DNA from: a virus
Taxonomy: Duplodnaviria; Caudoviricetes
Strand: one strand, 5' to 3'
Length of the DNA stretch: 26,718 nucleotides
IMG/VR virus record: IMGVR_UViG_3300030376_001348
Span: 1-26,718 of that record
Shown here: piece after piece, positions 1 to 26,718 of the stretch
Layout: each line of letters opens with the position of its first letter
Position numbering within the stretch: position 1 is the first letter of the stretch
Translations under genes and position numbers: made by a program
The notes under the pieces: model-generated
The model's input: the letters and a program-made list of their open reading frames with translations, nothing else
Database searches by the model: none
What the model was told of the DNA's origin: nothing

Positions 1-1
1 T

Positions 2-1528
2 AAAAGTTTCAAACTGTACTTCTGTTACAACATCAGCTAATGTATAGTTTTCAACGTCTGCATTTTCTACAGCACGTTCAACATATTCTTCTACAGCTTC
101 AGCTATAACTTCATCATCTTTAACAGACTCAGCAATAATAGCTACATCCTCTGCTTCTACTTGTAGTACTTCAGCGACAACTTCTACCTGTTCTTCAGTA
201 AGCTCTTCAACATCTGCAATAGCTTCCTCAACAACAGCTTGAACTACCTCTTGTACTTCTTCAGTAGCTTGGTTTAAATTCTGTACACCAATGTCATTAA
301 CTTGTTCTAGTATTTCAACAACTTCTTCAACAGTAGCTTCTTCAACAATAATATCTTCTATAATCTCTACAACTTCAGCTATTTCTTCTCTCTCTTGTTT
401 AATCTCCACAGGAGGTAACGTTGTGTCGGGAGTATCTTCTTCCAAAACTTCAGGTATATCTTCTTTAATTGGCTCATCTTCTACAACTTCAATTGGTATT
501 GGTATTTCCACCACGTCTTCGGGGACAATGTCTTCCAAATCAAATTCAATAACTTCAAACTTAATAGGCGGTTCTTCAAACTCCAGTATTTCGACTTCAA
601 CTGTTTCCTCTTTAGGTGGGTCGAGTATAACAACATCATCCTCAGGAATGATGACATCCACATCTTCTTTATCTTTAACAATATCTTCTTTAATAACAAC
701 ATCTTCTTCTATAATATCATCTATAATTTCTTCTTCAATAGGTTCAGGTATATCACAATCACCACGCTCTATTTGTGCGTTAGTCATAAAGCAACCGTAC
801 TCAGCTTCATTGTCTACACGCTCCTGGTCACGCTCAATAGTCCCATCATTAACATCTGCTTGTGTATAGGTCTTATCAACACCTTCTACTTTTACATCAA
901 CAATAATTTCTTCAGGTGTAGGAGGTGGTGGTGGAGGTGGTGGAGGCGGAGGCGGTACAGTTGTAGTAGTAGTAGATGTAGTAGTTGTTGTAGTAGATGT
1001 AGTAGTAGTTGTAGTAGGAATAGTGCTTTCATCTACATATTGCCAGTACAATGTATCTAATACAGATATATCAGTTAATATAATTTCAAACTTTGTAATA
1101 AATTTATCTGTGTTTTCTGCTACAGCGTTGTAATCAGTGTATGACTTGTAAATAGTTTCATACATAGTATCTAAGTTTGAATTGCTTTGTGCATTTTTAT
1201 TTACAGTTTCATCTGTTTCATCAGCGTAATACCACTTAATAGACCAGGCATTATTTACTGCACCTACAACAAAACCTACTTCATATACATCTTCTGCAAA
1301 TTCAAACAGATAAGTACCACTTGTTATTGCTAATGAGTTACCTGTAGTTCCATATCTATCTTGTTCATTAGTATAAATATATGCAGTTTGATTACCACCA
1401 GTTATAGTTAAACCTGCTTGATAAGTACTATCACTAAAATCTTCTTGAATTGTAACTTCGCCAGGTACTTCTTCTGCGAATACAGGGGTAGGTATTAATA
1501 AGAATAATGCTAGACAGAGTCTTAGCAT
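2..1528 (-). CDS. Secreted/surface protein, truncated by the window edge: signal peptide, globular domain, Thr/Pro linker, very acidic C-terminal region
   Basis: Not in the ORF track because it has no stop within the window. Manual translation: MLRLCLALFLLIPTPVFA|EEVPGEVTIQEDF... then T6-S-T6-S-T5-V-P12 and an E/D/V/I-rich tail. The ATG overlaps the upstream stop (TAATG). Confidence 0.85.
   Translation of the reverse strand, partial: MLRLCLALFLLIPTPVFAEEVPGEVTIQEDFSDSTYQAGLTITGGNQTAYIYTNEQDRYGTTGNSLAITSGTYLFEFAEDVYEVGFVVGAVNNAWSIKWYYADETDETVNKNAQSNSNLDTMYETIYKSYTDYNAVAENTDKFITKFEIILTDISVLDTLYWQYVDESTIPTTTTTTSTTTTTTSTTTTTVPPPPPPPPPPPPTPEEIIVDVKVEGVDKTYTQADVNDGTIERDQERVDNEAEYGCFMTNAQIERGDCDIPEPIEEEIIDDIIEEDVVIKEDIVKDKEDVDVIIPEDDVVILDPPKEETVEVEILEFEEPPIKFEVIEFDLEDIVPEDVVEIPIPIEVVEDEPIKEDIPEVLEEDTPDTTLPPVEIKQEREEIAEVVEIIEDIIVEEATVEEVVEILEQVNDIGVQNLNQATEEVQEVVQAVVEEAIADVEELTEEQVEVVAEVLQVEAEDVAIIAESVKDDEVIAEAVEEYVERAVENADVENYTLADVVTEVQFETF
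920..1015 (-). repeat. Low-complexity coding repeat: 12 Pro codons (920-955) and a T6S-type Thr tract (959-1015)
   Basis: NGG and NGT triplet runs on the + strand, in frame with the 2..1528 CDS. Confidence 0.95.
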
Positions 1529-1695
1529 TACATTACGAGTGCTGCTACAACTCCACCTATTGCTACAATCAGCGTTAATACTTTATAAAATTCTTGTTTA
1601 TCTAACTTAGAATCTAACTTATCTTCTATTTTATCTAGTCGTTCAATAACCATATTGAGAAGTTCCTTTTGTGTATAGCCATTGTTGTTTGACAT
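1528..1695 (-). CDS. 55-aa membrane protein (coiled coil plus C-terminal TM helix), holin/XhlA-like architecture
   Basis: MSNNNGYTQKELLNMVIERLDKIEDKLDSKLDKQEFYKVLTLIVAIGGVVAALVM; tightly packed with both neighbours. Confidence 0.7.
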   Translation of the reverse strand: MSNNNGYTQKELLNMVIERLDKIEDKLDSKLDKQEFYKVLTLIVAIGGVVAALVM

Positions 1696-1833
1696 TTATG
1701 GTAAATCCTCATGCGACATCCAGTCCCATTCTTTATCATAGGAATTATCATAGCTCAATTTACTTAATCTTTTAAGATAAGAACTAATTTCTTTTAAAAA
1801 ATACCCTAATAAAAATCCGATTATAAAATCCAT
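1696..1833 (-). CDS. 45-aa small protein with an N-terminal hydrophobic segment
   Basis: MDFIIGFLLGYFLKEISSYLKRLSKLSYDNSYDKEWDWMSHEDLP; its stop abuts the next ATG; ATG lies 7 nt after a perfect extended -10. Confidence 0.7.
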   Translation of the reverse strand: MDFIIGFLLGYFLKEISSYLKRLSKLSYDNSYDKEWDWMSHEDLP

Positions 1834-1840
1834 AAGGACG

Positions 1841-1849
1841 ATTATAACA
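1841..1849 (-). promoter_or_regulatory. Extended -10 promoter TGTTATAAT, probably giving a leaderless mRNA
   Basis: TGnTATAAT consensus, 7 nt before ATG 1833, no SD in between. Confidence 0.7.
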
Positions 1850-1855
1850 GATTAT

Positions 1856-2158
1856 TTATGCAGGTTTTGGATTGTCTGATTTAACTTTAGCTATGTGGTC
1901 TTTCCAAACAGTTGTACCATCTACCAAATCTTTATATTGCATATCAAGTTGGTCACCAATAGTACCATAAGCTTCTTGTCTAGCTTCTATATAACCAAAC
2001 TGTTGTTCATTCCATTTGTTATTGCCTAAATCAACTTTAGCTTGGGCATACTCAGCATCAGTAAACTCTCTACGCTCATTGTTAACCTGTGCATATAAAG
2101 GTTTTGCTGCCTCTATCTCAGCATCAGCTTGGGTTTGTAGTTCTTCTTTTGTTGCCAT
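1856..2158 (-). CDS. Tail-fibre-associated small protein (assembly chaperone-like)
   Basis: C-terminal R..AY..I.DQLD...W...I.KVK...PKP pattern commonly seen after phage fibre genes; AGGAG RBS. Confidence 0.6.
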   Translation of the reverse strand: MATKEELQTQADAEIEAAKPLYAQVNNERREFTDAEYAQAKVDLGNNKWNEQQFGYIEARQEAYGTIGDQLDMQYKDLVDGTTVWKDHIAKVKSDNPKPA

Positions 2159-2168
2159 AATATCTCCT

Positions 2169-2177
2169 ATGTTAGCA
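2169..2177 (-). promoter_or_regulatory. Possible extended -10 promoter TGCTAACAT
   Basis: TGnTAnnnT, 10 nt before ATG 2158. Confidence 0.4.
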
Positions 2178-2191
2178 TACTTCTTTTACTA

Positions 2192-2719
2192 TTACTTTTT
2201 TAAACCATATAAAGTGAATGTTCCACTATCTATATTGCCACTAGAAAATAAAAATTGTATCCCATCACAAGCTTGTGAAACAGTTAGCACTCCACCACCT
2301 TGATTACCTCTTGTATTTGTATCAGCACCAAAACTTGTTTCCTCTGATGTTATATAACTATATTCACTTGCATTATTAAAGTTAAATAAATATAAAATTC
2401 CATTGGTAGTTTCACTTGTTCCTGTTCCAGAGTTTTGCCCTGATGTTCTTAGCTTATTCTCATCAGTTGAACTAAGAGTTCCATAACTTTCAGCAGTACT
2501 TAATCTTAGAAAAGCTCTATCATAATTGCTAGAAGTATCTGGAGTTCCACTAACAGTAAATCTTACATTTAAATTTTGAGCATCTGTATCTGGTTGAACA
2601 TTGTTATACTTAACCATATACACATCATAAGAAGTATCCCATTTATCATCTCCTAAAGTAACATTTGCTGTTGCTGATGATACAGTTACTTCTTCTAATT
2701 TTATTAAGCTACCTGCCAT
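2192..2719 (-). CDS. Putative tail-fibre tip/receptor-binding protein, paralog 3
   Basis: Beta-rich; shares L.(L/K)(I/L)...S..., Y(D/E)V(Y/H), (F/Y)N...S.YS and C-terminal (L/V)YG motifs with the two upstream ORFs. Confidence 0.65.
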   Translation of the reverse strand: MAGSLIKLEEVTVSSATANVTLGDDKWDTSYDVYMVKYNNVQPDTDAQNLNVRFTVSGTPDTSSNYDRAFLRLSTAESYGTLSSTDENKLRTSGQNSGTGTSETTNGILYLFNFNNASEYSYITSEETSFGADTNTRGNQGGGVLTVSQACDGIQFLFSSGNIDSGTFTLYGLKK

Positions 2720-3222
2720 TATTTAACTCCATATACACTTGCACTTACACCTGCAATAGTTATACTTGCAGTAAAATTTATACCTGTATGACTTTCAGCA
2801 ACTTTTAAAACACCAATTCCTTTTCTAGCAGGTGTTCCAAGAGTTGAGGCACCTGCATTTTGCCATTGTGCAAAACTGTAAGAACTTGAATTAAATGGAT
2901 TAAATATAGTTATAACAGTTGCACCACCTTTATCTGTATAATCACTAAAACCTATTGAGCCAAGTGATGTTCCACCTACTGTTGGAAATTCTGCAAAAGC
3001 ACCATAACTTCTCATAAGTAAAACTGCATCATCATAATTAGCACTTGATACAACACCACTTGCATTTATAAACCTAAAAAATAAATCAGCACTTGCTAGA
3101 TTAATAGTATCTATTACAACTTGATAGACATCATATTTACTACTAAAACAATCAGTAATACTTAAACCACTAACAGAAGTTCCACTACCTGTTTTTATTA
3201 ATTCTAAATTACCTACTGCCAT
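2719..3222 (-). CDS. Putative tail-fibre tip/receptor-binding protein, paralog 2
   Basis: GNLELIKTGSG...KYDVY...FNPFNSSSYSF...SVYGVK. Confidence 0.65.
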   Translation of the reverse strand: MAVGNLELIKTGSGTSVSGLSITDCFSSKYDVYQVVIDTINLASADLFFRFINASGVVSSANYDDAVLLMRSYGAFAEFPTVGGTSLGSIGFSDYTDKGGATVITIFNPFNSSSYSFAQWQNAGASTLGTPARKGIGVLKVAESHTGINFTASITIAGVSASVYGVK

Positions 3223-3225
3223 AAT

Positions 3226-3780
3226 CTAACTTCCTGCAATTCCATATAGGGATACAGAGCCACTTGTAAAATTACCTGCACTATTGTTAAAAACCCTTAT
3301 AGCATTAATTGTTTCAGCAACTGCATAAACTTGTCCTCCAAAATACATATAAATAGTTCCTATTGTACTGTGCTGTGTTATAAAACTATATTTTGTGCTA
3401 TCCCCTAAGTTATAAAAATAAACATAACCACTCATGGGTGTACCTGCATTAGAAAAAGCCAAAGACCTAAATCTATCTGTACCTGTGCTAACAGTTGGTC
3501 CAAAAGCTCCATTAGTGCCACCATACTGAACTCCTCTTTGATAAGCTGTTCCTCCTTCAAAATTATCTCCACCATCATTAGATAATCTTATTTGTGTATA
3601 GTCTGAGTTAGTACTTGTATCTAAATTATTGTATGTTAAAAAATGTACCTCATAAGAGCCAAGAGAAGTAAAATCTACTACTGCACTTCCACTAGCACTC
3701 TTAGTTTCAATTAATTCTAATTTACCTAAATCTGCACCACCTGTAGTGATTAATGCTCTAGCCGCACCTAACGGAGCCAT
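3226..3780 (-). CDS. Putative tail-fibre tip/receptor-binding protein, paralog 1, with an N-terminal extension
   Basis: MAPLGAARALITTGGADLGKLELIETKSAS...SYEVH...YNLGDSTKYSF...SLYGIAGS. Confidence 0.65.
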   Translation of the reverse strand: MAPLGAARALITTGGADLGKLELIETKSASGSAVVDFTSLGSYEVHFLTYNNLDTSTNSDYTQIRLSNDGGDNFEGGTAYQRGVQYGGTNGAFGPTVSTGTDRFRSLAFSNAGTPMSGYVYFYNLGDSTKYSFITQHSTIGTIYMYFGGQVYAVAETINAIRVFNNSAGNFTSGSVSLYGIAGS

Positions 3781-4682
3781 TATGCAAACGCTAGTTGTGG
3801 GACTATAAAAACTGTAGTACTTGCATCTTTAAATATAAAAGTCACAATGTCTATTGAAGCTGCTGCGGTACTTAATGTTAATCCTGCAGCACCTGCTGTT
3901 TTACCTGCAGTTTCAGCTTGACCATTTACAGTTGTTTTGTTGATAGCCATAGTCCTAGAACCTGTACCATCTTGTGTAACAATCAAAGTAAATGTTGATA
4001 TACCTGCGGCAGGTACATTTAAAAAATCTATATCTGTAACAGAGTGTGCTAGTGTAACTGAACCTGTATTACCATTAGCTAAATCTATTGTTAATGTTGC
4101 ACCTGAAGTAACATCTTGGTCTGTTTCAGCATAATCTTTTAATATTTTGTTAGACATTGTAGTAGCACCGCTATCTACATAAGCTTTAACTGATTGCTGT
4201 GTAGGAACTTTAACTGCTGAGTCAGAAGACATAGTATCTTCATCAACTAAGAAATCTATGTTACCTACTTGTACAGCATTAGAAGCTATTGTTGTAGCTA
4301 CAGCTGATGTTGCATTTGTAAGTGTACCTGTAACATCTCCTGTTAAAGCTACATCATTAATTCTATCGTGTAAGTCTTCAAACATTTCTCCAACAACTGC
4401 CATGCGAACAATATCACCATCTGTATGACCAATATCAGGAGAATGTCTACCTTCTACATCTCTTGTAACAGTTGACATAGTTACTCCTGAAGAAGCTGTT
4501 ACTAGGATAACTTCTCTTTTGGCATTATCAGGATTTATTACTAAATAAAAAGGTGCTGCTATAGCACTTGTTCCATTTGAAGTAGGTGCTGCAGATAGTG
4601 TTAAGTTAGTATCTGATGCACCAACATTACCATCTAAGGTAGTTTCAAAAAAGTTACTAAAGTTTGCTAATGTATTTGTCAT
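3780..4682 (-). CDS. Tail fibre protein
   Basis: T/A/S/G-rich; fibre-type motifs ALTGDVTG, VPTQQSVKAYVD and TLIVTQDGTGSRT; located after the nozzle gene. Confidence 0.75.
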   Translation of the reverse strand: MTNTLANFSNFFETTLDGNVGASDTNLTLSAAPTSNGTSAIAAPFYLVINPDNAKREVILVTASSGVTMSTVTRDVEGRHSPDIGHTDGDIVRMAVVGEMFEDLHDRINDVALTGDVTGTLTNATSAVATTIASNAVQVGNIDFLVDEDTMSSDSAVKVPTQQSVKAYVDSGATTMSNKILKDYAETDQDVTSGATLTIDLANGNTGSVTLAHSVTDIDFLNVPAAGISTFTLIVTQDGTGSRTMAINKTTVNGQAETAGKTAGAAGLTLSTAAASIDIVTFIFKDASTTVFIVPQLAFA

Positions 4683-4692
4683 TTAATCTCCA

Positions 4693-4878
4693 TTATGCTT
4701 GTGTTCCAGATACTACAGTTGTGTTGTTACCAAATGCAGACTGACCCATCATAGCAAGTCCTATTGTAGCAGAATATACTGTCTCTGCTAATAAATCTAA
4801 ATCTTCGTCTATAGGTAAATTACCAATAGTATCAATACTTAAACTACCACCTTCTTTCAGTATTATTAATATTGACAT
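4693..4878 (-). CDS. 61-aa hypothetical virion protein
   Basis: Fills the gap between nozzle and fibre; ATG lies 7 nt after an extended -10. Confidence 0.6.
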   Translation of the reverse strand: MSILIILKEGGSLSIDTIGNLPIDEDLDLLAETVYSATIGLAMMGQSAFGNNTTVVSGTQA

Positions 4879-4885
4879 AATTTAT

Positions 4886-4894
4886 ATCCTAACA
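4886..4894 (-). promoter_or_regulatory. Extended -10 promoter TGTTAGGAT, probably leaderless
   Basis: TGnTAnnnT, 7 nt before ATG 4878. Confidence 0.55.
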
Positions 4895-4902
4895 TATTTT
4901 TT

Positions 4903-6894
4903 TTATGCACCAAATCTTAACTGACCTAATGTTCCTACACCTAATGTATTTTGACTAGAAACTGTAGTTATTACAGGTTGTCTAGTACCACGAACTGTGA
5001 TTATAGCATATGTAGTATCACTTCCTAGTACTTCGTTAGATTGTATAGGATAACTTATTTGTTCAATTACACCACGAATAATTTCATTAGGTTCAAATAT
5101 TTCTAATGTTACTGAATTACCTTCTTTGTTACGTAATTCAGAATACAATTCATCACCAAGACCTTTAACTCTAAAAGGTTTTCTACCTGGTCTTTCTACT
5201 CTATCACTAATATTTATAGGTATCTGTGCTACTACCAACTCAGGTCTAGCTAATGCACGAAATTGTACAGATTTAACTTTAGGAGTATTTATATTATTAG
5301 ATGAACGTAAAATAATTTTTCCAATAATATATCTAGAAACAGCAGATATTTGTTTTTCTTCATCTCCAATACCATTAGTTTGTTTTAATGCTAATAAAAA
5401 ACTACTATCATTAACATTATCTAAAGCTTCAAAAGTATTAGAAAATCTTAGTTCAGCATCTGTGTTTTCAGGCATGTTAAAAGTAGATATTTCTGCACCA
5501 ACAAATTGTTTTTGTTCTGCTGTAAAGAAATCTGCTGCTGATAATACTAGATAACCTTCTGATTCATATGTAGATTGTTCTTTATATACATCACTTCCTG
5601 ACACAGATATTATAAATTTACCTGATGTTTGTGTAATACCATACACTAAACCATTGCCTGTTGTTTGTAAATCTCTAGCCAAACCACCTGTTGGTAGGTA
5701 ATATCGCCACAAATTTACTTCATTAGTATCTTCTTTAACACCCATATACACACTATCACGACTAACAAACATAGCGTGAGGTGTTGTATCTACATCTGTT
5801 ACAACCCATTCTTTTATTAACTGTCTATTAGCTAGTACGTACAAGTCATCAGCTGCTACAAGTTCTGTTCTATATAATCTACCTATCTTAGTTGTACTTT
5901 CTTTAGTACCTAAAAATACTATACCTTCAGTAGCTTCTATAGAATGTACCTCTTCAAAAGGTATTTTTGTTTGTCCTTGGTTTACAAAAGAACCACTAAC
6001 AAGTTTAAAAGAATATACTGTACTATCTGTACTAGCAGCTAATACTGCTGCACCACCATCAATAATACCTGTAAACTCATGTGTAGGTTCTACTTCTACT
6101 ATGCTGTCTGCATCTTGTAAATCAGAACTAGACCATGATTTATTGAAAGGACTAGCTTCCCATATATACTCAGCAGTACCATCATTACCTGTAATCCATA
6201 ATCTATTTTTTACAAACCATACACCTGTTAACCCACCAGAACTAGACTGTGCAGTAGTGCGTACACTCCAAGTACTTGTTCCATCAAACTCAATTAACTG
6301 CGAACCCGATGTTCCATTAGCTGTTGTAAGAAATAATTTGTTACCAAATGCAGCTATACCTGTAAAGTTATGTGTTGCATTATTTGTACCACTAGCTACT
6401 TCAGTCCATGTATTTCCATCTGTAGAGTAATAAACACTTGTATTGTCAGTTACCCATATTTTTCCATCAGTAGTTTGTGTCATATAGTTATTAGTACCAG
6501 CAAATGCAGTATCTGCTCCTCTAACATTTACATCGGCAGTTTGATGTAGCAAATGTATATGATAAGAAGTTTCATCATCTCCATGAAATACATCTATACC
6601 TTTACTATCCCAGAATCTATTAACATCATCTGGTTTACCATCTGTTCTATGTGCTGTGTCTAATCCCTGACCTGCGTTAAATTTATTTCTTGAATATATA
6701 CGACCTAAGTTAGATGTAAAATCTTCAGGATTTTGTTTAACATTAACATTTTGTCCTGATTGTACATCAGAAGATTGTATAGTCATTTCTCTATTAGGAC
6801 CTATAGCAGTTCTTAATAAAGTAGTATCAATACGAACATCATATCCATATCTTTTAGGGTTAGAAATAATATCAGTACTAGCTACTCTAGGCAT
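4903..6894 (-). CDS. Tail nozzle/tubular protein B-like (beta-propeller)
   Basis: 663 aa, beta-rich with propeller-like repeats (YSTDGNTW, EFDGTSTW); follows the adaptor-like gene as in podoviruses. Confidence 0.65.
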   Translation of the reverse strand: MPRVASTDIISNPKRYGYDVRIDTTLLRTAIGPNREMTIQSSDVQSGQNVNVKQNPEDFTSNLGRIYSRNKFNAGQGLDTAHRTDGKPDDVNRFWDSKGIDVFHGDDETSYHIHLLHQTADVNVRGADTAFAGTNNYMTQTTDGKIWVTDNTSVYYSTDGNTWTEVASGTNNATHNFTGIAAFGNKLFLTTANGTSGSQLIEFDGTSTWSVRTTAQSSSGGLTGVWFVKNRLWITGNDGTAEYIWEASPFNKSWSSSDLQDADSIVEVEPTHEFTGIIDGGAAVLAASTDSTVYSFKLVSGSFVNQGQTKIPFEEVHSIEATEGIVFLGTKESTTKIGRLYRTELVAADDLYVLANRQLIKEWVVTDVDTTPHAMFVSRDSVYMGVKEDTNEVNLWRYYLPTGGLARDLQTTGNGLVYGITQTSGKFIISVSGSDVYKEQSTYESEGYLVLSAADFFTAEQKQFVGAEISTFNMPENTDAELRFSNTFEALDNVNDSSFLLALKQTNGIGDEEKQISAVSRYIIGKIILRSSNNINTPKVKSVQFRALARPELVVAQIPINISDRVERPGRKPFRVKGLGDELYSELRNKEGNSVTLEIFEPNEIIRGVIEQISYPIQSNEVLGSDTTYAIITVRGTRQPVITTVSSQNTLGVGTLGQLRFGA

Positions 6895-7928
6895 TATACT
6901 GGATAATTAATGTTGTTTATTGATACAGCTTCTGGAAATCTTGCTCTTAAATTTTTTCTAGCTTGTTGTATAAGTAATTGTTGATACTGCAATAAACTAT
7001 TTCTAATTGTATTAGAACTACCAATAGGTGCATTTGATACAGCTATTTGTTCTGTTATATATTTAGCGTCAATATTTTTTATATCTTTACCTGAAATCAT
7101 TTGTGCTGCAACACCAGACATAATAATTGGTTCATACTCTGTTTCTAAACCTACTGCAGTTAATGTTGTAGTTTCTGCTGTAGGTGTAACAAACTTCTTT
7201 TTAAAAGTTACATAACAAGTATGTCCTTCATTAATACCATAAAACTGTAATGCATGTACTACATCAGGACCAGTTGTATATGTTTTAGTTCTAGATGTTT
7301 CTGTATCATCTGTCCAGGTAAATGGATTAGGTAAATCTATCATTTCTACAGCTACACTATTAAATGTTAATCCTGTTTGGTCTGAACCTGCTTGCCAGTC
7401 TGTATATTGTGATATAGCTTTTATAGGAGTAACTAAATAATTATGACTATCTCCATCAGTACCATAAGTTCCTAACAATTTATAACCTGTAGCAGATGTA
7501 AGTTCTAGTGTTTGTACAGCAAATAATGTAGGATATAAGTTTTCTATTTGGTCTACTACAGCGTCATATACATTTTTACGAGGAAATGCAGGAGCTATTT
7601 TAACTAAAGAACCATTTTCATGTTCAGCAGCTGTAGTTCCTCTTGCTCCTCTAGTTACTGTTATTTCATTAGTTACAGTGTTTAAAGCAGTTGAAAACAT
7701 AAGCTCTTGTCCTACTTCTATAATTGCACCAGCATCCAATGCATCTTCTTCTTCAATTGAAAACAAGATACCATCATATTTTAATGTTGTACCTGAACTT
7801 GTTAATCCTGTTTTACTATCAGAAATAGAATCTGTATTAGTTATATACGAATAAGATTCGACACTATCTGCTGGCTCTAGGTATTCTCTAAATACCCTGT
7901 CTACTAGGTTGCCTATTGTGTCACTCAC
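6894..7928 (-). CDS. Head-tail adaptor/tubular protein A-like, with an inserted beta domain
   Basis: N-terminal T..(N/D)LVDRV helix and helical C-terminus; position after the capsid genes; GTG start. Confidence 0.6.
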   Translation of the reverse strand: MSDTIGNLVDRVFREYLEPADSVESYSYITNTDSISDSKTGLTSSGTTLKYDGILFSIEEEDALDAGAIIEVGQELMFSTALNTVTNEITVTRGARGTTAAEHENGSLVKIAPAFPRKNVYDAVVDQIENLYPTLFAVQTLELTSATGYKLLGTYGTDGDSHNYLVTPIKAISQYTDWQAGSDQTGLTFNSVAVEMIDLPNPFTWTDDTETSRTKTYTTGPDVVHALQFYGINEGHTCYVTFKKKFVTPTAETTTLTAVGLETEYEPIIMSGVAAQMISGKDIKNIDAKYITEQIAVSNAPIGSSNTIRNSLLQYQQLLIQQARKNLRARFPEAVSINNINYPV

Positions 7929-7936
7929 AATAACCC

Positions 7937-8269
7937 CTAACTTTGTTTAAATATTAAATTAATTTGTCTATCAGCTGCTTCAGTACTACCAGATGTTACT
8001 CTTAAGAAACCTATTGCAGCAAAAGCCCAACCACTAGGGTCAACTCTTACCATGTCTCCTGGGGAAACTGTATAAGATACTTCAGTACCATCTGTTTCTT
8101 TTACATCTACCCAAGTACTTCCATCAAAAGAAAAGTCTAGAGTTAATGCAGTACCAGTCATTGCTGCAGGAAATTGTATTCCTGACAATAACAAACCATC
8201 ACATTGTACTCCAGATGAGTTAGTTGCATCTGCTGAAACGTCTATTAAAACTTGTTTTTGTAATTGCAT
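7937..8269 (-). CDS. Small beta-sandwich virion protein (capsid decoration/spike-like)
   Basis: 110 aa, directly after the MCP; SFDGSTW motif. Confidence 0.5.
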   Translation of the reverse strand: MQLQKQVLIDVSADATNSSGVQCDGLLLSGIQFPAAMTGTALTLDFSFDGSTWVDVKETDGTEVSYTVSPGDMVRVDPSGWAFAAIGFLRVTSGSTEAADRQINLIFKQS

Positions 8270-8278
8270 GTTGTCCTT

Positions 8279-8287
8279 ACTATAGCA
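8279..8287 (-). promoter_or_regulatory. Extended -10 promoter TGCTATAGT immediately after the MCP terminator
   Basis: TGnTATAGT, 9 nt before ATG 8269. Confidence 0.55.
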
Positions 8288-8319
8288 GAAGAAAAGGGCA
8301 GGAGGTGGATTCCCACCCT
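8287..8319 (-). terminator. Intrinsic terminator after the major capsid gene
   Basis: Sense AGGGUGGGA-auccacc-UCCUGCCCU followed by UUUCUUCU; the G-U pairs work on the minus strand. Confidence 0.75.
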
Positions 8320-8341
8320 AATCTTCAATACTTCTATATTC

Positions 8342-9460
8342 TTAAGCTACGTCTTTGAATAGCAAGTGATATGAAGGAGGTCCAAAGTCGTATCCCATTT
8401 CCATGTAGATAGCTTTAGATACTCTTGCATAATCATCTTGGTCTATGTCTCTAACAAACACTGTTCCATATCCTGGGATATTTGTGAACACTGGTTGTAT
8501 AAACGCAAAGTCTAAAATAAATGCACTATTTGCAGGCATGATATTAGGGTCAATGACCATCATACCAATTGAACCGAATGGTGTAACAATAGTGTCAATA
8601 TCTATACCAGCAACATTTCTGTCTCTAGGTATGATTGCACCTGTAATACCAACAGTTCCCTGTAGTAGTTCTTTATTTAAGTCAAGTAGTTGCTTAGGAG
8701 TAACGCAAAGTACAGGAGACTGCATTGGTGCGTGAGCATCATATAGTCTCTTAAGTCCTTCTGAGATTGAATCCCATGAAAGTACTTTGTCTGCGCCACC
8801 TCCATCGCCATCAGCATCACAATAATGTACGTTACCGCCTACAAATGTAGGTGCAACTGTATTGTTAGCATTAGCGTTTAGTGCGCAATACTCTTTAAGT
8901 CCACGCATTTCTCTTGTACCAGCACCTGGTGTTGTATTAGCACCATCTGCGAATGTACCGTTGAATGCGAACCACTCTACTTCTCTAGCCACTTTTTCAA
9001 GTGCCATAGACATTTGCTCTGCGAACTCATCAACAATTGGATTTCCACCAGCAAGTGCTAGTTTATCTCCAGCTGTTACAGTTCCATCACCATCAGAGCT
9101 GTTTGCAATGTTTGCAGACAAGTCGAATGGATTTTGGTTTTGATAAGTTGCCATAGCTGTGTAGGTCATCTTAATTCCTTTATGGAAGATTTGAGTAACG
9201 CCTGTATAAGCGACTCTATCTCTACCAAGATACTCTGTTGGCTGCGCACCTTCTTGAGCTTTTGTTGGCTCAGAAGAAACTACAGCACTATCAGCAGCTT
9301 GGATTTGCCAGAAAGTAGATTGTAAAACCTTACCTCCGTTTAATCCTCCTGTTGCTGACAAGAAAGGAGTTCTTTGACCACCTACACGGAATAACTCACC
9401 AGAAAAGTTATTAATCTTCTGGGAGTAAATTGCATTGTTTGTCAGTGATATTGCTGACAT
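8342..9460 (-). CDS. Major capsid protein (HK97 fold; resembles the DUF5309/SU10-type family)
   Basis: 372 aa; TPFLS, TQIF and TPFGSI motifs; strong GGAGG RBS; follows the scaffold; downstream terminator. Confidence 0.85.
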   Translation of the reverse strand: MSAISLTNNAIYSQKINNFSGELFRVGGQRTPFLSATGGLNGGKVLQSTFWQIQAADSAVVSSEPTKAQEGAQPTEYLGRDRVAYTGVTQIFHKGIKMTYTAMATYQNQNPFDLSANIANSSDGDGTVTAGDKLALAGGNPIVDEFAEQMSMALEKVAREVEWFAFNGTFADGANTTPGAGTREMRGLKEYCALNANANNTVAPTFVGGNVHYCDADGDGGGADKVLSWDSISEGLKRLYDAHAPMQSPVLCVTPKQLLDLNKELLQGTVGITGAIIPRDRNVAGIDIDTIVTPFGSIGMMVIDPNIMPANSAFILDFAFIQPVFTNIPGYGTVFVRDIDQDDYARVSKAIYMEMGYDFGPPSYHLLFKDVA

Positions 9461-9470
9461 AATATACCTC

Positions 9471-9494
9471 CGTATTAAATTGTCGTATTAAATT
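9471..9494 (-). repeat. Tandem 11-bp direct repeat (sense AATTTAATACG x2) abutting the MCP Shine-Dalgarno
   Basis: + strand cgtattaaatt at 9471-9481 and 9484-9494. Confidence 0.9.
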
Positions 9495-9495
9495 A

Positions 9496-9963
9496 TTACT
9501 TATTGTTTTTCTGGTTTTCAATAAGCCCTAGCTTTGCTGCTAAGGAATCCTTAACAGAACCATTCTTTAGAATGTTTGCTAACTGCTCATCTACGCCAGC
9601 AGGTACATCTGGTACTGAATTTGCATCAAGTGCAGCTACTCTAGACCTTGCATCGTCTTGAATCACTGGCTCAGGTACAGATTGTGCTTCTTCCTGTACT
9701 TGAGTAGTAGCTTCATAACCATACTCATCTTTAGCAAACTGGGAAATAGACTCAATGTCTACTGGTCCATCATACACTTGCTTTAATGCTTTACCGAAAC
9801 CATTGTCTGTTTGTAATCCCAACTTACCAAAAACATTATTTAGCTCTTTATCTTTAAAAGATGCCAATTCTGCTTCTAGTTTCTTAAGCTGTTCATCTTT
9901 ACGTTCAACAGTCTCACGTAATTGTTTTACACCATGTTCTTGCGGTGCATCAAATTCTTCCAT
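9496..9963 (-). CDS. Capsid scaffolding protein
   Basis: 155 aa, acidic, N-terminal coiled coil, directly upstream of the MCP, GGAGG RBS. Confidence 0.75.
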   Translation of the reverse strand: MEEFDAPQEHGVKQLRETVERKDEQLKKLEAELASFKDKELNNVFGKLGLQTDNGFGKALKQVYDGPVDIESISQFAKDEYGYEATTQVQEEAQSVPEPVIQDDARSRVAALDANSVPDVPAGVDEQLANILKNGSVKDSLAAKLGLIENQKNNK

Positions 9964-9984
9964 TTTGTACCTCCACTATGTGTT

Positions 9985-10158
9985 AACCTGTCAGATAAGA
10001 CCATAGGAATCTTACCGTGGTGCTACCTAATGCACTTGACTTATTTCTCTGGTAGCTTCAAGCTATAAGTCCATTACTCTACGGTTTTTAATACGAGCTT
10101 TCTACGTAGGCTTTGAAAGCTGAGTGCAGGTCTATTAGCGGACCACGCAACGCTTAAT
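9985..10158 (-). ncRNA. Candidate structured cis-regulatory leader RNA with several pseudoknots
   Basis: At least eight complementary segment pairs within ~170 nt downstream of a TATAAT (see findings). Confidence 0.65.
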
Positions 10159-10162
10159 GTCT

Positions 10163-10168
10163 ATTATA
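10163..10168 (-). promoter_or_regulatory. -10 element TATAAT for the scaffold/capsid transcript
   Basis: Perfect TATAAT just after the upstream stop codon and immediately before the structured leader. Confidence 0.6.
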
Positions 10169-10170
10169 CA

Positions 10171-11190
10171 CTAATCTGCTATAAGTCCAGTAACTTCGTC
10201 ACCTTTTTTTGCAGAGCCTAACTGTATACCTTGTTTGGATTGTAGTTCTGCACTAATACGACTAAGTCTCTTAGTAGAAGCTTCATCACCTAAAGTAGCT
10301 TCTTCTAGTGTTTCTAAACTCAAATCTCTACCTATACTTGCAGCTGATGATATCATTCCTCCAGCACCTTCATACAATTGACTTGCTTGTGCTGAGGTTA
10401 ATCCCATTTTTCTTAGCTCATCAAATCTTGCAAATGATGTAGTAAACCCTCTAGATGATGCTTGTGCCTGTAACTGTATAGTTGCTATCTCTCCTAAAAG
10501 AACTTTATCTTGTATCTTAGGATTAATTAATGCAGCAAATATAGTTGGTTGGTCTAACGTTAAGTTGTATCTTTCTCTAAATAGTTTTTCTACTTCAGGT
10601 ATTTGGTCTTTAATTCCTGCATATACAGTATCTACACGTACTTGAAATTCTTCTGCAGATACTGGGTCACCTGTTTCATAACCTGTAGCCATATCAGTAA
10701 ACTCATCTTCAAAGTCTGTAAAGTCTGCAATACCTACTTCAGCAAGTGTTTGTTTGTAAGAAGCTTTAACACTCATAAAAGAAAGCTCATCCATTACTAA
10801 CGAACCATCATCACGCATTAACTTACCAAAGTTATCTTTCCATGCTTTAGTTTGTCTAGTAGCACCTAAGGCTACATTAGGGTCTCCACTTTTAACCCAC
10901 TCAGAAGAATAAGCTTTTAATACTTCTTCAGGCATAAACCCAAATAATGTTGTAGCTAAGTTGTATCCTTGACTAGCAGTACGTGGATTAGAAGATTCTG
11001 TACTTTCTGGTGCAGTTGTACTCCAACCTTCAACTAATTTTCTATTTAACTCTGAAACTGTTTCACCACTTCTTAAACCTTTTTGTGCTGTAGATACTGC
11101 TCCGTCTTTATAAATAGTAACTTGTTCATTTACAAACTCTGGTGGACCAGCAGTAATACTTATATCTCCGTAATTATATGGTCCTACCAT
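10171..11190 (-). CDS. Putative internal virion/ejection protein (339 aa)
   Basis: Helical, Cys-free, in the block between portal and scaffold. Confidence 0.55.
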   Translation of the reverse strand: MVGPYNYGDISITAGPPEFVNEQVTIYKDGAVSTAQKGLRSGETVSELNRKLVEGWSTTAPESTESSNPRTASQGYNLATTLFGFMPEEVLKAYSSEWVKSGDPNVALGATRQTKAWKDNFGKLMRDDGSLVMDELSFMSVKASYKQTLAEVGIADFTDFEDEFTDMATGYETGDPVSAEEFQVRVDTVYAGIKDQIPEVEKLFRERYNLTLDQPTIFAALINPKIQDKVLLGEIATIQLQAQASSRGFTTSFARFDELRKMGLTSAQASQLYEGAGGMISSAASIGRDLSLETLEEATLGDEASTKRLSRISAELQSKQGIQLGSAKKGDEVTGLIAD

Positions 11191-12467
11191 TATCCTACAT
11201 AACTCCTACTGGTTACAACACCACTACCAAATGTACTCATCATTGCGTTAGTTAAATCATTTTTAACTTTTTGATATCCTCTATCTAAGCCAACTTGTCT
11301 CATTAATTCTGTCTCCTTAGCGTAGTCATTAGTAGTAATCAATTGGTTTAACAATGGGTCATCATCTTTTAGATTAACACCCATAACTTCTGATGCATTT
11401 TGTTTTTTAGCATTTACAATTGTTTGCCAAGCAATATCTCTATCGTATTGTCCATAGAATTGAAACCTTCTATCTTTAAGATTGTTAATAAATATATCTT
11501 TATACAATGAATTATTACGCATTTCTCCTGCAACTTCACTTACAGTAAACTCTCCTTGTAAATGTTTAGGTAAGTACATATCTAACAAATTTTGTACTTC
11601 AGTTTCTTTAGCAGTAGTAGTTTTAATACTTTGTCCTTCTAATGCATTAATTAAACCTATGTCCATAGTAATACCTGCAGCTGGGTCAAATACACCTTGT
11701 ATCTGTGTAATAGCTTCTTGCTGTGTAAAGTAACCACGTCTTGTTTGGTCAGCTAAGTAATTTAAAGCTACTGTAGGTATTTCTGAACCATAGTTAGCTT
11801 TAGCTGTACGATTATATAAATCTGTATAAGTAATTAAATCTTTGTCAAATTGCTCAGGGTCAGTAAATTCTGCACGTTCAGCATCTATTTGTGCCTGTGT
11901 AACATTAAGTCTGTCTAATATAGAACCATACTTATCTGTTTTCTTAAAGTTAGTTATAGCTGTACCCATATCTCCACCAGAAGCTATGTAGTAAGATGCT
12001 AAGTTATTTACATACTCGTCATCATTTAGCAATGTAGAGGTAACTTCTGTTTGATTTTGTTCTACAGCTTCTAAAAAGTTATTAGCTATTTGTACAGCGT
12101 CACCTTCAATAGACAATATAGATGCAGGTACACTAACAAGTTTGTCACCATTTAAAAATCCAGCATCAAACTGGTCTTCAGACATAACAGTAATACCTTG
12201 TGATTGTCTAGCATCTCTTTCTTCTTTGTCAGTAATTTTAGGTTCAGTACGATTATCGTAATAGTTACTAATATCTTTTAAAGTTAAATCATCTGGTAAA
12301 TCAAGAGCATATGAATAATTACCTAAATCAATAATTATTTTATACCCTTCACCTTCAACATAAATTATCTCTGTACCTTTCCAATCAGACTTTAATCCTC
12401 CACTAAATTTGGCAGGAGCATCAGGTATTACAAAATCTTTACCTTCTATTACTGGACCTTCGTTCAT
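11190..12467 (-). CDS. Putative internal virion/ejection protein (425 aa)
   Basis: Helical, acidic, Cys-free; start and stop overlap the neighbours. Confidence 0.55.
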   Translation of the reverse strand: MNEGPVIEGKDFVIPDAPAKFSGGLKSDWKGTEIIYVEGEGYKIIIDLGNYSYALDLPDDLTLKDISNYYDNRTEPKITDKEERDARQSQGITVMSEDQFDAGFLNGDKLVSVPASILSIEGDAVQIANNFLEAVEQNQTEVTSTLLNDDEYVNNLASYYIASGGDMGTAITNFKKTDKYGSILDRLNVTQAQIDAERAEFTDPEQFDKDLITYTDLYNRTAKANYGSEIPTVALNYLADQTRRGYFTQQEAITQIQGVFDPAAGITMDIGLINALEGQSIKTTTAKETEVQNLLDMYLPKHLQGEFTVSEVAGEMRNNSLYKDIFINNLKDRRFQFYGQYDRDIAWQTIVNAKKQNASEVMGVNLKDDDPLLNQLITTNDYAKETELMRQVGLDRGYQKVKNDLTNAMMSTFGSGVVTSRSYVG

Positions 12468-12928
12468 TTTTTACCGCCTCCAAACAAATTTTTTATTCCA
12501 CCATATACTTTAGTTGCTGCATCAGTTTGATTAAAACCTAATTTTTCTTCAGTAAATTTATCTATAAACCTTATTGAAGGGTCATATGTAGACATGTGTT
12601 CACTAAATGCCTGTATACCTTGTTGATTTAATCTATCTCGTTCAGCAATATATTCTGGATTATCTGGGTCTTTTAATAAGTTTTGATAGTTTTCACCCAT
12701 TATTTCTGATTCATATAAACCTTTAGTTACAGCTACACCTAGGTTAACTAAAGTAAGTTGTCTAAATATTTTTACTAAATTTTGTGCAAATGGAGCAGCA
12801 GCAGTGTTAGCAAGTAATTTAGGTATACCTACTTCAAATGCTTCATCTATAGGAGCAACAGCTTTACCTAAAAAATCTAAACCTTTCATAGAATAATCTT
12901 GTATTTTACCAGTAGTTTCTTCAGCCAT
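12464..12928 (-). CDS. Putative internal virion protein (154 aa)
   Basis: Cys-free, amphipathic helices, overlaps the neighbours. Confidence 0.5.
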   Translation of the reverse strand: MAEETTGKIQDYSMKGLDFLGKAVAPIDEAFEVGIPKLLANTAAAPFAQNLVKIFRQLTLVNLGVAVTKGLYESEIMGENYQNLLKDPDNPEYIAERDRLNQQGIQAFSEHMSTYDPSIRFIDKFTEEKLGFNQTDAATKVYGGIKNLFGGGKK

Positions 12929-14352
12929 TATCCTCCGAACATGTATGTCAACATATCTTGTTGCATCTTTCTAACTTGTTTAGCATTCTGTGTAGCTTCT
13001 ACTACATTACCATACTCATCTTCAAATTGTTGTGCGCTAATTTCAGCAGGAGTTGCAAGAGAAAACATAGATAAATCTACAGTTCCTCTACCTGGATATT
13101 GTTCTTGTAAATTTTCTATTTGTGATTGACCTATACCTGCATACTCTGGTTGTGAAGTAAGAAAGTTATAGCTTTCTAATTCTTCTGCTTTACTTCTAGC
13201 TTGTGCATAAGCAACAGAATAACTACTTGCAAAGTTTGTAGACCATGTATCTAACTCTTGTTCTGTAGGTTTTCTACCTAACTTAGCTTCAAAATAACCT
13301 TCTACCATTTCTTCTAATGAACCTTGTGATGGAGGTATGTATTCAGCAGCAAGTTTTTTAGCAGCTTCTGCTTCATCAGCTTCATCTAATTTAACTTGTT
13401 TAGCTGCAAGTTCTTTTAATCCAGCATTAAATAAGTTTCTAGCAAAAGACCAATCGTTTACTTTAGCTTGTGTTTGTGAAAAATATACAGGTGCTAACTC
13501 TGTTTCTCTCATAATAGCTTTATAAGTTTCTGTTCCCTCTACAGCATACATATTGGTATCTATCCAGTTCATTACCATTTGTATAGATGTTCTAAGTTTT
13601 TCGCTAGATTCACCAATACTTTCTGCAAAATAATTATCTGGAACTAAATTATTGTCAGTTAAAAAGTTTTGAAATGCTATTATTTCATCTTCTGATGCAT
13701 AGTTATCTAATATCCCTGTAACAGGTGTACCTTCAAAATGCCCAGCAAAAGGTAACAAACTTGTTGTACCATCAGCATTTAGGACAGGTCTTAATGGCGC
13801 ACCATCAGCAGCTGATTGTAAGAATTGTAATTCTGCTTGACTTATATTTGGATTATTTTGTATATAGGTTTTTATAGACAACGGGTCATCTAAGTTAACT
13901 TTTTTACTTATTTGTTCAAATAAATTAATATCTAATAAATCACTACCTACTTCTACTGGTTGTGTTGGAGCGTCAGGGTCAGGTTCTGAAGGTCCACTTT
14001 CTATACCAGCTGCAATACCTGCTGCTGTTTGTGTAGGTCCAACTTGTTGAGTTACTTCTACGTCATCATCTGTTGTAGTAACTCCAGACATTTCTTCATC
14101 AAAACCTTCTTTAAAGTTGGTTATTGCCCCTGATAAAGGCATATCACCTCTTATTTGTTCTAATGCTTTTGCTTTAGCTTTTCTATCTGCATCAGAAGTA
14201 ACTTCCCAGTTAGCATCTAAATACTCAATAAACTTTGGTCCAGCTTGTTTAATTAAATCATTAATATTATTTAAATCTTCTATGTTTTGATTAACAGCAC
14301 CAAGAACTTCTTTATTAAATTTAGCTAGTAACTGTCCTAATTTTTTTGTCAT
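12928..14352 (-). CDS. Putative internal virion/ejection protein (474 aa)
   Basis: Helical, acidic, Cys-free; contains YFEAKLGRKPTEQELDTW. Confidence 0.55.
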   Translation of the reverse strand: MTKKLGQLLAKFNKEVLGAVNQNIEDLNNINDLIKQAGPKFIEYLDANWEVTSDADRKAKAKALEQIRGDMPLSGAITNFKEGFDEEMSGVTTTDDDVEVTQQVGPTQTAAGIAAGIESGPSEPDPDAPTQPVEVGSDLLDINLFEQISKKVNLDDPLSIKTYIQNNPNISQAELQFLQSAADGAPLRPVLNADGTTSLLPFAGHFEGTPVTGILDNYASEDEIIAFQNFLTDNNLVPDNYFAESIGESSEKLRTSIQMVMNWIDTNMYAVEGTETYKAIMRETELAPVYFSQTQAKVNDWSFARNLFNAGLKELAAKQVKLDEADEAEAAKKLAAEYIPPSQGSLEEMVEGYFEAKLGRKPTEQELDTWSTNFASSYSVAYAQARSKAEELESYNFLTSQPEYAGIGQSQIENLQEQYPGRGTVDLSMFSLATPAEISAQQFEDEYGNVVEATQNAKQVRKMQQDMLTYMFGG

Positions 14353-14355
14353 TTA

Positions 14356-17300
14356 TTATCTTTCTGGTAAATAATCTAAATATTCCTGGTCGTCTCTATA
14401 TAACTTTAACATAACACCTGTCCATACTGGGTAAAAGTCTGGATAATCTTGCATAGCTTGATTAGCTTTATTATACATCCATATACGTAATCCTTTAGCT
14501 TTAACGTCTTCTGATGTTAACCACCAATCAGGGTTTTGTGTAGCAGAATATAATGCAGATAATTCTTCTGCTTCTTTCCAATGTATCATCGCTTGTGCAA
14601 ATCCTTTAGCTGCATCTAGTTCCATAATTGCTGGATTAACTAACCATTGTGTTTTCATTTCATTAAAGATATCTTTTATAGCTGGTGGTGATAATAAACC
14701 ATACTCATCAGCTTGAAATCCAGGTAAAGCTAATTTTAATTCTTCTCTGTATAATCTTTTAACAATTGTTTTAGTATTACTATCTAATCCTGTTTTATCT
14801 AGATTTTTAGTAAATGTTTTATATCTAAAGAAACCTATAGTGTCATTTACACTTCTACGATATTGGTCAGGACTAAGTAAAGATTTTTCTCTTACAATGT
14901 CATTATAGTTTTTTTCTTCAAAAGGATTATCTATATTTAAGTAATAACCACTAAGTTCTAATGAATCAAAGATTTCAGAATTTTCTTTTTGAAAGTTTTG
15001 TACACGAACACTATAAGGTTGTTTGCCTGTTTCTGCTTGTGTTCTAGGACTTAGTAAATAAGGATGTTCTACACCATATAATTCAAAAAACTCGTTGTAT
15101 GTAGCTATATCATTACCTTGATTTTCTTCTCTAATCCTAGTGTACTCTTCATAAAGAACTGCTTGACCCCATTGATTACCTTGTTCATCATCAATAAAGT
15201 ATTCAGGTTGAAAACCTGTAGGTCCAAAGAATTGATATAAGAACTGAAAACCAAACAATGTACCAGATTTTTCTTTAGCATACTCTAAATAAGCTTTTTC
15301 TATCTGTCCTTGGTTAACATCACCTAAAGCTAAACCTGGTTGTAGTTTTTGTATGTATGTATCTAACTTGCCAGCATTATACAATCTCTCTGGTTCACCA
15401 GCTGATACACCCCATCTATACAAATCTATAGTAGCTTTAGCTCTCATACGTTCTGCTTCTGAACTTGCATCTGTTATAACATCAAAATCATCACTTCCTG
15501 TAAATAACCAAGCAGATAATTTTTTGTACACAGGAGATATAGATACAATATCAGTTGCTTTTTCTGGTGGTGGAAAATCTCCAAATAACATTTTTTCTAA
15601 ATCATTAGCCCAACCATACTTAGCACCCATTTTTGTACTTGCTGTTTCTATAGAAGGTAATACTTTATCTATACCAAATGCTACAAATGGGTTAGGTCCA
15701 GGTACAAATCCCTGTCCTAGTAAGTTAATACCTTGTACATAACCTCTAGGAGATATTTGTAATCCTTGCTCACCATCAGATAACTCATCATCTAAAATTA
15801 AATTAGACATAAAGCCACCAAATGGATACACAAACATATCTTCTTGTGGGTCTTGTGGATTAGGAACAAAGAAACCATCACCTGAACTAGGTCCTAATGC
15901 ATCTGCTGATGTAGCACCTCTAGTACCTACATAACCTTTTCTAAGTACATATGGGTTTTGTGCAAACAATTTACCCCATGTTTGGAATACTTCAAACCAT
16001 ACTTCAGCAAATGGAAATATGTTTACAAGTTTGTCAGATATAGTATGTTTTTGTTTTGTATCGTACAATAGTTCTTTAACACCTGCTAAGCCATAAGCTT
16101 TACTTTCTATGTTCATAGCTTGATAATCGTCTATTTTTCCAGGTTTATATATTTTACTAAAGCCACGTAACTCTTGTATAACTGATTGTGGTACACCAGA
16201 ATCAACAGCTTCTTTAATAAATTTGTTTCTAAGCCCTGTACTAAAATCTTCAAATCGTTCACCAATAAACATCCATCTAAATTGTTTAAATGTTGTTGAC
16301 CTATTTAAAGTACCTATTGGTTTAGACATTAAATTATCAAATACTTTTTGATAGAATATTTCCATAGCATCTTCAAACTGTCCTAAGAAACCTTTATCTG
16401 TAGTTTCATCTATAGTGTTTCTGACAACAGTCATAGTTCCAGGGTCAATACCATCTTCTTTGTTATAATATTTTTTAAGTTCATCGACAACTTTTTTCTT
16501 TTTAAACTCTTTCATAAGATTGGCTTCATTACTAAAAAACTCAATAGTTTCTTTTTTACCAGTTCCATCAGTACCAAATTTGTTTAGTTTACCTTCTGCA
16601 ATCATTTTTCTAATAGAAGCATTACCTGTATTTGTATTAGGTCTTATTTGATATTTATATGAACCATCAAGTTGTTTAACTATATCTTTACCGTTTATTA
16701 TTTCTCCACCAGAAGATATACGTATTCTTGATTCTAAAAATTGTAAATGTTGGTCAACAGCTTCAGAACCATCTTTTAATATTTCTGACCATTTATTACC
16801 ACCTTTACTTACAAGCATTAACCTAGCTTCTCTACCTGCTGGACTAAGTATCCATTTGTTTAATTCTTCAGAACCATAACCATATTGTGCTACTTTTTGT
16901 GACAATGGGTCATTACGTAAATGTCTAAGTTCTGAATATATAGATTCTCCAATTTCATTAACAGTCATTTCTGATTTTTGTTTACCAAGATATTCTAGAT
17001 ATTTATTATTTCTTTTACCTGCTGGACCTATGTCAGTAGGTTTAAATGTTTTTTGCATAGCCTCAATAACTTCTTCTTGCATAAGAAAATCAATAGCATC
17101 TTCATTATAAGTAGCACCTTTGTATTTAGATAAAGGCATACTTTCAAGTATCTTACCTACTTTAGAATTAGGATTATGAGCAGCTAACCATTGTAAATAA
17201 CTTATTGGTTTGTTGTATATTCCTGATAAACCTTTTACAGCCATACGTGCTTGCTCTTCCATAAACACACGTGTAAAAAATGCAGCTCTCATAAGCACTA

Positions 17301-20112
17301 AAGGTTTAAATACATTTCTTGTATAGAAATTTGTAAGGTTTGTAAACATATTGTTTTCTAGTCGTTTAACTGATATAACACCAGGTTCAAAAGGATTTAC
17401 AGCATTCTTTGAATCTTTAGACCAAGGAGCATGATACTTTGTCCATTGAGTCATATCATGTCTAAAACTTGATTTAACAAAATTACCTTCGCCAACTTTT
17501 TCGTAAGGTTTAAACATTTTACCCATAGCTTTGTTAAGCAACCTATAATCAAGTAACGGTGCAATGTTATCTTGCATTTCATCAAACAATGAAGCTGTCA
17601 TAGTAGTAACAAGTTCACCTTTATTGTTAACTGCGTTACCTAACTCATCTATTTCATAACCTTTGTAATTAGAACCTATGTTAGGAAGTATTTTATTATT
17701 TTTACCAGTAGCATATATTTTCATTTTATCTTGTCCAGAAAACATTTCTTGTGCAGCTTCTGCGACATATGTCCAGTTACCACCTCTAGCTTTAACAAGT
17801 TCTACGTCACGACTTGATTGTTCACTAGCAAATTTCCTAATAGCTGTTTTATCACCTGGGTCTATATCTAAAAAGTTATTTAATATTTTAGATGCTTCAC
17901 CTGGGTCATAACCATTAACTTGCAAATGTGAACCAAGTTGTCTATAACCTACTTCAATATTATTAAGTGGTATACCCATTTCAGGAATAACACCTAATGT
18001 TTTTCTAAACCAAGGATTGTAGCTAGCATTAAAGTTAGAACTAAAACCTAAGTATCTTTCAAATGCAGGTAACTCTATACCCTCTGCTAGTTGTTCTGTG
18101 TAACTCATAACACCTTGGTCAGCTTTACGTGCAAGATAAGTTTTACCTACACTATCCATAGTGTCTACTACTTCGTCAACTGAGTTTTCTACTCTAAGTA
18201 AACGTGTAGGTTTTGTAGGTATAACTTCTCTAACTTTTCTAGCTTTTTCACCAGCCCAGCTACCAAATGTTCTATATGCAGCATTAGGATTAATACCTGT
18301 TTTTTGCAATACTCTGTTTGTAACTAAAGAACCAGTTTTAGGCATTAACCTACCAGGCAATGTATACGGTACAGCTTCTCCAGCTTTATTAGTAATTTGG
18401 AATCCAGACTTACCAATCATCTGACTATACAAATCTTGTATTTTTAACCAGTCATCTTCTTGTGTAATAGCTTTTTGTATTTGTCCAGGTAAGTTTCTAG
18501 TTATAGGATTTGTTTGTATATAAGCTAATTGGTCTGGTCCTGTATCAGCAAGTGTTTTAAAAAATGCTACATTAGTAGGTTGATTAAGTATTTCATCCTG
18601 TGTTGTTTGAAAAAACCTAGGCACTCTACCAAATAGTGTATTTTCTTTTTTAAGTTTCTTTAAAGCTTTTCTAGTAGATGTAAAATCTTTGCGGTATTCT
18701 TTATCTTTAATAAATCTACCATTATTGTCTAGATATTTATTAATATCTCCTTTACCTGTTTGTCCATCTATTTCATCACCAACAGTACGAAGTATCTCAT
18801 CAGCTTGCGCTCTAGGAGATATCTTAACTGTTTTACCTGACTTAACTAGCTTACCATTGTCAAACAAGTCAAATGCTTTGTTTACACCACGTAAACCTTT
18901 ATTTAAATTCTTTACGCCTCTGATACCTTTACCTGCTAATATTTCAGGACCTATTTGATAAAAAGCATCAAGACCACCAGACAACAAATCGAACGCTCTA
19001 GAGCCTGGCTCATAAAATTCTGATGCAGTTATTTTACCTGGTGAGTATTCAAGTAATATATCTTTGTTTGCCCATTCAGGTCTATAAAAATCTTGTTCAT
19101 CTTGTCCAGCCCAGAAATACTTTTGCTTACGTCTACCTGCATAAAAGTTAACTTTGTTAGGGTTATATGCAGATGTATAATGTATTTCACCATTTTCATC
19201 ATATTCTTTTAATGGCTCACCAATATTTTCATATATAAAAGCTCTAGCACTTTCTGGTGTCATACCATAGTTTTCTGTTAAATCTTTGTAATAAGGTGTA
19301 TTTTCTGCTTTAACAGATTCCATAGATATTTTTGTAGCTCTATCAAAGTTAAGTGGTTTACCTTGTACTACATTTCTCCACATGTTAGCTAATATTGGTT
19401 CGCCACCCATATTGTGAGCTTCTTGTAACATATCTATGTGTTTCTTTATATTATCTATACCCTCACCTTCTTTACCTAAATTCTCTACAGAAGTTTGACT
19501 TAGGTCAATTTGCAACATACTTTGTGCTTTTTGTGGTGTATAACCTTTTTTAAGTAGGTTATCGTATTGTTTTAAATCTCTTAGGTATGCTTGTGACCTA
19601 CCTACTACCATAGGTTGTCCTGGTGTTACAGCATTAACTACAGAAGATAATACTGACCATTTACCAGAAGGACCTACAGTTTGAAATAATGCATCTAAAG
19701 CAGCAAATGCCCATACACCGTATTGGACATCACCTGGTTTAGCTCCACCTGGCATTAAACCACCTGTTAACAAATCACCAATAGACATCTTCATATTGTT
19801 TTCAGTATGCTCATATCGGTATTTTTGTTGTAACTCGTTCCATAATCCTGCTGTAGCTACAACTTTATTGTTAGTAATATCTTGTGCAATTTCTTTTACA
19901 GCTGCATAATCTGGTGGAACACCAGCAATAGCTAGTCCTGCAGATACGTCAGCAGGTAATTCTGGAAATCTTTCTGCATAAACTTCCATATCTTTAATTA
20001 TTTGATTGTTGTCTGTTAAAGCTGATTTGTATTGACCTGATTGTAATGAATCTTGATTTGCACCACGCAGTATATCGTAATATTCATTACGGTCATATAG
20101 AATGAAACCCAT
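14356..20112 (-). CDS. Large internal virion/DNA-ejection protein (1918 aa; large polyvalent protein/T7 gp16-like role)
   Basis: Size; no Cys; FKPLVLMRAAFFTR and IFPFAEVWFE segments resemble conserved parts of large podoviral ejection proteins (LPD38-like, from recollection). Confidence 0.65.
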   Translation of the reverse strand: MGFILYDRNEYYDILRGANQDSLQSGQYKSALTDNNQIIKDMEVYAERFPELPADVSAGLAIAGVPPDYAAVKEIAQDITNNKVVATAGLWNELQQKYRYEHTENNMKMSIGDLLTGGLMPGGAKPGDVQYGVWAFAALDALFQTVGPSGKWSVLSSVVNAVTPGQPMVVGRSQAYLRDLKQYDNLLKKGYTPQKAQSMLQIDLSQTSVENLGKEGEGIDNIKKHIDMLQEAHNMGGEPILANMWRNVVQGKPLNFDRATKISMESVKAENTPYYKDLTENYGMTPESARAFIYENIGEPLKEYDENGEIHYTSAYNPNKVNFYAGRRKQKYFWAGQDEQDFYRPEWANKDILLEYSPGKITASEFYEPGSRAFDLLSGGLDAFYQIGPEILAGKGIRGVKNLNKGLRGVNKAFDLFDNGKLVKSGKTVKISPRAQADEILRTVGDEIDGQTGKGDINKYLDNNGRFIKDKEYRKDFTSTRKALKKLKKENTLFGRVPRFFQTTQDEILNQPTNVAFFKTLADTGPDQLAYIQTNPITRNLPGQIQKAITQEDDWLKIQDLYSQMIGKSGFQITNKAGEAVPYTLPGRLMPKTGSLVTNRVLQKTGINPNAAYRTFGSWAGEKARKVREVIPTKPTRLLRVENSVDEVVDTMDSVGKTYLARKADQGVMSYTEQLAEGIELPAFERYLGFSSNFNASYNPWFRKTLGVIPEMGIPLNNIEVGYRQLGSHLQVNGYDPGEASKILNNFLDIDPGDKTAIRKFASEQSSRDVELVKARGGNWTYVAEAAQEMFSGQDKMKIYATGKNNKILPNIGSNYKGYEIDELGNAVNNKGELVTTMTASLFDEMQDNIAPLLDYRLLNKAMGKMFKPYEKVGEGNFVKSSFRHDMTQWTKYHAPWSKDSKNAVNPFEPGVISVKRLENNMFTNLTNFYTRNVFKPLVLMRAAFFTRVFMEEQARMAVKGLSGIYNKPISYLQWLAAHNPNSKVGKILESMPLSKYKGATYNEDAIDFLMQEEVIEAMQKTFKPTDIGPAGKRNNKYLEYLGKQKSEMTVNEIGESIYSELRHLRNDPLSQKVAQYGYGSEELNKWILSPAGREARLMLVSKGGNKWSEILKDGSEAVDQHLQFLESRIRISSGGEIINGKDIVKQLDGSYKYQIRPNTNTGNASIRKMIAEGKLNKFGTDGTGKKETIEFFSNEANLMKEFKKKKVVDELKKYYNKEDGIDPGTMTVVRNTIDETTDKGFLGQFEDAMEIFYQKVFDNLMSKPIGTLNRSTTFKQFRWMFIGERFEDFSTGLRNKFIKEAVDSGVPQSVIQELRGFSKIYKPGKIDDYQAMNIESKAYGLAGVKELLYDTKQKHTISDKLVNIFPFAEVWFEVFQTWGKLFAQNPYVLRKGYVGTRGATSADALGPSSGDGFFVPNPQDPQEDMFVYPFGGFMSNLILDDELSDGEQGLQISPRGYVQGINLLGQGFVPGPNPFVAFGIDKVLPSIETASTKMGAKYGWANDLEKMLFGDFPPPEKATDIVSISPVYKKLSAWLFTGSDDFDVITDASSEAERMRAKATIDLYRWGVSAGEPERLYNAGKLDTYIQKLQPGLALGDVNQGQIEKAYLEYAKEKSGTLFGFQFLYQFFGPTGFQPEYFIDDEQGNQWGQAVLYEEYTRIREENQGNDIATYNEFFELYGVEHPYLLSPRTQAETGKQPYSVRVQNFQKENSEIFDSLELSGYYLNIDNPFEEKNYNDIVREKSLLSPDQYRRSVNDTIGFFRYKTFTKNLDKTGLDSNTKTIVKRLYREELKLALPGFQADEYGLLSPPAIKDIFNEMKTQWLVNPAIMELDAAKGFAQAMIHWKEAEELSALYSATQNPDWWLTSEDVKAKGLRIWMYNKANQAMQDYPDFYPVWTGVMLKLYRDDQEYLDYLPER

Positions 20113-20504
20113 TAACCCTGCCTATTATTAATTATTTCTAATATAACAGGTGATGGATTAACTTCGTATATAGCTTGTAAAATTGTATCTGTGTTGTCTT
20201 GTATCTTCATTGGACCAGCTCCTGCTCCTATTGGTACACCTTGAGTACCTGGTTCACCAGGTCGTTCAGTTGGTGCAAAAATATTAGGTGCAACTACAGG
20301 TTGATTGGCTACAGGTAATGGAGCAATCTGTTGTTGTTGAGTTAAGTCTTTTTGTTCTCCATAACCAACACCAGGCATTCTTCTTAATGGTTGTGTTTTA
20401 CTACCTGCACCACCATCTGTTCTATTTCTATCTGGTGTAGCTACTGGAGCTGGGTCTGATGGTTGTCTATAACCACCTCTACCGCTAGTTCGAGTCTTTG
20501 CCAT
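20112..20504 (-). CDS. Pro/Gly/Gln-rich hypothetical virion protein (130 aa)
   Basis: RGGYRQPSDPAPV...RTDGG; lies downstream of the portal; stop overlaps the next ATG. Confidence 0.7.
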   Translation of the reverse strand: MAKTRTSGRGGYRQPSDPAPVATPDRNRTDGGAGSKTQPLRRMPGVGYGEQKDLTQQQQIAPLPVANQPVVAPNIFAPTERPGEPGTQGVPIGAGAGPMKIQDNTDTILQAIYEVNPSPVILEIINNRQG

Positions 20505-20652
20505 TATGAAAATCCTTAGTTATTAATATAATTATACCTGTACTAGGTGTAATAATTTCTGTTATGTTTTCAGATAATATATCCATTTCGTCCATAACAC
20601 CATATTCGTTATAAACCATATCCCAAAACTCTGCTTCTACAAATTCTTCCAT
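20485..20652 (-). CDS. 55-aa acidic hypothetical protein
   Basis: Start reassigned to ATG 20652 (MEEFVEAEFW...), 1 nt after the portal stop; the longer 20691 start overlaps the portal. Confidence 0.5.
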   Translation of the reverse strand: MEEFVEAEFWDMVYNEYGVMDEMDILSENITEIITPSTGIIILITKDFHNGKDSN

Positions 20653-20653
20653 A

Positions 20654-22441
20654 TTACATTCCAAATGCTTGTGCCATTGTTGGCGGTCCACCTTGTCCTC
20701 CCATCGCTTGTGCCATCTGTTGTTGTATTAAAGCTTCTTGTTCAGGTGTCATCTGTGGTTCTTCAGGAGTATAAAACTGTTTCATAATTTCAGTAACTTC
20801 GTTTGGATACTCATAGATAGCAATAGCAGCCATTGTTGCTGCAGGGTCGCCTTGTGATGACCTAGCTAATATAGAATCAAACAAAACACCCTCTGCTTTA
20901 TTTTTTCTAATACGTTCTTGTACCTTAGCTATATTTTCTAAACCATCAATGTTATCTTGTAGTGTTTCTACGTCTATAACACCTGCTTGTAGCAATTGCA
21001 AACCAGTTACAATTTTCTGCGGCTCATCAAATCCAGCCATAACACCATAGATACGTCTGGTATTGTAATCACCAGCAATATCAGCTAGTGGTTTATAGTT
21101 TTCACTAAATGCAGAACCTTTAAGAAAACCTGCCATAGGTTTTTTTGCAATCCCTTGTGAGTAAGATAAGACTACATCAAGCTCTAATCTCTTAGAGTCC
21201 ATGTCTTCTAATGCTTGTTTAACTATTTCTCTATATTCATTAATCATTAATGACATAGTTGAGTTCAATTCTGACAATCCTGCACCAGTAACAAAAGAGT
21301 TAGGTGACTGTGAATCATCAGTAACTGGGTAACCACCAACCATACGTAACTGTCTTTCCAATCTATCTACTTGTTGGAATAACTGATACGGCATGTTATT
21401 CATTGGTTTAGAAACTTGCGTACCTGGAGCTAGATAATTTACTGCAAATCTACCTTTTCTGTATTGTCCAGATTCTATCTCTCCTGATATGTTAGTTTCT
21501 GTAAATACTGCATCTTCCATGGCTATTGAAGACATAATATTAATTTTTGCCATCATAGACATTAAACCAATTACATGGTCATATTGTCCTTTTAGATGGT
21601 CAAAAGATATACGTTTCATAAACACAAACGGTGGTGTAGATAATACGTTTGGTATAAAGTCAAGAATCATATTACGTTCTGGGAATACTACATAAGTACC
21701 ACCCATGTCATAATATTCAATAATTCTTACACCAGAGTATGTGTTATCTTCCCAACCTTGTTCTCTGTTATTTTCATAAGACATAAACGGTGTAGCTGTT
21801 TCTGAGTAGTTGTTATCAGCTGTTTCATCTTCATCTACTTTTAATATTTCGTCAGCAAACTCTGGATAGATTTGTGCAAGTTTATACCTAGGTACACGTC
21901 TTACTACAGCCATTTCTCTTGGTTGTTGGTCAGGTCCAAAGTTTCCTGGGAATGTATCGTATGGGTCTCTTAGTTCTGCTGATGGATATATAAATCCATT
22001 AGTATCTCTTTTAGTTGTTATAACCCATGCACAAAAACCATATCCAGGTAACCACCTAGATGCTTGTGCTAATTGTAAATTAAGATTTTGTTTGTCATCA
22101 TAGTTAGTAACAATACGTTCTAGTTTGTCAGCACGCATTTTACTTCTAGTAGAGTCATTGTCGTTAGGTACATCTACTCGTACTTGAGGTATACCTGAAA
22201 TCTTTTGTGCAAGTCTGTCAATACCAGACTGCAACATGTTAGGAGCTGGTAATAAATCAGCATCAGAGGTTTCCATTGTATTACCCAATAATGCTTTAAT
22301 GCCATCTGCACCACCATTAAGAATAGCTTTTATTCTAGCTTTAGAAATTTGTCTTTCTTGTACTAGCTTTCCAGAAGTTAACTCGGAAGCATTTCTAACA
22401 ATCTCTTTATAAGATTTAATGTCTAAGTTTTCTATCCCCAT
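20654..22441 (-). CDS. Portal (head-to-tail connector) protein
   Basis: 595 aa directly after the terminase; helical; Q/M/G-rich C-terminal tail. Confidence 0.85.
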   Translation of the reverse strand: MGIENLDIKSYKEIVRNASELTSGKLVQERQISKARIKAILNGGADGIKALLGNTMETSDADLLPAPNMLQSGIDRLAQKISGIPQVRVDVPNDNDSTRSKMRADKLERIVTNYDDKQNLNLQLAQASRWLPGYGFCAWVITTKRDTNGFIYPSAELRDPYDTFPGNFGPDQQPREMAVVRRVPRYKLAQIYPEFADEILKVDEDETADNNYSETATPFMSYENNREQGWEDNTYSGVRIIEYYDMGGTYVVFPERNMILDFIPNVLSTPPFVFMKRISFDHLKGQYDHVIGLMSMMAKINIMSSIAMEDAVFTETNISGEIESGQYRKGRFAVNYLAPGTQVSKPMNNMPYQLFQQVDRLERQLRMVGGYPVTDDSQSPNSFVTGAGLSELNSTMSLMINEYREIVKQALEDMDSKRLELDVVLSYSQGIAKKPMAGFLKGSAFSENYKPLADIAGDYNTRRIYGVMAGFDEPQKIVTGLQLLQAGVIDVETLQDNIDGLENIAKVQERIRKNKAEGVLFDSILARSSQGDPAATMAAIAIYEYPNEVTEIMKQFYTPEEPQMTPEQEALIQQQMAQAMGGQGGPPTMAQAFGM

Positions 22442-24345
22442 GGTGCGTCATTCATATCTGTCATCTTGTATTCTCCATAACTAGGGTTGTAATCCAATCC
22501 TATATCAGCAGCATGCTCTTTTTGCATACGCCTAAAAACCTTCATCGGAAACCAACTAGCCATAACTATATCAGTTTTTTCCTTGTTTCGCTTAGAAACA
22601 GGTTTTCCATCAAAGTATAACAGTTGTTGTCGATATTTCTGTACCTTTGCATTAGATTCTCCATCACCAGTAGGTAGATGTATTTTTCTATTTTCAAACA
22701 AATCTGCCATAGCTCCTACACCATATAGTGGGTCATGTTTGTTTTTACCTGTTAGGTGTCCTTGTATTGTAATACCACTACGTAGTGTAAATTCTTTAAT
22801 ACCTGCATCTTGTCGTATTGCAGATTGGAAACCGTTTTCTTCTACTATCCAATGTCTACAATCATATCTATGTAACCAATCAGCCATTTGGTCTAAAGCA
22901 GCTCTCACTCCCCCACCACGTCTATTCTCTAAATCTATAAGGTATAACTCAGCTCTGTATTGGTCTATTCCCCATAATACAGATGCTTGGTATCCAGATG
23001 ATGCAGGGTCGAGTCCAGCAACTAAATATAAATTATTATATTTTTGTCCCATAACCATATCTGCACGCATACATTGGTCAATAATGTTCATAGTAAATAT
23101 CTGTGTACCCTCTACATAAGCTTGGTTATAGTACACCATCTCGAATGTCTGTCTACCACCTGTAGATTCAGCAGAATGTAACCTGGACATTAACCATTTA
23201 AAAGAACGTTTTTTAGCCCATAACATACATTCAATATGTTCTTCTTCATTATGTTCTGGTATTTGACAATCCATAGCATGTGCTGTTTCTACTATTGTTG
23301 TAAAGTTATCTGACTCTAAAAGGTGATTATATAAATCATCAGGGTGCTGTCTAGACCCAATAACAATTACAGCTGTGTGTTCCTCTTTACGACTTGATAG
23401 GGTAGTAGTCCACCATTGTCTAGTACTTTCTCTTGCACCAGGTTGCATAGTAGTTTGGTGGTCTTCAATGTCATCAGCAATAATTATGTCACAGTCACGT
23501 GATAGAATCTTTCCACCCTTACCTACAGCAACCATTGTCGGTGACTTAATACCTGCAACAGTTCGTGTACCTACAGTAAACTGATTCTGTGACCAGTTCT
23601 TACCAGAGCGGTTATCTGGTTTAAAAGATGTACCTGGCATACAATATGCCTCTCTTAGCTCTTCGTTCGTGTCAAGCACGTCTAGGACGGCGCTAAGGGC
23701 ATTTTTAGCTATATCTTCGTTTCCACCTACCCACATGATACGTGTGTTTGGATTCTTGCATATCTGGTACACAGCAAAATGTATTAACAGTTCTGTCTTT
23801 CCATGTCTAGGGGGGCTTAATATTAAGAGTTCTTTACCGTTTTCTATACTATCTATAATGTTATTTATCCAGTTAGTATGAAAAGGCGCGGTGTCATACT
23901 GCTTACCTAGTTCGGTTCGGAAGTATTTTTGTCGGAAGGTAGCAAAATTTTCTAATGCATTCTTTGCATCCTCTGATAACTCCCAATCTTCTGCTGCTAT
24001 AGAGTTTCTACTGTCTATCTTGTAGGCAGCGAGCATGCGACTAACAGTAGCTGAAGTACAACCGAGGAGGGAAGCCGCGTCAGCTACCGTCATGTCGCCT
24101 GTTGCAACTTGGTCAGCTATTCCTTCACTTACGAAAGCTCGGTAATACTGACCTCTTCTAACACTAGCATAGTCACCTTCGTCTGATTTACGTTCTATAT
24201 TAATAGGTTTTATGTCAGCCTTTGTGTTATGTCTTTTGTCTCTAGCAAACTGTCGTTTTTGGCAGGTAGTAGAGTGAAATTTGCGCTGTTTGCCTGTTAA
24301 TTTCTTTCTACAACCCTCTGCTATACAGATTACATTTTGTGACAT
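22432..24345 (-). CDS. terL: Terminase large subunit with an N-terminal Zn-finger and HTH extension
   Basis: Walker A SPPRHGKT, Walker B IIIADD, motif GSRQHPDDL, nuclease motifs GLDPAS and KTDIVMA; AAAGGAAG RBS. Confidence 0.95.
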   Translation of the reverse strand: MSQNVICIAEGCRKKLTGKQRKFHSTTCQKRQFARDKRHNTKADIKPINIERKSDEGDYASVRRGQYYRAFVSEGIADQVATGDMTVADAASLLGCTSATVSRMLAAYKIDSRNSIAAEDWELSEDAKNALENFATFRQKYFRTELGKQYDTAPFHTNWINNIIDSIENGKELLILSPPRHGKTELLIHFAVYQICKNPNTRIMWVGGNEDIAKNALSAVLDVLDTNEELREAYCMPGTSFKPDNRSGKNWSQNQFTVGTRTVAGIKSPTMVAVGKGGKILSRDCDIIIADDIEDHQTTMQPGARESTRQWWTTTLSSRKEEHTAVIVIGSRQHPDDLYNHLLESDNFTTIVETAHAMDCQIPEHNEEEHIECMLWAKKRSFKWLMSRLHSAESTGGRQTFEMVYYNQAYVEGTQIFTMNIIDQCMRADMVMGQKYNNLYLVAGLDPASSGYQASVLWGIDQYRAELYLIDLENRRGGGVRAALDQMADWLHRYDCRHWIVEENGFQSAIRQDAGIKEFTLRSGITIQGHLTGKNKHDPLYGVGAMADLFENRKIHLPTGDGESNAKVQKYRQQLLYFDGKPVSKRNKEKTDIVMASWFPMKVFRRMQKEHAADIGLDYNPSYGEYKMTDMNDAPWG

Positions 24346-24364
24346 TTAACTATCTTCCTTTAGA

Positions 24365-24412
24365 TGTTTGTATAGTGAGAATTATATGGTATAGTCCTGT
24401 TTATTACAAACA
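24365..24412. promoter_or_regulatory. Back-to-back bidirectional promoter flanked by an 8-bp inverted repeat
   Basis: Minus-strand TATAAT (24381-24386) abuts plus-strand TGGTATAGT (24387-24395); TGTTTGTA 24365-72 pairs with TACAAACA 24405-12. Confidence 0.6.
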
Positions 24413-24430
24413 CTTAACACAAGTATTTTG

Positions 24431-24586
24431 TTACAGGTGAAGTTGCAATCGGGATGCGGAAAGCTGCTGACTGGCGAGACAGTACACTAGAAAGACAAAG
24501 GCAGTACCCAAGGACTCAAGAACTTGTTAGGTCAAACATCTACCCCTAATGCCCGCTAACGCCCGTACTTACTGGGGTTTCTGTAA
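24431..24586 (+). ncRNA. Candidate structured non-coding RNA divergent from terL
   Basis: GC-rich island with no credible ORF; closed by UUACAGG/UCUGUAA; internal hairpins with purine-rich loops; possible pseudoknot. Confidence 0.55.
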
Positions 24587-24617
24587 AGAATTACCAGCAT
24601 ATATTTCTAGACATACG

Positions 24618-24623
24618 TATAAT
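24618..24623 (+). promoter_or_regulatory. Possible -10 element TATAAT for the early transcript
   Basis: Perfect hexamer just upstream of the hairpin series; no clear -35. Confidence 0.45.
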
Positions 24624-24701
24624 ATAGAGACAGGTCAGGTTAACATATGGTAGTCAAAGACTATACTATGACCAATAAAAGAATTAACCTACTAAATTTT
24701 C

Positions 24702-24759
24702 TATATACTGTATCTTACCTTCCAGACTTCTGGAAGTCAGGTAAGATACTTAGTATATA
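24702..24759 (+). repeat. Bulged hairpin 1 (TCCA bulge, GACTTC/GAAGTC)
   Basis: tatatact-gtatcttacct-[tcca]-gacttc-tg-gaagtc-aggtaagatac-[tt]-agtatata. Confidence 0.85.
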
Positions 24760-24839
24760 CAGTTAAATAAAACAGTATGTAGTCTATTTAAGTTCCCTTA
24801 CTGCCTAATGATTTCCTATACAATATAATAAACTATGAT

Positions 24840-24874
24840 ACGTTCTCTCCCGACTACAAAGTAGTCGAGAACGT
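24840..24874 (+). repeat. Bulged hairpin 2 (TCCC bulge, GACTAC/GTAGTC)
   Basis: acgttctc-[tccc]-gactac-aaa-gtagtc-gagaacgt. Confidence 0.85.
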
Positions 24875-24895
24875 CTCGAAGAAAGGATAACTATA

Positions 24896-25027
24896 ATGTT
24901 TAACTGTATAAAATGTGATATGAATATGTGGAGTGATGAGATACTTGAGAATAAAACTTGTGAACATCATTTTCCATATATGGATATACAAGAACCTATT
25001 GAGTTAGGTCACTCAGAATTATCTTAA
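24896..25027 (+). CDS. 43-aa Zn-finger-like early protein
   Basis: MFNCIKCDMNMWSDEILENKTCEHHFPYMDIQEPIELGHSELS (CxxC...CxxH); GAAAGGA RBS. Confidence 0.7.
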   Translation: MFNCIKCDMNMWSDEILENKTCEHHFPYMDIQEPIELGHSELS

Positions 25028-25097
25028 TTTATACATATCTTAAAGTCTGTCCTTCCGACTTCTGAGAGTCGGACAGACTTTTGGATATATATATAAA
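25028..25097 (+). repeat. Bulged hairpin 3 (TTCC bulge, GACT/AGTC)
   Basis: aaagtctgtcc-[ttcc]-gact-tctgag-agtc-ggacagacttt (25042-25081) with AT-rich outer pairing. Confidence 0.85.
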
Positions 25098-25157
25098 TAT
25101 ATGTATGTCAGCTATAAATAATCAATTATAAAATAGATTAAGAAAGGAGATTATACT

Positions 25158-25415
25158 ATGGCAAATCTAATGGATACACCTAGAGTGTGCGCAATAACTG
25201 GAGAGACTATTACTCAATGGAGTGACCTAGTCTGGACACCAGTATTCGATAAAGAAACTAAGGAATATAAGAATGTTCCAACGCATGTTTCTAAGAAAGC
25301 ATTCTGGGAGTTAAGTAAATCCAGTCCAACTCATCCAAGTAACATCAAGGAAGTATCCGAAGATGTTCAGGAGGAAGTTGCTGTAGAAGTTATGGCTGAA
25401 GAAGCCGCATACTAA
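25158..25415 (+). CDS. 85-aa hypothetical early protein
   Basis: AGAAAGGAG RBS; acidic C-terminus. Confidence 0.8.
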   Translation: MANLMDTPRVCAITGETITQWSDLVWTPVFDKETKEYKNVPTHVSKKAFWELSKSSPTHPSNIKEVSEDVQEEVAVEVMAEEAAY

Positions 25416-25419
25416 ACAG

Positions 25420-25466
25420 TATGTTGTTAGTACCTATCACCCCTTTGGTAGGTACTATAGAACATA
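25420..25466 (+). other. Intergenic long hairpin
   Basis: tagtacctatca-cccctt-tggtaggtacta (12 bp, one U-G) plus outer tatgtt/aacata; no U-tract. Confidence 0.75.
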
Positions 25467-25509
25467 TGTTATGTTCTGTAAGTAATTAGTCAAAGAAAGG
25501 AATTAAGTT

Positions 25510-25749
25510 ATGGCTAAATTTAAGAATAAGAAAGTATGTCGAGTATGTACGTACCCGATTATATTCTATAAAGATGCGTACTGGAAACCTAGTACGAAGA
25601 AAGATAGTAATGGAGAACTAATTAAGTATCCATTAAATATACATTACGTTGATTGTGCAAGCCAAGCATATATGCGAGGCGAGGATTTATGGGAAGTATC
25701 TCGTAGACCATTAAGCAAGTTAACACAAATGCGACTAGCATTTAGATAA
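25510..25749 (+). CDS. 79-aa basic early protein, possible Zn-binding (CRVC...HYVDC)
   Basis: AGAAAGGA RBS. Confidence 0.8.
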   Translation: MAKFKNKKVCRVCTYPIIFYKDAYWKPSTKKDSNGELIKYPLNIHYVDCASQAYMRGEDLWEVSRRPLSKLTQMRLAFR

Positions 25750-25750
25750 A

Positions 25751-25792
25751 TATTATATACATGTCTGTTAAGTCAGGCATGTATGTATAATA
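25751..25792 (+). other. Intergenic long hairpin
   Basis: atacatgtctg-ttaagt-caggcatgtat with outer tattata/tataata. Confidence 0.7.
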
Positions 25793-25815
25793 TATAACAC
25801 TATGAAAGGAATACT

Positions 25816-26019
25816 ATGGATAACATAATCGAAATAAAAAACGCATTAGATACGCTAAAACCGTTACTTAATGCTTCACAAGTAAGCACGTTAAATCAAA
25901 TGCTTGTCGATGCTATTACTTCATACCATGAAGGACAAATAGATGAGAAAATTGATAGCGATTTAAGTGCGTTAAACATTGTAAGAAGTGAGTTTATATT
26001 CAATGACTCACCCTTCTAA
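25816..26019 (+). CDS. 67-aa hypothetical early protein
   Basis: GAAAGGA RBS. Confidence 0.8.
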   Translation: MDNIIEIKNALDTLKPLLNASQVSTLNQMLVDAITSYHEGQIDEKIDSDLSALNIVRSEFIFNDSPF

Positions 26020-26027
26020 TTAAAACA

Positions 26028-26071
26028 TATGCATCTGCACGCTTTACATTTGTCTTGCGTGCATCTGCATA
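26028..26071 (+). other. Intergenic hairpin with a symmetric TC/TC internal loop
   Basis: tatgca-tc-tgcacgc-N14-gcgtgca-tc-tgcata. Confidence 0.7.
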
Positions 26072-26095
26072 CAGACACATATGAAAGGACATAAT

Positions 26096-26290
26096 ATGGA
26101 AGAAGCGTTAAATAAATTACAACTATTAAACAACAAACAGTTAACGAGAATAATCTTATGGTTAATAAGAGACTTAATTAACTGGTCTAAAAATGACAGA
26201 GTTATAGACAGTACACGTACTCATAGTGCGATGTTACTTGAGGCAATGTTATATCAAATTAATAAAGAAACTCTAGACGAAGAAGAATAA
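26096..26290 (+). CDS. 64-aa hypothetical early protein
   Basis: Start moved from 26081 to 26096 because GAAAGGA lies just upstream of the second ATG. Confidence 0.75.
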   Translation: MEEALNKLQLLNNKQLTRIILWLIRDLINWSKNDRVIDSTRTHSAMLLEAMLYQINKETLDEEE

Positions 26291-26295
26291 TTGCT

Positions 26296-26409
26296 ATGAC
26301 AAAAGAAAAACTATATACATTATTAGATAAAATACAAAAAGATTTTCTTATTGTAGAAGAAAATGGTAATGAGATAACTATTCAATTTACTATACAGGAG
26401 GAAGAATAA
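26296..26409 (+). CDS. 37-aa hypothetical protein
   Basis: MTKEKLYTLLDKIQKDFLIVEENGNEITIQFTIQEEE; TAATG coupling to the next gene. Confidence 0.65.
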   Translation: MTKEKLYTLLDKIQKDFLIVEENGNEITIQFTIQEEE

Positions 26410-26546
26410 TGGGTGGTTGGTTACAATGTTTCAAATGTGATAACTGGCATCACACACATAACGGTGGTGCATATATCAATGGCGAAACATATTGTGAAAA
26501 TTGTGCTGGTGAATTAGAAGCATACTGGCTAGCAAAGGAGGACTAA
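26409..26546 (+). CDS. 45-aa Zn-finger protein
   Basis: MGGWLQCFKCDNW...YCENCAGELEAYWLAKED (CxxC...CxxC); AGGAGG RBS. Confidence 0.75.
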   Translation: MGGWLQCFKCDNWHHTHNGGAYINGETYCENCAGELEAYWLAKED

Positions 26547-26641
26547 TGAAAGATGAGATATCAGATGTATTTGATTTAGCTGAAGCTAATAATAAATTAA
26601 TAAGAGAATTTAATTCTATTAAAATAAATGAGGAGGAATAA
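26546..26641 (+). CDS. 31-aa hypothetical protein
   Basis: MKDEISDVFDLAEANNKLIREFNSIKINEEE; AAGGAGG RBS; TAATG overlaps at both ends. Confidence 0.6.
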   Translation: MKDEISDVFDLAEANNKLIREFNSIKINEEE

Positions 26642-26718
26642 TGCCTAATTGGTGTAGAAATAATTTAGTAATTGAAGGTGATAAAGATACTCTTGATGAA
26701 CTAATAAATGATATAACA
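26641..26718 (+). CDS. DUF1281/YubB-like protein, N-terminus only (truncated)
   Basis: MPNWCRNNLVIEG matches the MPNWCxN N-terminal signature; GAGGAGG RBS. Confidence 0.65.
   Translation, partial: MPNWCRNNLVIEGDKDTLDELINDIT

Follow-up and report, generated by a model that had tools for sequence, protein, structure and literature searches.

In the account of PMC11339067, the coat-replicase Min Jou helix of phage MS2 has a strength of about 8.7 kcal/mol and works by removing a standby site. Long-range coupling in the rplJL operon leads, as outlined in PMC6728339, to a fivefold excess of the downstream protein. Among candidate elements linked to phage scaffold genes, the supplement of Fremin et al. 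2023 lists DNAVirus_5306, a 101-nt element found upstream of marine scaffold genes and drawn from 18 marine sequences, in 3 of which a phage-scaffold domain lies within 25 nt; in this it resembles the locus described here. Its covarying bases number 2, and with only 101 nt it is too short for the long-range helices described below (PMC10690425). Here we report, in the mRNA of a dsDNA phage, what comparison of related loci identifies as a real multi-pseudoknot leader with covarying long-range contacts. As far as searched it is undescribed, the literature search having found no description of this leader element.

The DNA analysed, called the window throughout, is a stretch of 26,718 nucleotides from a virus of the Caudoviricetes and is the virus record itself (IMG/VR IMGVR_UViG_3300030376_001348), which is linear and 63% complete. 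Besides a terminase and several large ORFs, its minus strand carries the following features:

10163..10168, minus strand: TATAAT, putative -10 box, just past the stop codon of the upstream gene; near-invariant in alignment A2
9974-9970, minus strand: GGAGG, scaffold Shine-Dalgarno (SD) sequence, 1 nt past pseudoknot 4
9496..9963, minus strand: 155-aa ORF, likely capsid scaffolding protein (stop codon 9498-9496), preceding the capsid gene; PHROG 7813, unknown function
9467..9471, minus strand: GGAGG, SD sequence of the capsid gene, read from the sequence; GGAGGT invariant in alignment A2
8342..9460, minus strand: major capsid protein; PHROG 1328 major head protein, Pfam SU10_MCP (E 1e-41)

The 155-aa ORF is likely the scaffold, judging by its position before the capsid gene and by a weak Atlas lead: its nearest named Atlas clusters are scaffolds at 0.89-0.90, to be taken as a lead only, and a comparison with Pfam gave no family above the cut-off. 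An intrinsic-terminator-like hairpin lies 3' of the capsid gene (8319-8295, minus strand). Elsewhere, about 800 nt at 24346-25157, with a strand switch before the terminase gene, hold no ORF of 50 aa; the pseudoknot module described below was looked for there and not found. The only hints of a host are capsid homologues, found in actinophages (24-28% identity) and on two contigs that belong to a single Actinomycetota MAG. The host was not assigned to Ca. Actinomarina because whiB, looked for in five related records, was missing from all five; the description of Actinomarinales phages in PMC7771536 draws no tie to the present phage. Mycobacteriophage Bernal13, with a capsid homologue of 27% identity, was set aside as a model system because the gap upstream of its scaffold gene, only 68 nt, is too short for the pseudoknot array.

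For comparison, 279 loci were gathered; with the window included, 17 truncated or unparsed loci dropped and duplicates removed, 142 remained (L062 was added to the set by hand). By leader they fell into type A, that of the window (n=66, many near-identical), type B (n=35), type C (n=33) and others (n=8). Two of the last group, L066 and L255, match the type-A pattern; the rest of their leader differs and they are without the spacer arm. A further 82 loci, among them 11 too short, 38 duplicates and 11 of other types, yielded 22 new type-A loci, and 35 distinct loci of a type D (L447-L516) came in addition to the 142-locus set. Leader types were found swapped among phages with 70-81% identical capsids (L051-L056, L065-L067), which suggests that leader and scaffold may be exchanged as a block module.

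The leader (10154-9976, minus strand) fills the interval between the -10 box and the scaffold SD with four predicted tandem H-type pseudoknots:

10126..10154, minus strand: pseudoknot 1, stems 10154-10151/10140-10137 and 10148-10141/10132-10126; 3/4 and 2/6 pairs changed on both sides (28 sequences)
10079..10121, minus strand: pseudoknot 2, stems 10121-10116/10101-10096 and 10109-10105/10083-10079; covariation
10022..10071, minus strand: pseudoknot 3, stems 10071-10067/10042-10038 and 10056-10051/10027-10022; 2/5 and 4/6 pairs changed on both sides
9976..10016, minus strand: pseudoknot 4, 7/7 and 3/5 pairs changed on both sides; ends 1 nt before the scaffold SD

The structure comes from an unbiased conserved-helix scan together with pair counts made in 28 of the 66 type-A loci. 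Over the 49 leader pairs, 98.3% of cells were paired in these 28 loci, against 28-42% with the partners slid; both-sided changes occurred in 23 of the 49 pairs, with at least one in every one of the eight local stems. Each unit has two crossing stems, each covarying, as expected of a tandem H-type array, and comparison across relatives establishes the four pseudoknots as predicted. Plain minimum free energy (MFE) folding of the leader was unremarkable (z -0.48), as would be expected of folding that leaves out pseudoknots. A module recurs in pseudoknots 2 and 4, where a G past a 1-nt bulge is a possible pairing partner for an invariant C that precedes stem 2; this C..N-G arrangement is kept in 66/66 loci for pseudoknot 2 and in 65/66 for pseudoknot 4, where the partner G is the first base of the scaffold SD. 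The same C/G module recurs in types B and C. L281, a distant relative of higher GC content and a single sequence, has the same C..G-N-G module before its SD, and its leader UCCGGCCU is complementary to AGGCCGGA over the scaffold stop (about 1951-1958 and 2372-2379).

Covariance models of Rfam 15 gave no match to the window at the gathering score, only two chance matches at E of about 6, neither in the leader, and blastn of the leader against GenBank phages gave no match. Part of the leader may already be catalogued as DNAVirus_5306, a comparison drawn from supplement rows alone (PMC10690425). A search of the literature on exoribonuclease-resistant RNA turned up nothing relevant to phages. The leader may bear a resemblance to such RNA.

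Transcription likely starts at about 10156. The promoter scan did not list TATAAT at 10163..10168; among the matches listed, those from four seawater RNA libraries include contigs or loose ends that break off at 10141-10154, which hints only weakly that transcripts begin there. A role in mRNA decay or processing would place the 5' pseudoknots as a block to a 5'-3' exonuclease, with a long-range clamp that shields or positions a cut near the spacer, so that capsid mRNA would outlive scaffold mRNA. Pseudoknot 1 does begin a few bases past the likely start site, the RNA ends being known from contigs alone; we consider this role improbable, and return to it with the sister leaders.

The preliminary description of the window had noted a repeated motif in the 35-nt spacer between the scaffold and capsid genes (9495-9461, minus strand) and its complement in the leader. 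Both are there as claimed: AATTTAATACG occurs at 9494-9484 and at 9481-9471, and the linker TCGTATTAAA (10096-10087) is the exact complement of TTTAATACGA (9492-9483). Copy 2 had been said to reach the SD, which is right in that it overlaps GGAGG (9471-9467) by one base and needs correction as to the extra U-G pair, which uses the second G. Nor is the linker free, as its description as single-stranded had implied; in pseudoknot 2 it takes up loop 3 and the final base of stem 1. The features concerned are:

10087..10096, minus strand: UCGUAUUAAA, 5' arm of helix 1, formed in pseudoknot 2 by loop 3 and the end of stem 1; in covariation with copy 1 of the spacer
9483..9494, minus strand: spacer copy 1, 3' arm of the long-range helix 1, just past the scaffold stop codon; covaries with the leader
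9471..9481, minus strand: spacer copy 2, overlapping the first SD base; full form lineage-specific, full in 3/66

The rarity check that had been proposed was run: the window has 3 occurrences of TTTAATACG where 0.15 would be expected, and none of 100 shuffles reached 3; the whole record, being the window, holds the same 3 matches. With one mismatch allowed, the motif is at chance level in the window (9 against 9.9 expected). A short local stem at 9475-9463 may close the capsid SD in a GGAG loop, with at least 4 bp in 27/66 type-A loci.

The arms of helix 1 lie about 600 bases apart and span the scaffold gene. With the register picked by best pairing, the five core positions are paired in all 66 type-A loci; in the 22 further loci, many of them close kin, the register was taken from the motif of the first set and all 22 keep six core pairs. 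Three columns show both-sided changes (C-G 39, U-A 25, U-G 2; U-A 46, C-G 18; A-U 45, U-A 12), and the long-range RNA pairing across the scaffold ORF that had been postulated passed this covariation check for copy 1 in both sets. On a tree of scaffold DNA, the first column changes three times per side and never in the opposite direction; among these changes are that of L041 relative to its sister L025, a clean case, and that of L079 relative to its clade. These 3 change pairs (sign test p 0.25) are too few for significance, and the other two columns are weaker, at 1.4 of 3 and 0.2 of 2 pairs. In a control for kinship, none of 445 other variable downstream columns matched either tested leader column in at least 62/66 loci, against 64/66 at the cognate position. 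Duplex energies averaged -10.0 kcal/mol for cognate and -6.2 kcal/mol for non-cognate pairs; the best linker duplex sits in the spacer in 54/66 loci, and the cognate linker is the best in 53/66. Energy alone is a weak discriminator, since on unrelated spacers of types B and C the best of nine type-A linkers still attain -8.3 to -8.5 kcal/mol. On this comparative evidence, helix 1 is very probably real.

The non-Watson-Crick cells of the helix 1 core comprise 13 G-U and 1 A-G, with no A-C, which favours RNA over DNA. This bears on the suggestion that the repeats are three DNA operator sites, one of them inverted. The three 9-mers are indeed identical in this genome; across relatives, the sites change together so that pairing rather than a consensus is kept, and 13 of the 14 mismatches are G-U on the mRNA strand. 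Elsewhere in five related records the 8-mer stands near control level (2-5 matches per record, the two arms included, against 0-3 for controls) with no genome-wide recurrence, whereas operators would call for a fixed, strand-independent consensus recurring at other promoters. We regard the operator explanation as hardly credible.

The preliminary description further proposed that the linker switches between copy 1 as a decoy and the SD-adjacent copy 2. In this genome both copies pair with the linker almost equally well (-8.4 and -8.0 kcal/mol), and 44/66 loci keep at least five consecutive pairs at the copy-2 register, two SD Gs counted. Against this, copy 2 is complete in only 3/66 loci (9 bp in 2 more), comes within 1 kcal/mol of copy 1 in only 5/66, pairs with a mean duplex energy of -4.6 kcal/mol where copy 1 has -10.0 kcal/mol, and fails to track the leader at the covarying columns. 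Because copy 2 is rarely complete and does not covary, the decoy switch is no feature of the family and is very improbable as a mechanism; copy 2 probably arose by recent local duplication and would be dispensable for the mechanism. A role of the pairing in setting the scaffold:capsid ratio, as also proposed, is plausible.

The unbiased scan of type-A loci gave as its top leader-to-downstream helix a second contact, present in 65/66 loci, with arms about 400 bases apart:

10033..10039, minus strand: UCAAGUG, 5' arm of helix 2, formed in pseudoknot 3 by loop 3 and the end of stem 1
9626..9632, minus strand: CACUUGA, 3' arm of helix 2, at Ala111-Leu112-Asp113 inside the scaffold ORF
9773..9780, minus strand: copy of CAAGUG within the ORF (Gln-Val63), a possible competing partner for 9632-9626; helix in 62/66

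Leu112 is CTT in 66/66 loci, and neighbouring codons are similarly frozen. Val63 is likewise GTG in 66/66, a codon used for only 108 of 1536 Val residues in the capsid genes. Changes in helix 2 are of the G-U-preserving kind only, none of them both-sided; by comparison, the predicted helix is under constraint at the nucleotide level. Another helix internal to the ORF, GAAUUUG/CAAAUUC (53/66), was set aside for its little covariation and its lack in a distant clade.

Sister leaders make other contacts. In all 35 type B loci, a site in the ORF about 185 nt before the scaffold stop is the partner of the linker that precedes pseudoknot 2, and the helix runs to 16-18 bp through stem 1 of pseudoknot 2 in at least 30/35 (e.g. 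L065, L056). Five of its columns are fully compensated, with amino-acid changes (e.g. GIR, RLQ, GIQ); on the scaffold tree there is one change per column, and the case rests on about two events. Counts of 5-8 changes on the capsid tree were discarded, being inflated by module exchange. For mRNA stability alone, such amino-acid changes would seem a high price, which speaks against the decay role. The type B helix would displace stem 1 of pseudoknot 2, and the ACAAG thus freed can pair with CUUGU near the SD in 32/35 loci. An anti-SD hairpin covers the capsid SD in 32/35 type B loci, in the same slot as the type-A spacer arm, so that the slot points to control of capsid initiation.

Type C (33 loci) has a short spacer in which an SD-covering structure is absent; a long-range pairing of loop 3 near the end of the ORF, strong in some loci, absent in others and without clean covariation, is suggestive only. 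In the 35 loci of type D, pseudoknot 2 is retained and its loop hardly differs. No spacer partner for this loop was found in type D, the duplex being no better than -4.3, and scans of the 35 loci for a conserved long-range helix found none; because type D keeps the loop in this way, the loop core must be conserved for other reasons too. Within the last 48 nt before the start, 26/35 type D loci (one probably spurious) have a GNRA-capped hairpin just before the capsid SD, with covariation in the stem. It resembles a protected 5' end, as the decay role would have it; that it substitutes a tetraloop-receptor contact for the paired one is speculation. In L255, a pseudoknot-2-like stem-1 strand CCUAUUGU pairs with the spacer ACAAUAGG and reaches the SD (-10.8 kcal/mol); its relative L066 has no such pairing.

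We tentatively favour the reading that helix 1 couples capsid-protein synthesis to completed translation of the scaffold, in the manner of the MS2 Min Jou helix. A helix to a site past the scaffold stop would keep the capsid initiation region poorly accessible, and a ribosome finishing the scaffold gene would melt helix 1 and free that region. Counted from the first base of the scaffold stop codon, the spacer arm starts at -1 to +15 nt, where a terminating ribosome would reach and melt it; it ends 5-17 nt before the capsid SD and 16-31 nt before the start, in the region where a 30S subunit would load. Refolding over so long a range would be slow after melting and would allow several fresh capsid initiations per round of scaffold translation, giving an excess of capsid protein while capsid without scaffold would be avoided. 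During the same ribosome passage helix 2 would open sooner, and it would more likely act on the leader itself. Coupling of capsid initiation is favoured by the location of the arm together with the SD-covering hairpin of type B.

Several observations weigh against coupling. The conserved register never covers the SD; the covariation offers few independent events (no more than 3 pairs at the best column); type D keeps the loop without a spacer partner, and type C has its short spacer without an SD-covering structure; helix 2 lacks both-sided change and has an alternative partner in the ORF. The uncovered SD, which becomes base-paired when the spacer folds on itself in 3/66 loci only, would suit activation instead, with closure of the loop bringing the scaffold stop and the capsid start beside the leader and ribosomes being handed to the capsid or the scaffold start. 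We give this only a slim chance, as type B has an SD-covering hairpin in the same slot and a terminating ribosome would be expected to melt the helix.

The type B helix, ending about 185 nt before the stop, fits control of the scaffold better than control of the capsid, and control of the scaffold by both long-range helices, somewhat unlikely in our estimate, stands close behind coupling. Here the distal sites, once transcribed and free of ribosomes, would invade pseudoknots 2 and 3, refold the leader and alter access to the scaffold SD, either as a folding timer or through a site stabilised by free scaffold protein (autoregulation). Both type-A helices begin within a local stem 1, helix 1 reaching further into stem 1 of pseudoknot 2 in 27/66 loci, and the type B helix takes the whole 5' strand of that stem and excludes it. 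The end of pseudoknot 4, 1 nt before the SD, fits as well; the recurring C..G-N-G module may serve as a tandem site for protein binding, and the N-terminus of the P22 scaffold has been described as implicated in translational autoregulation (bioRxiv 10.1101/2022.12.13.520362). In type A, however, the route from pseudoknot 2 or 3 to the SD remains hypothetical, and the scans gave no conserved partner for pseudoknot 4. Coupling and scaffold control could also coexist, one per helix.

Set beside the known systems, helix 1 resembles the MS2 Min Jou helix, as described in PMC11339067, in being a short helix over hundreds of bases, of similar strength, with its 3' arm near the downstream start, and, under the coupling we favour, in being melted by ribosomes on the upstream gene. 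Unlike in MS2, where the 5' arm lies inside the upstream ORF, the 5' arm here is a pseudoknot loop in an untranslated leader, so that only arrival at the stop codon, or refolding of the leader, could open helix 1; moreover, this would be a coupling in the mRNA of a dsDNA phage. With rplJL (PMC6728339) and infC-rpmI (PMC1888825), as outlined there, it shares a long-range pairing or pseudoknot beside the downstream initiation region, and an arrangement that can yield an excess of the downstream protein. It differs from ribosomal-protein and ATPase operons in having no sequence or Rfam likeness to them and in that four tandem local pseudoknots supply the arms. By analogy, the phage helix would function most like the MS2 Min Jou helix and the rplJL and infC-rpmI couplings. 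Its 3' arm adjoins the downstream initiation region, as in the Min Jou/UTNI type; it is not classed as a member of the long-range coupling class because its 5' arm lies outside the upstream ORF, the 3' arm abutting the stop codon instead. The post-transcriptional control at the scaffold gene proposed here has a likeness in P22, as described in the preprint bioRxiv 10.1101/2022.12.13.520362. The P22 comparison is one of analogy. The P22 scaffold gene, too, precedes the coat gene, and P22 is not known to have a pseudoknot array or long-range helix there.

In its widest form, the proposal is that the scaffold mRNA is one machine, in which three or four tandem pseudoknots, assembled from a repeated module, make contact with the capsid spacer and the distal end of the ORF, sense the passage of ribosomes or free scaffold protein, and set the scaffold:capsid stoichiometry. 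This proposal is unlikely; if true, the contacts would have been rewired in sister lineages, as a spacer arm, an arm in the ORF at a cost in amino acids, an anti-SD hairpin or a GNRA hairpin. Scaffold and coat protein must be present in a set ratio for capsids to assemble, and how dsDNA phages fix this ratio at the mRNA level is little understood. The leader adds, in a group of marine phages, an RNA family absent from Rfam 15, and gives a defined structure that is open to mutation and for which nature supplies compensatory alleles, among them leader CGUAUU with spacer AAUACG and leader UGUACU with spacer AGUACA. It is also a clear case in which predicted RNA pairing constrains synonymous codons and amino acids 400-600 nt from the pairing partner.

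Follow-up and report, generated by a model that had tools for sequence, protein, structure and literature searches.

Genomic context of the leader

The window, by which we mean the whole stretch of DNA analysed (26,718 nucleotides), is a 26.7-kb linear record, 63% complete, of an uncultured marine phage. Its minus strand carries a terminase gene, several large unannotated genes, a 207-nt gap, an ORF of 155 aa and a major capsid gene. A preliminary description, made from the letters of the sequence, had singled out this gap and a TATAAT hexamer ahead of its potential structure. Both are present (9964-10170 and 10168-10163, minus strand), as is every one of the complementary stretches that it had listed, position for position. 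The features of the locus are as follows.

10163..10168, minus strand: -10 hexamer TATAAT, a likely promoter, about 8-10 nt before the first stem, placing the probable start near 10156
9964-10170 (207 nt), minus strand: leader gap between ORFs 10171-11190 and 9496-9963, both on the minus strand
9969..9974, minus strand: Shine-Dalgarno sequence GGAGGU, 6 nt upstream of the AUG at 9963, invariant in 73/73 rows of the alignment described below
9496..9963, minus strand: likely capsid scaffolding protein, 155 aa, so labelled from its place before the capsid gene and from weak leads
8342..9460, minus strand: major capsid protein, 372 aa (PF17236 SU10_MCP, E 1.3e-41; phrog_1328, major head protein)
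8285..8319, minus strand: GC-rich hairpin (8319-8295) with a U-rich tail after the capsid stop, a likely 3′ end or processing boundary

The 155-aa protein belongs to phrog_7813, a group of unknown function. The nearest named Atlas clusters were DUF4355 (0.90) and Phage_scaffold (0.89), which are leads only. Its structural model is of low confidence (pLDDT 65) and consists of a long N-terminal helix and a C-terminal helix pair; the best two Foldseek matches were scaffolding proteins, at non-significant E-values of 0.042 and 0.49. PF06810 (Phage_scaffold, of which we take Phage_GP20 to be the older name) matched one of 10 scaffold homologues, below the cut-off (E 0.072), and a search of the PDB with the scaffold profile gave no informative match. 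The scaffold proteins are acidic, with a mean pI of about 4.6 and a net charge of about -10, and are 23-39% identical across clades that have the leader modules in common.

Several other sequences in the window were recorded. The AU-rich gap between the scaffold and capsid genes (9471-9494) holds an 11-nt direct repeat; in the relatives sampled it folds weakly, as does the AU-rich ribosome site of the capsid gene. A near-identical 15-nt repeat at 10062-10076 and 10178-10192, joining part of the leader to the last codons of the upstream gene, is probably due to chance. Two long non-coding inverted repeats (24690-24769 and 25030-25093) lie between the terminase and early genes, each with an 18-nt spacer containing a similar 14-nt core, and are possibly origin, packaging or operator sites.

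Predicted fold of the leader

Folded as a single sequence, the leader has a nested minimum free energy equal to that of its shuffles (z = 0.05). The preliminary description had noted that the gap is almost fully pairable; since the single sequence folds no better than shuffles, this counts for nothing on its own and relatives are needed to decide. A set of 149 distinct leaders, the window's included, was assembled from scans with the scaffold and capsid proteins and with one DNA pattern. Alignment A2 takes in 73 distinct ones that are of the same type as the window's leader and 66-98% identical to it; its rows L061 and L264 are 5 nt short at the 5′ end. The gap measures roughly 205-212 nt throughout, in loci whose upstream protein is down to about 40% identical.

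On this comparative evidence the gap is conserved, and four H-type pseudoknots in tandem (A-B-C-D) are predicted for it, a structure that is well supported. All four lie on the minus strand:

10126..10154, minus strand: pseudoknot A; stem 1 10154-51/10140-37, stem 2 10144-41/10132-29 with 10148-47/10127-26
10077..10122, minus strand: pseudoknot B, capped type; stem 1 10121-15/10102-096, stem 2 10109-05/10083-79
10022..10071, minus strand: pseudoknot C; stem 1 10071-65/10044-38 with extension 10062-61/10048-47, stem 2 10056-51/10027-22
9974..10021, minus strand: pseudoknot D, capped type; 10021-19/9988-86, C10017-G9992 and 10016-10/10000-9994, stem 2 10006-02/9980-76

The 15-nt repeat noted above takes in stem 1 of module C. 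Linkers of 0-5 nt join the pseudoknots, and the model gives about 10 coaxial pairs for A, 12-14 for B, 13-15 for C and 16-17 for D.

Under this model 97.6% of 3679 cells in A2 are paired (90.2% when shuffled, 0/500), and 26 of the 51 model pairs show a change on both sides (14.8 when shuffled). When the partners were slid against each other, pairing dropped to 30-40%. Shuffle statistics ignore relatedness, so changes were also counted along the branches of a tree. Each helix shows one or more compensatory changes within a single branch, and all eight stems covary. In a tree-based scan, the model holds all six column pairs with at least three events and 10 of the 14 with at least two. The scan passed 79 column pairs, 24 inside the model and 55 outside it with one or two events (nearly all one); the latter were treated as background from long branches. 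RNAalifold, which cannot represent pseudoknots, returned for A2 an invariant long-range helix that has no two-sided change, and out of the modules either stem-2 helices (four of them) or a single hairpin.

In module A, stems 1 and 2 are 92.8% and 98.4% paired, with 3 and 2 pairs changed two-sidedly; stem 2 is the weakest in A2, having two single-branch compensatory events, and covaries in other clades too. Module B has conserved pairs C10122-G10094 and C10110-G10077 with a one-base bulge before each, and its pair 10107/10081 changes on four separate branches. Module C, which is confined to the window's clade, leaves an invariant stretch (10037-10033) unpaired. The helices of module D are 97.3, 100 and 100% paired, with 2, 7 and 3 pairs changed two-sidedly; its loop pairing with 9980-9976, which stops one base short of the Shine-Dalgarno sequence, keeps 5/5 pairs in 73/73 rows, three of them changed two-sidedly. 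A further pair, C10007-G9974, is possible and would use the first Shine-Dalgarno base. Within the window's clade, conservation reaches 97% or more at around 25 of the unpaired positions. With the model nucleotides locked, the mean unpaired probability of the Shine-Dalgarno sequence rises from 0.44 to 0.65 (56/73 rows), partly by construction.

The preliminary description had proposed an interlocked arrangement, to be judged by aligning the leaders of relatives. Its central claim, a conserved multi-pseudoknot RNA heading the scaffold and capsid genes, is borne out by covariation in A2. So are its hairpins (10154-51/10140-37, 10121-15/10102-096, 10071-65/10044-38 and 10016-10/10000-9994) and two of its loop pairings (10109-05/10083-79 and 10056-51/10027-22), all of which covary in the 73 leaders. 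However, its three long-range helices did not hold. The enclosing helix 10128-23/10036-31 is 70.1% paired and intact in 5 of 73 leaders, and the loop pairing 10147-42/10021-16 is 90.0% paired with zero two-sided changes; jointly they reach 80.3% against 80.4% when shuffled. The closing helix GACCUG/CAGGUU is 86.0% paired (86.5% when shuffled), again with zero two-sided changes. As a whole the earlier model pairs 92.7% of cells, and 18 of its 19 two-sided pairs (of 47) lie in helices common to both models. It had overlooked that the first loop's partner is the strand directly after its own hairpin (10144-41/10132-29 and 10148-47/10127-26), and it lacked pseudoknot D, which reaches to the Shine-Dalgarno sequence of the scaffold gene, with the extension of the last hairpin (10021-19/9988-86). 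The unsupported long-range helices, together with these local partners of the first and last loops, point to a chain of four local knots, in place of the single ribozyme-like domain first envisaged.

Modular architectures in relatives

The DNA pattern gave at least 120 matches in viral contigs, of which 80 were inspected: 51 lie before a scaffold homologue, two are true leaders cut by the contig end, and in the other 27 module B is absent downstream and the match was judged to be chance. Two sets of 9 loci, with too little upstream DNA or no usable start, were left out. So was locus L040, from a GC-rich phage, which has a weak scaffold match and a different upstream sequence. That sequence (L040:2185-2437) gives no match to model R1 and may include a hairpin loop with a pairing of its own ahead of the Shine-Dalgarno sequence.

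Four architectures were found, namely A-B-C-D (87 leaders), A-B-E (43), A-B-D (15) and A-B-A′-D (4), each forming one group on the scaffold-protein tree (74 rows; long branches flagged). The last three belong to more distant relatives, in which modules C and D are exchanged or dropped. For A-B-E, 96.0% of cells are paired in 43 rows, with two-sided change in 10/31 pairs; for A-B-D, of which 13 of the 15 leaders were aligned, 92.7% are paired and 13/31 pairs changed two-sidedly. The four A-B-A′-D leaders were assigned by eye and by descriptor. The A2 covariance model recovered members of all three other architectures (12 of the 18 loci given to it). Few bases are invariant across the four clades, and no repeat family was found among the modules within the leader.

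Modules B, D and E share a signature in which each stem ends in a C-G pair past one bulged base of the 3′ strand; as these C-G pairs are invariant or nearly so, we infer them. A descriptor of this capped signature, written from these same leaders, scored exactly two in 87/87 A-B-C-D leaders and at least two in 41/43 A-B-E, 4/4 A-B-A′-D and 4/15 A-B-D leaders. By comparison, 11 of 745 shuffles contained one and none contained two. In three complete relatives, 6 of the 8 matches fell inside the leader. The distance from the last capped module to the AUG is 10-12 nt in 87/87 A-B-C-D leaders, and 14-18 nt in 4/4 A-B-A′-D and 33/43 A-B-E leaders. The full leader model found a single match in each of five near-complete relatives. 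In genomes of the candidate host order it matched one of 65, on a phage contig, and none of the other 64; cultured phages gave no match to either leader or scaffold.

Two local variations were seen among these relatives. Part of the A-B-E clade (L222, L224, L225, L228, L229 and L231-L234) has a small extra hairpin between modules B and E. In a subgroup of the A-B-D leaders, the sequence upstream contains a TTGACT -35 hexamer flanked by the arms of an inverted repeat (L092:1790-1817 and L402:1770-1805), possibly an operator or the terminator of the upstream gene.

The likely transcription unit

In 72/72 A-B-C-D relatives, the 30 nt ahead of the module A loop contain a hexamer of the form TATAAT, TATACT or TCTAAT, against a background of 32 in 890 30-nt windows on the window's minus strand. 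The copy at 10163..10168 was not listed by a consensus promoter scan because a canonical -35 is absent. No minus-strand terminator was found between the array and the scaffold gene. The hairpin after the capsid gene is the top terminator-like site among those listed for 7000-26718; of 90 distinct relatives, 77 have a terminator-like hairpin there, compared with 3 of 900 shuffles. With the array starting about 9 nt past a conserved -10 hexamer and this hairpin after the capsid gene, it is likely that the array heads a 1.9-kb, two-gene scaffold-capsid message.

Contigs from 4/4 seawater RNA libraries (of 24 listed runs) cover the leader, scaffold and capsid genes of relatives, with DNA carry-over possible; in X3 and X4, single contigs have pieces in both the leader and the scaffold gene. 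Upstream of about 10215 there is almost no contig cover, and the ends at 10143 and 10142 belong to contigs of X2 and X3, respectively. These ends were not taken as proof of a start site, the upstream gene being divergent and all cover coming from contigs of RNA runs.

The tip of the post-capsid hairpin reads CCACC in 80 of 89 distinct relatives, even where the stems are unrelated. A Gly-Gly codon pair near the capsid start (9382-9377, minus strand), some 1040 nt away and complementary to this tip, is GGTGGT in 109 of 112 sequences. Pairing between the two was rejected, as there is no compensatory change and other Gly sites reach a codon bias of 0.92-0.94. Directly after the hairpin (about 8288-8280, minus strand), TGCTATAGT resembles an extended -10 promoter for the next gene and occurs in many relatives.

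Candidate hosts

Which host the phage infects is uncertain. A search of GTDB located related capsid genes in a single Actinomycetota MAG, on two phage contigs binned with it; the order of this MAG, with genomes of 0.6-1.1 Mb, would fit Ca. Actinomarinales (PMC7771536). Capsid relatives from cultured phages are 24-28% identical and mostly actinobacterial, 22 of 24 being named as Mycobacterium, Propionibacterium or Bifidobacterium phages. WhiB was found in none of five relatives, no host marker among the 23 proteins of one complete relative, and no 16S gene in the Actinomycetota MAG. One complete relative encodes a small SET-domain protein (L489:16104-16439).

Among 41 genomes of the candidate host family, itself a weak assignment, RNase E/G was found in 36, and RNase J gave one long match and none above the cut-off. 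The sole long match (L483, in G028) has a stop inside it and could be contamination.

Comparison with known RNAs

The preliminary description had been unable to assign the fold to a known family, and Rfam 15 agrees: there were no matches in the window at the gathering score, none in 9900-10250 at E-values up to 10, and none in 11 related loci covering all four architectures. The leader RNA is modular and uncatalogued. In pseudoknot riboswitches (preQ1-I, SAM-II and the like), stem 2 sequesters the Shine-Dalgarno sequence; here stem 2 ends 5′ of it, and at most one invariant C-G pair involves its first base (A-B-C-D clade). Module E was considered as preQ1-like and gave no Rfam match. HDV-like ribozymes have a nested double pseudoknot and other self-cleaving ribozymes have known catalytic cores, whereas the topology of the leader is tandem, with no Rfam match. 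Type III antitoxin arrays have a terminator and a toxin gene after a run of nearly identical repeats; the leader has no repeat family and no minus-strand terminator, and head genes lie downstream. The xrRNA fold is ring-like, with a three-way junction and a ring-forming pseudoknot; a junction or enclosing helix is unsupported in the leader, and RNase J is rare in the candidate host family. Flaviviral xrRNAs do resemble it as tandem pseudoknotted elements; theirs protect the downstream RNA, and they stop bacterial RNase J1 in vitro (PMC5760640).

In largely open-access full-text literature, no description was found of phage capsid or scaffold leaders with several pseudoknots, in tandem or otherwise. 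The available text of papers among the nearest (PMC10690425, bioRxiv 10.64898/2026.09.22.753630 and PMC5737381) holds no description of the leader RNA. PMC10690425 lists 10,006 candidate RNAs, some before Phage_GP20, DUF4355, Phage-scaffold and capsid genes, and since its alignments were built from IMG/VR, part of the leader RNA may be among them. These candidates and the Rfam families GP20-a (RF02991) and GP20-b (RF03003) are alike in being structured RNAs directly before scaffold-type phage genes. However, GP20-a and GP20-b gave no covariance-model match; their models are 72-107 nt, and tandem pseudoknots are not described for them in the available parts of PMC10690425.

By analogy, the leader would work most like an RNase E scanning obstacle, its layout is like the upstream pseudoknot domain of TMV and its place is like the T4 gene 32 leader, yet it fails membership in all three. 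The RNase E obstacles (Richards and Belasco 2023, PMC9943677) are alike in having at least 8-15 coaxial pairs in a 5′ UTR, but each consists of one pseudoknot, of viral or telomerase origin, engineered into an E. coli reporter, whereas here there is a natural array of four. The TMV domain (PMC4683447) also has at least three consecutive pseudoknots, in which structure counts above sequence; it precedes the tRNA-like structure in a plant RNA virus's 3′ UTR and binds eukaryotic factors, in contrast to a 5′ leader of a tailed DNA phage. The gene 32 operator of T4, T2 and RB69 (PMC3014915) is likewise an H-type pseudoknot in a phage mRNA leader, and its message is also unusually stable. It has one pseudoknot, some 67 nt upstream; from there to the start codon the leader is A+U-rich and unstructured, ribosome site included, and the gene 32 product is an ssDNA-binding repressor. 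Here four pseudoknots reach the Shine-Dalgarno sequence of a head gene, no such A+U-rich stretch is present, and likely scaffold and SU10-type capsid genes follow.

Proposed function

The leader may be a constitutive 5′ stabiliser that blocks RNase E scanning into the message and leaves the ribosome site open. This reading, drawn from the behaviour of the E. coli enzyme, is the one we favour, at about even odds. RNase E of E. coli scans monophosphorylated RNA from the 5′ end; H-type pseudoknots with 8-15 coaxial pairs impede this scanning gradedly, stem-loops are bypassed, and protection in reporters levels off above about 50 Å (PMC9943677). In the present case, host RNA polymerase would start near 10156 and end or pause at hairpin 8319-8295, giving the 1.9-kb message. 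The modules would fold locally and in order, each with about 10-17 coaxial base pairs. After removal of the 5′ pyrophosphate or a cut in a linker, the next pseudoknot would confront RNase E. The last pseudoknot would pass straight to the initiating ribosome and, as it adjoins the ribosome, no long single-stranded stretch would lead into the coding region. Local pairing would also occupy C-rich tracts otherwise able to pair with the Shine-Dalgarno sequence. The outcome would be a long-lived message for the most abundant virion proteins.

The array is bounded at both ends, at fixed positions, by the conserved -10 hexamer and the Shine-Dalgarno sequence. Within it, stem sequence varies freely with the pairing maintained, and module number and type change from clade to clade, which fits a barrier based on shape better than one protein's recognition site. 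The single copy in five near-complete relatives, the conserved 3′ hairpin, RNase E/G in the candidate host family, the Shine-Dalgarno sequence that opens when the model is locked and the seawater RNA contigs are counted in favour of a stabiliser too. Against a stabiliser, RNase E scanning is known from the E. coli enzyme and engineered reporters, whereas the host here is uncertain. Moreover, with protection saturating as described, four modules exceed the need for one obstacle, there are more invariant loop bases than a barrier obviously needs, and a pseudoknot ending at the Shine-Dalgarno sequence could hinder initiation. A barrier directed against RNase J was also considered and is made less likely by the rarity of matches to that enzyme in the candidate host family (0/41 above the cut-off).

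The conserved unpaired positions, and a signature common to two modules, fit a repeated protein-binding site as well as tertiary contacts. The leader could be a translational operator whose capped modules B and D are bound by scaffold in its free form, or by a different head protein, so that ribosomes are blocked or held where the scaffold gene starts and the scaffold-to-capsid ratio is set; we consider this rather unlikely, but the foremost alternative. The last module abuts the Shine-Dalgarno sequence in all four architectures, the capsid gene has the AU-rich, weakly folded ribosome site noted above, and the capped signature is duplicated in nearly all A-B-C-D, A-B-E and A-B-A′-D leaders, but scored twice in few A-B-D leaders. 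Precedents are T4 gp32, which binds a leader pseudoknot (PMC3014915), S15, which binds the rpsO pseudoknot (PMC3985624), and the autoregulating P22 scaffold (from titles cited in PMC2115188 and PMC5529062), along with the candidate RNAs tabulated upstream of Phage_GP20, DUF4355 and Phage-scaffold genes (PMC10690425). However, the scaffolds are acidic and diverge between clades with the same modules, and neither a conserved alternative fold nor a helix sequestering the Shine-Dalgarno sequence was found. Autoregulation of the P22 or T4 gp32 type, which the preliminary description had cited, is ranked second because the scaffolds are acidic and the leader lacks the unstructured A+U-rich region that covers the ribosome site in T4. 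The two models, stabiliser and operator, are mutually compatible.

It is improbable that the stacked pseudoknots are a translation enhancer, docking on the 30S subunit or recruiting S1 and raising initiation independently of decay. Their spacing to the Shine-Dalgarno sequence is constant and their loops are A-rich, S1 binds and unfolds H-type pseudoknots (PMC7038950), and the three consecutive pseudoknots of TMV aid translation and replication (PMC4683447). Nevertheless, the Shine-Dalgarno sequence is already strong and is invariant in the window's clade, and the start codon is 60-190 nt away from the upstream modules.

We give very little credence to a tandem riboswitch with B and D (or E) as duplicated aptamers for a small molecule or ion. 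Duplicated compact pseudoknots, invariant loop bases and an adjacent ribosome site would suit one; on the other hand, no Rfam riboswitch matches, few bases persist across the four clades, the downstream genes are structural and the signature G lies outside the Shine-Dalgarno sequence in three of the four clades. Just as slight is the chance of a stand-alone or assembly RNA, either a processed decoy for a host defence nuclease or a portal-scaffold nucleation site on the mRNA. Compact tandem pseudoknots could persist as a stable fragment, and in P22 the portal has been suggested, on little evidence, to interact with mRNA (PMC5529062), but a minus-strand terminator ahead of the scaffold gene is absent, the modules are not sequence repeats, and there is no second copy in five relatives and none in 64 other cellular genomes. 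A self-cleaving ribozyme that processes the late message is hardly credible despite several pseudoknots and invariant unpaired bases, as a nested or enclosing helix is unsupported, the modules are exchangeable and no Rfam ribozyme matches at E-values up to 10.

Returning to the stabiliser, we would suggest, more tentatively, that the leader belongs to an undescribed, phage-wide class of modular pseudoknot armour evolved against RNase E on head-gene messages. In bacteria it would be the equivalent of tandem xrRNAs, made up here of a new pseudoknot with two C-G caps, which may double as a repeated binding site that couples head-protein levels to the fate of the message. If true, it would be a natural, evolved use of pseudoknots, as opposed to hairpins, to block RNase E scanning. 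The capped pseudoknot would be a new small fold for structural work and a possible portable mRNA stabiliser. The 149 leaders in four architectures would serve as natural compensatory variants able to separate the stabiliser and operator models, and a small lytic phage could, on this reading, raise its most abundant proteins through RNA alone.

Follow-up and report, generated by a model that had tools for sequence, protein, structure and literature searches.

What kind of element lies next to the large terminase gene of a marine phage, and which function might it have? The window, i.e., the whole stretch of DNA that was analysed, is a virus record of 26.7 kb, which is about 63% complete and contains an SU10-type capsid gene; the phage is a marine podovirus. 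A preliminary description of positions 24431..24586 had proposed a GC-rich structured non-coding RNA that is transcribed divergently from the terminase gene (terL). A packaging-related role like that of the phi29 pRNA had been considered, as no separate gene for a small terminase (TerS) was visible. The complementarities listed at that time were all found, and the GC content of 48.7% exceeds that of the window (34.4%), with only 10 of 2657 sliding 156-nt segments being equally rich. No open reading frame of at least 50 aa overlaps the stretch. The single-sequence fold was worse than chance (z = +2.16; 199 of 200 shuffled sequences fold as well), and thus all support for a fold comes from covariation.

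Homologs were collected with four terminase-anchored scans of 80 loci each. A further pattern scan added 90 loci, 89 of which scored 85–146 bits with a covariance model of the RNA; about half of the matches to the first, loose search pattern had been due to chance. In all, 200 distinct sequences of the RNA, here called type A, were obtained. The window sequence was aligned with 74 representatives, which were taken from 250 extracted matches and had less than 70% of 8-mers in common. Helix pairs ranked first in a structure-blind mutual information analysis of these 75 rows, and RNAalifold yielded the same nested fold. Over 34 base pairs, 97.0% of the cells can pair, versus 73.7% after shuffling and 30–38% in slid controls. 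Compensatory, two-sided changes were found in 25 of the 34 pairs, and the covariation score was 0.622 versus 0.192. Because kinship inflates shuffle tests, events were also counted on a tree. Joint changes equalled changes of single columns; one pair each in P2 and P3 had changed jointly 10 and 11 times, respectively, and P5 7 times (for P1c, the pseudoknot and the tertiary pair compare Table 1).

The architecture consists of a long basal stem, two nested three-way junctions, a pseudoknot between a loop and the 3′ tail, and a tertiary pair between two loops. Over the paired columns 245 G-U cells versus 7 A-C cells were counted, which verified the proposed plus strand and showed that the fold is one of RNA and not of DNA. 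The covarying core comprises positions 24412–24557; the 5′ end of the gene was derived from the −10 element, and the 3′ end from a hairpin, the sequence of which is not conserved, and a U-tract. A divergent homolog outside the alignment (L746, 76.5 bits) keeps P1c, P2, P3 and an extended P5. At position 4 of the pseudoknot, which is G-C in all 75 rows, it has A-U, and its tertiary pair is C-G. It is close to certain that type A is a real structured RNA. It is, however, larger than sketched before, with a 5′ boundary that had been missed by about 30 nt (compare P1a), and it is folded otherwise. The hairpin ACUG/CAGU of the earlier sketch was retained as P4. The strand CGGG does pair, yet its partner is 24552–24555 instead of 24562–24565, and the strand, lying in a hairpin loop, forms a pseudoknot. 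The hairpin GCGG-AAAG-CUGC and the helix GGCA/UGCC had to be given up (54.3 and 52.3% of cells paired, respectively), a pairing like the pseudoknot ACCCC/GGGGU is possible in just 12 of 145 close homologs, and the terminal stem UUACAGG/UCUGUAA is not conserved, its 5′ bases pairing with 24506–24516 instead. Covariation was found, and the alternative of a mere DNA element, which the preliminary description had coupled to its absence, was rejected by the wobble asymmetry and the tertiary covariation.

Table 1. Coordinates of the type A RNA, its structural elements and neighboring features in the window, and of type B RNAs in related loci.
Feature	Position	Strand	Evidence or remark
Type A structured ncRNA	24402..24585	+	Covariation, covariance-model matches, RNA-library contigs (weak)
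Basal stem	24412..24532	+	P1a, P1b, internal loop, P1c
P1a	24412-18/24526-32	+	93.7% of cells paired; 6/7 pairs two-sided
P1b	24429-32/24513-16	+	91.3% of cells paired; 3/4 pairs two-sided
ACA/CAAG internal loop, nearly invariant	24433-35/24509-12	+	Alignment
P1c	24436-38/24506-08	+	100% paired; 1/3 pairs two-sided; variable pair with 6 joint changes on tree
P2 hairpin	24444-47/24455-58	+	98.3% paired; 3/4 pairs two-sided
L2, conserved 7-nt loop of P2	24448-54	+	Alignment
Pseudoknot L2/3′ tail	24450-53/24552-55	+	100% paired in 75 rows; one compensatory event on tree at each of two positions
Tertiary pair, last L2 base:first L5 base	24454:24488	+	A-U in 61 and G-C in 14 of 75 rows; 4 joint changes on tree
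P3, invariant G.U at base, closes second junction	24463-68/24500-05	+	100% paired; 5/6 pairs two-sided
P4	24470-73/24480-83	+	95.6% of cells paired
P5, YAGDAA loop	24487/24494	+	C-G in 36 and G-C in 39 rows
Variable 3′ hairpin, then U residues, terminator-like	24557..24585	+	Hairpin of ≤−3 kcal/mol in 100/145 close homologs
Extended −10 (TG-n-TAnnnT) of the RNA	24387..24395	+	Kept in homologs
terL promoter	−10 TATAAT 24381..24386; −35 24404-24409	-	In 145/170 close homologs
TAnnnT hexamer, candidate convergent promoter	24596..24601	-	Conserved; activity inferred
Terminal-repeat-boundary-like motif (T-tract, ACWTAC, ~23 nt, TTRACA, 5 nt, GTC)	24603..24657	.	Matched by eye to Immanuel3
Large terminase, 637 aa, N-terminal Cys-rich segment and helix-turn-helix	22432..24345	-	Pfam GpA_ATPase, weak HTH_23
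Type B RNA	L286:469-683, L318:1412-1626, 145 other loci	- (both named)	Replaces type A in slot

No Rfam 15 family matched type A in a search with covariance models (no match at E ≤ 5 for the window and none at E ≤ 10 for 24380–24620), and according to ARAGORN and Rfam it is neither a tRNA nor a tmRNA. A blastn search against cultured phages yielded nothing, and the covariance model of type A had no match in Immanuel3 (see below). Resemblances to RNase P, to cobalamin, ZTP and c-di-GMP riboswitches, to group I/II introns and to the L11 site of 23S rRNA were dropped, because they consisted of common words at positions that vary among the homologs.

The plus-strand extended −10 element that had been noted before was present in 151 of 170 close homologs versus 37 of 1250 background segments, and also in 35 of 53 distant type A loci and 80 of 91 loci with the alternative RNA type B (see below). 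It abuts the terL −10 of the opposite strand. Covariation and promoter conservation thus strongly support a structured plus-strand RNA with its own promoter, divergent from terL, and on the same grounds type A is a phage gene with transcription of its own, the product of which is a compact RNA of about 185 nt that has tertiary structure. The minus-strand hexamer downstream of the RNA is kept as TA...T in 114 of 119 close loci having the adjacent anchor, with variable middle bases; a promoter at 24596–24601 could read antisense through the RNA gene toward terL. An inverted repeat of 8 bp (24365–24372/24405–24412), which is conserved in close relatives, flanks the back-to-back promoters and is a possible operator.

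Contigs in four metatranscriptomes, picked for holding this stretch, cover the locus (24407–24572; 24415–24634; 24417–24567 with 24568–24718; 24367–24515); these contigs lack strand and ends, and RNA libraries may contain DNA. The contig 24407–24572 is the sole one over 5.2 kb in run X2 and spans the predicted gene nearly exactly; depth cannot rank genes in these data, and uncovered parts are uninformative. The contigs hint at expression of type A.

The closest annotated phages are Streptomyces podoviruses of cluster BF, with a TerL identity of about 26%, and the nearest cultured relatives are the Beephvirinae, which carry direct terminal repeats. A pattern scan of cellular genomes gave 21 matches, two of them true and both on contigs of metagenome-assembled genomes. 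One type A homolog sits on a contig of an Actinomycetota metagenome-assembled genome, and therefore the host of the window phage is likely to be Actinomarina-like. In 64 other genomes of the presumed host order, to which one of the true cellular matches belongs, no type A copy was found. The contig G063:C30 repeats after 43.8 kb, starting at the RNA (1–148 and 43844–44007), and is probably an over-assembled circular phage genome that was binned with an actinobacterial genome.

Is the RNA a constant companion of the terminase gene? Type A was present in all 178 loci (not deduplicated) with a TerL at least 60% identical and at least 400 nt of upstream DNA, that is 92/92 at 85–100%, 16/16 at 75–85% and 70/70 at 60–75% identity. 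In 177 of them the RNA is oriented away from terL, at less than 100 nt from the start of this gene. Of 37 loci with 2.3 kb of flank in the distant clade, which has 51–58% TerL identity, 12 carry type A in the same orientation, mostly 0.8–2.3 kb from terL. Type A was missing from thirty records of this clade, including genomes that are 92 and 95% complete. The view that type A is dispensable, which had been based on these 30 relatives, was overturned, as a different sequence of 170 nt, type B, fills the same slot behind the same type of promoter wherever the slot was readable. In type B 99.6% of the cells pair, 11 of 27 pairs show two-sided changes, and a 6-bp kissing helix was found (37 rows); both kissing loops have a palindromic core, and the 3′ part is G-rich. 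Eight type B and BF loci yielded only chance matches outside the slot when compared with Rfam, and a blastn search of type B against cultured phages revealed only a 27-nt chance match. No type A was detected within 147 type B loci. Of the 86 distant loci in which terL is intact, 31 have at least 2.3 kb of flank, and every one of these contains either A (10) or B (21); 18 with short flanks also had one of the two, and the 37 with neither had shorter flanks. The complete occupancy suggests a needed function.

The two RNAs are exchanged between closely related phages. On a quick TerL tree the RNA type changes at least 4–5 times, and two A/B pairs have identical TerL proteins (L319/L318 and L300/L301). 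One A/B pair shares 99.1% identity along a stretch of 3.4 kb that reaches to about 180 nt from the RNA core. Between carriers of A and carriers of B, capsid proteins can be as much as 97–98% identical, and type A spans two capsid types that are about 36% identical. These capsid types (about 372–380 aa versus about 312 aa) are themselves exchanged within one terminase clade, as seen in G036 and G057 versus G037, G043, G002 and others. The pRNA model has at its heart a tight co-evolution of the RNA with terminase or capsid, and the free exchange of A and B rules this out. Among 30 genomes no protein family strictly co-segregates with the RNA type, and two helix-turn-helix (HTH) subfamilies are skewed, with exceptions. 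A downstream DNA word in the putative repeat occurs in 47 of 59 type B versus 2 of 197 type A loci, which could be plain genetic linkage.

The packaging role was weakened by these exchanges, and also by the terminase itself and by the distance of 0.8–2.3 kb between RNA and terL in relatives. TerL contains ATPase and RNase H-like domains, and its N-terminal region contains a Cys-rich segment and an HTH at about residues 60–115, the model being highly confident at 70–110 only. Structural matches of the N-terminus were generic HTHs with Z up to 5.7, and the G20C small terminase ranked 26th with a Z of 5.1, tied with generic HTHs. Judged from this model, the N-terminus is possibly a fused TerS. 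If the HTH stands in for TerS, an RNA does not have to replace it, so the lack of a visible terS gene loses weight as an argument for a pRNA-like molecule. It is still plausible that the RNA is linked to the end of the genome and in this way possibly to packaging or replication. In several relatives (L300, L418, L425-L430) a cluster of small Lys/Arg-rich late ORFs lies upstream of terL, together with a 68-aa Cys-rich ORF that resembles the N-terminal segment of TerL; cluster and ORF are absent from that position in the clade of the window.

Where is the slot located in the phage genome? In BF phages terL is gene 1, and a direct terminal repeat of 275 nt is found about 400 nt upstream of it. 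When the sequence of Immanuel3 is read away from terL, the repeat boundary falls within a run of a T-tract, ACTCAC, 20 nt, TTAACA and GGGTC, which is conserved in four BF phages. This order of elements recurs just past the RNA in marine phages. By analogy with the BF phages, from which the repeat position in marine phages was deduced, the slot would lie just inside the left terminal repeat, the RNA would be transcribed toward the repeat, and the inner boundary of the repeat would be near 24614. The distance between RNA and motif is 160–199 nt in 80 of 82 motif-bearing close loci and 320–339 nt in 36 of 37 distant loci, and the distance between RNA and terL varies from less than 100 nt to 2.3 kb. 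The strict motif was found in 35 of 1357 background segments and was missed in 67 of 149 close and 25 of 62 distant loci, and a profile of the marine motif did not match the ends of BF phages. The motif may also be no more than an early promoter, since TTRACA corresponds to a −35 consensus. Alternating purine-pyrimidine runs of at least 14 were present in 30 of 138 loci beyond the RNA versus 0 of 138 on the terL side, and the Immanuel3 repeat contains such a run of 22. Contig ends are mildly enriched 200–700 nt past the RNA; they map no terminus. A search for guide-like complementarity between RNA and downstream DNA gave longest matches of 8.3–8.9 nt in the own locus versus 8.2–8.8 in controls.

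Several other elements were observed in this region. A conserved Zn-ribbon ORF of about 38 aa, without evident ribosome-binding site, lies just 3′ of the RNA in L319, L300, L286 and relatives. It is common to A and B carriers of the distant clade, where it separates RNA and motif, and it follows type B in 32 of 59 loci and type A in 56 loci, being absent in 141 type A loci. In the window, two long hairpins with a common UUCC-type bulge are present at 24700–24760 and 25030–25093; of 112 relatives, 41 have a similar word on the downstream side of the RNA and none has it on the upstream side. In front of early genes, the hairpins might serve for RNase III-like processing or for the binding of proteins. 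At 24896–25027 (+) there is an ORF of 43 aa, too short for the usual ORF cut-off, that contains Cys/His and has a strong ribosome-binding site. The BF phages have a third conserved element with covarying hairpins between terminal repeat and terL (L456:420-660, L553-L559), apparently in the terL leader; two loci scanned against Rfam gave no match.

The replication genes of RNA-bearing phages were inspected as well. DnaG_N or DnaB_C domains were found in 0 of 17 genomes (15 at least 90% complete), and PHROG profiles, with which 55 selected ORFs out of the 106 in three genomes and 26 out of the 50 in a complete genome were compared, revealed neither a polymerase nor a primase or helicase; such profiles could miss primases or helicases that are divergent. 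An annealing protein and an exonuclease were present. Immanuel3, which has no type A, encodes a DnaB helicase and annotated primases. In one complete genome the minimum of the cumulative GC skew is at the RNA, where it coincides with a switch in the direction of transcription.

It is tempting to speculate that type A is a cis-acting transcript of the genome terminus, which primes replication or licenses the processing of the repeat. We regard this as quite possible, though short of probable, and favour it because no DnaG, DnaB or polymerase was found and because of the terminus geometry, by analogy with ColE1 and T7. Type A would be made by the host RNA polymerase and would act in cis at the genome end, where the folded nascent transcript, or read-through into the repeat, might hold the polymerase or an RNA-DNA hybrid, similar to ColE1 RNA II or the T7 phiOR/concatemer-junction transcript. 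Then, as we infer for the steps from folding to priming or maturation, host replication proteins would be loaded, or the repeat would be duplicated and cut in concatemers; the convergent promoter at 24596–24601 might give rise to an antisense or late switch-off signal. The fixed distance between RNA and motif and the complete occupancy fit this proposal, as does an RNA type that tracks the downstream DNA motif and not TerL or capsid. However, type A has no G-rich strand bias (GC skew of about 0, versus +0.16 and about four GGG runs in type B), complementarity to the downstream DNA does not exceed that of controls, and the closing basal stem and terminator-like 3′ hairpin look more like those of a released, stable RNA; furthermore, the Zn-ribbon ORF intervenes in the distant clade, and the strict motif was missed in many loci. 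A broader version, which we put forward more cautiously as a possibility, is that in tailed phages with direct terminal repeats and without primase or helicase an obligatory folded RNA at the genome end starts replication, or duplicates and cuts the repeat, with host enzymes, A and B being interchangeable and one or both of them perhaps new ribozyme classes.

The look of a released RNA would suit a trans-acting, host-directed RNA that binds or decoys a host protein, e.g., a defence sensor, a nuclease, or a ribosome or polymerase factor, with A and B as alleles under balancing selection. The own promoter, closed stem and terminator-like end, the invariant loop and junction bases, which suggest a binding surface, and the exchange without a change in any phage protein examined or any strictly co-segregating family agree with it, and so, weakly, does the near-exact RNA-library contig 24407–24572. 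Nevertheless, we consider it rather unlikely, because accessory anti-host genes are usually gained, lost and stacked, whereas this slot always holds exactly one RNA and is locked to a terminus-like motif; moreover, the 64 further genomes of the presumed host order offer no host RNA that is evidently mimicked. Compatible with the cis-acting terminus transcript, although unlikely by itself, is the idea that A and B are two new classes of self-cleaving ribozymes that cut a transcript into the terminus. Ribozyme classes swap at one site, and free exchange would follow if any class sufficed, but with about 145 nt the core is bigger than expected of nucleolytic ribozymes. The compact pseudoknotted folds, the invariant junction nucleotides and the invariant G.U are in accord with this idea, and, according to PMC6765202, self-cleaving ribozymes adjoin phage genes; against it, Rfam detected no known ribozyme in the slot of the window and of eight relatives' loci, and RNA-library contigs, which cannot show ends, span the whole core. 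That the monomers form a prohead RNA ring of the phi29 type, via L2-tail pairing in A or kissing loops in B, and scaffold the terminase appears improbable. Similar size, three-way junctions, short loop pairings that are possibly intermolecular (PMC5066667) and a position next to terL near the genome end would match, but unrelated folds are swapped between phages with TerL proteins 100% and capsid proteins 97–98% identical, A occurs with two capsid types, the enzyme is a nuclease-bearing TerL with its own HTH and not a gp16-type ATPase, and the BF relatives are devoid of the RNA. A cis-regulatory leader or riboswitch for a downstream ORF or for terL is very improbable: although the folds resemble aptamers and the small Zn-ribbon ORF starts shortly past the RNA in the A and B loci counted above, that ORF is missing from most type A loci and no consistent regulated ORF is present, pseudoknot strand and 3′ hairpin use different bases, so that no switch is evident, and the fold does not belong to the terL mRNA, which has the other strand. 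Least credible, to the point of being nearly dismissed, is a pac or ori element that acts as DNA only. It would explain the site at a putative terminus, and expression is known just from RNA-library contigs that possibly include DNA; yet the G-U excess over A-C cells, the invariant G.U pairs and the pseudoknot all speak against it, as does the covariation of a single tertiary pair, for which three pair types were seen.

Tailed phages rarely have complex structured RNAs to which a role can be assigned, and the pRNA is the textbook case. In a widespread group of marine phages, one slot that is always occupied is filled by two new RNA families, of which one has a covarying tertiary contact. Their swap between phages with identical terminases and nearly identical capsid proteins is a natural experiment, in which whatever A and B have in common is the function, and it hints at an unrecognised RNA-dependent step in the copying or processing of phage DNA. 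Both RNAs are smaller than 200 nt, and thus cleavage, oligomer state, structure and partners are accessible in vitro, while the third structured element at the same position in cultured Streptomyces relatives offers a genetic handle on how replication starts or ends mature in terminal-repeat phages that have no replication enzymes. In Fremin et al. (2023; PMC10690425), covarying intergenic phage RNAs from IMG/VR are reported, 14 of them upstream of a putative large terminase; the candidates have a mean length of 67 nt and a maximum of 151, and those of the terminase class lie within 25 nt of the gene. A fragment of type A may already be catalogued there anonymously. A literature search, which covered few subscription journals and included PMC5628999, revealed no description of the type A RNA; neither its complete fold nor the tertiary contact nor the exchange of A and B seems to have been described before.

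How does type A compare with known systems? In the Pistol ribozyme a hairpin-loop pseudoknot is followed by an A-rich strand. Type A shares this feature and the phage context with Pistol and other small self-cleaving ribozymes, but it is larger, has another connectivity and matches none of them in Rfam at E up to 10. The phi29 pRNA of 174 nt is, according to PMC5066667, likewise phage-encoded near the left end, similar to the range of about 170–190 nt found here, and has three-way junctions and short loop pairings. In contrast to it, type A has no Rfam match, its covariation-derived fold is another one, with two nested junctions and a tertiary pair, and it occurs in a phage with a nuclease-type TerL and is exchanged without change of TerL or capsid, i.e., without co-evolution. 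The window phage is also not phi29-like, as such phages have a terminal protein and a gp16 ATPase, and its TerL has ATPase and RNase H-like domains. Type A resembles ColE1 RNA II/RNA I (PMC5043065) in being a non-coding transcript that the host polymerase makes ahead of a DNA site, in a replicon in which no primase or helicase was detected, perhaps with a convergent antisense promoter. ColE1 RNA II, however, reaches the origin after about 550 nt and remains there in a persistent hybrid, whereas type A has about 185 nt, no G-skew, a putative priming role, and neither sequence nor Rfam similarity to it. To our knowledge, no conserved folded RNA has been described at the T7/T3 terminus. The geometry of that terminus, with phiOR and the concatemer-junction pause, is similar (PMC3276506): transcription from the terminase-side arm runs toward the terminal repeat, at the end that is presumably packaged first. 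T7 relies on a polymerase of its own, together with gp3.5, and has a separate gp18, whereas the marine phages have a host-type promoter and two alternative folded RNAs.
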